Source of the DNA: an uncultured Pseudobdellovibrionaceae bacterium
GTDB taxonomy: Bacteria; Bdellovibrionota; Bdellovibrionia; Bdellovibrionales; UBA1609
Length of the DNA: 64,000 nt
NCBI GenBank assembly: GCA_964389375.1
Contig: CAYMDP010000010.1
Coordinates: forward strand, 9,849 to 73,848
Direction of reading: 5' to 3'
This document shows, one piece after another, positions 1 to 64,000 of the stretch. The translations under genes were made by a program, and so were the position numbers. The notes below the pieces were generated by a model. That model saw nothing but the letters and a program-made list of their open reading frames with translations. It did no database searches and had not been told where the DNA came from. Each line of letters begins with the position of its first letter. Positions within the stretch are counted from its first letter, which is position 1.

Positions 1-1521
1 AGGCATAAATTGACATGCGATTTCACAAAGTCCTGCGTCTCCAAGAGGGCATTCGCCGCCGCCACCTGGAGGTTGTCCTGGCTCTCCAGGTTGTCCGCCA
101 CCAGAAGAGGCGCCAACATGAAAATCAAGACTTGATACAGTCTTTCCAGAAGAATCCGTTGCGGTCACTTTTGCACTTCCGTCAGCAACAGCAGTCAAGA
201 TACCATCGTTTCCGACAGTCAAAACAGCTGGGTTGCTAGAGGCATAAGTCACACTTCCAGTTGCATTCATCACGCTTAAATTGATGCTTCCACCTTTTGC
301 AATTGTCGCGGCCGATGGCACCATCCACATATTTTTGTTCAATAAGTGGTCAACAGCATTAAATGCATCCACGCGGCAGTTACAAGCCACTTCAATGCTG
401 GTTTTTGCACCAGTTGTTTGAAGAAGAGCTCGGATCTGTGCACCTGTAAGGCTTGGGTCTTGAGATTTCAAGAATCCTACAAGGCCCGCAACAAGTGGAG
501 TCGCCATAGACGTTCCAGAAAGATTGCCGTAGCGATCATTTGGAAGAGTCGAAACAATGTTTTCTCCAGGAGCTGCAACGTGAACATTAGCTCGACCGTA
601 GTTTGACCAATTTGGTTTTGAGTCATTTGAATTTGATGCAGCAACTGAAATCATATTTGGCGTGTTAGCATTCGTCGGAAAATAATCATTTGTATCATTA
701 TTTTTTCCATCGTTTGCAGCAGCAGCAACGAAGATGATTCCCGCTTTATCAGCTCTCTCGACGGCCTCGATCACAGCTTTGGCATTGGCTTTAGAGACGC
801 CAGCACCCCAGCTTGCTGAGATCACGTCGACACCTTTTTCGATGGCGTAATCAATAGACTTAACACCGCCGTCAAGACTTCCTGATCCATCTTTTCCAAG
901 AAAGCGAATCGGCATGATCGAGATATTTGGAGCAAGTCCTGAGATCCCGCCATCAACAAGACCCGTCGCTCCAACACTTCCTGCCACGTGAGTGCCGTGA
1001 CCTGGATTTTGTCCGCTGGTTTCATCCATCGGATCAGAATCGTTGTCTCTAAAGTCAAATCCCGGAATCATATTTGGAGCCAAATTCTTGTGACGGTAAT
1101 CAACACCAGTGTCGATGACAGCGATCACAATATTTTTGTTTCCTTTGTTTCCAGCGCGTTCCCAAGCTTTATTGGCTTGAACCTTATTGTTGGCCCATTG
1201 GTCTTTAAGTGCTTGAGCATCAAATGTTGCAGAATATTTTTTTAGTTCAATATTCGGCGTAACCCATTCAATGTTCGGATTGTTCTTAAGATTCATCAAA
1301 GTGCTTAACTTCTGAGACGAATTTAAATCAACAAGGACATAACTTCCTGGAGCGTGAGTGCTAAGCACCTTCATTCCATTCGATTGAATACTTGCCATTT
1401 GGTGTATTTGATTAAAGGCCGCCTGGTTTTTATACTTCACCAGATACTCAGCCGCATTCCCTGCAGATCCAGCAATTACTAGGACCAATCCCGCAATAGC
1501 TGACAAAAACTTGTGTTTCAT
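1..1521 (-). CDS. Secreted subtilisin-family (S8) serine protease; its C-terminal end runs off the window start
   Basis: Absent from the ORF track because there is no stop in the window. Reverse-complement reading from ATG 1521..1519 stays open to base 1 (507 codons). It starts MKHKFLSAIAGLVLVIAGSAGNA (signal peptide). Catalytic triad motifs are VIDTGVD (Asp), HGTHVAG (His) and GTSMATP (Ser). A Big_2-like stretch follows (VTYASSNPAVLTVGNDGILTAVADGSAKVTA), then a Gly/Pro linker. Confidence 0.9.
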   Translation of the reverse strand, partial: MKHKFLSAIAGLVLVIAGSAGNAAEYLVKYKNQAAFNQIHQMASIQSNGMKVLSTHAPGSYVLVDLNSSQKLSTLMNLKNNPNIEWVTPNIELKKYSATFDAQALKDQWANNKVQANKAWERAGNKGNKNIVIAVIDTGVDYRHKNLAPNMIPGFDFRDNDSDPMDETSGQNPGHGTHVAGSVGATGLVDGGISGLAPNISIMPIRFLGKDGSGSLDGGVKSIDYAIEKGVDVISASWGAGVSKANAKAVIEAVERADKAGIIFVAAAANDGKNNDTNDYFPTNANTPNMISVAASNSNDSKPNWSNYGRANVHVAAPGENIVSTLPNDRYGNLSGTSMATPLVAGLVGFLKSQDPSLTGAQIRALLQTTGAKTSIEVACNCRVDAFNAVDHLLNKNMWMVPSAATIAKGGSINLSVMNATGSVTYASSNPAVLTVGNDGILTAVADGSAKVTATDSSGKTVSSLDFHVGASSGGGQPGEPGQPPGGGGECPLGDAGLCEIACQFMP

Positions 1522-1634
1522 TTACCCCTCCTTAGGTACAGTCATGAAAAATCCTAAGCCACATTGTCTTTTTTACAAAATTTAATTTCTGATGACGCAT
1601 CAGGGCTTAAGGCTAGGGACTCAAGCGCACCGCA

Positions 1635-2759
1635 TTAAGAATTGGATATGATTTGGAATATTTTGTTTTCCTGGACCTTTTGATCAAAGTTTTTAAGCAC
1701 TCTTTGCCGTGCATTCTGCCCAAGAGACTTCGCAAGAGCTGGCTCGTTCATCACCTGTAGACAGGTCTTTGTTAAGGCTTCGATGTCTTTTGGAGGAACT
1801 AAAAGCCCGGATGTTTCGTCTAAAAGTTCGGGGCTGCCGCCTGCGTCTGTCAGAATCACGGGGCGCTCGGAAGCCATAGCCTCAAGGCTGATCAAACCAA
1901 AAGCTTCTTCGTAAGATGGAAGAACAAATAGATCTAGCGAGGCGAGAATTTTCGGGACATCTAGGCGGTGGCCTAAAAACTGAACATGCTTTTCGAGGTG
2001 ATGTTCTTTTACGAACTCTTCAAGGATGGCTTGATAGCCAATTTCGCCGGCGGTTTCAGTTCCGACAAAGACTAATTTTGTTTTCGGTTTAGTTTTAAGA
2101 ATGTCGACAAGTGCCTGCAATACTTCGAGTTGTCCTTTTTTAGGATCCAGTCGACCCACAACGCCAATTAAAAAATCAAATGCTTTGTCTTTTAGTAAGG
2201 AATCCCGAAAATTTTCGTCGCGATTGCTTGGGTGAAACTTAGCGGTGTCGACTCCATGGGGAATCCGAAGATACTGATCTCCACGCAAGGGGAGGCAGTT
2301 TTTTAGTCCCAGTTCTTGTGCTTGATTCAGTGTGATCAGTTTTTCAAGGCGCCCATAAAGTTTTTGGTGAAAAAAATCTTTTTTATTCACATTGCTTAAA
2401 AACATATGGGCCATCCCAAATACTTTAATTTCTGGAAGGCCTATGAGGGCGGGATACAAAACCCACAGGTCTTTAAGGTGGTGGACCAAGATGCGCTCGA
2501 CCTTAAGCTCTTTTAAGGCCGCTCTTAATTTTAAAGAAGAACTGGGGGCAAGATAGCCGCTTTTAGGGATTGGCACTAAATCTAACTTAGCTTTTAGGAC
2601 TTCTGCCGCCAAAGGTGAGTCCTTAGGGCAAATGCAGCCCGAACTCCAGCCATGGCTAGCAAAAAGCTGAGCCTGCTTTAATGCAATCATCTCTAGTCCA
2701 CCCCAGGACTTGGTCAAACACATTTGCAGAATGGATCTTTGCTGAGTTTCGGATTTCAT
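1635..2759 (-). CDS. Glycosyltransferase, GT4/GT1-fold family
   Basis: 374-aa ORF. The C-terminal half has the typical GT4 signature GRLDPKKG ... EAFGLISLEAMASERPVILTDAGGSPELL. Confidence 0.8.
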   Translation of the reverse strand: MKSETQQRSILQMCLTKSWGGLEMIALKQAQLFASHGWSSGCICPKDSPLAAEVLKAKLDLVPIPKSGYLAPSSSLKLRAALKELKVERILVHHLKDLWVLYPALIGLPEIKVFGMAHMFLSNVNKKDFFHQKLYGRLEKLITLNQAQELGLKNCLPLRGDQYLRIPHGVDTAKFHPSNRDENFRDSLLKDKAFDFLIGVVGRLDPKKGQLEVLQALVDILKTKPKTKLVFVGTETAGEIGYQAILEEFVKEHHLEKHVQFLGHRLDVPKILASLDLFVLPSYEEAFGLISLEAMASERPVILTDAGGSPELLDETSGLLVPPKDIEALTKTCLQVMNEPALAKSLGQNARQRVLKNFDQKVQENKIFQIISNS

Positions 2760-3409
2760 TTAAAGAAGAGTCTAAGTCGCAGTGGTTGGAGATTCAATCT
2801 ATTTGGAGATATTCAAAATGACTCTAGGTCGCTGGCTTATGACCGCGATTTCGAACATCTTTGCCTTTTGTTTCGAGGCTTTATTTATAGATAGATCTTC
2901 ACGACGCCATAAAAAGTGCGTCTCCGGTCCCGTCATTAAGATGGCTAGGAGATTTCAAAATATACTGAATCTTCATCGAAGGAAATAGCCTTATCTATTT
3001 AGGTGTAAGACAGGTTTTGCGAAAAGTGGAGATTGCTCTAAGGAAGGGGATTAGCGTGTTTTCATATGCGAATAGCTGAATTTCATTTTTAATCGAAGGA
3101 CGACTTAATTCGATCTTTTGAGAGCGGAGGGAACTTAAGGGAGTTTTTGTGTGCTTTGAGATGTTGGCAAATGGCTTGGCCCTGTGTTTGGATTTTGAGT
3201 TCAATCGATGGATAGCCTAATATAGATGACCTTATATGGTCTCGGCAAGTAACGGAAACAGCGAACAAGCGGGCTCAAAGATTTGGGCTTTCAGTCAGTT
3301 TAATGACTGGGTTCGAGTCATTTTGGCGATGAGTGATTTCGGATTTTGCAGAGTGAGCTTCGCGGCTAGATGACAAATCAATATGGTCCTGTGGTGGGGC
3401 CGTGTGATC

Positions 3410-4033
3410 CTAAGGAAGAGTTTCAGTGCTTTTTGGAATATTCACAAACAAACTGGCCCAATGATTCGGGCTTTGAGTCAGATCAAGAGCGGATTTTAGC
3501 CAATCTTGGTGAAGGCTAGGGTCAATTTTATAGCAAGATGCATAAGGCAAATCATCACTGTTGCTTAGGTTCGTCGCCCAACAAGAGGGGTGACCATCAC
3601 GGTCTAATTTTTCAAGGATTCGATTAAAGCTCGAGATACTTAGGGCTTTTAGGTCTCCCTTAAAGTAAGTCTTTAGGTCCTCAGGAAAGGCAAATAATAG
3701 GACTTCTCTTTGAGTGGCATCGCTAAATTTTTCTTCATAGAATTCTAATATTCCAAACTTGGCCGAAATCAGCGTAAAGCTTTTTGCAGGGTAGGATCGT
3801 TTAGGGAAGCAATAATTTTGAATCAAAACAAAGTCAGCTCCGCGATATAGACAGCTCTCTGTCGAAACATAGCCACGTACTTTGCCTTTTTCGATGTACT
3901 CAAGGACTCCTTCCTGAAGTGAGTTCATGATTTCATCAATCGAGGGGGCACTCCGAGCGAAACTAGAATTAGAAAAGGTCAAAAGACTGAATAAAAGAAT
4001 CGATTTTTTGAAGAGCATCGCAAGTTGAGTCAT
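3410..4033 (-). CDS. Hypothetical secreted protein
   Basis: 207-aa ORF with an N-terminal signal-like peptide (LFKKSILLFSLLTFSNSSFA) and several Cys residues. No recognisable catalytic motif. Confidence 0.5.
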   Translation of the reverse strand: MTQLAMLFKKSILLFSLLTFSNSSFARSAPSIDEIMNSLQEGVLEYIEKGKVRGYVSTESCLYRGADFVLIQNYCFPKRSYPAKSFTLISAKFGILEFYEEKFSDATQREVLLFAFPEDLKTYFKGDLKALSISSFNRILEKLDRDGHPSCWATNLSNSDDLPYASCYKIDPSLHQDWLKSALDLTQSPNHWASLFVNIPKSTETLP

Positions 4034-4252
4034 CTGCTATAAAGAATAGCAGTCTATTTCAAGAATCACTTAAAAATTTACGAAGAGTTCGGCGAAGGTC
4101 GAGTCGAATTCTGCCTGGGACCGGCATTAGGTCTATGATCTACAGCCCCAGGTAAATGGGACGCAGTTGCTAGTTCCCATGAACTTGGGCCATTCTTTCT
4201 CAAGCTAGAATCGCCTCTGCATGATACGAACTCCATAAGTTCTAGTTGGGAA

Positions 4253-5512
4253 TCATTTATTTAAGTAAGAGTCCATATGGGTTTGTCCAAATGCCCGAAT
4301 CGCTGATCGATGGTTGCAGGACCTGCAAAGGACTCGAAGATTAGACACTTCCGAAGATCCCCCCAAGGCCTGCGGTTGATGGTGGTCAATTTCTAGTGCA
4401 TAGGTTGATTGGCAATTTTGACAACGTCCATTGGCGACTTTAAAAAGCATTCTTCGAACAGATTCACTTGGGCGTTTCGGAATAGCCCGGGTAGTTTTTC
4501 TTAAATTCTGACTCTGAATTGATGTTATGTCGCAATGTTTCTTGGACGTCGCGGGTTGCATCGCATTACGGGTCGATTTCATTTTTGCAATGCCGGTCGT
4601 GTCTCTACCCTTAATGCTCTTTGTATTGGCACTGACATCTACGCTTGTATCAGTATCAGTATTCGCTTCGGCACCTGTCTCGTTGCCGACATCGGCAAGA
4701 AAATTTGATCCAGAATGTGTAATATTGTGTCCCCAAATACTTGAGTCGTAAGTCGTCGGAGCATTTAAATTTGCTTCGGTATCGGTATTTAATTTTGCCC
4801 AAGCACTAGCCCCACAGTCGGAAATAGGTTTGGCATTCAAAACTCGATTTTTTGAAATTTTCTTTTGAATTCGACCTTTCGAGGTCGAAGCCGGATCATA
4901 CTCTTCAATCCCCAAGTCACACAACTTATCAAATAGTTCTCCCGAGCTAATCCCTGGATATTTATGGGCCAAAAAACCTTTAAGCTTTTCGATTTTTCCT
5001 TCCAAGCGAGTGGGGGCCTGAAGTTTCATCTCAATTAAGTCTTGAGATACTGCCCGTACTCGATCCTGTCGATGTTGGGCTGGCGAAGAGGAAAAGGAAA
5101 GAGTGATTCGTTCGGCCTCGCGAATTGGCTTTTTGGCAATCTGATCAAAGATTTCAATTTTCTCAGAATTTGAAAAAGGCTTTTTGCTAAATTTCTCTTC
5201 TTGCTTAAAGAAATTCTGCGCAAGACTAATATGGCTTAATGAAAGCGAGCCCTCATTCATTTTCTCTTCAATTTCGGGCAACTGAACTAGTAGTCGCATC
5301 GCGGAAATGCGGCGGTAAGCCTGATCCTCACTATAGCCAAGCTTTCGAACCGCAAAATCAAAAAGAGACTTGTACCCCAGTGAAGAAAAAAGACGACGTC
5401 TTTGAATCTCTTCAAGATGTCGAAGTATTCGAGTTAAAAGCTCACGTTCTTCGCGAGCCAGTTTTTCAGTGCTAAGAATCAGTTGGCTGTCATCGATTCG
5501 CTTTAAGTTCAT
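4253..5512 (-). CDS. HNH endonuclease domain protein (DUF222-like N-terminal region, low-complexity linker, C-terminal HNH)
   Basis: 419-aa ORF. C-terminal HNH motif CQNCQSTYALEIDHHQPQALGGSSEVSNLRVLCRSCNHR. The N-terminus (LGYKSLFDFAVRKLGYSEDQAYRRISAMRL) resembles the DUF222/13E12-type HNH family. The T/D/N/S-rich linker contains repeated EANTDT units. Confidence 0.8.
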   Translation of the reverse strand: MNLKRIDDSQLILSTEKLAREERELLTRILRHLEEIQRRRLFSSLGYKSLFDFAVRKLGYSEDQAYRRISAMRLLVQLPEIEEKMNEGSLSLSHISLAQNFFKQEEKFSKKPFSNSEKIEIFDQIAKKPIREAERITLSFSSSPAQHRQDRVRAVSQDLIEMKLQAPTRLEGKIEKLKGFLAHKYPGISSGELFDKLCDLGIEEYDPASTSKGRIQKKISKNRVLNAKPISDCGASAWAKLNTDTEANLNAPTTYDSSIWGHNITHSGSNFLADVGNETGAEANTDTDTSVDVSANTKSIKGRDTTGIAKMKSTRNAMQPATSKKHCDITSIQSQNLRKTTRAIPKRPSESVRRMLFKVANGRCQNCQSTYALEIDHHQPQALGGSSEVSNLRVLCRSCNHRSAIRAFGQTHMDSYLNK

Positions 5513-6234
5513 AGAATTTTCTCCTATTAAATCTGGATCCCGATCTCGACAAGCAACTTACCACGAATACAAAAATGAAATAAATCGATTCACGATCGAT
5601 CAGATTGAACAAGAAAATAAAATCCTCGAGGGGTCATGCAAAGCTCGGCGGATCTCTTTAGTGACAAGAATACGCGCAACAAAGGCCGTCCCTTTAAGGG
5701 TTCCGGATGATAGATTGCATGGGCAAAAGTTGACGAAATAGCTGTCAAATAAATTCCTCCAAAATATTTAGAGAAATGCGGATTTCCAATTACTGAGATA
5801 TTCAGGGGATCCTATTTCCAGTAGTTGGGAGTTTTTAAATAAATCTTTTATGAAGTTGTACTGGATCAGCAATTTTGAGGGGACAGTTCTTCATTTTTAA
5901 ATTGGCCAGAAGGATCTTTTTAGTTGGACTCCTTAGGACTTTAAGGTCTTTTCGTCTTTTCGGATATTCATGAGGTAAAAGTCGTGCGGACTATCGCCAG
6001 ACTGAACTATTAATTTGCTGATGTATCTTGATCAGCTGAACGCAGTAGGGGGGCAGTTGGCTAGAAAAACTCTCCTCTTATATAAATTCAGATCCCAAGA
6101 TTCCCTAGTTTTGCACAATTGGCCGAAATCTGAGATTTAAGGGGCTACCAGTGCCTGATAGATTCGAGCCGTGGTAGAAAACGGCAAGGGTTCAGTTGTC
6201 ACTTGGGTCTGACTCAGACATATCATTCTTCTCA

Positions 6235-6263
6235 TTGCAAAAAAATCTTCTACCCAATAAATT
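6235..6263 (+). promoter_or_regulatory. Candidate sigma70-type promoter for the 6284 gene
   Basis: TTGCAA (6235-6240), 17-nt spacer, TAAATT (6258-6263). A GAGAGAGG Shine-Dalgarno-like run precedes ATG 6284. Motif match only. Confidence 0.3.
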
Positions 6264-6283
6264 CAGTTTAATGAGAGAGGCTT

Positions 6284-7036
6284 ATGAAAAACATCTATTT
6301 TGATCACACTTTTAATGTTGATAAAGGTCATCAATTCTTTAAGCAACTTGGCAAGATGGGTTTTGCCTTAGAAAAGCAAATTGTAGAGCACCCTGGAAAG
6401 GCCTTTTGTCGTTTCATTAAGCTTAATTCAGCTAGTTCTAGAAGAGTGAGCTATTTAGAATTTGTCGACGTAAGAGATCCAAAATCAACACGCAGATACC
6501 CAGGCCTATCATTCGGCTATAACAAAAATCTTGAAAGGCTTTTCCATAAAGTTAAGAGCAAACTTAAGTGTAGCTTCGGGCACAAAAATTACGAATGGAA
6601 AAAAGACAGTAAGTCGAGATTGCCGGGTTGGAATTTTTTAACCTTTAAAAATACCGGTATTAAAGGCTATTTTCCTTGGGTCACCGAATATGAGCCGCAT
6701 CCAAAGAGAAAACCGGTACGCAAACCCGGAAAACATAAAAATACAGTTTACAGACTCTTAAAAATTGAATTGGACCTTAATAAAAATGGCATAAGATTTT
6801 ATGAGAGACTTTTTTCTAAAAAGATCGCGGGCCAAATGTTGCTGTCATGTAGAACTGAGCTTAGTTTTAGAAATTCAAAAACCAATTCTTTTAAGCGAGT
6901 TGTTCTCGCCTGCAAGGATCTCCACAAGTTTCGTAGAGTTGCTAAATCTGTTAAAGATATCACTTATGAGGGACAGTCTGCGGCACTGATAGAAAATCCA
7001 TCAACTGGATGGGACATTGTAGTGTTGCAAAGATAA
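6284..7036 (+). CDS. Hypothetical Lys-rich protein, possibly a glyoxalase-like (VOC-fold) domain
   Basis: 250-aa ORF. The N-terminus IYFDHTFNVDKG..GFALEKQIVEHPGKAFCRFIKL..SYLEFVDV, and later PGWNFLTF...FPWVTEYEPH, resemble the glyoxalase-like domain pattern (DH..., G...H.G, YLE). Visibly AT-rich coding sequence. Confidence 0.35.
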   Translation: MKNIYFDHTFNVDKGHQFFKQLGKMGFALEKQIVEHPGKAFCRFIKLNSASSRRVSYLEFVDVRDPKSTRRYPGLSFGYNKNLERLFHKVKSKLKCSFGHKNYEWKKDSKSRLPGWNFLTFKNTGIKGYFPWVTEYEPHPKRKPVRKPGKHKNTVYRLLKIELDLNKNGIRFYERLFSKKIAGQMLLSCRTELSFRNSKTNSFKRVVLACKDLHKFRRVAKSVKDITYEGQSAALIENPSTGWDIVVLQR

Positions 7037-7200
7037 ATCCTGATCTTGGTTAGTGAAGCGAACCCAAGTCTCGCGGATTCTGGCTCGTCCAAGTAGAAAT
7101 CCGTCGTTTTGACGAATACACATGTTGGCGAGTTCCAGGGAGCTGTCTTAGACTGATATTCTTAGGCTAGTACTTCGGCTGCGTCAGATGATTCGCGCGT

Positions 7201-7269
7201 TGTTTTATGCCGCAACGTTTCTGGAACGTCGCGGGTCACATCGCATTACAAGTCATTTTCATATTAACA
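7201..7269 (-). pseudogene. Relic of a second HNH-gene copy (fragment homologous to 4523-4589)
   Basis: Aligned by eye to 4523-4589 inside the HNH CDS with one 2-nt indel and roughly four-fifths identity, including the shared run ACGTCGCGGGT..CATCGCATTAC. No intact ORF surrounds it. Confidence 0.55.
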
Positions 7270-7372
7270 AAAATTGTCTTGGCATACAGCGAGAAGAGAA
7301 TTGCTTAGCTCTTTGTAGCCCAGACTAAATCCATTAGCCACTGCAATGCCTGTGGGGGTGACCGCAGCAAGG

Positions 7373-8290
7373 CTAGCGGTTGCGAATCCCATCAAGATGG
7401 GGCTTCGTGGTTTTATGCCCATGGCGTTTATGGTGTGCACAGTTCTTCGAGCAGGTGAGTTTATCTTCGCCTAATTTTTCGCAGCGATAGCAGATTTTTT
7501 CTTCGCGACCGCACTGCGTGCACTCGATCAGTTCTTTGGCGGGCTGTCCGCAATGGGGGCAAAGGCTGTAGGTCTCGGTGGGCTTTAGCTTTTGGTCGAC
7601 CGCGACCCTGTAGTCGAAAACAAAACATTCTCCGTCGAATTTTTGCTCGGGGCATTTCTCTAAATAATTTAAAATTCCACCATCAAGTTGGTAGACATCT
7701 TTATAGCCCTGCTCTTGCATCTCGTAGATTGCCTTTTCGCAACGAATTCCACCGGTACAATAAATCAGATAGGTTTTGTCTTTAGGTAGATCCGATGTTT
7801 TTAGTTTTTCCGGAAAGTCTCTGAATTCTTCAATCTCAAGATCTTTGGCATTCGAAAACTTGCCAACTTCGACTTCGTAGGTGTTTCGAGTGTCTAATAC
7901 GATCACGTCTTCTTTTTCACTCATGCGGTTCCAATCTTCGGGAGACAGGTGCCGGTAGGTGACTTGGTCAGGAACAATATCTTCCCGGCCAAGAGTGACG
8001 ATTTCTTTTCGGCTCTTAATCTTAAACTCTTCAAAACCACGAATATGCGAGAAAGAATCCTTAAAGTTTAAATCTTCAAATTCAAAAAGAGCCTGAACTT
8101 CTTTTTTAAACGGTTCGACATTCGTAGGAAGGCCCGAAACCGTCGTATTGACCCCTTCGGTCCCGATTAAAAACAAGCCAAAGATATCATGTTTTAAAGC
8201 GATCGCTTCAATCGTCTGAGAAAGTTCAGAAAGCTTTTCTTCAGGGATCGGAAAGAAGCGATAAAATGTACAAAGCTGATAAGAGGCCAT
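7373..8290 (-). CDS. trhO: Rhodanese-domain tRNA uridine(34) hydroxylase (UPF0176/YceA family)
   Basis: 305-aa ORF. It has the UPF0176 N-terminal domain (FYRFFPI...GLFLIGTEGVNTTVSG), a rhodanese active-site loop YCTGGIRCEKA, and a Cys-rich C-terminal tail (CPHCG...CTQCG...CYRC). Confidence 0.8.
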   Translation of the reverse strand: MASYQLCTFYRFFPIPEEKLSELSQTIEAIALKHDIFGLFLIGTEGVNTTVSGLPTNVEPFKKEVQALFEFEDLNFKDSFSHIRGFEEFKIKSRKEIVTLGREDIVPDQVTYRHLSPEDWNRMSEKEDVIVLDTRNTYEVEVGKFSNAKDLEIEEFRDFPEKLKTSDLPKDKTYLIYCTGGIRCEKAIYEMQEQGYKDVYQLDGGILNYLEKCPEQKFDGECFVFDYRVAVDQKLKPTETYSLCPHCGQPAKELIECTQCGREEKICYRCEKLGEDKLTCSKNCAHHKRHGHKTTKPHLDGIRNR

Positions 8291-8387
8291 AGGCCATGGA
8301 GATAGCGCATCCCCTAGTCTTGGTCAACAGAGCTAAGATGGCTTTAGTGCCAACCCATGATATTTCCTCTCAATCAACTTATTATCT

Positions 8388-8506
8388 GAGAAATTCTTCT
8401 ATCTAAATAAGTGTCCGCCGAAGACTAGTTCCGGAGGGGTGCCGAAGGCAGTCCGAGGATGTTCGACGGCTGAGGTGGAGCACTTATTTAGATAGAAAAA
8501 TTTCTC
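8388..8506. repeat. Hairpin element, copy A (short variant) of the conserved-core family
   Basis: Arms 8388-8413 and 8481-8506 are complementary (26 nt, 1 mismatch). The core starts GTG|TCCGCCGAAGACTAGTT and ends GTTCGACGGCTGAGGTGGAG|CAC. It lies between the stop of the 8533 gene and the trhO start. Confidence 0.9.
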
Positions 8507-8532
8507 TGTCAAAATGCGAGGATGCAAAATCT

Positions 8533-10359
8533 TTAACTAGAGGCCGGACTGCTCGGGACCGGAAGTCCCATAAGCTGCATGATTTTCAAGGCATTCGTAG
8601 TGGGGCAGGGGCCGGCCTGAATCTGGTAAGAAAACACCAATTGGTCTTTAGAAAAATCATCGCGAAAATGAAAATTTAAGATCGAAGCATTGGTTTCGCT
8701 CAGCTTCGAAAGCTCTAGGTCATGGGTCGAAATCAAGCCCAAAGCTTTTGGTTTTTCTAACAGCTTTTGGATCACCGAAAGGCTTCCCAGGTAACGTTCG
8801 CGGTTGTTGGTTCCCCGAAAGATCTCGTCGATCAGATAAAAAACAGCCTCACCCCGATCAACGCAATCTAAGATTTCCTTCACTTTTTTAACTTCGGCAT
8901 AAAAGGTCGAGTATCCCTCGTCCAAAGAGTCATGTCTGGATAAGCAAGTCATTACTTTAAAAAACTGAGTTTCAAACAGATTTGCAAATACCGGAAGGCC
9001 CGCTTGGGCCAAGATCTGATTAAGACCAAGGGTCTTTAAAAAAGTCGATTTCCCAGACATATTTGATCCGGTCAGCAGCAAGAGTTTGCTGCCTTTTTCA
9101 ACCTCAAGGCTATTTGCCACCACTTGGTCCCGCGGGATCAGAGGGTGAAAAAGATCTTTCACCTTAAGGGAGCCATCCTGGGAAAATCGAGAAAACTGAG
9201 AGCTTTGATATTTCGCAAACACAGCAAGGCTCGCCCGCACTTCCGTTTCAACCAACTGATCTAAATAGCTCTGTAAGACTCCAGAAGACTGAGACCGCCA
9301 TCTTTCAGTGAGGATCGAAAATAATGGCGACCAGGGAAATATTAAATTGATCAGAATATGCACAAGCCAATGATTTTGTGTGCTCATTCCCGAGACAAAA
9401 AATGACAGCTTTTTAATCTGCCTTAAAAAAACGACACTCGTTTTAGGGTCTAAGTAAAGAATCAGTGCTTTTAGGTTTTTTAAGGTGACCTCAAGATATT
9501 GCGCTCGTGAATAAGCCCTCGAGCTCAAACTTAAAGTGGACAGCGAGTACATGGCATAAAGGATCATCGGCCATGGAGACCCGAGGATTAAACTTGCTAA
9601 AACTCCAAGGGGCCAAAAAAGTCCATGAAGTAAAATTTTGCTGCGATCTTCGGGAAGAATACAGGGCTCGGTCAAAAAACGCTTTAAATCAGAAATTCGT
9701 AGGCCCAATTTGCTTTTTTGTCCCAATAGCAAAAAGCCCTTAAGGCGTTTAAAGTTTTTTAAGTCGGCCAAGATATTCGACTGAAGTTCTTCGACGGTCT
9801 TTGGGGCCTCAGCCCGAACACGTAATCTTTCTATCAAAGCCAAGTAACCCTCGTCAGAAAAACTTTCATCAAAAAGACCCAGCAAAGATTTTCCAGAATT
9901 TGACTTCGGAAAAACCTGAAGCTCACTCTCTTCATCGCTAACATTTGGGATGTCAGGACGGGGAGCTTCGTTTTCGGCTCTTAATGGCGCCACACTTTGA
10001 CCTTGAAGCCTTAAAGCCTGTCGTTCAAAAAATGCCTTAAGAGTCTGAAGTCTCTGAAGATAATCAGAAATCCTTCTGTGTCGCCCAACTAAAATACTAA
10101 AGCCCGAAATCAGAATTACAAATAAGGCCAGGGGAATGAAAGAGTCTCGATAAACCGCAACAAAAATCAAACTTAAAAAAGAAAGTCCGCCGAGAGAAAG
10201 TCTTTGACCTAACAATGATTGTTCGCGAGAAGCCCAAGTCTTTAGATGCAGGTCTAGGTTTTTAATTTTTTTATCAAGGCTTATCGAAGTTTGAGTTTGG
10301 ACCGAGCGAAGATTCAATTTAAGAGGCCTTCCCTTTTGCGTCTCCTCCAACCACGGCAC
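8533..10359 (-). CDS. Membrane-anchored MutS-related ATPase (MutS domain V only)
   Basis: 608-aa ORF. The C-terminal MutS ATPase has Walker A TGSNMSGKSTFLKT, Walker B FYLIDEIFRGTN and the STHD motif. Hydrophobic helices lie near residues 55-95 and 240-350. No mismatch-binding or Smr domain is seen. The start is uncertain: the ORF-track start overlaps the upstream gene by 41 nt, and an in-frame TTG at 10317 would avoid that overlap. Confidence 0.75.
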   Translation of the reverse strand: MPWLEETQKGRPLKLNLRSVQTQTSISLDKKIKNLDLHLKTWASREQSLLGQRLSLGGLSFLSLIFVAVYRDSFIPLALFVILISGFSILVGRHRRISDYLQRLQTLKAFFERQALRLQGQSVAPLRAENEAPRPDIPNVSDEESELQVFPKSNSGKSLLGLFDESFSDEGYLALIERLRVRAEAPKTVEELQSNILADLKNFKRLKGFLLLGQKSKLGLRISDLKRFLTEPCILPEDRSKILLHGLFWPLGVLASLILGSPWPMILYAMYSLSTLSLSSRAYSRAQYLEVTLKNLKALILYLDPKTSVVFLRQIKKLSFFVSGMSTQNHWLVHILINLIFPWSPLFSILTERWRSQSSGVLQSYLDQLVETEVRASLAVFAKYQSSQFSRFSQDGSLKVKDLFHPLIPRDQVVANSLEVEKGSKLLLLTGSNMSGKSTFLKTLGLNQILAQAGLPVFANLFETQFFKVMTCLSRHDSLDEGYSTFYAEVKKVKEILDCVDRGEAVFYLIDEIFRGTNNRERYLGSLSVIQKLLEKPKALGLISTHDLELSKLSETNASILNFHFRDDFSKDQLVFSYQIQAGPCPTTNALKIMQLMGLPVPSSPASS

Positions 10360-11305
10360 TCAGTGCTTTAAAGGCATCCTTATTAAAAGGTTGACCCATG
10401 GTGTGCTCGATATACATCAAAGCTTCTCGAGGATTTTTTGGTACGGGACAGTTTACACCAGCAATAATCAAATCGCAAAACTGATCTGCAAGTCCGACGA
10501 TCTTCGCCAAAGGATGGATCTTAATATCTCGAATGCGTTGAGGGTAACCTTGGCCAATCGAATTCTCATGATGTTCGTAAACAATTGAGACGATATCATC
10601 GGGGACGATCCCCAGACTTAGCATCATCTGCATTCCTTTAAAGGCATGAGTCTCATAAATTTGAATTTCTTCAGGGGTCATCAGGGCTGTTGGTTTTTTA
10701 AGCAGGTCCCCCGGGATCGCTTTAAGTCCGATATCATGTAGCAATCCGCCTAAGGCCAATTTTTCTAAGGTGACCTTCTTTTCCCAGCCCATCTGAATTC
10801 CCATCAAGACCGAAAATGTACTAACGGCCATTGAATGAGCTAGCAAAGAGTCAGACTGAGATTTAATTCCTTCAATCAGGGCCGCAAGGTCTTTGTGGCT
10901 TTCAACCAAAGCGACCGTGGCTTCAGTGATAATCTTTGCATTTCCATAAGCCTCAAGACTAATCCCCAAAAGATCAAACTGTCGAAATACAGACTGAGCG
11001 GCAGCATTCATCACCGAAGACTTTACTTTTAAATCTAAGCTCTCTTTGCCAATTAAAATCCCGGCGACGGTTACGGTTTGATGGGTGATCTTTCCGTATT
11101 CAGAGCGCCTGACCCAAAGGTATTGCAGCTCTTTATTCTGGTAAGATTTAAGCTGATCTTTTTGAGTCTCTTGTCCGGCTTTTGCAATGCAAATAAAGCG
11201 TCCCTCAGAAAGTCGAACATAAATATCGACAGGGTTTTTAACTCCCGCAATAAACTCATTAATACTTATGGGGATCATATCTTTTGCTTCGATAATTCGT
11301 TTCAA
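10319..11305 (-). CDS. HD-GYP domain c-di-GMP phosphodiesterase-type protein (paralogue 1)
   Basis: 328-aa ORF with HD motif GGLLHDIGL, HHENSIGQGYP (HD-GYP signature) and an N-terminal sensory-like domain. Tandem paralogue of 11314..12291. Confidence 0.8.
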   Translation of the reverse strand: MKRIIEAKDMIPISINEFIAGVKNPVDIYVRLSEGRFICIAKAGQETQKDQLKSYQNKELQYLWVRRSEYGKITHQTVTVAGILIGKESLDLKVKSSVMNAAAQSVFRQFDLLGISLEAYGNAKIITEATVALVESHKDLAALIEGIKSQSDSLLAHSMAVSTFSVLMGIQMGWEKKVTLEKLALGGLLHDIGLKAIPGDLLKKPTALMTPEEIQIYETHAFKGMQMMLSLGIVPDDIVSIVYEHHENSIGQGYPQRIRDIKIHPLAKIVGLADQFCDLIIAGVNCPVPKNPREALMYIEHTMGQPFNKDAFKALSAVVGGDAKGKAS

Positions 11306-11313
11306 GAAGGCCC

Positions 11314-12291
11314 TTAGGCGATCTTGCTCCCTTTTAGCAAATTTCCCTCTACGATCATTCGCAAAGCTTTAAAGGCTTCCTTGTTGAAGGGCTGCCCCAT
11401 AGTGTGTTCAATATACATTAAGGCTTCTCGTGGACTTTTAACGACGGGCAGATTCGGATTGATCATAATCAAATCACAAAATTGATCTGCAAGACCAACA
11501 ATTTTAGCTAAGGGATGAATCTTGATGTCTCGAATCCGCTGAGGATAGCCCTGGCCCATCGAGTTTTCGTGATGTTCATAAACAATCGAGACAATGTCAT
11601 CCGGCACAATTCCTAAGCTCAACATCATCTGCATTCCTTTAAAGGGGTGATTCTCGTAAAGATCAGCCTCCTCAGGAGTCATTTGAGCCATAGGTTTATT
11701 CAGAATCTCTTTCGGGATTCTGCGCAGGCCAATATCGTGCAGAAGGCCGCCAAGAGCCAGCTTCTCTAGGGTTACTTTTTTCTCCCAGCCGATTTGGATT
11801 CCCATCATCACCGACAGCGCACTGACGGCCATAGAATGATTTAATAGCCAGTCTGAGCTTGTCGTTACCGCTTCAATCAAGGCCGAGAGATCTTTGTGAT
11901 TTTCGACAAGGGCCACGGTGACTTCTGTGACCATTTTGGCGTTCTGGTAAACCTCTAGGTCAAGTCCAAGGTGACTGAACTGATTAAATACGGACTTAGC
12001 GGCCGCTGAAACCAAATTGCTTTTCGTCTTAAAGTTAATGTTGTCTTTGGTGACAACAACGCCAGCGATGGCCACGGTTTGAAGAGTGACTTTTCCGTAC
12101 TCACTCTTTCGCACCCAGAGGTAACTGACTTCGCGGTCTTTGTATTTCGCCAACTGATCCTTTTGAGTGACCTGACCTTGTCGAGCCAAACAAACATAGC
12201 GGTCTTCAGAAAGACGAACGAAAACATCCACCGGAATTTTGGTTCCGGCCATAAACTCGTTAATGCTAATAGGAATCATTTCTTCAGCCAT
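11314..12291 (-). CDS. HD-GYP domain c-di-GMP phosphodiesterase-type protein (paralogue 2)
   Basis: 325-aa ORF with GGLLHDIGL and HHENSMGQGYP. Only 8 nt separate it from paralogue 1. Confidence 0.8.
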   Translation of the reverse strand: MAEEMIPISINEFMAGTKIPVDVFVRLSEDRYVCLARQGQVTQKDQLAKYKDREVSYLWVRKSEYGKVTLQTVAIAGVVVTKDNINFKTKSNLVSAAAKSVFNQFSHLGLDLEVYQNAKMVTEVTVALVENHKDLSALIEAVTTSSDWLLNHSMAVSALSVMMGIQIGWEKKVTLEKLALGGLLHDIGLRRIPKEILNKPMAQMTPEEADLYENHPFKGMQMMLSLGIVPDDIVSIVYEHHENSMGQGYPQRIRDIKIHPLAKIVGLADQFCDLIMINPNLPVVKSPREALMYIEHTMGQPFNKEAFKALRMIVEGNLLKGSKIA

Positions 12292-12482
12292 ATGAACCTT
12301 TCGGAAAAATGGCCCGGGGAATTGAATAAAAGACCTACAAATACGTACTTAATGCGCGGCGTTTGGCGCTTTCTATAGGGGTGGACCGTGCTATATCCAA
12401 ACCGAGTAGCTTATTTAGAATGGGTCAGGACTTCCGGCGAGTCTGGGTTTTAAGATTTTGGGTTTAATAAGGATGTAACATA

Positions 12483-13814
12483 ATGTTTGAGAGTCTGTCA
12501 GAGAAGATGCTTGCGAGCTTAAAAAAAGTTCGCGGACAAAGTCGCATCACCGAAAAAAATATCGAAGATGCGATCAAAGAAATCCGCCTCAATTTGCTGG
12601 AAGCCGACGTTAATTTTAAGGTGGTAAAAAGTTTTATTGATCGAGTTAAAGCTAAGGCTTTAGGGCAAGACGTTTTAACAAGCCTTACTGCGGGCCAACA
12701 GTTTGTTAAAATCGTTCATGATGAATTGGTGCAGACCCTTGGTGGAGAAAAAGTTGAAGTCGACGTTCGCGGAAAACCAGCGGTCATTTTTTTCGTCGGT
12801 CTTCAAGGAACTGGAAAAACCACAAGTAGTGCAAAGCTTGCTCTCTATATTCGACAAAAGTTGCAAAAAAAACCGGGCCTGGTTTCTGTAGACGTTTACC
12901 GACCGGCTGCGATGGATCAACTAAAAACCTTAGCTCAACAAAACGACCTTCCTTGTTTTCCATCCCAAGCTTCCATGAAGCCTAAGGACATTCTTGAAAA
13001 GGCAAAAATTTGGGCCAAGGAAGAAATGATCGATGTGGTGATTTTGGATACCGCAGGACGCCTTCAGATCGATGAAGAACTAATGACAGAGCTTAAGGAT
13101 TTAAAAGCGTTCTGGCCACCCTCTGAAGTGTTATTGGTCGCAGATGCCATGCTGGGACAGCAATCCGTAAATGTGGCCGAGGGTTTCCATCGGGAAATGG
13201 GCCTGACCGGTTTAGTCTTAACAAAAATCGACGGGGATGCCCGCGGGGGAGCTGCCTTAAGTATTCGAGAAGCGACCGGAGTTCCCATTAAGTTTCTTGG
13301 AACTGGAGAAAAGGTCGCTCAGCTGGAAGTTTTTCATCCGGATCGATTGGCCGGCCGAATTTTAGATATGGGTGACGTGATGAGCCTGGTTGAAAAGGCT
13401 CAAGAGGTCATGGACGAAAAGTCGGCCATGGAGTCCGCCCGAAAAATGGCCAAAAATAAGTTCACCATGGAAGATTTCTTAAGCCAGATTCAGATGATGA
13501 AAAAGATGGGCGGTATGGAGTCCATCATGAAAATGATCCCCGGAATGGGGCAGGCCATGAAAAAAATGAAGGATATGGCCCCTCCAGACAAAGAAATCAA
13601 AAGAATCGAGGCAATTATTCGCTCGATGACCGCAGAGGAGCGTGAAAATCATAAGATTTTAAACGGCTCCAGACGGCTTAGAATCGCCAAGGGAAGCGGC
13701 ACTGAGGTCTCAGAGGTCAATAAACTGGTGAAACAATTCGAGCAATCCCAAAAAATGATGTCCCAGATGATGAAAATGGGGATGGGCCGGGGCGGAATGC
13801 GTTCTCCCTTCTAG
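12483..13814 (+). CDS. ffh: Signal recognition particle protein (SRP54 homologue)
   Basis: 443-aa ORF with GTPase motifs GLQGTGKTT, DTAGR and TKIDGD, and a Met-rich M domain at the C-terminus. Confidence 0.95.
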   Translation: MFESLSEKMLASLKKVRGQSRITEKNIEDAIKEIRLNLLEADVNFKVVKSFIDRVKAKALGQDVLTSLTAGQQFVKIVHDELVQTLGGEKVEVDVRGKPAVIFFVGLQGTGKTTSSAKLALYIRQKLQKKPGLVSVDVYRPAAMDQLKTLAQQNDLPCFPSQASMKPKDILEKAKIWAKEEMIDVVILDTAGRLQIDEELMTELKDLKAFWPPSEVLLVADAMLGQQSVNVAEGFHREMGLTGLVLTKIDGDARGGAALSIREATGVPIKFLGTGEKVAQLEVFHPDRLAGRILDMGDVMSLVEKAQEVMDEKSAMESARKMAKNKFTMEDFLSQIQMMKKMGGMESIMKMIPGMGQAMKKMKDMAPPDKEIKRIEAIIRSMTAEERENHKILNGSRRLRIAKGSGTEVSEVNKLVKQFEQSQKMMSQMMKMGMGRGGMRSPF

Positions 13815-13952
13815 GGCCTGTCCTTATCCCAGGCACTTATCGCTTAAATCTGGATTTTTCTTGCGGATTCAGGACAAAGGCGGTAGTTCTTCGGGGCTTG
13901 AAAGTAGGCCATCTCGATGGCTTGTAGGAATTTTAATAGGAGTGAAGGCAAA

Positions 13953-14201
13953 ATGGTCGTGATTCGATTAGCCCGTTTCGGAAATAAGCACAGCCCCCGT
14001 TACCGTATCTCTGTTGCAGACTCTAGACGTTCGTTGTGCGGCAAGGTCATCGAAGTGATTGGACACTACAACCCAAATCCCGGTGGTCCTGAAAAAGAAA
14101 TCACTTTGGACATGGAAAAAGCGAAAAGCTGGATTCAAAAGGGCGCTCGTCCGTCAGATAGAGTGAAGAGCATAATGCGAAGAGTCGAAGCCCAGGTATA
14201 G
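13953..14201 (+). CDS. rpsP: 30S ribosomal protein S16
   Basis: MVVIRLARFGNKHSPRYRI is the canonical S16 N-terminus. I chose ATG 13953, preceded by AGGAG, over the longer ORF-track start 13917. Confidence 0.9.
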   Translation: MVVIRLARFGNKHSPRYRISVADSRRSLCGKVIEVIGHYNPNPGGPEKEITLDMEKAKSWIQKGARPSDRVKSIMRRVEAQV

Positions 14202-14299
14202 TTTCGATCCACCTCTGACTTTGGCTGTTCCATCAGAACAGGGTATTCGTTAGACTAGTCAGACGTGGACGTTGGATTTCAGCGAGAGAGGTAGATAAA

Positions 14300-14545
14300 A
14301 TGGATCCTTCAAACTTAAGAGATTTAGTAGAGTTCATGGCGAAGTCCCTCGTGGATAAGCCCGACGAAGTCGAAGTGAACGAAGTGATCGGTGAGCAGAC
14401 AACGGTTGTAGAGTTGAAAGTTGCAAAAGAAGATCTTGGAAAAGTGATTGGAAAGCAGGGGCGAACAGCTCGGTCAATGAGAACGATTTTGAATGCGGCT
14501 AGCACCAAGCTTCAAAAGCGAAGTGTCCTAGAGATTGTCGAATAA
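14300..14545 (+). CDS. KH-domain RNA-binding protein (UPF0109/YlqC family)
   Basis: 81-aa ORF with the [24 protein letters not shown] motif, in the conserved position after rpsP. Confidence 0.85.
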
Positions 14546-14565
14546 AAGACGTTTTAGGTTGAAGT

Positions 14566-14598
14566 AAAAAAAAGGCTGCCCTGAGCAGCCTTTTTTTT
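14566..14598 (+). terminator. Rho-independent terminator after the KH gene
   Basis: A-tract, then GGCTGC (14574-14579), loop CCTGA, GCAGCC (14585-14590), then T8 (14591-14598). Confidence 0.8.
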
Positions 14599-14793
14599 GC
14601 TCAAAAATCAAAATTGCAGAGCGATCCCCTTCCTCAAAGCAAGTTTAGGCCAGATTTTTTGTGAATTTTTCCTGGATTCACCCTCAAAATTGGGACCGAG
14701 GTTAATCCTTGCAAGATGTTGAGGATATTAAATCTCTTTGGGTATATAACAGGGAGATTTTTTTAAGACCTCAGATTAAAGAGTGAGTCAGTA

Positions 14794-15387
14794 ATGAATC
14801 TAAATGAATTTGTGCTTGTTGGTCGGGTGAAAGACGCCCATGGGATGAAGGGTGAGCTTTTTATTACCTTAAAAGCCGGTCAAGCAGACTGGCTTAAAGA
14901 TTTTAAGGAATTTTTTCTTCAATCTAAGTCCAAAGATCAAAGCAAAGACTTTAAAGTGATTAAGGCCCGAGTTCATAAAAATGGTCTAATTGTTGTCGCA
15001 GAAGGCATTCCTCACCGAACCCAAGCCGAAGGCTTTAAGGGTTGGGATTTTTTAATCCCCAAATCTTTGATCGAACTCGCGCCAGAGTCCGGAGAGATTT
15101 TTTTGGGGCAAGTTTTAGGCTTTAAAGTTGAAGTTAAGGGGCGAGGGGAGATCGGCGAGGTCACGGGATTTCGCAGCCACAGCGCCCAGGATTTGCTGGT
15201 CGTCCAAGCGAAAACCTCAGAGAAAGAGTGGGAAATCCCTTTTGTGGAGCCCTTCATTGAAAAACTAGATTTTGAATTGAAAAGAATCATGATGGAACTT
15301 CCTGAGGGCCTCTTAGAAGTGAATGACGAAGTGAATGACGAAGCTAGCGAAGGCCTAAAAGGTAAATTAAAGGACGAAGAGGAATAG
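14794..15387 (+). CDS. rimM: 16S rRNA processing protein RimM, with an acidic C-terminal extension
   Basis: 197-aa ORF. N-terminus FVLVGRVKDAHGMKGELFI is typical of RimM. The tail is EVNDEVNDEASEG..KDEEE. Confidence 0.85.
   Translation: MNLNEFVLVGRVKDAHGMKGELFITLKAGQADWLKDFKEFFLQSKSKDQSKDFKVIKARVHKNGLIVVAEGIPHRTQAEGFKGWDFLIPKSLIELAPESGEIFLGQVLGFKVEVKGRGEIGEVTGFRSHSAQDLLVVQAKTSEKEWEIPFVEPFIEKLDFELKRIMMELPEGLLEVNDEVNDEASEGLKGKLKDEEE
15315..15338 (+). repeat. Perfect 12-nt tandem duplication (GAAGTGAATGAC x2) inside the rimM tail
   Basis: 15315-15326 and 15327-15338 are identical and encode EVND-EVND. Confidence 0.9.
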
Positions 15388-15392
15388 CGGGT

Positions 15393-16187
15393 TTGATTCA
15401 GTTTAATTTTATCTCATTATTTCCTGAGTTGATTCAGTCGTATTTTTCGGATGGGGTCGTTGGCCAAGCTCAAAAAAAGGGACAACTGAAGTACCAAGTT
15501 ATAAATCCCAGGGATTTTACTGAAGACGTGCACCACAGTGTCGACGATCGCCCTTTTGGCGGCGGAGACGGAATGCTGATGATGACGGAGCCCTTAAAAA
15601 AGTCGCTTGATTTTCTTGGCGCAGACAAAGGCAAGGTGGTCTATTTATCTCCTGCGGGGAAGACTTGGACTGACTCTATGGCTCGAGACTGGGCCAAAAA
15701 ATTGGATCAACCTTTAACTTTTATCTGTGGCCGCTATGCGGGAATTGATGAAAGATTTGTAGTGGAATTTGTCGATGAAGAAATTTCGCTTGGGGATTTT
15801 GTCTTAAGCGGAGGGGAGCTTGCCGCCTTAGCCCTTGCAGACTCATTGGCCCGTCTTCAGCCCGGAGTCCTTGGCAATCAAGTCTCGGCCCATTTAGAAA
15901 GCTTTGCGGAAGGCTTATTAGAGTGTCCTGCCTATACTCGGCCCAGGGAATTCATGGGGATGGAAGTCCCTGAAGTTTTGCTTTCTGGAAATCACCAAAA
16001 AATCGAAAAGTTTAAGAGCCAAGTCAGTCTTCTGCGCACAGCTTTACGAAGACCGGATCTCTTAAAGCCCGATCAGTTAGATCAGGTTTATGCGGCGGCA
16101 AAGGCCTTTGAAGGCTTTTCTGATGGACAGCTTAGGACTTTGGCTTTAGATGCTAACTCTTTAAAACGCCTGCTGAGGACTGTATGA
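15393..16187 (+). CDS. trmD: tRNA (guanine37-N1)-methyltransferase
   Basis: 264-aa ORF (TTG start) with FISLFPE, DDRPFGGGDGMLM and GRYAGIDER motifs. Confidence 0.9.
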   Translation: MIQFNFISLFPELIQSYFSDGVVGQAQKKGQLKYQVINPRDFTEDVHHSVDDRPFGGGDGMLMMTEPLKKSLDFLGADKGKVVYLSPAGKTWTDSMARDWAKKLDQPLTFICGRYAGIDERFVVEFVDEEISLGDFVLSGGELAALALADSLARLQPGVLGNQVSAHLESFAEGLLECPAYTRPREFMGMEVPEVLLSGNHQKIEKFKSQVSLLRTALRRPDLLKPDQLDQVYAAAKAFEGFSDGQLRTLALDANSLKRLLRTV

Positions 16188-16753
16188 AAAAAAGAGCCCC
16201 ATTTGCGATTGGTCTTGTTCACTGGCCGGTTTATGACCGTGCTGGGAGTACGGTTTGCACCAATGTGACCAATTTCGATATTCACGATATTGCTAGAGCT
16301 TCAAGAAGTTATGGCGTGGACAAATACTACATTATTAATCGCAATAAAGAGCAGCTGATGTTCGTTAGCCGCGTGCTCGAGCATTGGAGAACCGGCACGG
16401 GTTCGAAATATAACCCCATGAGAAAAACGGCCCTTGGAATGGTTCAACTGGTCGAGACCGTCGAGCAGGCATTGACCGATTGGGGAAAGGGTATTGTGAT
16501 TGGAACCTCGGCTCGCGAAATCGAGGGTTTAGACCGCATGGCCTTTAAAACCCTCAGAGAGCAGATCCATGATGAGCCTGAGACCCCGGTTTTTATCCTT
16601 TTTGGAACGGGATTTGGCCTTCATAATGATGTTTTTTCACATTGTCAGGGAACCCTGGAGCCCATTTGGGGAGCAGCTCCCGACCAATATCGCCATCTTT
16701 CAGTTCGCTCTGCCGTAAGTATCTGTCTTGACCGTCTTTTGGGTTCATGTTAG
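16184..16753 (+). CDS. Predicted SAM-dependent RNA methyltransferase (SPOUT-like, Methyltrn_RNA_4/DUF2168-type)
   Basis: 189-aa ORF overlapping the trmD stop (ATGA). FAIGLVHWPVYDRAGSTVCTNVTNFDIHDIARASRSYGV resembles the family often found between trmD and rplS. Assignment is from memory of the family pattern. Confidence 0.55.
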   Translation: MKKRAPFAIGLVHWPVYDRAGSTVCTNVTNFDIHDIARASRSYGVDKYYIINRNKEQLMFVSRVLEHWRTGTGSKYNPMRKTALGMVQLVETVEQALTDWGKGIVIGTSAREIEGLDRMAFKTLREQIHDEPETPVFILFGTGFGLHNDVFSHCQGTLEPIWGAAPDQYRHLSVRSAVSICLDRLLGSC

Positions 16754-16798
16754 TTCTGCCCCCTTCGATTAAGATCTCGCATTTCAATGGAGTTTTAT

Positions 16799-17221
16799 AT
16801 GGATCTGGTACGACGGGTCACTTACGGAAAAGCTAATTTAAAACAGCACCCTGCATTCAAAACCGGTGACACCGTTGGTGTTTATGTCCGCGTAAAAGAG
16901 GGCGAAAAAGAGCGCGTTCAGTTGTTTCGTGGCATCGTCATGAAAATTCAGGGCAGCGGCTTAGGCAAATCTTTTACAGTTCGTAAGATTTCTAGTGGTG
17001 TTGGCGTGGAAAGAATTTTCCCATTTGCAACTCCATCGATTGATCGCATCGAGTTGATCGCTCATGGTCAGGTTCGAAAAGGCCGACTGTTTTTCCTTCG
17101 TGGCCTTAAGGGACGAGCGGCTCGCTTGGATTCAACTCTTGTGTCAGACACTCATCAAGATGCACCAGGTGCAGCGGATGAAATCCCAGTCGACGTAAAA
17201 GAAGAATCTAAAGACGCTTAG
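16799..17221 (+). CDS. rplS: 50S ribosomal protein L19
   Basis: Motifs P.FKTGDTVGVYVRVKEGEKERVQLFRGIV and FTVRKISSGVGVERIFP. ATG 16799 sits 6 nt after GGAG and is preferred over 16787. It carries an acidic/charged C-terminal extension. Confidence 0.9.
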   Translation: MDLVRRVTYGKANLKQHPAFKTGDTVGVYVRVKEGEKERVQLFRGIVMKIQGSGLGKSFTVRKISSGVGVERIFPFATPSIDRIELIAHGQVRKGRLFFLRGLKGRAARLDSTLVSDTHQDAPGAADEIPVDVKEESKDA

Positions 17222-17263
17222 TTCAATAATTGTTTATTCAATTGGTTGTTTTTGTGTTTCGAT

Positions 17264-17293
17264 AAAAAACCACATCTGATGATGTGGTTTTTT
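17264..17293 (+). terminator. Rho-independent terminator after rplS
   Basis: A-tract, CCACATC (17270-17276), loop TGAT, GATGTGG (17281-17287), then T6. Confidence 0.8.
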
Positions 17294-17311
17294 CGTTTCG
17301 GGGGATATTTA

Positions 17312-17911
17312 GTGAAGTGGGATAGATTTGATTGGAGAGGTGTGCAGCCTCAGCCTGTAATCGGCGTTGATGAAGTGGGTCGGGGTTGTTTGGCGGGTCC
17401 AGTCTATGCCGCCGCTGTGATTATGGATGTAAAGTCTTTAGATCAAGATTGGACAGATTCGAAACTCTTGTCCGAAACTCGTCGAAAAATTTTGTCAGAG
17501 AAAGTGAAAGCCGAATGCCAGTACGGAATTGGTTTTGCAAGTATCGAAGAAATCACCAAGCTCAACATCCTTCGAGCTAGTTTGCTTGCGATGAAGCGGG
17601 CGGTGGAAGCCTTAAAAGTAAAGACGGGTCATATCTTAGTCGATGGAACTTTTAAAATTCCGGACTTAAAAGCTTATGAGCAAACCCCACTGATCAAGGG
17701 GGATTTAAGGGCCGCACCGATTTCTGCAGCGGCGATTTTAGCAAAAGTGACTCGGGACGAGTTATTGAAACAGTTTGCTGAGGAGTTTCCCAATTACGGT
17801 TTCGAAAAACACAAAGGCTATTCGACCGCGGCTCACAAAGCCGCGATCAAAAACTTTGGACCCTGCTCGATCCATCGCCCCAGCTTTGCCGGAGTTAAAG
17901 AGTACCTTTAA
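17312..17911 (+). CDS. rnhB: Ribonuclease HII
   Basis: [21 protein letters not shown] and the following RNase HII motifs. GTG 17312 was chosen because the ORF-track start 17246 would place the rplS terminator inside the CDS. Confidence 0.85.
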
Positions 17912-18242
17912 GCCCCATCCCCATGACTGGGGTCTTCAGTGCGAACAAATTGTTTGTGATTATTTCCTCGAGCAGAATTTTCGAATGCTTTATTCGCGTT
18001 ACAAAATTCTAGGCGTCGAGGTGGACTGGATTTTTTGTGACTCTAAAGGTCTTCGAGTTTTGGTCGAAGTAAAGTCCATTGGAAGTTTTGATTTTCTCGA
18101 AACTCGTCTTCACCACAAGCAAAAAGCCCGTCTTTTAAGGGTTGCGGCTTATCTGAGTGAGCGGTGGGACTGCCGAATATTAGCGCAACTTGCTCTGGTG
18201 GATCGGCTGCGCCGCGTCCACATTTTCGACTTGGAGATTTGA
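17886..18242 (+). CDS. YraN-family (UPF0102) endonuclease-like protein
   Basis: [35 protein letters not shown]...LVEVKS matches the UPF0102 pattern, and it sits in the conserved position after rnhB. The start is uncertain: an in-frame TTG at 17886 overlaps the rnhB end, and the ORF-track start 17775 lies deep inside rnhB. Confidence 0.65.
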
Positions 18243-18290
18243 AATCCGGGCAATCATTGACTCAGGCCCTGACTATGAAAAACTAAATTC

Positions 18291-18713
18291 ATGAAGGGTC
18301 TTAAAGTTTTAATTTTGCTGAGCTTCTTATTGTCCAGTGTTTTTGCTAGGGCTCAAACTCCGCCGGATCAATCGGCTGCCGGAAAAGAATTTATCATGAG
18401 CTGCACCTATGGTGTTTTGGCGGGAACATTAGTTGGGGCGGCGACCTTGGCATTTTCTGATAACCCAGGAAATAGTTTAAGCAAAGTGGCCCGGGGTGCA
18501 TCGATTGGTCTTTATGCCGGAATTTTATTGGGCCTTTATGTTGTCTATTGGGTTCCTGATCAAGAAGAGGAATTGAATCTTTACGAGCAACCTGGGTACC
18601 CAAGTAGCCTCAGATACAAAATGCCAAAAACTCCACGCTTTGCTGTTCTTCCCACTCTTTCTGAAAAAGGGATAGACGGAGCGAGCGCCCACTACCAAGT
18701 CTTCTCTTTTTAA
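18291..18713 (+). CDS. Hypothetical membrane/secreted protein
   Basis: 140-aa ORF with a signal peptide (LKVLILLSFLLSSVFARAQ) and two Gly/Ala-rich hydrophobic helices. Confidence 0.5.
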   Translation: MKGLKVLILLSFLLSSVFARAQTPPDQSAAGKEFIMSCTYGVLAGTLVGAATLAFSDNPGNSLSKVARGASIGLYAGILLGLYVVYWVPDQEEELNLYEQPGYPSSLRYKMPKTPRFAVLPTLSEKGIDGASAHYQVFSF

Positions 18714-18801
18714 TTTTTTTTGTTTTTTGAATCACAAGAAAACTCAGAATGAATGGCTCTTCTGGAAGCTGCAAAGCTTTAGAGGTTAGAAAACTGGTCC
18801 C

Positions 18802-21183
18802 TTAGTTGGATTGTGAGAATCCAGTGTTGGTGACGCCATCAAACTTAAAGTTAAAGCTGATGTTGACTCGGCTATCACCACCCAGAACCTGCTGATGAAT
18901 AATATCGATATTCCAACAGTTCCCCGGTGGGTTGATGCTTGCCAAATATTGCCAGGATTGAATTCTAAAGTTCACATTTGAATAATCGAGTTGTCCGCTC
19001 ATCGTTAGATATTTGCTGGTGAAGCCCATTCCTAGACCAATGTTTTCAGTTTTACTATTTGGAACTTCGACGTTTTGCTCATCGACTAAAAAGCTTCTTG
19101 TGTAGGCCACTTGTCCAAAGTTTCCGTTGTCGGCAGTAACGCGCACTCGCGAACTTGAGTTCGTGACGTTTGCATAAGGATAATGAACGACGGCGGTGTT
19201 GGTCTCGAAATTATCATAGCGAACATCCAAAAGGGTATTAATCGCCGACCAGGGCTGTGGTTTTTCGGTGGCGGCTTCATTAAAGTCATAGGACTGATTA
19301 ATTCTAAAGGTAATGATGTTTTGGTAGACGGGGGCCCCGTTTTGCCAGATCTTTCGCGTCCAGCGATTGACCAAACCAAGATTTAAAATCCTTTGGTTAA
19401 AAAGACGATCATTGTTGTCGAACTGAAGTTTATTTCGACCAAAGACGTCTTCGTCACTAATTGGATTAAAAGTTTTAGAAAATTCGAGTCCGTCTAAATC
19501 GCCAAAAAATCCATGGCGAGTTCTTCGAGCCCAGGGAATTGTCGAGTAGGTCAGACTGGGTTCAATTTCGTGTCGATAGCGAGTCGCTTTTGGGTCTTCA
19601 GAAGGCTTAAGGATACTGCTAAACCGAGTTCTTAAGACATAGGAGTTTTCAATATACCTTCGAGCCGCACTGGGAGCGAAGTTCTCAGTAGCATCGATTC
19701 CCTCTTCGATCGGAAACTGATACTGAGTTTCTCGATATAAAAAAGTCGGAGTCAAAGTGAAGTAGGGTCCAAATGAAATCGGATAGGTCAGCTTGGGTTG
19801 AATGTCTAAACGCTGCCCAGTTCTCATAATGTCGCGGTCCGGATTAAACTGTCCGTCCCGAACTGTCTTTACACACTTTTCTGGAATACTTCCGTTTGGA
19901 AGCGGCGGACAGGCGGGGTCGCCTTTTGTCGAATCATTGACATCGTCATAGGAGAAACCGTCTCGGGCAAAATTGACGTAGTTAGCATCCATGCGAAATA
20001 ACAAATTCGAATCAAGGACTCTCTGGTCCATGATCGAATACTTAAGTTCTGGGATACGGTGAACCGCAGATTCGTTGCTGGCCAAGGGATCGGATTGAAG
20101 TAAATTGATATAAATCGATGCATCGGCGCTAAAGTGCTGGCGCTGCGTATTTTTAGTGAATGAAACTCTATTTTCGAGGGCGGGATCTCCGTGACCGGAC
20201 ATTTCTGTAGGGAAATCTCTAAGATAACGAAGGTCGCTCAGTCGGTTGAGCTGCACTCGGTGAGAAATATCTTCCGGCAAAAGATAGGCGTGACGGTAAT
20301 CTAAGAACCAACGGTTCGGAGCCGGACGATCGATCTCTTTACCGAAAGCCCGATCTTTAAGAAAGGCACTGCGAAATATTCCGCGACTTTCGTTTGAGGT
20401 CACGTAGCGGTACTCAGCAAGTCCCTTAAGGCCCCGTTTTTCGTAATGGGTTGCAGTTAAGGTCAGATCTTTACTTCTGCTGATCGCCCAGAAAAAACTT
20501 TGAGAGATCGCGAGTCCCCCAAGTTGAGAGACGTCATAAGATGGCACTAAAAACCCTGACTGCCGCGAGCTCTTTAGCGGGACAATCAAGCCGGGGAGGA
20601 TAAGAACTGGAACACCTCCCAGCCGAAGAACTGGACGAGAGATTTTTGCGTAGCCACCCATCTCGGCTTCGATGCGACTTCCGGTGAAGCTCCAGGCCGG
20701 TGGACATGTGACACATGCCGTGTACATGGCATCACTCGCGATATAGTCCTCGGGCCCCACCTTATCGATGACCTTGCCTTGAAAGACCACCTGGCCAGAT
20801 TGAACGAAGCCATTAAAAATTCGGCCCGTGTTGGTTTGATAATTAAAAACAACGCGGTCTCCTTCGACGTGAGTTTTGGGATTCTTCAAAACAACTTCGC
20901 CTTCGGCCTCAATCATTTTTTTATCAATATAGATTATGGCTTTTGTTGCCGAAAGGTATTGTCCCTGAAAAAGAACATGGACATTGCCCTCAAGAGTGAC
21001 CGTCTTTTTTCGAGTGTCACGAGACATTGAGTCCGCATTAATTAAAATTCCCTCAAGAGAGCTGCCGCCCTGAGCTTGTGCCCAGGCAATGTTGGAACTA
21101 AAAATGAATACCAAAAAATTGAGCAGGGCCAAGGCCAGAGCAAATCTAATTTGAATCTTAAGAGCTTCGAAAAATGGATTCAT
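18802..21183 (-). CDS. lptD: LPS-assembly outer-membrane protein LptD (OstA family)
   Basis: OstA-like N-domain (TLEGNVHVLFQGQYLSATKAIIYIDKKMIEAEGEVVL, YTACVTCPPAWSF) followed by a large beta-barrel region. ATG 21183 yields a clean signal peptide (MNPFFEALKIQIRFALALALLNFLVFIFSSNIAWA) and forms TAATG with the upstream stop. The ORF-track start is 21216. Confidence 0.75.
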   Translation of the reverse strand: MNPFFEALKIQIRFALALALLNFLVFIFSSNIAWAQAQGGSSLEGILINADSMSRDTRKKTVTLEGNVHVLFQGQYLSATKAIIYIDKKMIEAEGEVVLKNPKTHVEGDRVVFNYQTNTGRIFNGFVQSGQVVFQGKVIDKVGPEDYIASDAMYTACVTCPPAWSFTGSRIEAEMGGYAKISRPVLRLGGVPVLILPGLIVPLKSSRQSGFLVPSYDVSQLGGLAISQSFFWAISRSKDLTLTATHYEKRGLKGLAEYRYVTSNESRGIFRSAFLKDRAFGKEIDRPAPNRWFLDYRHAYLLPEDISHRVQLNRLSDLRYLRDFPTEMSGHGDPALENRVSFTKNTQRQHFSADASIYINLLQSDPLASNESAVHRIPELKYSIMDQRVLDSNLLFRMDANYVNFARDGFSYDDVNDSTKGDPACPPLPNGSIPEKCVKTVRDGQFNPDRDIMRTGQRLDIQPKLTYPISFGPYFTLTPTFLYRETQYQFPIEEGIDATENFAPSAARRYIENSYVLRTRFSSILKPSEDPKATRYRHEIEPSLTYSTIPWARRTRHGFFGDLDGLEFSKTFNPISDEDVFGRNKLQFDNNDRLFNQRILNLGLVNRWTRKIWQNGAPVYQNIITFRINQSYDFNEAATEKPQPWSAINTLLDVRYDNFETNTAVVHYPYANVTNSSSRVRVTADNGNFGQVAYTRSFLVDEQNVEVPNSKTENIGLGMGFTSKYLTMSGQLDYSNVNFRIQSWQYLASINPPGNCWNIDIIHQQVLGGDSRVNISFNFKFDGVTNTGFSQSN

Positions 21184-23894
21184 TACTTGGTCTTCATCAC
21201 AAAGACTCCATCCCAATCACTTGGGGGAGGATTTTCCATGAAATTATGGCAGCGTTGAACATAAAGTTTAGCGACGGTGTCGGCTGGATTATATTGAAGC
21301 GCCCCTTCAAACTTGGCAAGAGCCTGCTTAAATTGGGCCTGATGGTAAAGTTCGGTGCCTTCTTTGTAGGTCTTTAGAAAATTTTGTAAACCTTCTGAGG
21401 CTTTGCCTTCGCCCATTAATTCATAAATTTTTACCGGAAGGATTTTGCCTTTCACTTTAACCCAGTCGACCTCACGACAGATGAAGTCCTCTTTGACCTC
21501 TTCGTAAGTAAACTCACTGATCACGATGCGCACACCATATTCTTTTGTAATACCCTCAAGACGGGATCCTAAATTCACAGCGTCGCCCATGACGGTGTAA
21601 CTGCGGACGGTTTCAGATCCCATGTTTCCGACACTGACTTCGCCGGTGTTTAAGCCAATTCCAATATCGATGGAGGGAAGGCCCTTTTCGATCAATTCGT
21701 TTTGAAGAACTTTAAGTCGCTCGAGGCTTTCAAGAGCGCAGCGGCAGGCCCACTTTGCGTGATCTTTAAAGTGAATCGGGGCTCCAAAGAAGGCCATAAT
21801 GGCGTCGCCCATATACTTATCTAGAGTCCCACGATTTTTAAACACGAGTTCCGTCATCGGGGTGAGGTATCGATTCAGCAAACTCGATAAGGCTTGGGGA
21901 TCCAGCTTTTCTGAGATCGTGGTAAATCCACGAACATCTGAAAAGAAAACGGTCAGGCGAACTTTTCGACCACCCAGTTGGACGTTGCTGGGGTCAGAAA
22001 GAATTTCTTCGACAATTGCAGGAGAAACGTACTTTTGAAAGGTGGTTCGTAGCTCTTTCTTTCCACGTTCTTCAGTAAAGTACTTATAAAAAGTTAAAGA
22101 AATATATAAAAGCAGGACAAGGACAAAGGGGAAGATGATGGCCGTGACCATGCCCTGACCGAACAAAAAGTAGCGATCAAAGAAATAAAATCCGGCCATG
22201 GAAAATGAGGCAAACAAAAGCCCCGACAAGGCGCCGAGGTAAGATAGGGCGAGGCTTAAAATGATGCCAAGGCACAGAAGAGTCAGAAGCATGCGCTCTT
22301 CTTCTTTTGGGCTCGTGCGCAGAAAATCTTTGCGCACGAGATTGTCGATCACGTTAACGTGAGTTTCTGCTCCGGGATAGTTTTCATCGAAGGGAGTGAC
22401 TCGAAGATCGAAAATACCCATAGCTGTGGCACCCACGATAAATGTCTTCCCCTTTATAAACTCACTCTTTTTTTCTTGCCGATCTTTTTCAATCCACGTC
22501 TTTCGCTCGGGATCAAATTGTCTTTGGCTTACGGTCAGGGTTTCAGAGTCGGTCAGAAGATCTGCAATACTGACGTAAGGAAACATTTTTTGTGGACCGG
22601 CATAGTTAATTGTCAGACGGCCCTTCTCGTCGACAGGGATGTCTCCGACCTCATCTCCGGTTTCTAGATCGGTCAGCCATAAGCGGCTAATGATTTTTTG
22701 TTGTAATCTTTGATCATAACTTAAAGAAAAGTTTGCATGAAGGTTGTTTGCAATCAAATAGGCCTTAAAGGCAATGGATGGAACCCAAAGATCAAAGCTT
22801 CTGCCGATTAAAGATTTGCGGCGAATGGTTCCGTCGCTATCTAATTCCGCATTAAAAAAACCGGTCTGATTAACACCCTCCGAGAGGGAGGGGATATTCA
22901 TTACCCAGTCTATGTAATTCACCTTTGCAATAGGAAGGCTGCGGGATTTAAATTCATCAGCCCATTCTTGGAACGAATTGTGAGTCAGGTAGTCGGGATC
23001 TTGGGCCTTAAGATCCGGCCAGGCCTCGGAAAGGGGGCCAAAGAGTTCATCCTTTTCGGGGTCTAACCAGTCCTGGCAATAAACGCGCTGGCGATTTTCT
23101 TGGGCTATTTTTAGATCTCGATCTTCGGTGGCGTTTTGCGGAGGAGCTCTTTCGTCGGCGACACTTTGGGCGAGGAATTTTAAATGTTCAGAATAGAACT
23201 GAGTCAAAATCGGCGGGATTTCAACGGCCGCTTCGTCCAGCGGGGCCAACATGGAGGTTTCATTCTTCCAAGTTTTATAGGCAGGACTTTGACTCGAAAT
23301 CAGCTGTACACAAGAGTTTAGGTGGGCTGGAGAAACATCGGGCCACTCGCTTTGAGAAAACACTCCGAGCACTACAGGTGCTGCATTTTGGCTTAAGATT
23401 TTTGAGAACAAAAGATCCGAATCTCGGGCTTCAAGCTCACTGCGAAATTTTGCCCTTAAACTATCGTTTAAGGCGCCGCTGCTTTCGAGAGAGTCAAAAA
23501 TCGCTTCTCCAGGCTTGGCAGAAGGTTCAGAAAAAACCATATCAAAAGCCAGAGCTTTAGCTCCATACTTAACGGCCTGCTCTATGGCCAATCCAATTTT
23601 TTCCCTTGGCCAGGGCCAGCGTCCGACGGTGGATACGGACCTTTCGTCAACCGCAAGAAGAACAACTTGATCTGATCCGGCTCGGGGGCCGCGCGCTTGA
23701 AGTCTAAAGTCGATGGATTTTTGATGGGCAATTCCTAAAACAGAAAGAAGCTGATTTTTACCTGTGCTGCGATCCGCTGAAGACGAGCGGGTAATGTAAA
23801 ACTGCAGAGCGATGATCGTTACAAAAAAGGTGATGTATAGACCGATGGCTGTGGGGCGATAGAATAAGCCGAGAAAAGATAAAATGTTCTTCAT
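21183..23894 (-). CDS. CHASE2 sensor - transmembrane - class III adenylate/guanylate cyclase, with a TPR-like C-terminus
   Basis: 903-aa ORF. CHASE2 hallmark VVLLAVDERSVSTVGRWPWPREKIGLAIE..AFDMVFSEP, then TM helices. Cyclase motifs are TVFFSDVRGFTTISE, YMGDAIMAFFGAP and GLNTGEVSVGNMGS. Confidence 0.85.
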   Translation of the reverse strand: MKNILSFLGLFYRPTAIGLYITFFVTIIALQFYITRSSSADRSTGKNQLLSVLGIAHQKSIDFRLQARGPRAGSDQVVLLAVDERSVSTVGRWPWPREKIGLAIEQAVKYGAKALAFDMVFSEPSAKPGEAIFDSLESSGALNDSLRAKFRSELEARDSDLLFSKILSQNAAPVVLGVFSQSEWPDVSPAHLNSCVQLISSQSPAYKTWKNETSMLAPLDEAAVEIPPILTQFYSEHLKFLAQSVADERAPPQNATEDRDLKIAQENRQRVYCQDWLDPEKDELFGPLSEAWPDLKAQDPDYLTHNSFQEWADEFKSRSLPIAKVNYIDWVMNIPSLSEGVNQTGFFNAELDSDGTIRRKSLIGRSFDLWVPSIAFKAYLIANNLHANFSLSYDQRLQQKIISRLWLTDLETGDEVGDIPVDEKGRLTINYAGPQKMFPYVSIADLLTDSETLTVSQRQFDPERKTWIEKDRQEKKSEFIKGKTFIVGATAMGIFDLRVTPFDENYPGAETHVNVIDNLVRKDFLRTSPKEEERMLLTLLCLGIILSLALSYLGALSGLLFASFSMAGFYFFDRYFLFGQGMVTAIIFPFVLVLLLYISLTFYKYFTEERGKKELRTTFQKYVSPAIVEEILSDPSNVQLGGRKVRLTVFFSDVRGFTTISEKLDPQALSSLLNRYLTPMTELVFKNRGTLDKYMGDAIMAFFGAPIHFKDHAKWACRCALESLERLKVLQNELIEKGLPSIDIGIGLNTGEVSVGNMGSETVRSYTVMGDAVNLGSRLEGITKEYGVRIVISEFTYEEVKEDFICREVDWVKVKGKILPVKIYELMGEGKASEGLQNFLKTYKEGTELYHQAQFKQALAKFEGALQYNPADTVAKLYVQRCHNFMENPPPSDWDGVFVMKTK

Positions 23895-24063
23895 GTGGGC
23901 AAGCTTCTCCCGCGAGGGCCATGTCTGGGCTGAACACTAGTCCATGGTAAGGGCGGTTTTGGTCTCAGACAAGACCTAAGATGTGTTTATTGCAGATGAT
24001 CTAACGAGGACGAGGTCCTCGGCATATACTGTAAGTTGTGATCCATGTATCCGAGGGAGGAAT

Positions 24064-24501
24064 ATGCAAGCCAAGATCGAGCAAGAAGGTGATGTTGTGA
24101 TTGTTCATTTGGGTGGTTTGTTGAACTATGAGGCAGTGGAATCCTTTCGGGTGGTGTGTTTAAAGCATCTCACTCAAAAAAAGATTGTGTTCGATATGCA
24201 AAATCTTTCTTTCGTTGGATCGATTGGGATTACGGATCTTGTCTCAGTCATGACCGAGATCAGTCGCCGTCCGATGACGCCGGTGAAATTTTCGCGGGTG
24301 AGTTCGGAGTACTTGCGGGTGCTTCAGGCCAGTGAGCTTCAAAGCCTCGAGATTTATGAGACCCCGGATTATGCAAAAAAAGCCCATCAAGGATTTGATG
24401 CGCCCATGATTCGTCTGGATCCTATTATTGATCTTGAATTCATAGGTTCTGAAGGCGAAGTCGAAACCGATGCCCCAGAGCTACTTCGCCCTCTAGATTA
24501 G
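24064..24501 (+). CDS. STAS-domain protein (anti-sigma-factor-antagonist-like)
   Basis: Starting at ATG 24064 (after GGGAGG): MQAKIEQEGDVVIVHLGGLLNYEAVESFR...VFDMQNLSFVGSIGITDL, a STAS-like pattern. The ORF-track start is 23983. Confidence 0.5.
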   Translation: MQAKIEQEGDVVIVHLGGLLNYEAVESFRVVCLKHLTQKKIVFDMQNLSFVGSIGITDLVSVMTEISRRPMTPVKFSRVSSEYLRVLQASELQSLEIYETPDYAKKAHQGFDAPMIRLDPIIDLEFIGSEGEVETDAPELLRPLD

Positions 24502-24521
24502 CCTAAAAGCGAAAATAAATT

Positions 24522-25895
24522 TTAGACCAGGTCTGAGGGCTTGTCTTTTTTATTAAATCCCGATTGAATTTCAGCCATGAGGTCTTCGATTCGACCTAAG
24601 GCTTCTTGCCCTTCTTTCAGGTTTTCAGGAGAGGCTTGAAATGCCGCTTGATTAAGAACTTCCATTTGGCCCTTGATAGACTTTAACTTCTCTTTTGTTT
24701 CGAAGTCCTTGTTATCAAGCTCTAGCTTGAGGCTTTGAAGGTCTTTTCGGTATTGATTCAAGCTCGAACCCAATTGTTGATTTAACTTTTGTAAGGCTTC
24801 GGATTTTTCTCTTTGTCTTTCAAGCTGAGTTTGTCCGTCTTGCCATAGGCATTGAAGAGACTCGACTTGTTCGATTAGTTTTTTATTCTCAAGTTTTAGC
24901 TGATCTCGTTGATCTTGTGTTTCGGCCAGGTCGCGACGGACACTCTCAGTTTCGATGACTTTTTGATTTAGAGAGGCTCGTAATTCGACAAGACCCTTTT
25001 GGAGCTGTTCGTTTTCATGTTCAAATTTGCTTTGAATTTCTTCGCGTTTTCTTTGCAGGTTGACCACTTGATTTTTTAGATCGGCATTCTCTAGAATCTG
25101 TTTATCCAAATGCTGAGCTTTCGCGGCTAACTCTTGAATGCGGGCCTGGGCCTGCTGAAGTGAAGCCTGCTTTTCGTTGAGTCGATCCTCATAAGAGTTA
25201 ACCAGGGACTTTTGGTTTTCTTCAGCCTCGCGACTTTGTTGCTGAAATTTGTGGCTGAGGTCGGTGATATTCATTTTGATCTGTTGATTGCTAAGCTCTA
25301 GCTGAGCCTTTGCTTTCGTAGCCTGGCGCAACTGAAGGCGAAGGTGAGTCGCGACCCGGCGCAAATTCTTTTTGTACTTCTGAAGCCGACTTAAACGCCT
25401 AAGATGCTTTTGGATTTCCGAGGAGAGGTGATCTTGTTTGTCTTTACTGTCCGAGTAGAGTTCGGCGAATTGAGTCTCTAAAAGCTGAATCTTTTCTTTG
25501 TAGGCTTGAATCATTTTTTCGACATTCAAACTTCTACCGGAAAGGATTTTGTCTTTTTCTTGCAGAACTAAATACTGGTCGCTAAGAATTTCATTGCGAT
25601 GTTCGAGCGAACGATTCACGGCCTCAAGTTGAGACAGTCTGTCTTCAAGCAATGAGCTTCGTCGCAGACTAACGCTAAGCCGAGCCATAATATCTTCATT
25701 TTGCTGAATCAAAGCGTCGACTGTATTGGATCGAATGATTTCAAGGGGTAAGCCCTTTAAGTTTAAGGGGCTTGGTATTTCTGTCGGAATAGGCATCCTC
25801 TGGACGAATTCGTCTAGACTGATGTTTTCCGTATTCTGATTCATTTCGCCTGATTGACTTAATGTCTCTGGCTGGTGGAAATATCCTTTTTCCAT
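24522..25895 (-). CDS. Long coiled-coil protein (Q/E/K/L-rich), function unknown
   Basis: 457-aa ORF that is heptad-like and charged almost throughout. No enzymatic motif. Confidence 0.6.
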   Translation of the reverse strand: MEKGYFHQPETLSQSGEMNQNTENISLDEFVQRMPIPTEIPSPLNLKGLPLEIIRSNTVDALIQQNEDIMARLSVSLRRSSLLEDRLSQLEAVNRSLEHRNEILSDQYLVLQEKDKILSGRSLNVEKMIQAYKEKIQLLETQFAELYSDSKDKQDHLSSEIQKHLRRLSRLQKYKKNLRRVATHLRLQLRQATKAKAQLELSNQQIKMNITDLSHKFQQQSREAEENQKSLVNSYEDRLNEKQASLQQAQARIQELAAKAQHLDKQILENADLKNQVVNLQRKREEIQSKFEHENEQLQKGLVELRASLNQKVIETESVRRDLAETQDQRDQLKLENKKLIEQVESLQCLWQDGQTQLERQREKSEALQKLNQQLGSSLNQYRKDLQSLKLELDNKDFETKEKLKSIKGQMEVLNQAAFQASPENLKEGQEALGRIEDLMAEIQSGFNKKDKPSDLV

Positions 25896-26021
25896 CTGAC
25901 CCCCGTCTAGGCCGACCTTGGCCTACTAAAAGTGTCTCAGACTTGGGCATGACATGTCAAAAATTAGGGCGAAAGATGATAATGCAATGTATTATATTCA
26001 ACCCGACCGAGGTCTATTCCG

Positions 26022-26624
26022 ATGAGTGTTTGTATGTCAAACAATAGCGCAACCGCCCCGGTGATAGATTACGAACTTCTTGAACAAGAGAAGTCCGTTG
26101 AAATTCAACAAGATCTGACGAGACGATTAAGTTCTAATGACAGTCGAGGAGGCTCTCCTCGCCATGCGATCCTAGGACTTGTTGCGGCTGGAAGTTATCA
26201 AAGAGCAAAAGATGAATTGGGTGGATATTTTGAGGACAAAGGATCCTATCCCGGTTTTGTTGCTCGCTGTGAGCGATATGCAAAGCACTGTACCGATCTA
26301 ATCAGTGCGATCGAATCCAAGAGGAATTTTCCGGGCTTAGCCCATTTAAGTTTAGCAAAACGTCAAGAGTTGTTCGAGAAGGTCGAAGAGCATTTCAACG
26401 AGCTGAAGCAGTACCTAAAGCAAATTGAAATGATCGAGAAAGAAACCAAGATCGATGATTTACGATCGACTGTGATTTTTTTAAGAGCCCTTGCGAACTC
26501 AGTCTTTTTAGTGCTTTCGGTCGCATTTTTAATTGAGCTAGCGACTAGTCTAGGGCCTTCGTTTATGGCGGTCTTTGAGGTTATGACGAACAACTTAGTG
26601 GACGCCCTGTTTCGACTTTTCTAG
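26022..26624 (+). CDS. Hypothetical protein with a C-terminal membrane anchor
   Basis: 200-aa ORF with hydrophobic segment VIFLRALANSVFLVLSVAFLIELA near the C-terminus. Confidence 0.45.
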   Translation: MSVCMSNNSATAPVIDYELLEQEKSVEIQQDLTRRLSSNDSRGGSPRHAILGLVAAGSYQRAKDELGGYFEDKGSYPGFVARCERYAKHCTDLISAIESKRNFPGLAHLSLAKRQELFEKVEEHFNELKQYLKQIEMIEKETKIDDLRSTVIFLRALANSVFLVLSVAFLIELATSLGPSFMAVFEVMTNNLVDALFRLF

Positions 26625-26672
26625 GACAGGCCCAAGAATTAAATATCTGGGCCTAAAATCTAATCCTTAACT

Positions 26673-27857
26673 TTACTGAGTCAGTTCTTTATAGACCGCG
26701 CGAAGAACCGGAAGGTTTTGTCCGCGATCGAGTCTGCGTCCGTTGACGAAGACGGAAGGAGTCCCTCTGACTTTTGCACGAACCCCGGCCTCTGCCTGCG
26801 CCTGAATTTCAGCATGGGTGCTGGCCGCGTCCATACATTGGCTCAATTGATCCCAATTCAAAGCTTGACCCGCAGTCAACTGGCGAAGTTTTTCATCTAC
26901 GCTTGGGGTCGTCGAAAGGCTTGAGAGGATGCTTTGATGTTCAAAAATCAAATCGTGCATCTGCCAACCAAAGTCCTGAGCATTCGCACAAAAAGTGGCT
27001 TTAGCCAAGCGACAAGAGAGTCCGTCTCCATTAGGAATCGCGGAGTTACACTGACCATCTAAAGGAAAAGAATAGAAAGCAAAGCTGACCCCTTTATGGG
27101 AGCTTTTGAAGGCGTGAAGGCTTGGCGCCGCATTTTTGCAATGTCCGCATCGGAAGTCCGCAAATTCCACGATCTTCATGACTTCATTTTCGGCCTGATA
27201 AAGAAGACTGGGGTTTTCAGGAAACTCAACTGGGCTTCGTGCCTTCCATTCAGAAACCAAAGCCTGGATGTTTCGCTCTAAGTCCTTTGCGCCGAAGTTT
27301 GCCATGGCAACCTGATGAAGTAAGAAGGCCATTAAAGGAAGAGCCACCAGGCATCCGGCAAAGATCCGTTTTTCACGAAGCCACAAACCAAGGTCCGCAA
27401 AAATATTCTTAAAAAACTGAGAACTAAAATCTTTCCATGTCAGCCCTAGGGTGAGGAAGGCGAGGAGGTAGAGCCCAATGCAAAGGATGCAATACTGAGT
27501 CATCATGGTAAATGAAATCGCAGCCATAACCACAGAGGCCGTGGCATTGACCAAGATCATCAAAAAAGAGAATCGGCCCCAGAGTGCTGGCGAATCGGAA
27601 AGTCCCATGGAGTAAACAAACAAACTGAAAAGAAGAATCAAATTTGCGCTTAAGCCCCAAACCGAAAGTGGGATGCCGAGAAAGTTAGAAAAAGAACTAG
27701 CACTTACAGCGTCGCAGTTAAAAGTGGCCGAGAGATTACAAAAGGCATTCTCGGAACCTAGACCATAGTGGAGGGGATAGTAGTGAGAAGTGAGGTATCC
27801 ATGAATTAGGGTCGAGACTAAGACAGAAAAGAGCGCTAACTTCAGTTTTAAGGACAT
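26673..27857 (-). CDS. VKOR (vitamin K epoxide reductase-like) fused to a DsbA/thioredoxin-like domain
   Basis: 394-aa ORF. The N-terminal polytopic region carries the VKOR Cys pairs (FCNLSATFNCDAV; CILC). The C-terminal thioredoxin fold carries FADFRCGHCK (CxxC). Confidence 0.75.
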   Translation of the reverse strand: MSLKLKLALFSVLVSTLIHGYLTSHYYPLHYGLGSENAFCNLSATFNCDAVSASSFSNFLGIPLSVWGLSANLILLFSLFVYSMGLSDSPALWGRFSFLMILVNATASVVMAAISFTMMTQYCILCIGLYLLAFLTLGLTWKDFSSQFFKNIFADLGLWLREKRIFAGCLVALPLMAFLLHQVAMANFGAKDLERNIQALVSEWKARSPVEFPENPSLLYQAENEVMKIVEFADFRCGHCKNAAPSLHAFKSSHKGVSFAFYSFPLDGQCNSAIPNGDGLSCRLAKATFCANAQDFGWQMHDLIFEHQSILSSLSTTPSVDEKLRQLTAGQALNWDQLSQCMDAASTHAEIQAQAEAGVRAKVRGTPSVFVNGRRLDRGQNLPVLRAVYKELTQ

Positions 27858-27943
27858 TTTCTAAGCTCCCTTTGTTAAAGTTGAAAGCTAGCAAACTTGT
27901 AACGGAGATGGCAGCTAAAATTTAAAGAATTTGGATAGATGGG

Positions 27944-29521
27944 GTGGGTTTGAGCAACGCAACACACTGGGTAAAGACGCGAAAAAAATTGCTGAGACAG
28001 GTCAAGTTTCAGGTTCGCGCCCTTTTGGGGCCAAGCTCCGGTGAGATTCTTACCTATACTCGCCGATACAAAGCACAATTCAGATTACCCTGGAGTGCCG
28101 CTCGCAGGACGGAGTTGCTTCGAAGACTTGCGAGGGTCGATATTGTATTGGGTGGTGACTTTCATGCCTTTTCGCAATCCCAGAGGGGGCACTTGCGTTT
28201 GCTGCGAGAGCTTCAGGTGCAAAGACCAATCGTTTTGGCATTAGAGTGTATCGAATCTAAGGACCAAGATGTTTTAGATCAATTCATGAAAGATAAAATT
28301 TCTGAGCCGGACTTTTTAATCCAAGTCTCCTGGTCCGAATCTTGGGGCTTTCCATGGCAAAACTATAAACCCATCCTTGAATTTGCAAAAGAGCGGGGCT
28401 TAAAAGTTTTAGCTTTAAATAAGGCGCTTTCAAAGCGCAAAGCCAAAACTTTAGAGCTTCGCGATCAGCACGCGGCCGAAAAAATAGTTGAAGCGAAGCA
28501 AAAATTTCCCGAAGCCTTAATCTATGCAATTTATGGAGACCTTCACCTTGCAAAGGGGCATTTGCCAAAGAAGATTCAAAAGTTGGATCCAAAGCTTGCG
28601 GTCCTTAGTCTTTTTCAAAACGTCGACGAACTGTACTTTAAAAACTTGGTCTCGGGAAAGTTGCGCTCCGAGATTTGGCAGCGGGGACCGGATCAATATT
28701 GTCTTATGGAAAGCCCTCCCTGGGTGAAATGGCAGAGCTATCTTCTATTTTTAGAACAAGGCTTTGATCAAGACTGGCAAGAGCAAGAAGCGGAGCTGGA
28801 TCTGACGGACTACGTGTATCACATGCTCGATTTTTTTAAGAACGAATTTGACCTCGAGTTCGACCTTAAGGATCTTGCGGTCTATACTTCGAGGCAGCAG
28901 GCCTTTGTTCAGATGTTAGATCGTAGGTTTCCAGAAAAAGAAAAACGACGTTTAGATGGCTTAATGGAAAGAGATCGTAGTTTTATCGTGCCCGAAATTG
29001 CAGCAGTCTATCTGTCTCGTCCATCGATCAATCATGCCGCTTTTCTTGCCGGACAATACATTCATCTAAAGCTGTCTGGGCGAAAGCAATCGATGTTGCA
29101 AATGCCGCAATATTTCTTGGCCTGGATTTGGATCGAAGCGGTAGGCTTCTTTTTTAGTAAGGTGATCAATCCGCACCGAAAGGCTTCGGGCCTTAGCGAA
29201 CTAAAGACCCTCTTGGCCCATGCGAAGCCAAAAGAGTCAGAAGCTTTGAAGCTTTGCCTTAAGCAAAAGCTGAAAGAGCAAATTTTTCTACAGACGGGGC
29301 GCTTGAATCGAAAGACCGAGACTGCTCGCTTTCAGGAATCCTACTTTGACGCCGCAAAAATTCTAGGTGCCATGTTGGGGGAAGATCTTTATCTAAGGTA
29401 CCGTGCGGGGCGCTTAGTGGATCAGCAACTCAAAGAGTTTCTTCAGTTAGATCCCTCTGGCGAAAACTTTTCGGATCAATACTGGGCTCTTCTTCGCCAA
29501 GTTTTAGGTGGGAAGAGATGA
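27944..29521 (+). CDS. Hypothetical protein with a ChaN/Tiki-like (haem-binding uptake family) N-terminal domain
   Basis: 525-aa ORF (GTG start, uncertain). DIVLGGDFHAF..LALECIESKDQDVLDQFM...WSESWGFPWQNYKPILEFAKERGLKVLALN resembles the ChaN/Cofac_haem_bdg pattern. Confidence 0.45.
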   Translation: MGLSNATHWVKTRKKLLRQVKFQVRALLGPSSGEILTYTRRYKAQFRLPWSAARRTELLRRLARVDIVLGGDFHAFSQSQRGHLRLLRELQVQRPIVLALECIESKDQDVLDQFMKDKISEPDFLIQVSWSESWGFPWQNYKPILEFAKERGLKVLALNKALSKRKAKTLELRDQHAAEKIVEAKQKFPEALIYAIYGDLHLAKGHLPKKIQKLDPKLAVLSLFQNVDELYFKNLVSGKLRSEIWQRGPDQYCLMESPPWVKWQSYLLFLEQGFDQDWQEQEAELDLTDYVYHMLDFFKNEFDLEFDLKDLAVYTSRQQAFVQMLDRRFPEKEKRRLDGLMERDRSFIVPEIAAVYLSRPSINHAAFLAGQYIHLKLSGRKQSMLQMPQYFLAWIWIEAVGFFFSKVINPHRKASGLSELKTLLAHAKPKESEALKLCLKQKLKEQIFLQTGRLNRKTETARFQESYFDAAKILGAMLGEDLYLRYRAGRLVDQQLKEFLQLDPSGENFSDQYWALLRQVLGGKR

Positions 29522-31250
29522 GGGAAAAAAGTTGAAGAGTTTTTATTACCTTCATCGCGGGAAATCGCGGGGCCCTATATCCGAGAAAGAACTCGTTGAG
29601 TTGATTCAGAGCAAAAAACTGGGTCTTTTTGATATTCTTTGTGAGGAAGGGGAGAATCGTTGGAAGCCCCTTTCTGAATACGAGGAGTTTCTTCGGTATC
29701 TCCAAAAAAAGCCCACCGCAGTTCGGTCCGATAAGTCTTGGATCGTTCTTCTGCGAAGATCAAAAAAAGGATTTTTACAGCAGGGGCCTTTCACCGAAGA
29801 TGAGCTTCGAATGAGGATTCGGGCAGGCGAAATTCGGTACACCGATTACGCCTGGTCCCAAGGGATGGTCAGTTGGAAGAGGCTTGGTTCTCTGTCGGCC
29901 TTTCAATCCAAATCCGAGAGAATTGAATTTGAGCAAAGTTTTCCGAGCGCCGATCTTCCCGAGCTCTCGGCCCTTCATTCTTTAGAAGAAATCGAGAAGC
30001 AGGCCGCATCCAGGATCCCTGACCAAGCTCCGAGTGGACATGAGGAGCCTTTAGATTCGGAGCTTGGTCCGAATGAAGCGCAAGTCTTTGGACAAGAGGA
30101 TCGACGTCTGCAAGGCGACCGAAGAAGTGTTCAACGAAAGAGAGTGCAGGGGCCAAAAGAGAAGTCTAAGCTAAAGGACAATGCGAAGCCCGTGTCAAAA
30201 GGGGTCAGGGCAAAATCCAAAGCTTCAGTTTTTAGCAAACTTTCCGGAAAAAAAATTGCTTTGGTCACGCTGTTTTGTTTGGGACTTGGTGTCTTGATCA
30301 GCCAATTCGATCAGAAAATTTTGCTAAAACTTAGTCCTGAGGAGCTTGCGAAAGTCCCCGCGGAGATGGATTCGGCCGTCGAGGAAAGTCCTGAAGTTAT
30401 CGCTCCTGCGGAAAAGATTCCACCTGAAGAGCCAAGGCTTAAACCCAAGCCAGAAGAGGATAAAAAGGCAGTGGTTGAACCCCCGCCCGAACCTCAGCCT
30501 GAGCCCAAAAAAATTCTGGCTCCTGAGCTTCGAGAGGCTCCGCGTCGGCTTCGGGTTTTGACCAAAAATCTTTCTGGAGATAAGCCGGCCTTAGAAATTG
30601 AAACCGATGGAAGTAGCCACTTTCCGCTGACTGCAGAAATTTTCGCAGAGCCGGGCCGAGTGTTGGGTCAAGTTCGCGTTGAGAAATATAAAAAACTGAA
30701 GCGAAAGAGAGGAGAAAACTTTCGTCTGGAGCTCGATTCTTTAGGCTTGAAAGCCGGGGAGTACAGGGCCTCTTTCAGTTCCGGAGAGGTTCAAGCTGAG
30801 ATTCGATTTTTTCTAGGCTCCAAGGACAAAAAATATGCGCAAGAGCTTCGGGCTCATAAGAAGTTCCTCACTTTTCAGTTTGAGCAAGAAAAGCGGACCC
30901 TTTTTAATGAAGTCAAACTTTTGGAAAGTCTAACCGCAGAACTCCAGGCCGAACTTTTTAGTCAGGGAGCAAAGGGGCGAGTGTGGAATCGGGCAAAATC
31001 ACGACTCGAAAATCTTGCGACGAATGAATTTCGGCGCATTCAAAGTCGGGGGCGTCGTGAGCAAAGCTTCCTCGTGGAAGAGTGGACCCGGCTGAGGGAT
31101 CTGAAGGCAAAATGTGTTGAACTGACTCAGCGAATGCGGGGAAAGACGGCAAAAAGCATATCAGAGCCCGAGAAGTCCGAGTTTTTAAGATTAAGGGCTG
31201 AGTCACAAAGTTTTAAAGCCCAGGTTTCGAAGCTTTCATTCTGGGACTGA
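29508..31250 (+). CDS. GYF_2-like repeat protein with a Pro/Glu/Lys-rich linker, one TM segment and a C-terminal coiled region
   Basis: 580-aa ORF with two WxY...GP.SE.EL-type modules (FYYLHRGKSRGPISEKELVELI; GFLQQGPFTEDELRMRI). The start may be the in-frame TTG at 29532 rather than GTG 29508, which overlaps the upstream stop. Confidence 0.5.
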   Translation: MGRDEGKKLKSFYYLHRGKSRGPISEKELVELIQSKKLGLFDILCEEGENRWKPLSEYEEFLRYLQKKPTAVRSDKSWIVLLRRSKKGFLQQGPFTEDELRMRIRAGEIRYTDYAWSQGMVSWKRLGSLSAFQSKSERIEFEQSFPSADLPELSALHSLEEIEKQAASRIPDQAPSGHEEPLDSELGPNEAQVFGQEDRRLQGDRRSVQRKRVQGPKEKSKLKDNAKPVSKGVRAKSKASVFSKLSGKKIALVTLFCLGLGVLISQFDQKILLKLSPEELAKVPAEMDSAVEESPEVIAPAEKIPPEEPRLKPKPEEDKKAVVEPPPEPQPEPKKILAPELREAPRRLRVLTKNLSGDKPALEIETDGSSHFPLTAEIFAEPGRVLGQVRVEKYKKLKRKRGENFRLELDSLGLKAGEYRASFSSGEVQAEIRFFLGSKDKKYAQELRAHKKFLTFQFEQEKRTLFNEVKLLESLTAELQAELFSQGAKGRVWNRAKSRLENLATNEFRRIQSRGRREQSFLVEEWTRLRDLKAKCVELTQRMRGKTAKSISEPEKSEFLRLRAESQSFKAQVSKLSFWD

Positions 31251-31327
31251 GTTTGGGCGCCCGGTGCAGCTTAAAGGGAGTGAAGTCAGTTCTTGGAATT
31301 TCCCTGGAACCTTGATAAGTCTAAGTG

Positions 31328-33031
31328 ATGCTTGACCAATTAAAATCGAATCTAGTTCGTGATCTAAAGACCCACTTTCCTCTGTCCGAGACTGAGTTTT
31401 TTGATTTGCTGCAAAATCCAAAGCATGTGGGTCACGGACAAATCTGTTTGCCCGTGTTCGCAATTGCTAAGGTGCAAAAGAAAGCTCCTCCGCAGCTAGC
31501 GCAAGATTTGGCGGAAGTCTTTAATCAACAGAAGCTGGATTATTTAGAGCGAGCCGAGGCAGTCAGTGGCTTTGTTAACTTTCATTTTAAAGCCAGAACC
31601 TTGACGGATATTTTAATGAAGAGCCTAGAGGTTGAGAAAGGTCAAGTGGCTTGGCGGTCTGAGGGCGCAGGCCGAAGAGTTGTGATTGACTATGCCTCCC
31701 CCAATGTCGCCAAGCCCATGAGTATTGGTCATATGCGCGCAACCATGATTGGCCAAGCGGTTTGCAACTTGGCACGCAGCCAGGGCTATACCGTAGTGGG
31801 ATTGAATCACTTAGGGGATTGGGGAAGTCAGTTCGGAAAACTGGCCTGGGCTTATCAAAAGTGGGGGCATGAATATAAAGTTGAAGAAGATCCCATCGCA
31901 GCTCTTTTCCAGATGTATGTACGTTTTCAAACTGAATCTGAGGCCGATCCAAAACTTGCTGAAGAGGGGGCGCGGACCTTTAAGCGCCTAGAAGATGGGG
32001 ATCCTGAGATCACGGCGCTTTGGAAGTGGTTCGTCGAAATTTCGATGAAGGATTACCAAAGACTTTTTGATCTTCTTGGAGTGAAGCATGATTTGGTTCT
32101 TGGGGAGTCTTTTTATAATAATCAGTTAAAGCCCACGGAGAAGTTAATCGAAGCCAAAGGCCTTTTGGTTGAGAGTGAAGGCGCCATGGTGGTACAGCTA
32201 GAGGAAGAGGGGATGCCACCTTGCTTGATTCGAAAATCCGATGGGGCTTCGCTTTATGCGACTCGAGACATTGCCAGTGCTCTTTACCGCAAAGAACAAT
32301 TAAAGGCGGATTTGAATCTATATGTCGTTGGAGTGGATCAAACGCTTCACTTTCGGCAGGTTTTTAAAGTTCTCGAAAAAATGGGCTATGCCTGGTCCAA
32401 AGATTGTCACCACGTCTCTTTTGGAATGTACCGATTTAAAGAGGGCCGAATGTCGACTCGAAAAGGAAACGTTATTTTCCTTGAAGATGTTTTGGATCGG
32501 GCCATCGAGTTAGTTCGCGAAGTTATTGAGCAAAAAAATCCAGGACTTGAGGATAAAGAGAAGGTGGCGCGACAGGTTGGCGTGGGCGCGATTATTTTTA
32601 ATGATCTAGCAAATGATCGGGTGAAAAACGTAGATTTTGATTGGGACCAGGTGCTTAACTTTGAAGGGGACAGTGGTCCCTATGTTCAATATGTGCATGT
32701 TCGTTGCTTAAGTTTGATTCGAAAGTATGCGGGAGAGATTAAAAAAACGATCGATGTAGATTTAGATTCCCCAGAAGAGCTTGAGTTAATCCGCCTGCTT
32801 TTGACCTATCAAGATGTGCTTCGCTCTTCCTTCACTCATTTTAAGCCACATATTTTAGCGGGCTATCTTTTAGACCTTTGTCGGCAGTTTTCGCAGTTCT
32901 ACGCAAAGCACCGAATCTTGGGTGAAAAACCTGAACTTGAGCAGGCGCGCATGACTTTGGTCTATGCATGCCAACAAGTCCTGGTCAATGGTCTAGGGGT
33001 TTTGAATATTCCAGTGCCTGAATATATGTAG
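31328..33031 (+). CDS. argS: Arginine--tRNA ligase
   Basis: Class I motifs SPNVAKPMSIGHMR (HIGH-type) and MSTRKG (KMSKS-type), plus a DALR-like C-terminus. The start is ATG 31328 or the adjacent GTG 31325. Confidence 0.9.
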   Translation: MLDQLKSNLVRDLKTHFPLSETEFFDLLQNPKHVGHGQICLPVFAIAKVQKKAPPQLAQDLAEVFNQQKLDYLERAEAVSGFVNFHFKARTLTDILMKSLEVEKGQVAWRSEGAGRRVVIDYASPNVAKPMSIGHMRATMIGQAVCNLARSQGYTVVGLNHLGDWGSQFGKLAWAYQKWGHEYKVEEDPIAALFQMYVRFQTESEADPKLAEEGARTFKRLEDGDPEITALWKWFVEISMKDYQRLFDLLGVKHDLVLGESFYNNQLKPTEKLIEAKGLLVESEGAMVVQLEEEGMPPCLIRKSDGASLYATRDIASALYRKEQLKADLNLYVVGVDQTLHFRQVFKVLEKMGYAWSKDCHHVSFGMYRFKEGRMSTRKGNVIFLEDVLDRAIELVREVIEQKNPGLEDKEKVARQVGVGAIIFNDLANDRVKNVDFDWDQVLNFEGDSGPYVQYVHVRCLSLIRKYAGEIKKTIDVDLDSPEELELIRLLLTYQDVLRSSFTHFKPHILAGYLLDLCRQFSQFYAKHRILGEKPELEQARMTLVYACQQVLVNGLGVLNIPVPEYM

Positions 33032-33072
33032 TTTTTCTCATATTTTCTAAAAATTATGCCGATTTAAAAGAT

Positions 33073-33759
33073 GTGAAGAACCAAGCCTTCTTGATTTTCA
33101 TATTGGCCCTGACTTTGGTGTTCGCACTTTTCTACGGAGAAATGCGTGCGCATTTTCTTGATCCACGCCCCCTCGAGGCGAAAGTGAAACTTTTAAGCCG
33201 AGAGGTTGAGCGCGCGGGACTTCGCGCGGCGCTGGCTCGAGCTGAACTTCAAGAATTTCGTCAAGAGGTTGCAGCTAAAATTCCTGAAGTTTCTCATCCG
33301 GCGATGAAGGGTGAAAAGGCTTACGCCATACGAAGTCTAGCAAGTGTATTGCGTGAAGAAGGGTCTGAATTTCGTAGCCAGCAGCTTGCTAGTCTTGGCT
33401 TTAACAAAGCCAAAGATCTTTTCAGAAAAAACGATTTTGCAAATGCGATTCCTCAGTTTGAAGCCTTGATCCGGGATTATAGTTTTTCAGTTCATGTTCC
33501 CGAAGCCTTGTTTCTTCTGTCTGAGGCCCAATACCAGACGGGTCAATTTGAGTCTGCAGTCAGTAGTATCCAACGTCTTGTGGATCAGTTTCCGGGACAC
33601 GAACTTTCTGGATACGCCATGATTCGGCTGGGCCGGATTTTTGAGTCTCAAAATCGCTACGACGAAGCTATGCAGGTGTATAGAACGGTCTTGATGACCT
33701 TTCCAGATCGGGCCATTGCCAGTCAAGCCGAGCGCGCCATGAAGGGTGTGGAGCCTTAA
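33073..33759 (+). CDS. TPR-repeat protein, YbgF/CpoB-like
   Basis: 228-aa ORF with an N-terminal TM/signal segment, a coiled segment, then TPR-like repeats (FANAIPQFEALIRDY..EALFLLSEAQYQTGQFESA..QVYRTVLMTFP). Confidence 0.5.
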   Translation: MKNQAFLIFILALTLVFALFYGEMRAHFLDPRPLEAKVKLLSREVERAGLRAALARAELQEFRQEVAAKIPEVSHPAMKGEKAYAIRSLASVLREEGSEFRSQQLASLGFNKAKDLFRKNDFANAIPQFEALIRDYSFSVHVPEALFLLSEAQYQTGQFESAVSSIQRLVDQFPGHELSGYAMIRLGRIFESQNRYDEAMQVYRTVLMTFPDRAIASQAERAMKGVEP

Positions 33760-33762
33760 TCT

Positions 33763-34503
33763 ATGAAGTGGCTCAGATTCATTTTATTTATTTTTCTATT
33801 CACCATCGAAATTCGTATTAAGGCTCAAGCTGAAATTTTGGACCAGCCAGAAAGCTGCTATCAAGCTGAGGGGCAAAACTGTATTGTAAAATCCTTAGGG
33901 GAAACAGGCGATGTTTGGACAACTTCAGAGGGCGAGATTCGAATGGCGCCTCAATCCATTGTCAGCCGCCAAGAGAATCAGTGGCGGCTTATTTCAGGAA
34001 GAGTGTGGATCGATTGCTCGGGTCAACAGATCTGGCGCGGACAATTTGCAAAGTGGACTTGTCTGCCTGGCCAGGCTATGATGATTGAGCATTCCGCAGA
34101 GGGCTTGGAGTTTATTGGACTTAAGGGAAGTGTGGCTCTTGAAAGTCATTCCGGCGAAAAGCTGGCTCTTTCTCCGGGACTTTCGGTAAAAATTGGTCCA
34201 GTTCTTCAAACGGCCAAAAACGAAATCTCTTTCCCGCGCTCAGCAAATCTTCGAAAGACCCTAAGCTGGGCCGCAGAACTGATGCCCCTTGATGAAGCCC
34301 AGCTAAAATCTGTGCTTTCTGAGTTTTTATTAGGTTGGCATCAGTCCCGAGAACACATCAGTCGAACTCTGGCGAGTCACTCCGAGGACCAAATTCGAAG
34401 ACAGAAAGATGCCGACTTGCAGAGGGAGCTCGCCCGTCAAAAAAACCAAAAAGAGGATGCCGAGCTAAGAGCCCTTTTTCGCAAGAAGAATTACCTCGAC
34501 TAA
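33763..34503 (+). CDS. Hypothetical secreted protein
   Basis: 246-aa ORF with a signal peptide (LRFILFIFLFTIEIRIKAQA) and a charged C-terminal tail. Confidence 0.45.
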   Translation: MKWLRFILFIFLFTIEIRIKAQAEILDQPESCYQAEGQNCIVKSLGETGDVWTTSEGEIRMAPQSIVSRQENQWRLISGRVWIDCSGQQIWRGQFAKWTCLPGQAMMIEHSAEGLEFIGLKGSVALESHSGEKLALSPGLSVKIGPVLQTAKNEISFPRSANLRKTLSWAAELMPLDEAQLKSVLSEFLLGWHQSREHISRTLASHSEDQIRRQKDADLQRELARQKNQKEDAELRALFRKKNYLD

Positions 34504-34610
34504 AGTGCCCGGATAGACTGACCCAGTTCACTTCTTCATAGTCCAAAGAAAGCCCAACATGCTATGATTAGAGGGTAAAGCTGCGCGCTTTCTCAAGGAG
34601 GAGAAGGAAT

Positions 34611-36278
34611 ATGTCTTCAGTCAATAGTTCAGACGGCTCAAATCGCCAGGATGATGTTGTCAGACGTAATCGAGAAGAGTATCGCGAAAAAGAAAGTGAG
34701 CTGATAAAAAAGCACAATCGCGAAATCCGCCGTATTGGTGAAGTTCATAACCAACAATTAGAATCGGTAAAGTCGACTCATCAAAAACAAATGGATGAGT
34801 TAAAAAGTAAAAGTCATAACTCGATCAATTCCAGGGATCATCGCCATCAGACTGAAATTAATAATCTAAGAGATATGCAACGAAAGCAGCTTGAGCAACT
34901 GGCTTCAGAAAGCCAAAGTAAATTAAATCAGGCGAGGCAGAACACGGCTCAACAACAAATGGATCTTAAGAGACGCTACGAGACTCAAATCGAAGATCTA
35001 AGATCCGGGCACCAAAGAGAGCTGACTCAGCAAAACGAATCCTATCAGATGGCCCTTGAAGATAATCGTGAAAAGGTGCAAAGCTCTATCGGAAATTATC
35101 GTGAGCGAATGGGAAAAAAACATTCCGAAGATATCCAGACCATCAATGATAACCGCATGAATCAAGTCAGTGAGCTGCAAAGAAAATACGACGAGCATCG
35201 AAGAAGTTCGGACTACCGCCTTCGCAATCAAGAAGTTCGGCACCTGCAAGACAAACAGCGCATGTCCGAAAACAATCTGAATCAACTTAAGCGACAGCGC
35301 TCTGAACAAGAAGATCAGGCTCAGGTTCTGCGCACAGGTTTTGAAGATGGTTTGGCCAAAACTCGAGAAAGATTTGAGAAGGCGAACGAAAAAGAGCGTT
35401 CTGCCCGTGAGGAAAACGGGGAAGTTTTTAAGTCCAGCGTGAGCGAGCGCGTGGATAGCCGCATGCGCGCTCTCGAAAGTCGTATCGAAGATCTGAAGGC
35501 CTTAAAGGTAAGAAGAGACTTGGAGCTCACGCGCGATAAAAACCGTGAAGTCACGAACGTAAAGGACAGTTACCAAAACAATATCGATGACCTTGAATAT
35601 CAGCGCAAAGAGCTTTTAAGAGCCTCGAATGCCAAGAACGCTAAAGAGATTCAAAAAATTCACGGAGAAAAATCGGAGCTGATGCAAAATCAAAACCGAT
35701 TCTTCAATGAAAAAATAAGTTTTGATCGGGAGCGAAGCAAGGAGCAGGTGCAAAACCTAAAGTCTGATTTTGAGTCAAGATCTCAGCAGACTCAGATGCA
35801 AGCAGATAACCGAGTCAATACGCTATTAAGTTCGACCGAGCTTGAGATGAACCGAGTTCAAGAAAATTCTTTGATGACCGCCAAAATGATGAAGGAGCAG
35901 CATCAAGAAGAACTCAAAGTTGTTCGAGCTCAGGTTGAAGCTGAAAAAGCTGAGGCCATCGAACGTTTAAAAGATCAGCTTAGAAAACGAGAAATGCAGC
36001 AACAAGAAAAAATGAACTCGGTCGTTACGTCTTACGAAAAGCAATTGGCGCAGCTGAATGATGATATGGTTCGGCTTAAAAGAAGTCAGGATGTTGAGTT
36101 GAAGCGAATGGTTGATAATATGAAGCGAGTTCATCAATCTGAGCTTGATACTCAACAAGTTCAGTATCAAAATCGCCTTTCTAAAGTTCAGGGGCAGCAC
36201 GCAGATGAGATGCGCTCAGTAAACGAAAGAAATCAGGCACGAATGGATCAAGTTCTGACGACAGTAAAAAAAGCCTAA
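34611..36278 (+). CDS. Long, highly charged coiled-coil protein (Q/R/E/K/N-rich)
   Basis: 555-aa ORF with no hydrophobic core domains or enzymatic motifs. Confidence 0.6.
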   Translation: MSSVNSSDGSNRQDDVVRRNREEYREKESELIKKHNREIRRIGEVHNQQLESVKSTHQKQMDELKSKSHNSINSRDHRHQTEINNLRDMQRKQLEQLASESQSKLNQARQNTAQQQMDLKRRYETQIEDLRSGHQRELTQQNESYQMALEDNREKVQSSIGNYRERMGKKHSEDIQTINDNRMNQVSELQRKYDEHRRSSDYRLRNQEVRHLQDKQRMSENNLNQLKRQRSEQEDQAQVLRTGFEDGLAKTRERFEKANEKERSAREENGEVFKSSVSERVDSRMRALESRIEDLKALKVRRDLELTRDKNREVTNVKDSYQNNIDDLEYQRKELLRASNAKNAKEIQKIHGEKSELMQNQNRFFNEKISFDRERSKEQVQNLKSDFESRSQQTQMQADNRVNTLLSSTELEMNRVQENSLMTAKMMKEQHQEELKVVRAQVEAEKAEAIERLKDQLRKREMQQQEKMNSVVTSYEKQLAQLNDDMVRLKRSQDVELKRMVDNMKRVHQSELDTQQVQYQNRLSKVQGQHADEMRSVNERNQARMDQVLTTVKKA

Positions 36279-36290
36279 GGAAATAAACGC

Positions 36291-37763
36291 GTGTTAGCCG
36301 ATCGAAGAGTGAAGATTGTAGCAACGATGGGGCCAGCGACAACAGGCCGAGACAAGCTTCGCATGGCGATCGAGTCTGGGATGAATATTGCGCGTCTAAA
36401 TTTCTCTCACGGAAGTCACGAAGATCATCTTAAGGTTCTTTCGGATATCCGAAGTTTATCCCGGGAGCTACGGGCACCAGTCGGGATTCTGCAGGATCTT
36501 CAGGGGCCGAAAATTCGTGTCGGCCGGCTTAAAGACGGCAAGGTCGTCTTGGTTGAGGGGGAAGAAATCATTATTTCTCCCGATCAAAAGCTTGGCGAAG
36601 CCGGGCGTCTTTCGACAGATTTTGTTGAGCTTCCAAGAGTTGTGCGGGAGGGAACTAAAATCCTTCTTGATGATGGTTTGATGGAGCTTAAAGTGCTGTC
36701 GGTCGAAGGCTCTGAGGTTCGCTGTCTTGTGGTTTACGGGGGCATTTTAAAAGATCGCAAAGGGATGAATCTTCCAGGGACCCCTTTACCGATTGATTGT
36801 ATGACTCCGAAGGACCTTGAGGATTTAGAGTGGGGTTTATCCCAAGGGGTCGATTACATTGCGCTCAGTTTTGTGCGCAATGCGAGTGATATGATTAAGC
36901 TTCGTGAGATCGTTGAGGCGAAACGCCCCGGAACCCGCCTTGTGGCAAAAATCGAAATGCTTGAGGCTATGGAAAATCTAGAGGAGATCGTTAAGTCCAG
37001 CGATGGAATTATGGTCGCTCGAGGGGACCTTGCGGTCGAAGTGGGGCAGAGTTTACTGCCAAGTATGCAAAAAAAGATCATCCGCATGGCAAATCAATTT
37101 AAGAAGCCTGTGATCACCGCGACTCAGATGTTAGATAGTATGGTGGAAAATCCTCGACCGACACGGGCCGAGATCACAGATGTTGCGAACGCGGTCATTG
37201 ATGGCTCGGACGCCCTAATGCTTTCAGCCGAATCCGCAAGCGGGAAGTATCCTTTTAAGTGTATTCAAACCATGCACGAAATCATTTATGAGGTCGAAAG
37301 AACCGGAGATTTTTATTACGATATTTCCTTTACTGAATCATTTAATGACATAGCAGAAGGCATCGCCGCAAGTGCTTGTTTAACAGCGCTAAAGCTAGAT
37401 GCCACTGTGATCGTGTGTCTTACGACGACGGGCCGAACCGCGACTTTAATTTCGAGCTTTAGGCCCAAGGCAAAGATTATTGCTGTGACCAGCCTTCTTG
37501 ATACTTTGAATCGCTTGGAATTGGCTTGGGGAATTCAGTCCTTTGCAATTGGGAATTATCGTTCGACCGAAGAGGCCGTAGAGCTTGTGGAAAATCTTCT
37601 TCTTCAATACGGAATTGCCAAGCAAGGCGACAAGGTGGTTTTAACCCTGGGAACTCCGATTGTAGATCGCTCAAAGACCAACACTTTAAAGGTACATACC
37701 TTAAGTGGAAGGCAGCCAAAGACCATCCCGGTGTCCGAGCTTCCACTTCGTCTAAGAAAATAA
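36291..37763 (+). CDS. pyk: Pyruvate kinase
   Basis: 490-aa ORF (GTG start) with KIVATMGPA, NIARLNFSHGSHEDH, MVARGDLAVEV and the downstream PK motifs. Confidence 0.9.
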   Translation: MLADRRVKIVATMGPATTGRDKLRMAIESGMNIARLNFSHGSHEDHLKVLSDIRSLSRELRAPVGILQDLQGPKIRVGRLKDGKVVLVEGEEIIISPDQKLGEAGRLSTDFVELPRVVREGTKILLDDGLMELKVLSVEGSEVRCLVVYGGILKDRKGMNLPGTPLPIDCMTPKDLEDLEWGLSQGVDYIALSFVRNASDMIKLREIVEAKRPGTRLVAKIEMLEAMENLEEIVKSSDGIMVARGDLAVEVGQSLLPSMQKKIIRMANQFKKPVITATQMLDSMVENPRPTRAEITDVANAVIDGSDALMLSAESASGKYPFKCIQTMHEIIYEVERTGDFYYDISFTESFNDIAEGIAASACLTALKLDATVIVCLTTTGRTATLISSFRPKAKIIAVTSLLDTLNRLELAWGIQSFAIGNYRSTEEAVELVENLLLQYGIAKQGDKVVLTLGTPIVDRSKTNTLKVHTLSGRQPKTIPVSELPLRLRK

Positions 37764-37859
37764 TTTAAGATTAATTCTTCAAAATTTAGGTGTATGCCTA
37801 AGGCACAGTCTTATGAGACCATAGCTTCGAGAAATGCACGGATTCTAGTGCAGAAGACT

Positions 37860-38864
37860 TTACTGCCGACCGGGAATCTTCTTAAGCGAGTAGACAAGCT
37901 CCCAGAATGGGATCACAGAAGTCACGTCTTCGAGCTTAAATGAACAAGTTAGAACTCCGCCTTCGCCGGATTGTTTTTCGTTGATTAGCCCTTTTGCAGC
38001 CAGTGGGTCTGAATCATTCACTCCGATAAGCTGACCAAGATCTTTCATAGAACTATTTTGCATTTCTGTCAGGCTGACGGTCACCAGGCCCTTATCATTC
38101 GCAGTTTGTTTATTGCCGTAAAATGCGAGAGCTCGAAGCACGGGAAGTTCTTTTTCTTCGATGGTGATTCGTTTTGATTCGTCGGTAAAAAGATATTTGT
38201 TATACCAATCCACAAATTCGGTCAGGATTTTGTGATTCAAAATGGTCACTTTCTTTCGGCCTTCGCCTAGGTCTTCGACCTTCATGATCTGATGCCCCGA
38301 AAGCACATCCATCATTTTATCCATCTTATTCGTGGGGAGCTGAAAAATTTGAATCGTGTAATTTCGAAGAAGATGAAAGGGGATCACTAAACCTTCTTCA
38401 GATTTTTCTCCGGCCTTATAGCCAATCAAGCTGATGATTGCGCAAAGCCTGGTGATCATATGAGGCGGAAACATTTCTTCATCACCCTTAGAGGCTTGCT
38501 CTAAGTTTTTAATACGTGTGTTGGCTTCGCGAAGGTGCCCATTAATTGTTTTGACCATGGCCTTTAGCCATTCTGGAAACGTTTTAAATTGCGCATGCAA
38601 AGACTTAAAAGGAAGAGAGATAACTTCGGTGTCTGAGATCGCCTTAGCGCCAGCACTGCGGGGTTTATTATCAAAAAAAGCCATTTCTCCGATCATTTGG
38701 CCAGAGCTAATCTCGGCTAAAATAATTTCGCCGCTTCCTTTTGTTTTGGTCACTGCAATACGGCCAGATTTTACGACGTACATCGCGTCAGAAGCGTCGC
38801 CTTCACGGAAGAGGATTTCACCTCGCCCTAATTTTTTCGTTCCGCTCACAGTTGTTGGCCTCAA
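37860..38864 (-). CDS. Cyclic-nucleotide-binding domain protein with an uncharacterised C-terminal domain
   Basis: 334-aa ORF. The N-terminal CAP-type cNMP-binding fold has GEILFREGDASDAMYVVKSGRIAV...GEMAFFDNKPRSAGA. No HTH is recognisable in the roughly 200-aa C-terminal part. Confidence 0.7.
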   Translation of the reverse strand: MRPTTVSGTKKLGRGEILFREGDASDAMYVVKSGRIAVTKTKGSGEIILAEISSGQMIGEMAFFDNKPRSAGAKAISDTEVISLPFKSLHAQFKTFPEWLKAMVKTINGHLREANTRIKNLEQASKGDEEMFPPHMITRLCAIISLIGYKAGEKSEEGLVIPFHLLRNYTIQIFQLPTNKMDKMMDVLSGHQIMKVEDLGEGRKKVTILNHKILTEFVDWYNKYLFTDESKRITIEEKELPVLRALAFYGNKQTANDKGLVTVSLTEMQNSSMKDLGQLIGVNDSDPLAAKGLINEKQSGEGGVLTCSFKLEDVTSVIPFWELVYSLKKIPGRQ

Positions 38865-38993
38865 ATTGATGGATCGATCGGCAGTCTCTGCTCGCCTTGG
38901 GTCTATTATGAAAGAGAATAGCCGAAATGGCTAGAAGGAGACTGAAAGCTTAGAAAATCAAGCCCATCGCATTACGACTTTGGGCTGGTTGAC

Positions 38994-39653
38994 TTAAAGC
39001 ATGCTTTTCAATTTGGGATCGATTTTAAGCTTTGCTCCGGTGGCCTTGATAACATCTTCAGGGTTTAGATCCGGAGCAATTTCCTTTAAGACAAAGCCCT
39101 CGGGGGTAATGTCAAAGACTCCGTGATCTGTCACCACGCGATTTACGCAAAACTTTCCTGTGTAGGGAAGTGTACAGGTCGGAAGAAGTTTCGAGGCGCC
39201 AGAGCGCTCGAGCTGTTGCATCGCTACGATGACTCGCTTTGCTCCGGCCACAAGGTCCATGGCTCCACCGACACCTTTAACCAGTTTTCCTGGGACCATC
39301 CAGTTTGCGATACTTCCCTTTTCATCCACTTGCATTGCGCCCAAAACCGTGAGGTCAACATGGCCTCCACGGATCATTGCGAAACTATCGGCAGAGGAAA
39401 AAAAACTGGCACCGGGAACCGTCGTGATCGTTTGTTTTCCAGCGTTAATTAAATCCGGATCAACTTCATTGGCCCGCGGGAAAGGCCCCATTCCGAGTAA
39501 GCCGTTTTCACTTTGAAACATCACAAACATATTCGTGGGGATATAATTTGCCACAAGGGTCGGAATTCCAATCCCAAGATTGACCACAAAGCCATCTTCA
39601 ACTTCTTTAGCCACACGTTGAGCAATTCCTTCGCGAGATAGTGGAGTTCCCAT
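38994..39653 (-). CDS. scoB: 3-oxoacid CoA-transferase, subunit B
   Basis: 219-aa ORF with SENGLLGMGP and the surrounding family I CoA-transferase beta-subunit pattern. TAATG junction with subunit A. Confidence 0.85.
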   Translation of the reverse strand: MGTPLSREGIAQRVAKEVEDGFVVNLGIGIPTLVANYIPTNMFVMFQSENGLLGMGPFPRANEVDPDLINAGKQTITTVPGASFFSSADSFAMIRGGHVDLTVLGAMQVDEKGSIANWMVPGKLVKGVGGAMDLVAGAKRVIVAMQQLERSGASKLLPTCTLPYTGKFCVNRVVTDHGVFDITPEGFVLKEIAPDLNPEDVIKATGAKLKIDPKLKSML

Positions 39654-40354
39654 TAAGAAACCTCTTTTGAAACAGTCAGATTTTCAATTCGTTTTTGGTA
39701 GCCCTTGCCCTGAAGAATTCTTTGAACATAAACTCCTGGGGTGTCGACATCCTCGGGTGCGATTTCGCCAATCTCAACAAGCTCTTCGACTTCCGCAATC
39801 GTGATTTTTCCCGCCGTAGCAACCATGGGATTAAAGTTTCGAGCGGTTTTTTTGTAGACCAAGTTTCCGAAGCGGTCCCCTTTCCAGGCTTTCACAAAGG
39901 CAAAATCCCCTTGGATGGCTTGCTCTAAAATGTAGGGGCGCCCATTAAAGTCTCTGGATTCTTTTCCTTCGGCAACTAGAGTTCCAACTCCTGTGGCTGT
40001 GTAGAAAGCAGGAATTCCAGCTCCCCCAGCCCGAAGTCGTTCAGCTAAGGTCCCTTGAGGAACAAGGTCGACCTCAAGTTCACCACTTAAAAATTGTTTT
40101 TCGAAGATATCATTTTCGCCAACATAGCTTGAGATCATTTTTTTGATCTGACGAGTTTGAAGTAAGAGTCCGAGTCCCCAGTCATCGACCCCGGCATTGT
40201 TTGATACACATGTCAGGCCCTTTGCTCCGGAATCTCTCAATGCAAGAATTAAATTCTCAGGAATTCCACAAAGACCAAAGCCTCCGAGAAGGATGGTCAT
40301 ATTGTCTTTTAGACCTTCAAGTGCTGATTTTGCATCCGGAAAAACTTTGTTCAT
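39653..40354 (-). CDS. scoA: 3-oxoacid CoA-transferase, subunit A
   Basis: 233-aa ORF with [16 protein letters not shown] and the subunit A pattern. ATGA overlap with the thiolase stop. Confidence 0.85.
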
Positions 40355-41529
40355 AATCTCTCCACGATCAGAGCTACGGCTTCGCCTCCTCCGATGCAGA
40401 GACTTGCCATGCCGAGATTTTTTTTGCGGGCTTCCAAAGCATAAAGAAGCGTCGTTAGAATTCGCGCACCACTGGCTCCGATGGGATGGCCAATCGCGAC
40501 AGCTCCGCCATGAACGTTCACTTTGTCCGCAGAAATTTTAAGATCCTTCATGGCGGCCATTGTGACGATTGAAAATGCCTCGTTGATTTCAAATAAATCG
40601 ATATCTTCAATTTTAAGCTTCGCTTTCTCCATTGCCATTTTCATCGCACCCACCGGGGCCGTGGTGAACCATTTTGGATCTTGGGCGAAAGTGGCATAAG
40701 ACACAATTCGAGCGATGGGCTTTAGGTTTCGATTTTTGACTTGAGTTCCACTTGCTAAAACCAAAGCCGCACCACCGTCATTTATTTTCGAGGCGTTTGC
40801 GGCAGTGATTGTGCCTTCTTTATCGAAAGCCGGGCGAAGTTCGGTCATCTTGTCAAAACGAGCTTTTCCTGGCTCTTCATCCGTATCGATTTTCAGATTT
40901 CCGCCTTTCTGAAGGACTTCAAAAGGGGCGATTTCATTTTTGAAGAGGCCTTCTGAGATGGCCTTCTGCGCTTTGAGGTAACTTTCTTTTGCAAACTCAT
41001 CTTGTTCTTGACGGCTGACACGATATTCTTTGACACAAAGCTCGGCCGCATTCCCCATATGAAATTGGTTATAGGGATCCCAAAGTCCGTCTTTAATCAT
41101 CGAATCTGTCGTTTGAATATGTCCCATTCGATATCCCGTTCTCGAGTTTTCCAGAAGGTGAGGGGCAAGACTCATACATTCTTGTCCACCAGCGACCGCA
41201 ATCTGACTGTGACCGAGTGCGAGGGAGTCTGCGGCAAGCATGACTGCTTTTAAGCCAGAGCCACAAACTTTGTTGACCGTCATACAGACCGTTGAAGTGG
41301 GAAGCTTTGCAAAAATTGCGGCTTGGCGTGCTGGGGCTTGTCCCGCTCCTGCGGTCAGCACTTGGCCCATGATGCATTCGTCAATGTCTTGGCTTTGAAG
41401 TTGCGCCTGTTCTAGAGCTGAAGAAATTGCGGCAGCACCAAGTCGGGGAGCAGGGCTAGAACTTAAGGCTCCTTGAAAAGACCCCACCGGAGTGCGTTTT
41501 GCGCTGAGAATAAAACTAGATTCTGGCAT
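40351..41529 (-). CDS. Acetyl-CoA C-acetyltransferase (thiolase II)
   Basis: 392-aa ORF with active-site regions [32 protein letters not shown] and [10 protein letters not shown]. Confidence 0.9.
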
Positions 41530-41888
41530 AAAGTCCCTCTCTTTTTAGATAAGCGAGGATTTTGCGATGCCTCCCGGGGCTTGTCAACTCGAGGAGGATA
41601 AACCATAAAAGCTCGAATCTGACCACGTGCTCGGCAATTTCAGACTCAACCTAGCGTGAAGGTACGCGTCGCCCAAAATCGGCTGCGCGCGTAGCCTATT
41701 CGAGCTTCTACAGCCTTTTGCCTGGAGATCTAATTTCGCTTTTAGGTTAGTGCCTTGATTCGGTGTTTTTCTCTGTGTGTCAAGCCTCTGCTTCTTTAAC
41801 TTTTTGGGGTGAGTTTGAGAATAAGTTCACCTAAGCTAATTAGGTTTCTGGTTTTCAAGGGATGCGTTTTTACTGAAAGGATAGCCTT

Positions 41889-42923
41889 ATGAGTTCTTGG
41901 GCACTGATCATTTCGATATTGATTCTTTCCTTCAGCGCGATTGCGGAAACGATTGACTACAAACCTTTGCCTGTCGAAGTGCGAGCCGGCGATCGGCTGT
42001 TGATTCGCGGCTTCAAAGGACAGGTTCGGGTGCAGTCTCAAGCCAAAGCAAAGAATCTGTCGGTCAAATTACGTCAGATTAATCCCGATAAAAATCAAAT
42101 GAGCCCCGAGCTTAAAGAAGTTTTAGATGAGTGGCTTTTTTCAGTTCAAAGGCGCGAACAAAATATTGAAGTGATCGTCCGAAGCCCGCAGTCGAAAAAA
42201 GTTTGGAGTCAGATGTTAGTTTCGGGCAATATGCCCAGTTTTATGATCGAGGTTACAGGACCTGCGATTCCTTTGGATATTGCTTTAAAGCAGGGGCCAG
42301 TTCGTGTCGAGGATTGGACAGCTCCCGTCAGCATTTTAGCAAATGAAGGTGCAGTCGAAGTCCTCGGGGGAAATGGAGATTTAAAAGTCTCTGGTCAGAC
42401 GGGCGCAATTTCGGTGAAGGGACGCAAAGGCAAGGTCAGCCTCGAATCCTATTCTGGAAAAATTTTAGTCTCGGATAACGGTGGACAATTACAACTTGAG
42501 AATTTTTCAGGTGATTCAGAAGTCAACAAGTTTGAAGGTCCCATTCAGCTTAGTTCCACTCGGGGTTCCGCGAAGGTTGTCAACTCGAAGGGTCGCATCG
42601 AATTTTTTAACGGACGCGGAGCTTTAAAATTAGAGTCTTTTGAAGGCGCAGTGAAAGGGGTTAGCGAACAAGGTGGTTTGTCCCTTAGTCTTAAGGGCGA
42701 GCCTGACGTCCGAGTGACGACAAAAGAGGGCAATGTTTTTATTGCCGCTGCGAATTCCGGAGCCTATTTAAATCTTGGAACCAGTGAAGGGCGCATTGCA
42801 GGCCCAAGTTACCTAAGCAGCTCACAGACGCCGAGCTTAAGGTTGATGCAAGGACGGATGCGCGGAAATGTTAAAGGTCAGATTTATGTCAGGACTGAGG
42901 CCGGAGCTATTCAGGTCAGATAA
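41889..42923 (+). CDS. Secreted repeat protein, DUF4097-like (putative adhesin beta-helix)
   Basis: 344-aa ORF with a signal peptide and repeated G(D/K).K(V/L)S...G.I.V-type units (GDLKVSGQTGAISVKGRKGKVSLESYSGKILV..). Confidence 0.45.
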   Translation: MSSWALIISILILSFSAIAETIDYKPLPVEVRAGDRLLIRGFKGQVRVQSQAKAKNLSVKLRQINPDKNQMSPELKEVLDEWLFSVQRREQNIEVIVRSPQSKKVWSQMLVSGNMPSFMIEVTGPAIPLDIALKQGPVRVEDWTAPVSILANEGAVEVLGGNGDLKVSGQTGAISVKGRKGKVSLESYSGKILVSDNGGQLQLENFSGDSEVNKFEGPIQLSSTRGSAKVVNSKGRIEFFNGRGALKLESFEGAVKGVSEQGGLSLSLKGEPDVRVTTKEGNVFIAAANSGAYLNLGTSEGRIAGPSYLSSSQTPSLRLMQGRMRGNVKGQIYVRTEAGAIQVR

Positions 42924-42968
42924 AATCCCCTTGACGAGCGTTCGAAAATACATGACCTTCACCAGACC

Positions 42969-43736
42969 ATGGCAAAAAAGAAGCAGTTAAAAAAGAAGAC
43001 AAGTGGCGTTAAGGCTAAGAAATCCCCGGCGAAAAAGAAGGCGGTGGCTAAAAAGCCCGCTAAGGTTTTGGCTAAAAAAGCAGCACCTGTAAAGGCCGCT
43101 AAAGTGAAGGCGAAAGCCGCACCTAAAGCAAAAGCCAAGGCAGCAGCGGCTCCAAAAACCTCGAAGATTAAAGCGGCGGCTCAAAAAGTTTTGGGTAAAG
43201 TGGCCAAGGCTTTAAAGCCTACGCCCGAGCCGAAGGCTCCAAAGGCGGCGAAAGCCCCGAAAGAAAAAGTCACAAAGACGAAAGCCTCTGCAGTAGAGAC
43301 GGTTGAAGAGATTGAAATTAATCCCCTCGACGCTCAGGCGATGCTTGAGGAGATCGTTCCCGAAGAGATCATTCTGACTGATGCGGAAGGGCGAAGATAT
43401 TGCCGAACCCGTGATTGTGACCAATTGTCCTTAGTCGAAGGCTATTGCCGGTATCACTATTTGTTGTTTTGGAAAAAGATCCAGGTTCGCAAGAAAATTT
43501 TAGAAGAAGGTAAGCTGATTCGGTACATCGAAGAGCTGACTTCGCGTTATCCGGATAAATTTTTAGAAATGCTTCGCAAAGATCTACGTTCAGAGAAAGA
43601 CTTCTTAGCTGCAATTCAGGAGCTTGAGATCGATGAATCAGCCGAGGACGGTGATTTTGAAGATGAAGCTCAAAATTACATCGAAGAAGTACGTGGGATG
43701 GCCGAGCCCGGCGCCCGCACCGAAGACGATTTCTAG
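42969..43736 (+). CDS. Histone-H1-like Lys/Ala-rich N-terminal region fused to a Cys/His-containing domain and an acidic tail
   Basis: 255-aa ORF. About the first 110 residues are AKK/KAA repeats (KKSPAKKKAVAKKPAKVLAKKAAPVKAAKVKAKAAPKAKAKAAA). Then come CRTRDCDQLSLVEGYCRYHY and an acidic C-terminus. Confidence 0.6.
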   Translation: MAKKKQLKKKTSGVKAKKSPAKKKAVAKKPAKVLAKKAAPVKAAKVKAKAAPKAKAKAAAAPKTSKIKAAAQKVLGKVAKALKPTPEPKAPKAAKAPKEKVTKTKASAVETVEEIEINPLDAQAMLEEIVPEEIILTDAEGRRYCRTRDCDQLSLVEGYCRYHYLLFWKKIQVRKKILEEGKLIRYIEELTSRYPDKFLEMLRKDLRSEKDFLAAIQELEIDESAEDGDFEDEAQNYIEEVRGMAEPGARTEDDF

Positions 43737-43741
43737 ATAAG

Positions 43742-44287
43742 TTAGTGGATTTGGCCTTCGTCGGGGTCTTCATCTTCGTCTGGATCAAGACCCAACAGTC
43801 GCTTTAATTTTTCGGGCTGCTCATCGTCTTCACGATCCTCAAGTAAGCTTCCTTCTTGCAGTCCTAATAGCCGATCGGCTTCACTTTCGAGTTTCGAATT
43901 AACCGCAGAATGTTGGACAAACAGCATTCGGCCCTCGGCCTCAAACTCCGTCCAAATGGCTGGAAATTCCTGCGCTTCGTCCGGGTTGTTTAAGAGCTGG
44001 TCTAAGAGGCTGGCTCCTGCGTCGACGGCAAGGTAGATCAGCTTAACCATGTCTTCTTTGCCTGCTTTGTACTCAATCGAAATCTCAAAGTTATCCTGTT
44101 TCAGGCGCCCACTTTCAAGGTAACCGACACGCACCAAAAGCTCTGAAGGGTAGATGCGTCCTTCGACCTGAAACTGCCCGGATTTGGCTTGAAGAGGAAA
44201 GTTTTTACCTAGAGCCACCTGAACTTGTTTCACCAGTTCTTTAGGGATGGCACTCCATTTTTTTGAGCTTTTTAAGCGGGCTTCCAT
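43742..44287 (-). CDS. Hypothetical protein with an acidic C-terminal tail
   Basis: 181-aa ORF convergent with 42969..43736, with only 5 nt between the stops. The tail is DREDDEQPEKLKRLLGLDPDEDEDPDEGQ. Confidence 0.45.
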   Translation of the reverse strand: MEARLKSSKKWSAIPKELVKQVQVALGKNFPLQAKSGQFQVEGRIYPSELLVRVGYLESGRLKQDNFEISIEYKAGKEDMVKLIYLAVDAGASLLDQLLNNPDEAQEFPAIWTEFEAEGRMLFVQHSAVNSKLESEADRLLGLQEGSLLEDREDDEQPEKLKRLLGLDPDEDEDPDEGQIH

Positions 44288-44313
44288 AGGGACCTTTCAT
44301 GAATTAAGCTATG

Positions 44314-44342
44314 TTGACCTTTATATCGACGCGGACTATAAA
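44314..44342 (+). promoter_or_regulatory. Candidate sigma70-type promoter upstream of miaB
   Basis: TTGACC (44314-44319), 17-nt spacer, TATAAA (44337-44342), about 90 nt before the miaB start. Motif match only. Confidence 0.4.
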
Positions 44343-44432
44343 ACCTCAAGGTTTGACGACTTAGATGCTTAGTTTTTCTGATTTTTTTGAAAAGTCAGGT
44401 AAATTTTTCTCAAACACCAAAGGAGCTCCCGC

Positions 44433-45794
44433 TTGCAGCCCATAAATCCTTTGAATTCTGATTCACAACTGAGCCCGATGATGGCCAAACGCCGCGGCGT
44501 CTTCATTTCGACTTATGGCTGTCAGATGAATGTGAACGATTCGGATCGGATGCTTTCATTGCTTGAGATGGTCAACTACGAGCCGGTCTCAACTCCTGAG
44601 GAAGCCGAGCTAATTATTATCAACTCATGTAGCGTGCGAGAAAAGCCCGTTCATAAAGTACATTCCGAAGTGGGCCGCTACCGAAAGCTAAAAGAGCTTA
44701 ACCCCAGTCTAAAAATTGGCGTCGGTGGATGCGTCGCTCAACAAGAAAAAGACAAACTGACTCGGGACATTCCACTTTTGGATTTTGTTTTTGGAACGGA
44801 TGCAATTGATCGCTTGCCTGAGATTGTGTCTCGGTTAGAGCGAGAAAAGCGAGTCGTCGAAGCCCGCTTCGAACATCAAAAACCCTACCATATCGAGACT
44901 CTGGTTAAAAACCCGGGAGTCTCTGCTTTTGTGAATATCACCAAGGGCTGTGATAATTTTTGCACCTTTTGTGTGGTTCCTTTTACCCGAGGCCGCGAGC
45001 GCAGTCGTCCGCTGGATCACCTTCTGCAAGATGTAAATACCTTGGTTGAGCGTGGAGTGAAGGAAGTCACCTTACTCGGGCAGAATGTAAATTCCTACAA
45101 AAGTGAATGTGGAGCCAATTTTGCGAAGCTTTTAGAGGCCGTTGCAGTAAAAACTGAGATCGAGCGTATTCGATTTACGACAAGTCATCCAAAAGATTTT
45201 AACGAAGAGCTTGTGGACTTGATGAATCATCATCGCAGTAAGATCATGGAGTACATTCATCTTCCGGTTCAAGCTGGAAACAGTGAAGTCCTTGAGCGGA
45301 TGAATCGGGGATACACTCGAGAAGAGTATATTAAAAAAGCTCACATGATTTTAGATCGAATGCCGGGTGCAGCCTTGTCGACGGATATCATTGTGGGATT
45401 TCCTGGCGAAACCGAGGCCCAGTTTGAAGAGAGCCTAAGCCTTCTAGATGAAGTCCCTTATGAGAGTATTTTTGCATTTTCTTACAGCCCTCGGCCCTTT
45501 ACCAAGGCCGCGCGCTGGGAAGATCAACTGACTGAAACGGAGAAGTCTGAGCGACTGAATCGACTTTTTGACAAGCACAAAGAAATTGCCTGGAAGCTAG
45601 TGCAAAAATATGAAGGTCAAACTTTGCAAGTTCTGGTTGAAAACGTAAATGAAGAAACCGGAAGAGCCTTTGGCCGGTCCACGCAAAACAAGGCCGTTCA
45701 TTTTAAGGGTTTGCCTCAGCATGTGGGACAGACCCTTTCCATTCATATCGAAAGTGCGACGCCGCAAGTTCTTCGAGGTGTCCATGCGCAATAG
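44433..45794 (+). CDS. miaB: tRNA-2-methylthio-N6-dimethylallyladenosine synthase (radical SAM methylthiotransferase)
   Basis: FISTYGCQMN (UPF0004 domain), radical-SAM CDNFCTFC and a TRAM-like C-terminus. TTG 44433 follows AAAGGAG at good spacing; ATG 44478 is an alternative start. Confidence 0.9.
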   Translation: MQPINPLNSDSQLSPMMAKRRGVFISTYGCQMNVNDSDRMLSLLEMVNYEPVSTPEEAELIIINSCSVREKPVHKVHSEVGRYRKLKELNPSLKIGVGGCVAQQEKDKLTRDIPLLDFVFGTDAIDRLPEIVSRLEREKRVVEARFEHQKPYHIETLVKNPGVSAFVNITKGCDNFCTFCVVPFTRGRERSRPLDHLLQDVNTLVERGVKEVTLLGQNVNSYKSECGANFAKLLEAVAVKTEIERIRFTTSHPKDFNEELVDLMNHHRSKIMEYIHLPVQAGNSEVLERMNRGYTREEYIKKAHMILDRMPGAALSTDIIVGFPGETEAQFEESLSLLDEVPYESIFAFSYSPRPFTKAARWEDQLTETEKSERLNRLFDKHKEIAWKLVQKYEGQTLQVLVENVNEETGRAFGRSTQNKAVHFKGLPQHVGQTLSIHIESATPQVLRGVHAQ

Positions 45795-46296
45795 ACTCGA
45801 GACCTCCCTAATGCCTAAAGGCAAACTTGTTGAGATTACTCCCTATGGAGTGACTGCAGGTTATGACCCTGGGCGACCCGTGATGCTATTTAAAGAAAAA
45901 AAAGGCGAACTGATTCTTCCGGTGTGGCTAAGCCCCTTGGATGTGGGGATCGCCATTTCTCAGCACCATGTTAAGATGTCTTCCATTTCCCCTCATGATC
46001 TGTCCTCTCGTTTGATTAAATCTTTGGGGATTCGAGTCGAGAAGTGTGTTTTTGTCAGCGTCAAATCGGGCCAACAAATGGTTGAGCTTTATCTGGAAGG
46101 TCACCCCGAATTAAAAAAGATATCGAGCCGCGCAGATCAGTGCATTTCCTTTTGTTTGCACGAAAAGGCAAAGTTTTACTGCACCAGATCCTACATTCAA
46201 GAGTGCAGAGATCTAGATGCTGAGATGCTGGGTGTGGCAGAAGGGGTGCGGATGGTCCCGGGGGTTTTGGACAACCAACATCCCTATTTGATGTGA
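45784..46296 (+). CDS. Bifunctional nuclease (BFN/DUF151) family protein
   Basis: From ATG 45784, which overlaps the miaB end by 11 nt: GRPVMLFKEKKGELILPVWLSPLDVGIAIS...SPHDLSSRLIKSLGIRVEKCVFVSV matches the DUF151 pattern. The ORF-track start 45649 lies inside miaB. Confidence 0.6.
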   Translation: MRNRLETSLMPKGKLVEITPYGVTAGYDPGRPVMLFKEKKGELILPVWLSPLDVGIAISQHHVKMSSISPHDLSSRLIKSLGIRVEKCVFVSVKSGQQMVELYLEGHPELKKISSRADQCISFCLHEKAKFYCTRSYIQECRDLDAEMLGVAEGVRMVPGVLDNQHPYLM

Positions 46297-46310
46297 GGTT
46301 ATAGAAAGCG

Positions 46311-46826
46311 ATGATAATGAAGCTTTTAGGTCATAGCCCAAAAATCGGAAAAGGAAGCTTCATCGCACCTTCAGCGGACATCATCGGAGATGTGACATTG
46401 GGTGAGAATTGCTCGGTTTGGTTTAATACCACTTTGCGAGGGGACGTCATGCCCATCGAAATTGGCGATGAGAGCAATATTCAGGACGGAACAACAATCC
46501 ACGGAACTTTTAAAAAATGTGGTGCCAAAGTTGGTCGACGAGTGACCGTCGGTCACAATGTTATTCTTCACGGATGTGAAATCGGGGATGAGTGTTTGAT
46601 CGGGATGGGTTCAATCATTATGGATCAAGCAAAGATCCCCGATCATTGCGTTGTGGGTGCGGGATCCTTGGTGACCGAGAATAGTGAATTCCAGCCGGGC
46701 TCTTTGATTTTAGGACGACCTGCAAAACAGATTCGTCCTTTAAAGCCGGATGAGCTAGCTTTTTTGTCTAAGTCTGCTGACAACTATTTGCTGTACAAAA
46801 AATGGTACGAAAATGAGGGGGAATAA
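46311..46826 (+). CDS. Gamma-carbonic-anhydrase-like / hexapeptide-repeat (LbH) family protein
   Basis: 171-aa ORF with hexapeptide repeats and the [32 protein letters not shown] pattern of the YrdA/PaaY family. Confidence 0.8.
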
Positions 46827-46827
46827 T

Positions 46828-48294
46828 ATGATCGACATCGACCCAACACTCGCTTTAACTTTTGACGATATTTTGTTGATCCCCCATTACTCGGATGTGA
46901 TCCCCTCAGAGATTTCCTGTGAATCGGTTTTTGCCAGAGATATGGTGTTAAAGATGCCAATTATTTCTGCGGCAATGGATACAGTGACTGAGAATAAAGT
47001 GGCGCGAGTGATGGCTCAGCATGGGGGCTTTGGAGTTATTCATAAAAACCTAGACATCGAAACTCAATGTTTGGAAGTTGAGAGAGTCAAAAAGTACGAA
47101 AGTGGGATGATCATCGATCCCATCACTTTGGGGCCAGATCGTCGAGTGTTTGAAGCCTTAGAGCTTATGAAGAAGTATTCCATCAGCGGAGTCCCAATTA
47201 CAGTCAAAGGAAAGCTTGTCGGAATCTTAACGAATCGTGATTTGCGCTTTGAAACCAATGTGGATCAGCCCATTTCAAACTTGATGACGGCTCAAGAAAA
47301 ACTTGTCACCGCACCCGTGGGTACAAGTTTGGCTGAGGCGAAGTCCATTTTGCAGAAGCATCGTATTGAAAAGTTACCAGTCGTGGACAAGGATGGGACT
47401 TTAAAAGGTCTGATTACAATTAAAGATATCGAGAAGTCTCAGAATTTTCCTCAGGCGACTAAAGACGGTCACGGCCGCCTATTTGTGGGTGCTGCGATTG
47501 GCGTGGATCAAACTTCAAAAGAGCGTGCGCGGGCATTAGTGTCGTCTGGTGCAGATTTGCTTTGTGTTGATACGGCTCACGGACACTCTAAAAATGTGAT
47601 CGAAATGCTGCGCTATGTGCGCTCAGAGTTTAAAGATAGTTTTATTGTTGCGGGAAACGTTGTAACTGCCGAAGGCACAAAAGCTTTAATTGAAGCCGGT
47701 GCGGACGTAGTTAAAGTTGGCGTAGGGCCTGGAAGTATTTGTACGACTCGAGTTGTGTCTGGTGTCGGGATGCCACAAATCAGTGCGGTGGCCGAGTGCT
47801 CGCAGATGGCAAAAAAAATGGGCCGCACCATCATTGCCGATGGCGGAATTAAGTTCTCTGGGGATTTGACGAAGGCTTTAGCACTTGGGGCAAACTCGGT
47901 GATGATCGGAAATCTTCTAGCGGGTTCTGATGAGGGGCCGGGCGAGACGATTCTGTATCAAGGTCGCACTTATAAAGTGTATCGGGGGATGGGAAGCCTA
48001 GGGGCTATGCAAAAAGGATCGAAAGATCGTTACGCTCAGATGGATGTCACCGATATGGAAAAACTTGTCCCCGAAGGGATTGAAGGAAAGGTTCCTTACC
48101 GTGGATCGGTCAGTGGAATTCTTCATCAGTTGATTGGTGGTTTGAAGTCTGGAATGGGTTATTTGGGAGCTCGCAATATTGGTGAACTTCAATCCCGGGC
48201 GCGCTTCGTAAAGATTTCTCCTCAGGGACTTCGAGAAAGTCATGTTCATGATGTCAGTATCACTAAAGAAGCTCCAAACTACCGTCTTGAGTAG
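46828..48294 (+). CDS. guaB: Inosine-5'-monophosphate dehydrogenase
   Basis: [10 protein letters not shown], tandem CBS domains, the catalytic loop [11 protein letters not shown] and [11 protein letters not shown] 46828 sits just after the upstream stop; the ORF-track start is 46813. Confidence 0.95.
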
Positions 48295-49737
48295 ATGCAC
48301 ATATTTTGGAAGGTCCTTTTTTTAATTCACTGCTTAAGCCTTGGGGCTTGCGCTTCCATGAATTGGAATGACCGTGAGGATATCGTTTCGATCGTCACTG
48401 AAAAGCCGGGTGCCGAGATCTATTTTAAAGATCGGATGCAGGGGACTACTCCGGCCTTTGTAAAGCTTCCTCGTGCTCGAAAGAATCAGATTCAGTTAAG
48501 CTATCCCGGAGAAGAACCTCAGACCTTTGTTTTGGATTCTAAATATCGCTGGGGCGATTCCTTTTGGGGGAATGCCATTCTCGGTGGTCTTGCACCCTTC
48601 GGTTGGGGCATCGATTTTTGGACTGGGGCGGCCTGGAATGTAAAGGCGGGAGAAGTCTATTCTTTACAAGGGAAGGGTCCAAAAGAACAAAAGACGACAA
48701 GCCCGATCTTGATAGCTCCACCGGTTGCAGAGGATGAAACTTTGTCTCTAGAAATTGCTACTCTTGTAGAAAAACGGATGCGAGAGCGTTTTCCGGATCG
48801 AAAGTGGAAGCCCTATGTCGAAACCGCGGATCTGTTTCACTTTTACCAACGAACTCACGAAGAACTGTTTCCACTAAGTGATTTAGCGCCTCTGTTCTAT
48901 TCGGCAAAGAGTACTCAGGTTCTTGAGACAGTGGTTCAAAAGCGCAAGGGCTTTGGCACTCATGCGATTGAAGCCTCTCTTAAGAATGCAATCTCTGGAG
49001 AGGTCGAAGACTATTATGTGTTTGAGGTTCCAGATGAAAGATTAGCTGCGCTAAAATTAAGTTGGTGGGAGCGGATGTGGAATAGCCAGTCCATTTGGCC
49101 CAATGTTTTGGCCCTAGATTTTTCCACAGGCATAAGTTCTATTGAAGACATCAACGGGAACATCCACCAAGCTGAAAATCGGCATTCCGAAGGCACTTTA
49201 AGTCAGGCCACTCGCTATTTGGGAAGCATAAGTCTGGCGCGGATTCAGCAAGGTCGAAGAACGAGTGGAGGGCGCTACCGCTTTTCGATGATTCCGGCAT
49301 TATTTTTCAGGTGGAATCAGTTGAACTTTCCAAGTGAGGCCCAAATCCGAGATGTCGAATTCGAGCGGCTGTTTCTATCAGTTGGATATGGACCTCGATT
49401 TGAATGGGTGTCTAATTTCGCAAATGTCTATTTGGATATTGTTCCGGGCCTTAGGTGGACCTCCGTGGAATACGATGGCCCATTGGCAAGTGGAATTGAA
49501 CAAGATACCAACATATTCGTTTTTACTGAGGCGGGTATAAGTCGATTTGTAAGTGAGCGTTGGGTGATTTCTTTATTCGTTAGAAGTGCAGGAGAGGATA
49601 TAGAGGTCTGGAAAAAGGCCCTCTCGGGAGCCTCGGACCAAAATTTCGCCTTACTTGATTTGCGGACAACGATTTCGGGAGCGCGTCTAGGATATTACTT
49701 TCCCGAGGGCTCAAAGAAGCTAAAATCCAGCTTCTGA
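48295..49737 (+). CDS. Hypothetical lipoprotein, possibly outer-membrane associated
   Basis: 480-aa ORF with a lipobox-like LSLGAC near the N-terminus. The C-terminal half is rich in alternating aromatic/polar beta-strand-like segments and ends in ...LKSSF. Confidence 0.5.
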   Translation: MHIFWKVLFLIHCLSLGACASMNWNDREDIVSIVTEKPGAEIYFKDRMQGTTPAFVKLPRARKNQIQLSYPGEEPQTFVLDSKYRWGDSFWGNAILGGLAPFGWGIDFWTGAAWNVKAGEVYSLQGKGPKEQKTTSPILIAPPVAEDETLSLEIATLVEKRMRERFPDRKWKPYVETADLFHFYQRTHEELFPLSDLAPLFYSAKSTQVLETVVQKRKGFGTHAIEASLKNAISGEVEDYYVFEVPDERLAALKLSWWERMWNSQSIWPNVLALDFSTGISSIEDINGNIHQAENRHSEGTLSQATRYLGSISLARIQQGRRTSGGRYRFSMIPALFFRWNQLNFPSEAQIRDVEFERLFLSVGYGPRFEWVSNFANVYLDIVPGLRWTSVEYDGPLASGIEQDTNIFVFTEAGISRFVSERWVISLFVRSAGEDIEVWKKALSGASDQNFALLDLRTTISGARLGYYFPEGSKKLKSSF

Positions 49738-49739
49738 TA

Positions 49740-49831
49740 GGTTCCAGGTCCCAAGTGGTAGCAGTGGCGCATCATTCGGCAGCTAGAAGCTCCAAATGAT
49801 GCGCCATTGCTAGCACTTGGGACCTGGAACC
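49740..49831. repeat. 92-nt extended hairpin (element D): 18-bp perfect outer arms with an AAGTG/CACTT junction and a second inner stem
   Basis: GGTTCCAGGTCCCAAGTG (49740-49757) is the exact reverse complement of 49814-49831. The inner arms TAGCAGTGGCGCATCATT / AATGATGCGCCATTGCTA differ only at one G:T position. Confidence 0.9.
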
Positions 49832-49897
49832 CAAAAGGTGGACCGAAGAAGTGGGCTCCGCTATGTTAGGTCATTCGTTTTTGGGGGTTGGGGATCA

Positions 49898-51424
49898 ATG
49901 CAAAATGGAATTCTAGTTTTAGATTTTGGCTCTCAATACACTCAATTGATCGCTCGAAGATTGAGAGAAATCGGTGTCTACTCGGAGCTTCTTTTATTCG
50001 ATGCCGACATCGAAGAAATCCGCAGTAAAAAGCCCATGGGAATTATTCTAAGTGGTGGCCCAAGTTCTGTAAAAGAAGAGGGCGCCCCGAAAAGGAATTT
50101 AAAAGAGCTTGCTGAGATCGCACCCATCTTAGGGATCTGTTATGGGATGCAACTTATTGCCGATCAGATGGGTGGCAAAGTTGTGACTGCAGATCGCAGA
50201 GAATACGGTTTAAATTCGGTGCGCTGGAGTGAGTCCTTGGTGAAGACAATTCCAAAAGATCAAAAGGTATGGATGAGCCACGGGGACGCACTTGAAAAAA
50301 TACCTCCCGGCTTTCAGGTGGTCGCTGAGTCCAGCTCGGGCCACCCGGCTGCGATGAAGGGTCCCAATATTTGGGCTTTGCAGTTTCACCCTGAAGTGTC
50401 CCATACCGAAAACGGACTTGATCTTTTAAAGTCCTTTGCCTTTGATCTTTGTGGGGCTGAAAAAAACTGGAATGCTCCTGAAATCATCGATCATCTGATT
50501 GAAGACATTCGAGCCAAAGTGCCTGGAAACGAAAAAGTTCTTTGCGCCCTTAGCGGCGGGGTTGATTCGACCGTTGTGGGGACTCTTTTAACCAAAACTC
50601 TTGGAGCAGATCGAGTTCATTGTGTTTTTGTCGATACAGGAATGTTGAGGAAAAATGAATTCGAGGATGTCTTGAAGCTTTATGCGGAACTCGGTTTAAA
50701 TGTCCATGGGGTCGATGCTTCCAAAACTTTTTTGGGACGTCTTAAGAATATCGAAGATCCTGAGCAAAAACGAAAGATTATCGGCCACACCTTTATCGAT
50801 GTCTTTAAGGAAGAAATTAAGAAAATTGGAAAAGTAGATTGGCTGGCTCAAGGGACTCTTTATCCGGATGTGATTGAAAGTGTTTCTCCTCGGGGAACAA
50901 GCGTAACAATTAAGTCCCATCACAATGTCGGCGGACTTCCTAAGGATTTAAATCTTAATTTGATTGAACCCTTAAGGGAGCTTTTTAAAGATGAAGTGCG
51001 AATGATTGGGGCGCGTCTTGGTATTCCAGATAAGTTTTTGTGGCGCCATCCTTTTCCAGGACCCGGACTTGCAATCCGCATCATGGGAGAGGTCAACGAA
51101 GAGAACTTAAAAATTTTAAAAGAAGCCGATCACATCTACGTGGAAGAATTAAAAGCAAATTCTTTGTATCATAAGATTTGGCAAGCCTTTGTAGTTTTGC
51201 TTCCAGTTAAAACCGTTGGAGTACAAGGGGATTCCAGAACCTATGACAAAGTTGTCGCCATTCGAGCGGTGACTTCTCAGGACGGAATGACGGCAGATTG
51301 GTTTGATTTTCCAGCAAGTTTTTTAAGAATGGTTTCCAACCGCATCACTAACGAAGTCAAAGGGGTCAATCGAGTGGTTTACGATGTAACCAGTAAGCCC
51401 CCGGGCACGATTGAGTGGGAATAG
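49898..51424 (+). CDS. guaA: GMP synthase (glutamine-hydrolysing)
   Basis: MQNGILVLDFGSQYTQLIARRLRE, GICYGMQ (GATase), SGGVDS (PP-loop) and C-terminal ...GTIEWE. ATG 49898 was chosen; the ORF-track extension from 49817 runs through hairpin D. Confidence 0.95.
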   Translation: MQNGILVLDFGSQYTQLIARRLREIGVYSELLLFDADIEEIRSKKPMGIILSGGPSSVKEEGAPKRNLKELAEIAPILGICYGMQLIADQMGGKVVTADRREYGLNSVRWSESLVKTIPKDQKVWMSHGDALEKIPPGFQVVAESSSGHPAAMKGPNIWALQFHPEVSHTENGLDLLKSFAFDLCGAEKNWNAPEIIDHLIEDIRAKVPGNEKVLCALSGGVDSTVVGTLLTKTLGADRVHCVFVDTGMLRKNEFEDVLKLYAELGLNVHGVDASKTFLGRLKNIEDPEQKRKIIGHTFIDVFKEEIKKIGKVDWLAQGTLYPDVIESVSPRGTSVTIKSHHNVGGLPKDLNLNLIEPLRELFKDEVRMIGARLGIPDKFLWRHPFPGPGLAIRIMGEVNEENLKILKEADHIYVEELKANSLYHKIWQAFVVLLPVKTVGVQGDSRTYDKVVAIRAVTSQDGMTADWFDFPASFLRMVSNRITNEVKGVNRVVYDVTSKPPGTIEWE

Positions 51425-51429
51425 TTTAG

Positions 51430-54400
51430 ATGTCATTTGTTCACCTTCACGTTCATTCTCAGTACTCGCTTCTAGATGCCACCATCCGGGCAAAGGCGCT
51501 TGTTAAGCGCGCGAAGGAGTTTAATCAGCCTGCAGTTGCCTTGACGGATCTTGGAAATTTATTTGGCTGTATTGAGTTTTATTTTGCGGCTCTTGATGCG
51601 GGAGTAAAACCCATCGTAGGACTTGAAGTGTATATCGCGCCGAAGGGTCGTTTGGTTAAGGGCGAGGATAAAGACGCAAGTCATATGCCGAACCGTCGAT
51701 TGGTTTTGCTGGCCCAAGATATGGACGGCTATCACAGTCTTTGTGCCCTCAGTACGATTGGTTATCAAGAGGGTTTCTATTACCGTCCTCGCGTTGATTA
51801 CGAAGTTTTAAAAAAACATAATAAGGGTCTAATTGCATTAACCGGCGGTCTAATGGGTGAAGTCCCTTGGACTTTTAAAAATCGTGGACCCGATGAAGCT
51901 TTGCAAAAAATTAAGGAACTTAAAGACATCTACGGAGACGGTCTTTATCTCGAATTGAATCGAACCGGAGTTCGAGACTGGGACGACATTAATCCTTTTC
52001 TTGTTCAAGCTGGAAAAGACTTAAGTGTTCCCATTGTGGCTACGAATGATGTTCATTACCTTCATCAAGAAGATCAGCTGGCTCAGGAAGTTTTGATTTG
52101 TATTGCTTCCAACAAAACCCTGCAAGATGAGTCTCGATTTAAACTGGGAACGGATCAGTTTTATTTTAAAAGTACAGAATCCATGCAGTCTCTTTTTCAG
52201 GATCTTCCTGAGGCGATTGCCAATACCGAAGTCATCATGAATCGGTGCAATCTAAAGTTTAAGCTTAAAGATGAAGAGGGAAAGCCCATCTATCACTTGC
52301 CGACATTCCCGACCGCTGAAGGAGTTGGACTTGCTGAAGAGATCAAAAGACTTTCTTTCGAAGGTCTTGAGGTCAGGATCGAGCAAGCCAAAGCGCGCGG
52401 CGAAGAGATCGGTCCCGAACAACGCGAAGTTTATAAGCAGCGTCTTGAGTTCGAGTTAAAAGTTATTAATGGAATGGGTTTTGATGGATACTTTTTAATC
52501 GTTCAAGACTTTATTAATTGGGCCAAGAAAAATAATATTCCAGTCGGCCCGGGACGGGGATCAGGGGCAGGCTCTTTGGTCGCCTATAGTTTGTTTATTA
52601 CCGATCTTGATCCCATGCCTTACAATTTGATTTTCGAGAGATTCCTAAATCCCGAGCGTATTAGCATGCCGGATTTTGATATCGATTTTTGCCAAGAAAA
52701 CCGCGGCCGGGTCATTGATTATGTGACCGAAAAATACGGGCAACAAAGCGTGTCCCAGATTATCACTTACGGAAAACTTCAGGCTAGGGCTGCAATCCGC
52801 GATGTTGGGCGAGTTCTAGGAATGACCTATGCCGATGTGGATGTGATTTCAAAACTGATGCCTGATAAGTTAGGGATCACACTAGGTGAGGCCATAGAGC
52901 TTGAGCCACGCCTTCGTGAGATGATGGACCAAGATCCCAAGGTCGCAACCCTTATGGATTTGGCGCAAAAAGTTGAAGGTCTTGTTCGCCATGCAGGGAT
53001 TCACGCCGCAGGTGTTGTCATTGCCGATGGATCGATCATGGATCATGCGCCCCTTTATCGTGGGGCTGACGGAGAAAACGTCGTTCAGTATGATATGAAA
53101 CATGCTGAAAAAATTGGGCTAATTAAGTTCGATTTTCTTGGATTAAAAACCCTGACCCATATTCAAGATGCCTTAAATCTTGTTGAAAAAAATCGTGGCA
53201 AAAAAATTGCGACGACCGAGATCTCACTTAAAGACCCTGGTATTTATGAAATCATGTGCAAAGGGGATACGGCCGGGATTTTTCAGTTCGAAGGTGAGGG
53301 CATTACAGACCTAATCCGAAAAGCCAAACCAAATTGTTTTGAAGATATCGTTGCGATCAATGCCCTTTATCGCCCAGGTCCAATGGATATGATTCCGGAC
53401 TATCTTAAGCGAAAAAATGCGGAAGTTTCGGTTTCGTATATTTTTGATGAACTCGAGCCTATTTTAAAAGAAACCTACGGGATCGTGGTCTATCAAGAGC
53501 AAGTCCAAATTGTTGCAGCTAAAATTGCCAACTACTCCCTTGGTGAAGCCGATATGCTTCGAAGAGCCATGGGAAAAAAGATTGCCGAAGAGATGGCCAT
53601 TCACAAAACTCGCTTTTTAAAGGGCGCTGAAGAAAACAAATTTGATTTAAAAAAAGCAGGCGAGTTGTTTGATACCATGGCCGAGTTTGCGAAGTATGGA
53701 TTTAATAAATCCCATGCTGCCGCATATTGCGTGGTTGCCGCCCAAACAGCCTATCTAAAGAACTATTATCCCGTCGAATTTTTTGCAGCACTTTTAAGCA
53801 CGGAGATGAGCGACACGGATAAGGTCGTCAAATACGTTAAAGACGCACAAAAACGTAAGATCGAAGTTTTGCCTCCTCATGTGAATCACTCAGAATACAA
53901 GTTTTCGGTTCGAGGGGATCAAATCTTATTTTCTTTAGGTGCCATTAAAGGTGTGGGCCAAGGCGCTGTTGAAGCGATTGTCGAAGCCCGTGAAAAATTA
54001 GAGTCTAAGAAATTTGAGTCCTTAGATCAGTTTTTTGAAAGCCTTGATCTAAGACGGGTCAATAAAAAGACGATCGAAGCTTTAATTAAAGCTGGGGCCT
54101 TAGATGGCTTTAATGCAGAACGCTCTGAATTGATGGAAGGCTACTCGCGATTTATTGAACGTGCAGATCGAATTAAAAAAGATCGTGACCTGGGCCAGGT
54201 CAGTCTTTTTGCAATGGATGAGGAACTCACTAAGTCCGAGAGAGTCGTTTTGGAAAAAAAGGCCCCCTGGCCAAAATCCGCAAGCCTTGCTTTCGAAAAA
54301 GAAGTCCTCGGCTTTTATTTAAGTGACCACCCCCTGAAGGGTCTTGAAGCCGTTATGAGTCTTTGGTCAAAAATTAATGTCGAAAGTCTTAAGACTTTGC

Positions 54401-54903
54401 CGCCAAAATCAACGGTTCAGCTTTTTGGATTAGTCTCGAGTTTAAAAGAGTTTATTACCAAAAAAGGTACACGCATGGCCTTTTCTTCGATCGAAGATTT
54501 AACGGGTCGTGTGGAAGTCGTCGTTTTTCCAGATACTTTTGCGAAGACCGAGTTAATTTTAAAAAGTGAAGTTCCAGTCTTGATCTACGGCCAACTTGAG
54601 CGCGACGGAGAAGCCTGTAAGATTTTGCTCGAAGATGTGAAGCGAGTGGATGATATCTTTCAGCGTGCGAAAAAAATGACCTTTAAAATTTCTGAGGGCA
54701 TGGATGATCGCTTCGACAAACTTAAGGCTTTAGTCGAGCGTTACCCCGGAAACACAAGTCTTGGATTCCAAATGAAGCTTCAGAATCCCGATGCTGTTGT
54801 CGAACTGGATCTCTTAGAGCCCAAAGGCGTCCATGCGGGGCAAGAATTCTTCGAAGAAGTCCAAGGACTCTTTGGCCGCTCGGATTTTATCTCTCTGAAC
54901 TAG
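51430..54903 (+). CDS. dnaE: DNA polymerase III alpha subunit
   Basis: 1157-aa ORF with a PHP domain (FVHLHVHSQYSLLD), polymerase core motifs (PDFDIDF, GLIKFDFLGLKTL, YRPGPM) and an OB-fold C-terminus. Confidence 0.95.
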   Translation: MSFVHLHVHSQYSLLDATIRAKALVKRAKEFNQPAVALTDLGNLFGCIEFYFAALDAGVKPIVGLEVYIAPKGRLVKGEDKDASHMPNRRLVLLAQDMDGYHSLCALSTIGYQEGFYYRPRVDYEVLKKHNKGLIALTGGLMGEVPWTFKNRGPDEALQKIKELKDIYGDGLYLELNRTGVRDWDDINPFLVQAGKDLSVPIVATNDVHYLHQEDQLAQEVLICIASNKTLQDESRFKLGTDQFYFKSTESMQSLFQDLPEAIANTEVIMNRCNLKFKLKDEEGKPIYHLPTFPTAEGVGLAEEIKRLSFEGLEVRIEQAKARGEEIGPEQREVYKQRLEFELKVINGMGFDGYFLIVQDFINWAKKNNIPVGPGRGSGAGSLVAYSLFITDLDPMPYNLIFERFLNPERISMPDFDIDFCQENRGRVIDYVTEKYGQQSVSQIITYGKLQARAAIRDVGRVLGMTYADVDVISKLMPDKLGITLGEAIELEPRLREMMDQDPKVATLMDLAQKVEGLVRHAGIHAAGVVIADGSIMDHAPLYRGADGENVVQYDMKHAEKIGLIKFDFLGLKTLTHIQDALNLVEKNRGKKIATTEISLKDPGIYEIMCKGDTAGIFQFEGEGITDLIRKAKPNCFEDIVAINALYRPGPMDMIPDYLKRKNAEVSVSYIFDELEPILKETYGIVVYQEQVQIVAAKIANYSLGEADMLRRAMGKKIAEEMAIHKTRFLKGAEENKFDLKKAGELFDTMAEFAKYGFNKSHAAAYCVVAAQTAYLKNYYPVEFFAALLSTEMSDTDKVVKYVKDAQKRKIEVLPPHVNHSEYKFSVRGDQILFSLGAIKGVGQGAVEAIVEAREKLESKKFESLDQFFESLDLRRVNKKTIEALIKAGALDGFNAERSELMEGYSRFIERADRIKKDRDLGQVSLFAMDEELTKSERVVLEKKAPWPKSASLAFEKEVLGFYLSDHPLKGLEAVMSLWSKINVESLKTLPPKSTVQLFGLVSSLKEFITKKGTRMAFSSIEDLTGRVEVVVFPDTFAKTELILKSEVPVLIYGQLERDGEACKILLEDVKRVDDIFQRAKKMTFKISEGMDDRFDKLKALVERYPGNTSLGFQMKLQNPDAVVELDLLEPKGVHAGQEFFEEVQGLFGRSDFISLN

Positions 54904-54907
54904 TTCG

Positions 54908-55070
54908 TTTCAAAACTCTGTTTGCAATAAGAATAAGTGCTCCGCCTCAGCCGTCGGACATTCTCGGTCGGCCCCTAGGATTTAATTTGATAACCCGGAT
55001 TAAATTTGGGCCGACCTGCGAAACTAGTCTTCGGCGGACACTTATTCTTATTGCAAACAGAGTTTTGAAA
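54908..55070. repeat. Hairpin element, copy B of the conserved-core family (inverted relative to A and C)
   Basis: 32-nt arms 54908-54939 and 55039-55070 are exact reverse complements. The core contains CCTCAGCCGTCGGAC (54945-54959) and GTCTTCGGCGGA (55027-55038), which are the reverse complements of the copy A/C core ends. An inner stem GGTCGGCCC/GGGCCGACC is also present. The element starts 5 nt after the dnaE stop. Confidence 0.9.
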
Positions 55071-55240
55071 GATTTTGTAGATAAAATCCTCGGGACCTTA
55101 TGCATCGTTTTAGACTCTTTTCTGGACTCTTTGGGCAATTCGCTTTGGAGTGTGAAGATTTTCAACATCCAGCCAGCGGCACTTTTTCAGTTCGTAAGCA
55201 GAGATCCGGGATGTCTATTCGACTAATCTGGGGAAATCCA

Positions 55241-55567
55241 TTTTTTTGAAGTTCTTCTTCTAATTTTTAAAGTGTCCACCGAAGACCGGGTTGTATCCTA
55301 CAAATCCAGTCCATAGATGACGCCGAGATTTTTACTTATGGTGAGGCGCGACGACGATGGACTAGCGCAAGCTAATTCGAGGAGGAGCAACGAAGCCATA
55401 AGCAAAAATAACAAGTCAGCTATGGACTGGATTTGTAGGATACAGCCCTGTTTCGCAGGGCGGCCCAAAGGTCGACCTGGTTATTAAATATAGCCGACGG
55501 GCCGACCGAGAATGTCCGACGGCTGAGGGGGAGCACTTTAAAAATTAGAAGAAGAACTTCAAAAAAA
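55241..55567. repeat. Hairpin element, copy C of the conserved-core family, carrying two nested inner hairpin modules
   Basis: 34-nt arms 55241-55274 and 55534-55567 are exact reverse complements. Core ends are TCCACCGAAGAC (55275-55286) and GTCCGACGGCTGAGG (55514-55528). The nested module has 29-nt arms 55288-55316 / 55420-55448 (one T:G position). Inside that is a 13-nt-arm hairpin 55329-55341 / 55396-55408. Confidence 0.9.
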
Positions 55568-55608
55568 TATTTTTGTAAGTTCGCGGATTACATCTTTCGT
55601 GAATGTCT

Positions 55609-56721
55609 CTATTGAGAGTGGAGTCGGTTTCGCCAGAGGATGGGGCTTTTGATTAGGTTGTGGAGTAGGCTGGCTAGGGTCACTGCGATGAACATCAGGA
55701 ATCCTATTGGGAAAAACAGGATTCCGATCCAGGAAAATTCGCCGTAACTTTTGATAAGGGTGAAGAGTGCGAAAAGGGAGAGAGTGACTAGGAGTAAAGA
55801 AGCCGGGGTGCTGCCCCAGAGTCCCATTCCGCTGAGTGCAAAAAACACACTTGTGACTTTTAGAAAATCCAAGGGAGAGCTATATTTTTGTCCGAATCTA
55901 AAGATTCGGACCCAGCCTTTCCAGAATTCTTTAAAGCTGGAATACATTCGAACTTGATAGAGAGGACTCTTCGAGATTTCGTAGCGTCCTTGATTTTTAA
56001 GGCTTAGTTCAGCGATGGCCATGTCGTCTGCGGATTCATTGCGTACACTTTTGTGAGCTTCAATTTTTTCGTAAAAACTTCGTTTAAAAAGAAGAAACTG
56101 ACCGATGGCGTAGGGTTTTTTCCCATGGCTTGATGCAAAGGCCCTAGAGGCTATAAGCGTGAGGATTTGAAAGCTTCCCATGGCTTTTTCCCAAAGGCTT
56201 GGCGCCTTGTGAAAGGGGAGGGAGCTTAATAGATCTAGATCTTGATCTTTCATCATTCGAAGGGCTGTGCTGATTTGTTTTAGAGAATGAAGTGTATCGG
56301 CGTCGGTAAAAAGAATAAATTCTTTCGTGCAAAGCTTGGCCCCTTGATAGCAGGCCCAGTTTTTTCCTCTCCAACCGGCCTCTAGGGACTGCCCTTTAAG
56401 GACCCGACAGTTGAACTGAGTTGCGATTTCAGATGTTTTGTCCGTGGATTGATCGTCGACAACTATAATTTCGCTTATCTGTGAAGTTTTAGAGTGAGTT
56501 GTTAAGCTCGGCAGCAAGAGCTTTAGATTATCTTCTTCATCGCGGGCGGGAATGACGATCGACAATGAGTTTAAAAGATTTTGGTCGAATTCACTGTGCT
56601 TAATTTGATTTTGCTTAGCCTGGGAAATGCTTTTTGCGGCTTGCCCTAGGGCCTTAAAGAGTTCGCTGAGCCCGTAAATTGCGAAGGCTAAACTAAGTCC
56701 CGACCAAAGAGTGAACTCCAC
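55609..56721 (-). CDS. Family 2 glycosyltransferase, CrtQ-like (candidate carotenoid glycosyltransferase)
   Basis: 370-aa ORF with IVIPARDEEDNL, VVDDQSTDKT, AGWRGKNWACYQG, FTDADT and terminal TM helices. This motif order resembles staphylococcal CrtQ as I recall it, and the gene sits next to a crt cluster. Confidence 0.55.
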   Translation of the reverse strand: MEFTLWSGLSLAFAIYGLSELFKALGQAAKSISQAKQNQIKHSEFDQNLLNSLSIVIPARDEEDNLKLLLPSLTTHSKTSQISEIIVVDDQSTDKTSEIATQFNCRVLKGQSLEAGWRGKNWACYQGAKLCTKEFILFTDADTLHSLKQISTALRMMKDQDLDLLSSLPFHKAPSLWEKAMGSFQILTLIASRAFASSHGKKPYAIGQFLLFKRSFYEKIEAHKSVRNESADDMAIAELSLKNQGRYEISKSPLYQVRMYSSFKEFWKGWVRIFRFGQKYSSPLDFLKVTSVFFALSGMGLWGSTPASLLLVTLSLFALFTLIKSYGEFSWIGILFFPIGFLMFIAVTLASLLHNLIKSPILWRNRLHSQ

Positions 56722-56726
56722 AGGTT

Positions 56727-57305
56727 TTAAAGGCTCATTAGCTTCAAGGTTTCGGCAACACCCGGATAACCTTGATCAAACCAATGCCACCAAGCTGCGA
56801 TCATGATCAAGTGCCCGGTTAAGATAAAGACATGAGACCACATCTCGAAGCGGTCCGAATTTTTTGAATAGTAGCGGTGCCAATGAAAGGCCTCATCGAT
56901 CACGCTGTACAGAATGCTTAAGAAGATCAAAACCGCTGCGGGGATTTTCATAAACTCTGCGTGGTTATAAGCCAAACAAAGAGCCAGCACCGATGTGATC
57001 CCGGCAAATATAGTCACATGATGAACCAGAGCTTCTGCTTTTTTTAGTTCTTCTTTGTAGCGAGTTCGGTGTCCGATGGTGTCGACAGAAATCGCCGCCA
57101 CAAAGATGAAGGTTCCTATCGGAATATTCCAAACATAAGCCGGATAAACGACGCCCCCGAAGTATCCGATCATTACAAAGCCCGTCACGCTGAATAAAAG
57201 CCCCAGCATCAGGCCAACCCAAGCGACGTAAGCCAGCCAATCTTTTTTTGTAAAAAGGCGCACTTGTGAGGTGTACTCAAAGGCTTCTCGAACAAAGGCT
57301 GTCAC
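56727..57305 (-). CDS. Hypothetical polytopic membrane protein with His-rich motifs
   Basis: 192-aa ORF with about 5 hydrophobic helices. His clusters are HRTRYKEE...LVHH, FHWHRYY and HLIMIAAWWHW. It lies 5 nt upstream of the GT2 gene. Confidence 0.45.
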   Translation of the reverse strand: MTAFVREAFEYTSQVRLFTKKDWLAYVAWVGLMLGLLFSVTGFVMIGYFGGVVYPAYVWNIPIGTFIFVAAISVDTIGHRTRYKEELKKAEALVHHVTIFAGITSVLALCLAYNHAEFMKIPAAVLIFLSILYSVIDEAFHWHRYYSKNSDRFEMWSHVFILTGHLIMIAAWWHWFDQGYPGVAETLKLMSL

Positions 57306-57396
57306 ATTTTCCTCCTCGGCTTTGCAGATTTATACCAAGTTTGGCTGCGGGCTCCCAAGTTAAAATCCATTTCCCACGGGCCTCTGCTAAGCTGCG

Positions 57397-58131
57397 TTAA
57401 CGAAATCTTTCCATCTGATCTTTGCTTATGGCCCAGGTCGCAAGAATCAGAAATACGGCGGTATATCCAAGTAAAGTCCAGGCACTTGGATGCGGAATTT
57501 TTTGATTAAGTACGACAGACCAAAGAACTTCTCCCAAGTGCCGGGTGGGTAATAAATTCGAAAGACCATGCAGACTTTCTGGCAACAGTTGAGGGGGTTT
57601 CCAAAGACCCCCGATAAAGGAAAGCGGCAGATAAACTAAATTTGCCATCGGCAAGGCCGCTTTTTTCGAGACCAGGTAGGCAAAGGCCAGACCCATGAAA
57701 GCAAATGGAATCGAGCAAAGTAAAAGAAGCGCAATAAACTGAAGCCATTGAGCCAGAGACAGCTGTGCAGGGGTCCAAATAAGCGCAACTAAAATCACCA
57801 GCGCCAAGGTAAGGAAGGCGAAGCAGAGTGCGCACAGACTGCGAGCCAGCAGAATCAAATTGGGTGCGAGAGGGAGGCTTCGAAGATAAAGATTCCAAGG
57901 CGAGCTTCGTTCTTCAGCGACGCCTACGCCAAACTGAAAGAAAACGACACCAAAAATTGCAAAACATGAAAATGAGGCCATCAGAATATTCGCGATTTCT
58001 TCGCTATGAGCCTCAGGCACTCCGAAGATTAGAAAAAAACCTGCAGGAAATATTAAGGTCGGAACCAAGTAGCTGGGTTGGCGAAGATGTTCTAAAAGTA
58101 AAGCCCAAGTGTGAATCAACAATAGCTTCAT
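57397..58131 (-). CDS. ABC-2-type transporter permease
   Basis: 244-aa ORF with six hydrophobic helices. ATGA overlap with the upstream ATPase gene. Confidence 0.65.
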   Translation of the reverse strand: MKLLLIHTWALLLEHLRQPSYLVPTLIFPAGFFLIFGVPEAHSEEIANILMASFSCFAIFGVVFFQFGVGVAEERSSPWNLYLRSLPLAPNLILLARSLCALCFAFLTLALVILVALIWTPAQLSLAQWLQFIALLLLCSIPFAFMGLAFAYLVSKKAALPMANLVYLPLSFIGGLWKPPQLLPESLHGLSNLLPTRHLGEVLWSVVLNQKIPHPSAWTLLGYTAVFLILATWAISKDQMERFR

Positions 58132-59006
58132 GGTGTTTGCTCCAGTGTGAGCTTCAAAAAGGCCTCTTCCAAAGTTGGCGTCTGGATCTCTAAGTCTTGA
58201 AAATTTTGTTTCAGTCCAACGAGTTCGCGGACATATTCGTCAGGGTCCGTGGTCCAAACTTCAAATTGATCACCGGTTTTAATAAATTCACTTTGGCTTT
58301 GTGTACGAAGATTGTCTGTTGAGGAAAAGCGAACTTTTTTGAGACCTACTTTTTGTTTTGCGGTCTGAATCTCTGAGTCAAAAAGGAGCCGACCTTTTTG
58401 CAGAATAAGGGCGCGATCCGTAAGGAATTCAGCCTCTTCAAAGTGATGCGTGGTCAAAAGCAAACTGACTTCATGTTTCGTAACATAAGACTTAATCAAA
58501 TGAAGAAGATTTTTTCTAGACTCAAAGTCTAATCCAGTTGTCGGCTCATCCAATAAAACCAAGCGCGGTCGGCCCGCAAAAGTACAGGCCAGAGCCAGTT
58601 TGCGTTTTTCACCGCCGCTTAGACCTCCGCATTGGCGATTTGAAATCATCTCAAGCTGAAAGAGTTGAATCAGCTCATTAAGCCCTTCAGGGTCTTTGTA
58701 GTGAGATCTGACAAGATAAAGAATTTCTTTCACTTTCAAGTGATCGCTGAATCCTAAATGCTGAGGAGTGAGGCCCAATTGGGAGCGACTTGTTGCATTT
58801 CGGGGATCCTGGCCAAACAGCAAAATCTTTCCTTGATCGGGGCCCCGCAGGCCAGCTGCCATAGAATAAAGCGTGGATTTACCCGCGCCATTTGCACCGA
58901 GAAGTGAAAGGCATTCTCCTTTACTGATTTGAAATGAGATTTTGTCTAAGACTCGCCTGGAGCCAAAGTTCTTCGTCACTTCATTAAATTGGAGTTCAGC
59001 CATCAA
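58128..59006 (-). CDS. ABC transporter ATP-binding protein
   Basis: Walker A GANGAGKST, signature LSGGEKRKL and Walker B LVLLDEPTTGLD. Confidence 0.9.
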   Translation of the reverse strand: MMAELQFNEVTKNFGSRRVLDKISFQISKGECLSLLGANGAGKSTLYSMAAGLRGPDQGKILLFGQDPRNATSRSQLGLTPQHLGFSDHLKVKEILYLVRSHYKDPEGLNELIQLFQLEMISNRQCGGLSGGEKRKLALACTFAGRPRLVLLDEPTTGLDFESRKNLLHLIKSYVTKHEVSLLLTTHHFEEAEFLTDRALILQKGRLLFDSEIQTAKQKVGLKKVRFSSTDNLRTQSQSEFIKTGDQFEVWTTDPDEYVRELVGLKQNFQDLEIQTPTLEEAFLKLTLEQTP

Positions 59007-59040
59007 TTATTCACCGCATTATTATGCTGGATCGGTTTGA

Positions 59041-59050
59041 GCTCGCGAGC
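59041..59050. promoter_or_regulatory. Perfect 10-bp palindrome GCTCGCGAGC in the divergent ABC/crtE control region (candidate operator)
   Basis: Self-complementary 10-mer located about 22 nt upstream of a TACAAT -10-like hexamer (59072-59077). No function is demonstrated. Confidence 0.3.
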
Positions 59051-59082
59051 CTATTCAATCCCCGTGAGACTTACAATATATT

Positions 59083-60162
59083 TTGAAATCTGCCCCCGAA
59101 GCCGTTAAGGTTCTCGGGTTAAATCGAAATTTCGAGGGGTTCTTTTTGCTTCAAAATTTAGAGCACTTTCCTAAAGAAGAGGCCTTGCCTCTGGTGGAAA
59201 GTTTTATGCAGCAATTAATTTTGAAAGATGGCCCGGGCCCCCTGGCCGCGATGCTTCTGGAGCATCTTTCAAGCGGAGGTCGACGTTTGCGGGCTCATCT
59301 GTCGCTCGCCGTCTTCCGCAGTTTAAATTGCGATATTCAATCTGTCCTTCCTTGGGCTGCGGCTTGTGAACTTCTGCATAATGCCACTTTAATTCATGAT
59401 GATATTCAAGATGGGGATCTCATCCGGCGAGGGCAAAAGACTTTGTGGGCTCGTCACGGGATTGCTCAGGCCATAAATGCGGGCGATCAAATGTTGATTC
59501 TTCCCTTTCGCGCCTTGTGCGAGCTGAAGGCCTCTTCAGATTTAAAACTTCTTCTTAACGAGGAACTGGCTCAGTGTGCGTCTCGTGTTGTTCAAGGCCA
59601 GACTGAAGAGTTTCATCTTAAGAGTGAAATAGATCAGCCGAATTTATGGGACCGCTATTTAAAGGTGATTGATTGTAAAACCGCGGCCTTATTTGGTAGC
59701 CCAGTGTTTGGGGCTCTTTTGCTCGCTGGAGAAAGTCCAGAGGAGGCTAAAAAAGCAAAATTTGTTTTTGGGCGGCTTGGACGTGCCTTTCAGTTGGTTG
59801 ACGATCTAGTCGACCTAAAGGGGCGTAAAAAGGGTCGAAGAGCGGGTGATGATTTGCGTGAGGGAAAAGTCTCAAGCCCCTTGGTGAAGTATCTCGAAAT
59901 TCGTCATGAAAAAAAACAAGACATCAAAACTTTGATTCATCAAAATCGTGGCGAAAAAAATGAAGAAGTGGTGCAAAAGATTTTGTGGGAAATGGACGAG
60001 CTTGGACTGTCACAGTTAATTGAAGTCGAGGTCCAGTTATTATTAGAATCCTTTCAGTCGGAAATTTCGGTCATCTCGGGAGGAAGGCTTTCTGAAATTG
60101 CGAATCAAATTTGCAAAAAAATTCTTCAACCTTTAAGTGAATCGAAGGTGATCTATGTCTAA
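59083..60162 (+). CDS. crtE: Polyprenyl (geranylgeranyl) diphosphate synthase, CrtE-like
   Basis: First Asp-rich motif LIHDDIQDGD and second LVDDLVD, in a crt gene context. The start is uncertain: the TTG at 59083 lies only 6 nt after the -10-like box, and the first in-frame ATG is at 59206. Confidence 0.75.
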   Translation: MKSAPEAVKVLGLNRNFEGFFLLQNLEHFPKEEALPLVESFMQQLILKDGPGPLAAMLLEHLSSGGRRLRAHLSLAVFRSLNCDIQSVLPWAAACELLHNATLIHDDIQDGDLIRRGQKTLWARHGIAQAINAGDQMLILPFRALCELKASSDLKLLLNEELAQCASRVVQGQTEEFHLKSEIDQPNLWDRYLKVIDCKTAALFGSPVFGALLLAGESPEEAKKAKFVFGRLGRAFQLVDDLVDLKGRKKGRRAGDDLREGKVSSPLVKYLEIRHEKKQDIKTLIHQNRGEKNEEVVQKILWEMDELGLSQLIEVEVQLLLESFQSEISVISGGRLSEIANQICKKILQPLSESKVIYV

Positions 60163-61699
60163 GTCAGATCTTCCTGTGATTGTTATTGGATCAGGTTTTG
60201 GTGGGATGGCTTCCGCGGTCCGCATGAGAGCAAAGGGTTATAAAGTAATCCTTCTTGAAGCCCATAATCAACTCGGGGGAAGAGCCGCTGTTTTTAAGCA
60301 AGACGGCTTTACTTTTGATGCCGGTCCAACCGTTATCACGGCTCCTTATTTAATCGCAGAACTTTTTGAAATGCTCGGTGAGGACCCTAAGGATTTTTAC
60401 GAGCTGATGCCCGTCGATCCCTTCTACCGAATTCTTTACCCTGATGGATCTCAGTTTGATTATGTCGGAGATGAAGATCGGCTGATCGAAAATATTCGAA
60501 AGCTTAGCCCCGAAGATGTAGAGGGTTACAAAAAATTAGCTGAACACTCGAGTCGAATCTTTGATGTAGGTTATACCCAGCTTGCAGATCAGCCCTTCCT
60601 TCGGGTTTCAGATATGCTTCGTGTGTTGCCGGATATGCTAAAGCTTGAAAACTATAAAACGGTTTATGCATTGGTCTCTAAGTACATTAAGGACGAACGG
60701 CTCAGGCAGGCCTTTAGCTTTGAGCCCCTTTTGGTGGGTGGGAATCCATTTCAGATCACCTCAATTTATCTTTTAATCCATTGGCTCGAAAGAAAGTGGG
60801 GTGTCCACTTTGTTAAGGGTGGAACCACAGCCTTGGTTGAAGCCTTTGGACTTTTGATGCAAAAACACAATATCGGAGTTCGACTGAATACAAAGGTCTC
60901 TAGGATTGATGTTGAAGAGGGTAAAGTGCGGGGAGTCGTGACGGACTCTGGAGAGCGCATCGCTTGCCAGATGGTGATCTCAAATGCGGATCCAATTAAA
61001 GTTTATTCTGAGATGGTGGATAAAAAATTTCGTAAAAAAAATACGGACCGCTCGCTTAAGAATAAAAGAAGCTCGATGGGTCTATTCGTCGCTTATTTTG
61101 GAACAAAGAAAACTTACCCAGAGCTTGCGCACCACACGATAGTTCTTGGGCCTCGGTACAAAGGGCTGTTACATGATATTTTTAACAAGAAGGTCCTTGC
61201 CGATGACTTTAGCCTTTATCTTCATGCACCCACTCGTTCGGATGCAAGCATGGCTCCTGAGGGGCATGAGTGCTTTTATGTTCTTTCTCCGGTCCCAAAC
61301 AATCAAAGTGGATTAAATTGGTCTGAAATTGGGGATGCTTACTGCGACAAAATTTTGTCAGCACTCGAAGATAAACTTCTGCCTGGCTTAAGGGAAAACT
61401 TGGTGACGAAGCATTTTGTGACTCCGGATTATTTTGAAAAGACTTTGCACAGCGCAAGGGGAGCGGGCTTTGGAATTGAGCCCTGTTTTACTCAGTCGGC
61501 CTATTTTCGCTTTCATAATAAGTCGGAAGATATTGAGGGCTTATATTTTGTAGGGGCCAGCACTCATCCCGGAGCCGGTGTTCCAGGAGTTTTATCTTCA
61601 GCAAAAGTTTTAGAGAGATTGATTCCTGATTTGGATCGAAGACGACCTTTACCGATTGTGCAGAATGCGATGCCACGTGATTTGGAGGCCCCGCTGTGA
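60155..61699 (+). CDS. crtI: Phytoene desaturase
   Basis: 514-aa ORF with an N-terminal FAD fold VIVIGSGFGGMASA and a C-terminal CrtI-type motif YFVGASTHPGAGVPGV. It overlaps crtE by 8 nt. Confidence 0.9.
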   Translation: MSKSDLPVIVIGSGFGGMASAVRMRAKGYKVILLEAHNQLGGRAAVFKQDGFTFDAGPTVITAPYLIAELFEMLGEDPKDFYELMPVDPFYRILYPDGSQFDYVGDEDRLIENIRKLSPEDVEGYKKLAEHSSRIFDVGYTQLADQPFLRVSDMLRVLPDMLKLENYKTVYALVSKYIKDERLRQAFSFEPLLVGGNPFQITSIYLLIHWLERKWGVHFVKGGTTALVEAFGLLMQKHNIGVRLNTKVSRIDVEEGKVRGVVTDSGERIACQMVISNADPIKVYSEMVDKKFRKKNTDRSLKNKRSSMGLFVAYFGTKKTYPELAHHTIVLGPRYKGLLHDIFNKKVLADDFSLYLHAPTRSDASMAPEGHECFYVLSPVPNNQSGLNWSEIGDAYCDKILSALEDKLLPGLRENLVTKHFVTPDYFEKTLHSARGAGFGIEPCFTQSAYFRFHNKSEDIEGLYFVGASTHPGAGVPGVLSSAKVLERLIPDLDRRRPLPIVQNAMPRDLEAPL

Positions 61700-62568
61700 A
61701 GGCGGAGCTGCAAAAATCCCTTAAACCAAATCCCGCAATGGCCCAGCATGCGAAGTCCTTTTCGTGGGCTTCTTTCTTTTTTTCTTCAGAAGTTTTCTAC
61801 GATGTTTGTGCGCTTTATCTTTTTTGCAGAACGGTCGATGACATTGCAGATAAAGAAGAGCCATCTCGGGCAAGGGGGCGGCTGAATGACTTAAAAGAGA
61901 AGCTGTCTCAATTTCATCCCGAGGATAAATTTACGGACCAAAGCCTTCACAATTTGCATCGACTTCATTTTGAAAAAGGCCTACCTCTTGCCCAGGCTGT
62001 CGAATTGATTGACGGGGCACTGAGTGACCTGGATCGCAGTCGTGTCGCAGATGAAGCTGAATTCTTGCATTACTGCTACCAAGTCGCAGGGACTGTAGGT
62101 TTGATGATGTGTCCTTTGATTGGAGTTCGTGATCCGATGGCGGCTGAGCACGCGAAGAGTCTTGGCATTGCCATGCAAATGACCAATATTTGTAGAGACG
62201 TCAAAGAAGATGCCGAGATGGGCCGAGTGTATTTGCCCGAAACATGGTTAAGTGAAGTCGGTCTAAGTTCTGAGCAAGTATTAAATGGACAGGCGGATTC
62301 GGCAAAGCTTTCAAAGGTGGTGTGCCGAGCCCTTTCCTTGGCCGATCAGTACTACCGCCATGCGGATCGTGGGATGGTCTTTATTCCTTTTCGTCCACGT
62401 TTAAGTATTGTGGTGGCGAGCCGAATTTATAGAGCCATTGGTTTAGAGCTGCAAAAACGTCGATTTAACCCAATGTTAGGACGAGTTTTTGTAAGCCCCT
62501 ATAAAAAAATAATTTGGTCACTAAAAGCAGTTTGGGCGGCCGTGTTTGCTGGCGCAATAAAGGGCTAG
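61696..62568 (+). CDS. crtB: Phytoene synthase
   Basis: Squalene/phytoene synthase signatures YLFCRTVDDIAD and MQMTNICRDVKEDAEMGRVYLP. The GTG start overlaps the crtI stop (GTGA). Confidence 0.9.
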   Translation: MKAELQKSLKPNPAMAQHAKSFSWASFFFSSEVFYDVCALYLFCRTVDDIADKEEPSRARGRLNDLKEKLSQFHPEDKFTDQSLHNLHRLHFEKGLPLAQAVELIDGALSDLDRSRVADEAEFLHYCYQVAGTVGLMMCPLIGVRDPMAAEHAKSLGIAMQMTNICRDVKEDAEMGRVYLPETWLSEVGLSSEQVLNGQADSAKLSKVVCRALSLADQYYRHADRGMVFIPFRPRLSIVVASRIYRAIGLELQKRRFNPMLGRVFVSPYKKIIWSLKAVWAAVFAGAIKG

Positions 62569-62571
62569 TCG

Positions 62572-63324
62572 ATGACCTATATGCAGTTTCATTTTATCTT
62601 TACCTTGCCTCTGATGAGCTTATTTCTGTTTTTGTCCATTAAGAAATATCCAACAGAATTTAAACCCTACGCTTTGGGGATGGCCCTACTTTCGGTTTTG
62701 GCTCTGGTCTACACCACTCCCTGGGATAATTACATCGTCGCAAAGGGGGTTTGGTCCTATCCCCCGGACAGAGTTCTTCTAGTCATCGGATATGTCCCCT
62801 TCGAAGAGTATCTGTTTTTCTTGATTCAAACTTGGTTGTCGGGATCCTTCTTTTTTTTACTGACCAGAAAATTTCCAGAAAAATTTGTCGCAAAAAGATC
62901 TTGGGCCTTAAATATATCTGCTGGAGTTTTTTCTCTTCTTCTTTGCGGCACTGGGGTTTACTTCCTGTTTTCGGATTCAACATTTTATCTAGGGATGATT
63001 TTATCTTGGGTGGCTCCTGTTTGGGGTCTTCAGTGGGTCTATGCTTTGGATCATCTGGTGCGTAACATAAAAATTGTTTTTGGATCAATTCTGATGCTTT
63101 CAGTTTACCTTTCGGTTGCAGATAAAATTGCAATCTCGAGTGAGATTTGGACGATCTCAGATCAATTTACGACTGGAATTCAGCTTTTTGGTCTTCCCAT
63201 GGAAGAAGCACTGTTCTTTTTTGCCACAAATGTAATGGTCATTCAGGGCCTAAGCTTATTTGTTGCAGGCCCCAGATACTGGCCCTTTAGGGCTTTTCCA
63301 CGTGTGATGTCGCGCGTTTTTTAG
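62572..63324 (+). CDS. Fused CrtYc/CrtYd-type lycopene cyclase
   Basis: 250-aa polytopic protein with the duplicated lycopene-cyclase-domain motifs TPWDNYIVAKGVWSY..PFEEYLFF and IWTISD...LPMEEALFFF. Confidence 0.8.
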   Translation: MTYMQFHFIFTLPLMSLFLFLSIKKYPTEFKPYALGMALLSVLALVYTTPWDNYIVAKGVWSYPPDRVLLVIGYVPFEEYLFFLIQTWLSGSFFFLLTRKFPEKFVAKRSWALNISAGVFSLLLCGTGVYFLFSDSTFYLGMILSWVAPVWGLQWVYALDHLVRNIKIVFGSILMLSVYLSVADKIAISSEIWTISDQFTTGIQLFGLPMEEALFFFATNVMVIQGLSLFVAGPRYWPFRAFPRVMSRVF

Positions 63325-63379
63325 GCTTAGCTGTTTACCTGACTTAAGCCTATGCTAATCTTTAAAACTTGGGGGAATT

Positions 63380-63919
63380 ATGAAAACTCTTTTAACTGTT
63401 CTTGGAGTGCTTATGTCTTTAACTCTATCTTATGCTGAAGCGGATATCTTCTCTGTTCCCTTAAAAAATATTGATGGTGAAGCCGATAGCCTTGCAAAGT
63501 ACAAAGGTAAAGTGATGCTGGTAGCAAATACAGCCTCCGAGTGTGGATACACTCGTCAGTATGCGGGCCTTCAAAAAGTGTATGATCAATTTAAAGATCA
63601 AGGTTTTGTGGTTTTAGGTTTTCCGAGCAATGACTTTGGTGGCCAAGAGCCTGGGCAAAACAAGGATATAAAAAAGTTTTGTCAGTTAAACTATGGGGTG
63701 AATTTTCCGCTTTTTGAAAAGGGTCCTGTAAAGGGTGAAGAAAAACAGAAGCTTTTTGCAGAGCTATTGAAATTGTCCTCAGACAAGTCAGAGATTAAGT
63801 GGAACTTCGAAAAGTTTTTGATCGGCAAAGATGGCAAACTAAAAAAACGCTTTTCTTCAAAAGATGAGCCTGAAGACATCGCCAAGTTTGTTGCAGAGGA
63901 ATTAAAAGCTGCAAAATGA
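63380..63919 (+). CDS. Glutathione peroxidase (Cys-type), secreted or periplasmic
   Basis: Signal peptide followed by VANTASECGYT, LGFPSNDFGGQEPG and WNFEKFLIG. Confidence 0.9.
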   Translation: MKTLLTVLGVLMSLTLSYAEADIFSVPLKNIDGEADSLAKYKGKVMLVANTASECGYTRQYAGLQKVYDQFKDQGFVVLGFPSNDFGGQEPGQNKDIKKFCQLNYGVNFPLFEKGPVKGEEKQKLFAELLKLSSDKSEIKWNFEKFLIGKDGKLKKRFSSKDEPEDIAKFVAEELKAAK

Positions 63920-64000
63920 AGCCTCGCATTCGAATCTTTTGGTTTAGACGAGACCTTCGCCTTCACGACAATCATGGGCTTTATCAGGCCTTAAAGTCGG
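63916..64000 (+). CDS. Deoxyribodipyrimidine photolyase/cryptochrome family, N-terminal 28 codons (continues past the window end)
   Basis: Absent from the ORF track. ATG 63916 overlaps the gpx stop (ATGA). MKPRIRIFWFRRDLRLHDNHGLYQALKS matches the photolyase N-terminal WFRRDLRL.DN.AL signature. Confidence 0.6.
   Translation, partial: MKPRIRIFWFRRDLRLHDNHGLYQALKS

Follow-up and report, generated by a model that had tools for sequence, protein, structure and literature searches.

The hairpin that lies directly downstream of dnaE in the window (the whole stretch of 64,000 nucleotides analysed, in whose positions all coordinates are given) belongs to a previously undescribed, non-coding DNA repeat of Bdellovibrio-like bacteria, here called family A, of which the genome has about 45 copies. 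The original prediction had described the feature as the reverse of a classical MITE, and this description fits: among these copies it is the apical core that is kept and the arms that differ, and the same is true of homologues across the phylum. With slightly better than even confidence we interpret the feature as a copy of a small non-coding, non-autonomous mobile hairpin element, the stems of which are re-templated arm to arm.

REP, REPIN and MITE sequences are understood as elements with conserved ends and a free middle. In the present elements this arrangement is turned around, and the reversal is shared across a phylum of predatory bacteria, which raises the questions of what reads the unpaired motif of about 20 nt at the hairpin tip and how stems of 30-60 bp stay perfect and yet outpace their surroundings.

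The Hairpin Downstream of dnaE

The open reading frame at 51430-54903 was correctly assigned to dnaE (NF004226, 1427 bits). Its stop codon is at 54901-54903, so that 4 nt lie between the stop and the left arm of the hairpin. The left arm (54908-54939; TTTCAAAACTCTGTTTGCAATAAGAATAAGTG) and the right arm (55039-55070) are, as had been claimed, perfect complements of each other (100%) with 99 nt between them; the chance expectation for a perfect inverted repeat of 32 nt is about 1e-12 in 64 kb. The inner approximately 12 nt of the left arm (TAAGAATAAGTG) fit the inner consensus of the family, and the outer approximately 20 nt are copy-specific. Folding of 54908-55070, one of the checks suggested with the prediction, gave a structure far more stable than those of shuffled sequences, with an energy of −53 kcal/mol for DNA (z −11) and of −90 kcal/mol for RNA (z −12).

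The 99-nt core (54940-55038) is asymmetric and belongs to the 94-nt size class, counted between the conserved words. It is read on the minus strand, which at the dnaE copy is the reference (L to R) strand of the family. C54940 is an unpaired junction base, corresponding to a bulged G on the reference strand. It is followed by one half of the stem P2, TCCGCC (54941-54946), which pairs with GGCGGA (55033-55038) and covaries between GC, GU and AU. Two conserved words are read on the minus strand, the mostly unpaired GTCCGACGGCTGAGG at 54945-54959 and the unpaired GAAGACTAGTTT at 55021-55032. The latter begins with 11 nt (GAAGACTAGTT) that show no difference among 34 of the 35 intact copies. The apical domain (54966-55016) consists of a stem, GGTCGGCCCC / GGGCCGACC, around an AT-rich sub-hairpin; the inner stem that had been recognized in the prediction, GGTCGGCCC(C) at 54966-54975 with GGGCCGACC at 55008-55016, was found as described. 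This domain is the part that varies in length between the core size classes (62, 64, 74, 94 and 120 nt).

Copies in the Window and in the Genome

Three occurrences of the core words were found in the window, at 8461-8475 (plus strand), 54945-54959 (minus strand) and 55514-55528 (plus strand), against an expectation of 0.17. From these strands it follows that the dnaE copy is inverted relative to the copies at 8386-8508 and 55240-55568, both on the plus strand. The former has a core of the 62-nt class and arms of about 26-28 bp with one C.A mismatch. The latter has perfect arms of 35 bp (55240-55274 and 55534-55568), and its core is broken after GAAGAC by a second hairpin element, E (55285-55451, plus strand; arms 55285-55321 and 55415-55451). 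The insertion site lies in the word that in the dnaE copy is at 55021-55032. Identical copies of E are present at this one core site in family-A copies that differ in their arms and in their apical class, and E, a sister element, is therefore counted as mobile.

A genome-wide search for the core words, proposed together with the prediction, retrieved 45 L..R pairs (about 45 copies) distributed over many contigs, several of them at the contig ends of this 100-contig assembly, which indicates that the elements break short-read assemblies. In 39 compact copies the unpaired core words are near-identical. The junction AAGTG|...|CACTT, at which the conserved part had been said to begin and end, is kept in 34 of these 39 aligned copies; the variants are AAATG, AATAG, AAGTT and AAATC. 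The copies are extragenic and situated at the 3′ ends of genes, mostly 2-14 nt past a stop codon and often as inverted pairs; the stop codons from which they are separated by a few bases include those of essential genes such as dnaE. Both orientations are present, with a bias of about 15:4 relative to the nearest upstream gene (hand count, binomial p about 0.02), which hints at a strand-specific effect, be it of RNA or of replication; a mobile element with re-templated stems would not lead one to expect such an effect. Inspection of 29 copies revealed, at the ends of their arms, no direct repeat longer than 2 bp that could represent a target-site duplication. Nor did the genome contain an autonomous long version, searched for as L..R pairs 300-6000 nt apart with complementary flanks.

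Arms That Differ Between Copies and Pair Within Them

That everything beyond the junction is unique to each copy, as had been stated, goes too far. Arm length is fixed, at 30-37 bp in most copies. The inner part of about 13 bp (ATTTTAATAAGTG) is conserved, and further out the arms follow a loose, T-rich consensus (TTTTCAGAGAA, with 0.2-0.7 bits at each position); the consensus of the family-A arm is cTTTTCAGAGAAnTTnTTTnCATTTTAATAAGTG. Pairwise identity of the arms averages 49% and falls to 39% in mid-arm, as compared with about 29% for random sequences of the same composition, and the closest pair of arms among the family-A copies is 82% identical. Since no two of the approximately 45 copies share their arms, faithful copying of the whole element alone cannot explain the family: either new arms are made during insertion or shortly thereafter, or selection maintains the cores of old copies.

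As to whether the flanks of the core are palindromic, the arms of 30-37 bp in family A contain 0-2 mismatches each, and 7 of 10 inspected loci outside the order lie within inverted repeats that are long and specific to the locus. Of the cells in the stems, 99.3% are paired, with 35 cells changed on both sides versus 4 changed on one side; none of 500 shuffles reached the observed value, and slid controls were 26-48% paired. The inner stems, too, are copy-specific yet perfect (TTCTCCTT/AAGGAGAA, GGCCCCTT/AAGGGGCC and others). The mismatches in the arms are 7 transitions (G.T on one strand in 4 cases and on the other in 3) and 6 transversions. They thus display neither wobble tolerance nor strand bias, which indicates that pairing is kept in DNA rather than in RNA. 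This lack of G.U tolerance is a direct observation.

Arm Change and Core-less Alleles at Orthologous Loci

Complete genomes of a related genus allow orthologous loci to be compared. At such loci in close species pairs the flanks are 97-100% and the cores 92-98% identical, the arms only 72-75%. The change in the arms, observed directly and in situ, is symmetric on both arms and partly block-wise; at one locus two arm haplotypes differ by a block of 15-17 nt that is mirrored on both arms. Import of this block from a donor copy was ruled out, the block being unique to its locus across 44 genomes.

The search for empty sites was carried out in the same genus and yielded three pairs of filled and empty alleles. 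The core-less allele of genome G150 (filled counterpart in G076) retains the palindrome GAAGTTTCTTTATTTAAAATAAAGAAACTTC of the outer arm, and those of G221 (filled in G219) and G062 (filled in G079 and G072) likewise keep a perfect short outer-arm palindrome; in some species the core-less alleles are also without inner arms. At one locus two different core subtypes reside within the same outer hairpin, TATCTATATATGAGCCC. Presence and absence of the element, read directly from these alleles, vary between close species.

These alleles speak for the first of the three originally suggested readings, insertion into the apex of existing palindromes. Only the core with a few inner base pairs would then be mobile and enter the tips of palindromes or terminator hairpins 3′ of genes, the arms being the host hairpin. 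The subtype exchange within one outer hairpin is in line with it, as are the site-specific entry of E into another hairpin element and the location of most copies shortly after a stop codon. We nevertheless regard this reading as unlikely. Because close and distant relatives carry the element, the empty alleles of G062 and G150 are by parsimony losses, so that at least two of the three would be secondary; deletion of a hairpin tip gives exactly such loop-less palindromes. A fixed arm length and a family consensus are not expected of unrelated host hairpins. The terminators of the genome have GC-rich stems of 8-14 bp with a 5′ A-tract and a 3′ T-tract, whereas the arms of family A are 30 bp or longer, AT-rich, and have T at the start and A at the end; a terminator scan called none at the element, and the hairpin is not a canonical terminator, since it is without a 3′ U-tract. 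In this genome no empty arm-type palindromes are present, for which reason the variant that family A was inserted into an older palindromic family found no support either. Of the apex-insertion reading there thus stand the core-less palindromes and the subtype swap in the related genus, and the losses, the absence of empty palindromes here and the dissimilarity to terminators stand against it.

The Core in the Bdellovibrionota

A covariance model built from family A alone, another of the proposed checks, retrieved elements of the same architecture in other genera. They share the core motif GTTCCGCAG, a variable hairpin and CGAGGA(C)TGT. The motif by which the class was recognized is AGTTCCGCAG, variable hairpin, CGAGGA(C)TGTCYGA, which in family A reads TAGTTYCGCAGG ... 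CCGAGRATGTYCGAC; in family A and in most of the homologous loci inspected this core is found at the tip of a long, locus-specific, perfect or near-perfect inverted repeat. Within the order the pattern is present in 37 of 201 genomes (19 of 81 genera), and in a sample of the phylum in 39 of 401 genomes, other classes included, with controls of about zero in both cases; the anatomy, the copy number and this phylum-wide distribution were observed directly. Homologues occur also in complete single-contig genomes. Between genera the copy number ranges from 0 to about 45. The exact core 19-mer of family A was not found in any other genome representative or in JGI metagenomes (chance matches in coding DNA only), and its confinement to one genome indicates a lineage-specific expansion, i.e., copying.

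No described family corresponds to the element. Against the window, Rfam 15 gave chance matches only (E ≥1.5), with no family even at E up to 10, so that the novelty anticipated in the prediction stood this check; against the homologous loci it gave spurious miRNA-precursor models and a neighboring tRNA only. There was no match in plasmid, phage and viral collections, nothing relevant in the literature on Bdellovibrio repeats and motif strings, and, among the records open to the search, none in an exact-protein look-up of a neighboring 192-aa protein, by which sister strains with empty sites were sought. Hammerhead, K-turn, T-loop, group II domain V, parS, DnaA box and RNase P CR-I motifs were compared by eye and none fits.

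The near-invariance of 19 core nucleotides across the phylum exceeds that of a typical selfish MITE and would equally fit a host-functional site. The core could be a conserved RNA (a 3′-UTR or 5′-UTR element, or a processing or stability signal) or the DNA site of a conserved Bdellovibrionota protein, with a closing stem free to change and old copies held by selection. Conservation of the motif across classes of the phylum and retention of orthologous copies with little-changed cores agree with this, and so does the strong covariation, inner stems included, which speaks for the second of the original readings, a structured RNA with a covarying stem. In P2, G.T intermediates are seen on just one of the strands (3 GU, 2 AU and 7 GC among 13 copies), the copies are biased in orientation relative to the upstream gene, and two of the loci in the related genus have the element within a transcribed leader, ahead of the start codon, where it may affect expression. 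What this second reading does not account for are the arms: perfect Watson-Crick stems of 30-60 bp essentially without G.U, with mismatches free of strand bias, point to the DNA level and could not be maintained by selection for RNA folding. Together with the lack of an Rfam family, the occurrence of both orientations, the wide range of copy number between genera, the restriction of the subfamily core 19-mer to one genome and the differences in presence between close species, this leads us to consider a host-functional RNA or DNA site quite improbable.

The RAYT Genes of the Genome

The third original reading, a substrate for a Y1/RAYT-type enzyme, would make family A a REP- or REPIN-type element moved by one of the RAYT (Y1 HUH) transposases of the genome. 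Two RAYT-like genes exist indeed (C31:16019-16831, with the HUH motif NHYHLIV, and C11:9539-10192), Y1 genes are common in the order (133 of 201 genomes), the extragenic location of the hairpins at gene 3′ ends, often as inverted pairs, is that of REP/BIME sequences, and compensatory changes are known in REPIN hairpins (PMC3116915). Each of the two genes is, however, flanked by its own inverted REP, GGTAACAGTTCCCTTTTCCCGTC (about 45 copies) and AGGTGCCCGTCGTATTTTTGCGTAAC (about 30 copies), and not by family A, and REPINs with their conserved ends and variable middle are the opposite of family A. Nor does the presence of Y1 genes across the order track that of the core motif: G166 (7 copies), G004 and G011 contain the core motif without a Y1 match among the matches listed, and the motif-positive G091, G095, G055 and G067 are not among the Y1 matches listed either. 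Mobilization by these RAYTs is therefore in our judgment very improbable. For a chance palindrome or an assembly artefact, which the 100 contigs and the copies at contig ends might suggest, there remains practically no room in view of about 45 copies with consistent anatomy inside contigs, the homologues in complete single-contig genomes and the vanishing chance expectation of the perfect 32-nt repeat.

Proposed Mechanism of Re-templating

The mobile hairpin element with re-templated stems would have two parts. Its GC-rich, asymmetric, folded core of about 60-120 nt, in which the unpaired nucleotides are nearly invariant, would be the module by which a putative trans-acting protein recognizes the element in order to copy or move it, probably in the form of single-stranded DNA. 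The paired, long, AT-rich arms would be unconstrained in sequence beyond the inner approximately 13 bp, and their complementarity would be kept by a process at the DNA level that uses one arm to template its partner. Intrastrand template switching, i.e., quasipalindrome correction, is the likely candidate, and it possibly acts already at insertion. A change in one arm, multi-base blocks included, would be either erased or mirrored, as a result of which the stems would drift faster than the neighboring DNA and pairing would never be lost. The core and inner arms would form a unit that can be lost, leaving the short outer-arm palindrome, or give way to a different subtype within one and the same hairpin. 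Copies would survive where they are harmless, mainly just 3′ of stop codons, and may also serve as 3′ RNA hairpins. That template switching perfects inverted repeats and yields multi-base compensatory changes is documented (PMC8794818, PMC5941160). From the pattern of arm change we infer that template switching operates here; recognition of the core in single-stranded form and the existence of a dedicated enzyme are likewise inferred.

More tentatively, and with considerably less than even confidence, we envisage an undescribed mode of DNA propagation. The core would be the only sequence-specific part, each cycle of insertion or replication would re-synthesize one arm from the other (hairpin-primed or by template switch), so that each copy would have a perfect palindrome of its own, the stems would turn over faster than neutral flanks, and the machinery would be a new, vertically inherited, phylum-specific hairpin-recognizing enzyme other than a RAYT.

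Relation to Known Elements

Integron attC sites are recognized as folded single-stranded hairpins directly after open reading frames; what is conserved in them is the structure, with a small number of unpaired bases, and not the sequence of the stem. The sites occur in cassette arrays beside the integrase and have conserved outer R and L boxes (GTTRRRY) and a variable center. Family A resembles them in keeping structure and a few unpaired bases over stem sequence and in its position directly after open reading frames, and differs in being dispersed among housekeeping genes and in its reverse layout; on reading of the sequence, no GTTRRRY box was seen at the arm ends.

In the bacterial MITEs (Correia/NEMIS, ERIC/IRU, RUP, BOX, Nezha) the terminal inverted repeats are conserved, the target site is duplicated and a parent IS can be recognized. 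Like them, family A consists of small, non-autonomous, dispersed repeats that form long hairpins, occupy intergenic "safe-haven" sites and fall into size classes by internal indels; unlike them, it has no target-site duplication above 2 bp and no parent element that could be found, and its termini show the weak outer consensus described above.

Insertion sequences that insert into hairpins (IS1397 and ISKpn1 into BIME loops, the IS110-family IS621 into REPs) are protein-coding and have sequence-defined targets. Insertion directed by structure or palindrome is common to them and to the present case, as seen in E within the family-A core and in the two subtypes within one outer hairpin, whereas the unit inserted here is non-coding and of about 60-170 nt.

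With REPINs and REPs mobilized by RAYT (TnpA-REP, Y1 HUH) family A has in common that it comprises tens of copies of a short hairpin repeat, non-coding and extragenic, which often follow closely on stop codons and form inverted pairs, with compensatory hairpin changes and long persistence in a lineage, and REPINs are thought to move as single-stranded hairpins (Bertels and Rainey, 2011, PMC3116915; PMC8266576). In REPINs, though, the ends (REP 16-mers) are conserved and the spacer varies, while in family A the middle is conserved and the arms are on average 49% identical; family-A stems are perfect over 30-60 bp, and it is REPs of other families that flank the two RAYT-like genes of the genome.

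Quasipalindrome correction is known from the work of Ripley and of the Lovett laboratory. By this template switch one arm of an inverted repeat is copied onto the other, which perfects the repeat and can extend its arms (PMC8794818, PMC5941160, PMC7202029). This is exactly the arm pattern of the family-A stems. The process has been described, however, as sporadic at single loci and not as the standing maintenance of a multicopy family, and it leaves the conservation of the core and the spread of copies unexplained. With these elements, nature offers a multicopy system in which this mutagenesis, so far studied at engineered single loci, can be examined.

Host Sequence in and Around the Arms

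Arms can hold native host sequence, as seen from the 3′ end of a tRNA (GGACACCA) inside one arm in a related genome. The sequences TTGCAA in the dnaE arms and CAGAGCC at locus e had suggested that a palindromic apex is duplicated as the target; this was not supported, internal palindromes not being general in family-A arms. Arms as inverted host flank extending beyond the perfect arm were likewise not upheld as a general feature: the signal is weak family-wide, in that two copies out of 30 exceed the 99th percentile of the controls (p 0.03). One of these two is the dnaE copy, where GGATTTTATCT in the last native dnaE codons (54882-54892, plus strand) has an inverted counterpart, AGATAAAATCC, outside the right arm (55079-55089, plus strand). 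The pair, which scores above the 99th percentile of mismatched-flank controls, is possibly an older, decayed outer layer of the palindrome.

The hairpin element downstream of dnaE

The element at 54908-55070 follows dnaE (ORF 51430-54903; NF004226, 1427 bits), the TAG stop codon being separated from the arm by four bases. Its two 32-nt arms, 54908-54939 and 55039-55070, pair without a mismatch and enclose a 99-nt core, as the original prediction had stated. The copy folds into a single rod-like hairpin with a stability far above that of shuffled controls, both as DNA (-53 kcal/mol, z -11) and as RNA (-90 kcal/mol, z -12). The two conserved core words are present three times in the window (0.17 expected). 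In the dnaE copy they run in the opposite orientation to those at 8386-8508 and 55240-55568, in agreement with the statement that the ends of its core are the reverse complements of theirs. The inner arm (TAAGAATAAGTG) matches the consensus of this repeat family, here called family A; the outer 20 nt are specific to the copy.

Beyond the right arm, 55079-55089 is an exact inverted copy of GGATTTTATCT (54882-54892), which falls within the final dnaE codons; the two 11-nt stretches lie 8 and 15 nt, respectively, from the arm ends. That these codons belong to the native gene follows from homologues, whose alignment with the 99-residue C-terminal query extends to residue 98. Against mismatched-flank controls the inverted copy ranks above the 99th percentile, the effect being weak family-wide (2 of 30 copies, p 0.03), and it is possibly an older outer layer of the palindrome.

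The convergent neighbor of the elements, a GT2 glycosyltransferase (55609-56721, minus strand), gives weak, sub-threshold matches to the HpnB and CruG models. A few kb further downstream, the ORFs at 59083-63324 (plus strand) look, from reading their translations, like a carotenoid-type cluster (polyprenyl synthase, desaturase, phytoene synthase-like).

Family A in the host genome

The host genome (2.96 Mb, 45% G+C, 100 contigs, the window being on contig 10) contains 45 left-right pairs of the core words, spread over many contigs and several of them at contig ends. The 39 compact copies that were aligned form size classes of 62, 64, 74, 94-97 and 120 nt, which differ in the apical domain only. 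The unpaired core words are nearly invariant, GAAGACTAGTT being unchanged in all but one of the 35 intact copies. The stems differ in almost each copy and are still perfectly paired; the inner stems of the 74-nt class are TTCTCCTT/AAGGAGAA, GGCCCCTT/AAGGGGCC, TGCTTCTT/AAGAAGCA, TGGGTCTT/AAGACCCA and TGTTCCTT/AAGGAACA. In an alignment of 13 sequences 99.3% of the cells are paired (26-48% in slid controls), and 35 cells are changed on both sides versus 4 on one side, a level of covariation reached by none of 500 shuffles.

The arms are mostly 30-37 bp long with 0-2 mismatches. Anchored at the junction with the core they have the consensus cTTTTCAGAGAAnTTnTTTnCATTTTAATAAGTG, strong over the inner ~13 nt and weak further out. 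Their mean pairwise identity is 49%, as compared with ~29% for random sequence of equal composition, and at most 82% between any two copies. The view that everything outside the junction is unique to each copy was thus overstated; the core, with at least 95% identity, does contrast with the arms. No two copies share arms: either insertion, or a step soon after it, renews them, or selection holds the core in copies that are old.

The arm mismatches comprise 7 transitions and 6 transversions, the would-be G.T transitions being on one strand in 4 cases and on the other in 3. Since a functional 33-bp RNA helix would allow many G.U pairs and isolated mismatches, and since selection for folding is unable to keep 30-60 bp perfect, the pairing is maintained in DNA rather than in RNA. 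Judged from the substitutions, the pattern is what templating of one arm by the other would produce. Template-switch mutation is on record as perfecting inverted repeats and as making compensatory changes of several bases at once (PMC8794818, PMC5941160).

Orthologous copies in a related genus

A genus of the same order, with many complete genomes containing 4-6 pattern-positive copies apiece, allowed orthologous copies to be compared at six loci. In close species pairs with immediate flanks 97-100% identical, identity is 92-98% in the cores and no more than 72-75% in the arms, where each change on one side is mirrored on the other. One locus has two arm haplotypes that differ in a 15-17-nt block (CTTGGCAGGGGCTTAGG versus CTAGGAAAGGCCACACC) and agree fully in the inner 12 bp and the flanks. 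Import of the block from another copy was ruled out by its absence elsewhere in 44 genomes of the genus. Arms frequently extend outward as degenerate complementarity, up to 55-70 nt. Arms of elements in two other genera take in the 3' end of a tRNA gene, which indicates that arms can hold copied host sequence.

Three pairs of filled and empty alleles were found in the related genus. Genome G150 lacks an 88-nt segment present in G076, and its empty site, GAAGTTTCTTTATTTAAAATAAAGAAACTTC, is a palindrome with 15-bp arms, of which the outer 10 bp are common to the filled arms. The pair G219 (filled) and G221 (empty) concerns the same locus with another outer hairpin. In G062 the 124 nt present in G079, G072 and G114 are absent and a palindrome with 22-bp arms is left. 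Outer arms can therefore exist without a core, in line with the proposal that the element inserts into pre-existing palindromes; targeting of such sites is not proven by these alleles, however. Two of the empty alleles are by parsimony losses, close and distant relatives carrying the element there. Hairpin-tip bypass or deletion gives exactly such loop-less palindromes. Two core subtypes with differing inner arms occupy, depending on the species, one and the same imperfect outer hairpin at a further locus, which suggests that core-less remnants are re-entered.

In G190 a hairpin with 21-bp arms (GGAGGAACGAGTACTTATATT ... AATATAAGTACTCGTTCCTCC), of which the arms alone are readable, stands upstream of a flagellar-hook-like gene and is presumably of the same class. 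In the leader of an acyl-CoA-dehydrogenase-like gene of the related genus the hairpin-bearing species all share the ribosome-binding block CGATCGAAGGGAAAT..ATG, the species without hairpin have a different block (..GGAGnnACCATG), and three species have hairpins of unrelated apical sequence at the same position; whole leader haplotypes seem to have been exchanged by recombination.

Distribution

In 185,000 species representatives and the JGI metagenomes, the exact 19-mer of the family-A core gave only chance matches in coding DNA. The element has no match in Rfam, plasmids, phages or viral contigs. A covariance model built from family A alone recovered elements of the same anatomy in other genera of the order: a small core enclosed by arms of ~20-40 bp, which pair perfectly in the clearest examples. 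They share with family A AGTTCCGCAG, a variable hairpin and CGAGGA(C)TGTCYGA. Within the order this pattern matches 37 of 201 genomes (19 of 81 genera); in a sample drawn from the whole phylum, other classes included, it matches 39 of 401. Controls with the reversed pattern were near zero. Long locus-specific inverted repeats enclose the motif at 7 of the 10 loci inspected outside the order.

Genomic context and nature of the element

Family-A copies lie between convergent (20), co-directional (17) and divergent (2) genes, in most cases with the outer arm end 2-14 nt from a stop codon. Head-to-head pairs are frequent. Read on its reference strand, the element is antisense to the closest gene upstream in ~15 copies, including the dnaE copy, versus 4 (binomial p ~0.02). 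On either strand the arms start T-rich and end A-rich, the opposite of the intrinsic terminators of the host, which have a short GC-rich stem, a 5' A-tract and a 3' T-tract; a consensus terminator scan called no terminator at the dnaE copy.

Family A is best explained as a non-autonomous hairpin mobile element. The core would be its sequence-specific module, the stems would be re-templated arm to arm, and the element would settle in 3' intergenic DNA, where it would be prone to tip loss and replacement. A serious rival, favored by core words that are identical phylum-wide, is that the core serves the host as a functional RNA or DNA site. The closest known kinds are REPINs and MITEs, from which family A differs in where the conserved part is located. 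In REPIN systems the cognate RAYT (the Y1 transposase of REP elements) is flanked by its REP, whereas family A flanks no RAYT of the genome. MITEs have a target site duplication and a parent IS, whereas family A shows no duplication longer than 2 bp and no parent IS in the host genome. In the literature searched, such elements are described neither for Bdellovibrio nor under the motif strings.

As to the suggested role as substrate of a Y1/RAYT enzyme encoded elsewhere, the genome has two RAYT-like genes (C31:16019-16831 and C11:9539-10192, both minus strand; 35% identical to each other), but each is bordered in inverted orientation by a CGTC-containing REP family of its own (GGTAACAGTTCCCTTTTCCCGTC, ~45 copies, and AGGTGCCCGTCGTATTTTTGCGTAAC, ~30 copies) rather than by family A. 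Nor does the presence of Y1 transposases follow that of the motif across genomes of the order, one genome with 7 motif copies being listed without a Y1 match.

Element E and further repeat families

The core of the 55240-55568 copy is interrupted, directly after GAAGAC, by a second hairpin element, E (55275-55455 in the window; C5:42091-42315, C40:3662-3942 and C57:73-347 in the host genome), which occupies one specific family-A core site. Sequence-identical E is found at this site in two family-A copies with different arms and apical classes, so that E is a mobile unit whose specific target lies within another hairpin element. The loops of E copies diverge by a few percent; in a 13-nt stretch of the stem 6 positions differ between copies, each mirrored. 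An internal stretch of ~50 nt (GGCGCGACGACGATGGACTAGCGCAAGCTAATTCGAGGAGGAGCAACG) has matches in genomes from two further families within the order, E thus being part of a wider family of its own.

In at least two further families of the host genome, perfect arms of 24-61 bp that are specific to each locus likewise surround a conserved GC-rich core. One (C1:135530-135703, C6:33110-33313, C13:58444-58628, C50:18469-18654 and others) has perfect arms of 29-61 bp around a core of 79-82 nt, GACTCTGAGTGGGTGCGTCGCGTCTTCGGATTGCGTCA..GCCGCAACCCGGATACGCGCCGCTCACCGAGA; at C6:33110 the two convergent ORFs each enter the arms by 13 nt and therefore have the same final codons. There are also several classical REP-like families with conserved arms, at least five of them without RAYT besides the two that flank the RAYT-like genes. 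The third conserved-core family (C3:6591-6705, C37:20455-20583, C43:2749-2865, C48:14213-14328 and others) has a core of 43-44 nt, CTCCGCGGTCCAGGATGGACCGGGCGGCGAGGCAGGAAGCCGT, arms of 18-43 bp and inner stems that covary. Its small hairpin YCCAGGATGGR also occurs alone in intergenic DNA of related genera.

Follow-up and report, generated by a model that had tools for sequence, protein, structure and literature searches.

A three-copy family of foldback repeats with near-perfect, copy-specific stems at gene 3' ends in an uncultured Pseudobdellovibrionaceae bacterium

INTRODUCTION

The palindromic repeats of bacteria that come closest to the elements reported here are the REP, BIME, and REPIN sequences (Di Nocera et al. 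2013, PMC3733652; Bertels & Rainey 2011, PMC3116915). These are non-coding and intergenic, lie near the 3' ends of open reading frames, as a rule where the neighboring genes are convergent or co-directional, are frequently found as inverted pairs, and are presumed to be transcribed as RNA hairpins. A REP unit is 20 to 40 bp long, with a conserved stem of 8 to 9 bp and a short loop, and most units lie no more than 20 bp from the 3' end of a convergent ORF, where they are thought to be transcribed and to act as RNA (PMC3733652). REPs carry a terminal unpaired tag, GTAG or CGTC, and those of the CGTC type have no known dedicated transposase.

Two further classes of element are relevant for comparison. 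MITEs, such as the Correia elements of Neisseria, ERIC/IRU, and the RPE of Rickettsia, are small (100 to 350 nt), non-coding, and multi-copy, form long hairpins, and may be co-transcribed with neighboring genes. The members of a MITE family have in common the terminal inverted repeats to which the transposase binds, and MITEs make target-site duplications. For MITEs generally, the nesting of one element in another is well known. Integron attC sites are imperfect palindromes found 3' of genes, with a constant orientation, and are recognized as folded single strands through their unpaired bases, not through stem sequence. They conserve outer R''/R' boxes (RYYYAAC/GTTRRRY) and vary in their middle part, and they are known targets of secondary insertions (IS1111-attC elements and group IIC introns).

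A separate body of work concerns a mutational process rather than a family of elements. Template switching homogenizes and expands the arms of inverted repeats and can produce perfect hairpins (PMC13100816; PMC8794818).

Here, we describe a hairpin-shaped repeat that is previously undescribed, in the sense that it is new to the databases searched. All three known copies of the family come from a single metagenome-assembled contig of an uncultured Pseudobdellovibrionaceae bacterium, of which 64 kb were examined; we refer to this whole stretch of 64,000 nt as the window. An earlier note on the same DNA had proposed that three hairpin elements are nested one inside another in a single locus downstream of dnaE.

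RESULTS

Three foldback elements share a conserved core

One foldback family is represented in the window by three members, copies A, B, and C, all of them small (119 to 329 nt) and non-coding. Copies B and C lie between the convergent genes dnaE and GT2, as seen from ORF maps and Pfam, in a gap of 705 nt that runs from the stop of dnaE (54903) to the stop of the minus-strand GT2 gene (55609). They were rightly described before as close neighbors that fill most of this gap: they are 169 nt apart and take up 492 of the 705 nt. Copy A is found 46 kb away from both. The features of the family are as follows.

8388-8506, plus strand: copy A, 119 nt, with 26-nt arms (25 of 26 positions paired) and a short apical domain
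54908-55070, minus strand: copy B, 163 nt, with perfect 32-nt arms (54908-54939 / 55039-55070) and an uninterrupted core
55240-55568, plus strand: copy C, 329 nt including the insert M2, 166 nt without it
55240-55274, plus strand: left basal arm of copy C, 35 nt, with its perfect partner at 55534-55568
55534-55568, plus strand: right basal arm of copy C, from the repeat scan
55275-55286, plus strand: 5' core fragment of copy C, TCCACCGAAGAC, ending at the insertion point
55450-55533, plus strand: 3' core part of copy C, comprising GTTTCGCAGG, the apical hairpin, and the conserved GAGAATGTCCGACGGCTGAGGGGGAG
55458-55466 / 55499-55507: apical hairpin of copy C, GGGCGGCCC and GGGCCGACC

An exact core string of 29 nt occurs twice, in B and in C, and a third, diverged copy is found in A. 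The cores of B and C are identical at 39 of 41 positions in their 3' part and at 36 of 49 in their apical part. When an nhmmer profile of the three cores was run against the window and about 100 kb of DNA from relatives, it matched A, B, and C only, with E values from 2e-34 to 2e-17.

Written on one strand, the three copies align as arm - AAGTG - TCCRCC - GAAGAC TAG TTYCG - apical hairpin - GAGRATGTYCGACGGCTGAGG N GGAG - CACTT - arm'. Four parts make up this architecture: an AT-rich basal stem of 26 to 35 bp; a conserved helix, TCCRCC/GGNGGA; a conserved asymmetric internal loop, GAAGACTAGTTYCG opposite GAGRATGTYCGACGGCTGA, which contains a bulge of about 9 nt (GACGGCTGA); and a variable apical hairpin that is short in A and about 50 nt long in B and C. 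GC content is 55 to 64% in the cores and 17 to 26% in the arms, the left arm of C having 17% outside the shared AAGTG.

Predicted folds show the same rod with the conserved internal loop in all three copies, with z scores from -9 to -23. The predicted folding energy of copy C as single-stranded DNA is -99 kcal/mol, compared with -35 for shuffled sequences (z = -22.9), and copy B, folded as RNA of the mRNA-sense strand, reaches -88.6 kcal/mol (z -13.2). The pairing of the arms in C, and of the middle and inner arms within M2, is far beyond chance. A protein-coding reading of the elements was rejected, as the frames are broken, with stops in most of them, and have no homologues.

The long stems are near-perfect within copies and differ between copies

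The basal stems are complementary almost without exception. Pairing extends over 35 of 35 positions in C (outer arms that the earlier note had also called perfect, at 34 nt), 32 of 32 in B, and 25 of 26 in A, which gives 92 of 93 in total with no G:U pair. The sole mismatch, in copy A, is C:A on the family strand and would read as a G:U wobble on the mRNA-sense strand.

Compared from copy to copy, the basal stems differ, and only the innermost AAGTG is common to all. The arms of B resemble those of C no better than shuffled sequence does (P = 0.76), and comparisons of the B arms with those of A and C give P values of 0.76 to 0.85 and scores at background level. The arms of A and C are related (GAAATTCTTCTATCTAAAT versus GAAGTTCTTCT-TCTAATT, at 8388-8413 and 55246-55269, respectively). 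Their similarity has a P value of 0.001 by shuffles and scores above 99.8 to 99.98% of genomic 30-mers, and each difference between the two is mirrored in the partner arm. Despite these homologous arms, A and C have the most divergent pair of cores. The family is thus a mosaic, in which A combines arm type 1 with a short core, C combines arm type 1 with a long core, and B combines arm type 2 with a long core.

Judged from these three copies, no single-tree history fits the mosaic, which points to modular exchange or assembly of palindromic parts. Taken with the mirrored differences, the mosaic implies concerted evolution of the two arms within a copy, with arms that may be exchanged or replaced relative to cores. 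Strict Watson-Crick pairing over AT-rich stems of 26 to 35 bp points, in turn, to copying of one arm from the other at the level of DNA. Selection at the level of RNA would be a poorer fit, because G:U pairs would be tolerated.

The repeat scan also identified a shorter inverted repeat around copy B.

54882-54892 (left) / 55079-55089 (right): perfect 11-nt inverted repeat bracketing copy B

The axis of this repeat lies at 54985.5, versus 54989 for B itself. Its left half falls within the last codons of dnaE (D-F-I-S), and a DF(I/V) motif recurs in the DnaE C termini of relatives, so the right, intergenic half is more likely to be the derived copy. This suggests that hairpin B may have been extended outward by copying of coding sequence to the intergenic side.

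A second foldback interrupts the core of copy C

Copies A and B carry an uninterrupted GAAGAC-TAG-TT, which contains the hexamer palindrome ACTAGT. In the 5' loop of the core of copy C, the central TA of this hexamer is replaced by a further foldback, M2.

55287-55449, plus strand: M2, a 163-nt foldback unrelated to the family, with arms at 55288-55316 / 55420-55448
55328-55409, plus strand: upper part of M2, a 14-nt stem (55328-55341 / 55396-55409) and the apical TAGC-GCAA-GCTA (55363-55374)

Much of what the earlier note had seen here is confirmed. It had read the core of copy B as GAAGAC-TAG-TTTCGCAGG, which is correct on the family strand and extends to A, where the same site is uninterrupted, and it had placed an insert in C at exactly that point, where we find 163 nt that are missing from A and B. 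Its description of the middle arms as 29 nt with a single T:G position was likewise accurate: at 55288-55316 / 55420-55448, 28 of 29 positions pair, the one mismatch being T55291:G55445. These arms extend to 37 nt at 92% (55285-55321 / 55415-55451), and they seem to reach into the core because AC...GT is retained around M2.

The symmetry axes of M2 (55368) and copy C (55404) lie 36 nt apart, and when M2 is removed in silico, C becomes coaxial with its own apical stem to within 2 nt. The simplest reading is that M2 is a secondary insertion into one strand of the core of C, since A and B keep the intact site and M2 has long arms of its own and lies off the axis of C. One nesting event is supported in this way.

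A third level of nesting had been claimed for a hairpin with 13-nt arms inside the insert. Such arms are present, although in that register they pair at 12 of 13 positions, with one A:C mismatch that had gone unmentioned; at 55328-55341 / 55396-55409 they pair at 13 of 14, with the one A:C mismatch, and 1,000 dinucleotide shuffles of the 93-nt interior of M2 gave at most 11 matches against the 13 observed. The innermost hairpin and the apical TAGC-GCAA-GCTA share the axis of the M2 arms (55368-55368.5), and the "third" hairpin is therefore the upper stem of M2 itself, not a separate insertion. M2 is built like the family elements, from a basal stem, an internal loop of 6/5 nt, a second stem, and an apex, and we found no empty site or independent copy pointing to a third insertion. 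As far as sequence can tell, the locus is a two-level nest and not a three-level one, so that of the nesting first proposed, M2 within C stands and the innermost level does not. Repeated, site-preferring mobility, which had been deduced from the nesting, shrinks accordingly to a single event, although the mosaic of arms and cores is in the spirit of that proposal. The interior of the insert had also been thought to echo the family core; this we could not substantiate, as local alignment against shuffles gave P values of 0.05 to 0.99 and the nhmmer core profile found nothing there. M2 is single-copy in all data searched.

All three copies lie at the 3' ends of genes

The genes flanking A and C on the minus strand, as given by the ORF map and Pfam, are the following.

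8533-10359, minus strand: MutS-domain-V gene
55609-56721, minus strand: GT2 gene

Each of the three copies is located 4 to 40 nt 3' of a stop codon and in the same orientation relative to that gene. The distance from the stop codon is 26 nt for the end of copy A (MutS-domain-V gene) and 40 nt for the end of copy C (GT2 gene), and copy B begins 4 nt past the stop codon of dnaE. The family strand is antisense to the upstream gene in three of three copies, and the transcript of that gene would in each case carry the reverse complement of the family strand as written here. With n = 3, this orientation rule has a 1-in-4 probability by chance.

We examined the elements for signals of transcription. 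No U-tract or run of T's lies 3' of the stem of any hairpin, and a consensus terminator scan found nothing at the outer ends of B or C; the three matches it gave are at chance level, one of them inside the apical hairpin of the core of C. A canonical intrinsic terminator was rejected as an identity for the elements, given stems of 17 to 26% GC with no U-tract 3' of them. No promoter-like signal is found inside the elements; one match touches the outer end of the left arm of B, and the number of promoter-like matches in the region is at chance level. Rfam gave no match at gathering score across the whole window and none for the elements even at E = 10; scores over 54850-55650 were noise only (15 to 17 bits, versus the 40 to 44 needed). 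A scan for tRNA and tmRNA genes was also negative.

The window is ordinary chromosome. The best non-self matches of its DnaE are MAG proteins labeled Bdellovibrionales, the nearest of which is 73% identical, and an exact-protein look-up found neither the DnaE nor the GT2 of the window on record. Gene order 5' of dnaE (radical-SAM, BFN, hexapeptide transferase, IMPDH, guaA, dnaE) is common to relatives, and synteny with them (IMPDH - guaA - dnaE) stops exactly at the dnaE stop codon (54903/54904). In the orthologous regions of the relatives, the next gene (photolyase or others) follows within 10 to 190 nt of dnaE and without a hairpin element; in this genome, dnaE is followed by the repeat-filled gap of 705 nt and then by a convergent gene cluster. 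Among 50 scanned of the 57 window ORFs of at least 120 aa, Pfam identified no transposase, integrase, recombinase, or Y1/RAYT.

Searches for further copies

To look beyond the window, we searched GTDB genomes, JGI metagenomes, viral contigs, plasmids, phages, 5.8 billion proteins, and about 100 kb of DNA from relatives, collections from which the source genome and its close relatives are absent. No other copy of the family or of M2 was found in them, and neither M2 nor its inner stem, which had been taken for mobile modules, occurs on its own in the window, in the relatives, or in these public collections without the source genome. A scan of GTDB representatives for the exact core pattern of 19 specified bases gave 4 matches, all due to chance (e.g., in Kitasatospora, Streptosporangium, and Polaromonas), and the same pattern gave 13 matches in JGI metagenomes, all on contigs of 56 to 73% GC that do not have the 5' core. 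In viral contigs there were no matches to the family core and none to the M2 arm, and the whole 705-nt gap had no blastn match (distant mode) among plasmids and phages. Six-frame composite peptides of M2 and the family core, designed to reveal other copies that had been annotated as spurious ORFs, had no match at E ≤ 10 among the 5.8 billion proteins. Neither a family member nor M2 is present at the dnaE loci of relatives (L005, L006, and L020 to L024), where long inverted repeats are almost absent too.

Absence from these collections says that the family is probably restricted to its lineage; it is not proof of immobility. We infer mobility, or spread, from one empty-site comparison.

Long hairpins of other kinds do occur in this group. 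A fourth in the window, unrelated to the family, is located at 49740-49831 and has 40-nt arms matching at 93%, a 12-nt loop (CAGCTAGAAGCT), and a predicted RNA fold of -79 kcal/mol. It begins 2 nt past the stop of a 480-aa unknown gene (48295-49737), upstream of guaA, and looks like an inserted palindromic element because L020 has only 39 nt between the homologous genes. L005, the relative whose DnaE is 73% identical, carries two hairpins that are unrelated in sequence to the elements of the window, one at 1544-1592 with perfect 24-nt arms and a 1-nt loop and one at 19452-19542 with 38-nt arms at 97%. No such long near-perfect hairpins are present in L020, L023, and L024 (60 kb).

DISCUSSION

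The family fits neither the REP nor the MITE definition, as it has no GTAG/CGTC tag, no shared termini, and no target-site duplication. By analogy, the placement of A, B, and C near ORF 3' ends is REP/BIME-like, and their size is that of MITEs. The units differ from REPs in their size (119, 163, and 166 nt, the last being C without M2), in outer stems of 26 to 35 bp, and in their untagged ends, which are AT-rich arms; the one place where CGTC is seen is not terminal but within the internal loop on the mRNA-sense strand (CAGCCGTCGGAC). What the family conserves is an internal loop and an inner helix, whereas the long outer stem is not conserved, and the window contains no RAYT gene. Unlike a MITE family, the elements have termini that differ between B and A/C, no direct repeat flanks A, B, C, or M2, and M2 replaces the TA at its site without duplicating it.

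The comparison with attC sites runs in the opposite direction, since here the middle is conserved and the outer parts vary. The element ends (GAGAAATT.., TTTCAAAAC.., and ATTTTTTTG..) do not read as R''/R' boxes, the flanking genes are housekeeping and convergent rather than a cassette array, and no integrase is encoded in the window. Template switching (PMC8794818; PMC13100816; PMC5453318) would explain the perfect arms, the compensated differences between A and C, and the variable arm length. It would also explain stems that reach flanking or coding sequence, as in the 11-nt repeat overlapping dnaE. It leaves the dispersed core and the 163 nt of M2 unexplained.

Our preferred reading, which we hold tentatively and at somewhat less than even confidence, is that these are lineage-specific foldback repeats that supply a hairpin at gene 3' ends, that M2 struck copy C, and that the stems are kept perfect by intrastrand copying. 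The family would be a REP/BIME- or MITE-like dispersed repeat that has spread within this lineage, a reading that draws on the relatives, in which the 10 to 190 nt after dnaE contain no such hairpins. Position and orientation suggest that the element would be transcribed at the mRNA 3' end as a very stable stem-loop, probably a 3'-end barrier or stabilizer, and the conserved loop is a candidate recognition site for a trans-acting protein, either a mobilizing enzyme or an RNA- or DNA-binding factor. M2 would be a second, independent foldback that landed in the core of C, where it probably disables the recognition loop and leaves the basal stem intact. The copy-specific perfect stems may owe their complementarity to DNA-level copying, with one arm serving as the template for the other. 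One possibility is intrastrand template switching during replication, which would homogenize and extend the inverted repeats; another is that one arm is regenerated from the other whenever the element is copied. Several observations sit poorly with this preferred reading. There are no target-site duplications, no conserved terminal repeats, and no transposase, RAYT, or integrase among the 50 scanned ORFs. The likeness of the A and C arms, together with the unrelated arms of B, is not predicted by simple local growth of arms. There are only three copies, among which spread is deduced rather than observed and the orientation rule retains its 1-in-4 chance probability.

The mosaic relations of arms and cores among A, B, and C would also be expected if the arms were an older palindromic repeat and the core a mobile module that inserts at palindrome centers (AAGTG/CACTT), with M2 behaving likewise at ACTAGT. 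The whole locus would then be palindromes stacked within palindromes, close to what the earlier note had proposed. M2 does lie at the exact center of that hexamer and has left AC...GT extending its arms, a further inverted repeat of 11 nt surrounds B, and there are other long hairpins without a core (49740-49831 in the window; 1544-1592 and 19452-19542 in L005). We nevertheless regard this account as unlikely. No arm-only palindrome of type 1 or type 2 is found in the window, M2 occupies one strand of an internal loop and not the apex or dyad of the family hairpin, and the third level is coaxial with M2 and has no known empty site; moreover, M2 is a single event, and no enzyme of such specificity is encoded nearby. 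Quite unlikely, in our judgment, is a vertically inherited structured RNA or DNA element, such as a 3'-UTR hairpin or a protein-binding cruciform, whose stem may take any sequence that preserves pairing and in which M2 is a tolerated expansion. A conserved internal loop combined with helices of variable sequence is the classic signature of structural constraint, the position and orientation relative to upstream genes are constant, and hallmarks of transposition (target-site duplications and a transposase) are missing, all as such an element would have it. However, strict Watson-Crick pairing at 92 of 93 positions with no G:U is not the product of RNA-level selection, and Rfam has no match even at E = 10. 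Relatives lack the element as well, both in their orthologous dnaE 3' regions and over about 100 kb of sequence, the genes beside it have unrelated functions (a MutS-domain-V protein, DnaE, and GT2), and the conserved loop is split by M2. More doubtful still is a bolder proposal, that the elements represent a new class of foldback whose core alone is inherited as sequence, whose stem is rebuilt at each copying or continuously homogenized, and whose preferential insertion at palindrome dyads gives rise to nests.

Two remaining accounts have much less to recommend them. Perfect inverted repeats of 26 to 35 bp around short segments, with B in the opposite window orientation to A and C, resemble invertons, in which the repeats are recombination sites that flip the enclosed core. 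However, the segments enclosed in A and B (67 to 99 nt) are very short for site-specific inversion, and the pattern of differing repeats around a conserved middle is the reverse of invertons served by one invertase. With no recombinase in the window, no promoter-like signal inside the elements, and an orientation that tracks the upstream gene in three of three copies, inversion is very improbable. Perfect palindromic junctions are a known class of assembly artifact, and the source here is a metagenome contig, in which inverted duplications could be made by chimeric reads or by the assembler. This is the least credible of the explanations: the same diverged core appears with different arms at three separate internal loci between intact ORFs, one arm position has decayed in one of the copies (25 of 26 paired), and both M2 and the hairpin at 49740 carry ordinary point mismatches.

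What sets the family apart is that the long stem of each copy is perfect, yet copy-specific. If the pattern holds genome-wide, the family would let one ask, in a clean natural setting, what keeps long inverted repeats perfect in bacteria: template switching, hairpin-directed repair, and regeneration of one arm from the other by a copy mechanism are the candidates. The way in which palindromic repeats colonize the 3' ends of genes is a second question on which it would bear. The elements add an unannotated repeat family in a poorly sampled lineage of predatory bacteria and mark a synteny breakpoint directly 3' of dnaE. With three copies on one contig, they are for now a well-documented curiosity and not a discovery.

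Other features of the window

Three kilobases or so from copy A, a minus-strand gene (4253-5512) encodes a 419-aa protein in which the only domain recognized is an HNH nuclease motif at the C-terminal end (residues 364-402). The genes beside it (3410-4033 and 6284-7036) are without family matches, and this region may be a small accessory island. The idea of an IscB protein with an omega-RNA at this site was rejected, as the NCBIfam IscB model matches the HNH motif only, at 39.8 bits versus a cutoff of 175. Two adjacent, paralogous HD_5/HD-domain genes (10319-11305 and 11314-12291, both on the minus strand) lie directly upstream of the MutS-domain-V gene. On the convergent side of the dnaE locus, the region 55609-63324 resembles a carotenoid or isoprenoid-glycoside cluster. 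It comprises the GT2 gene and genes for a 192-aa membrane protein, an ABC-2 transporter pair, a polyprenyl synthetase, an amine-oxidase-type desaturase, a phytoene/squalene synthase, and a lycopene-cyclase domain protein, and its GT2 has weak matches to HpnB and to the carotenoid 2'-O-glycosyltransferase CruG.
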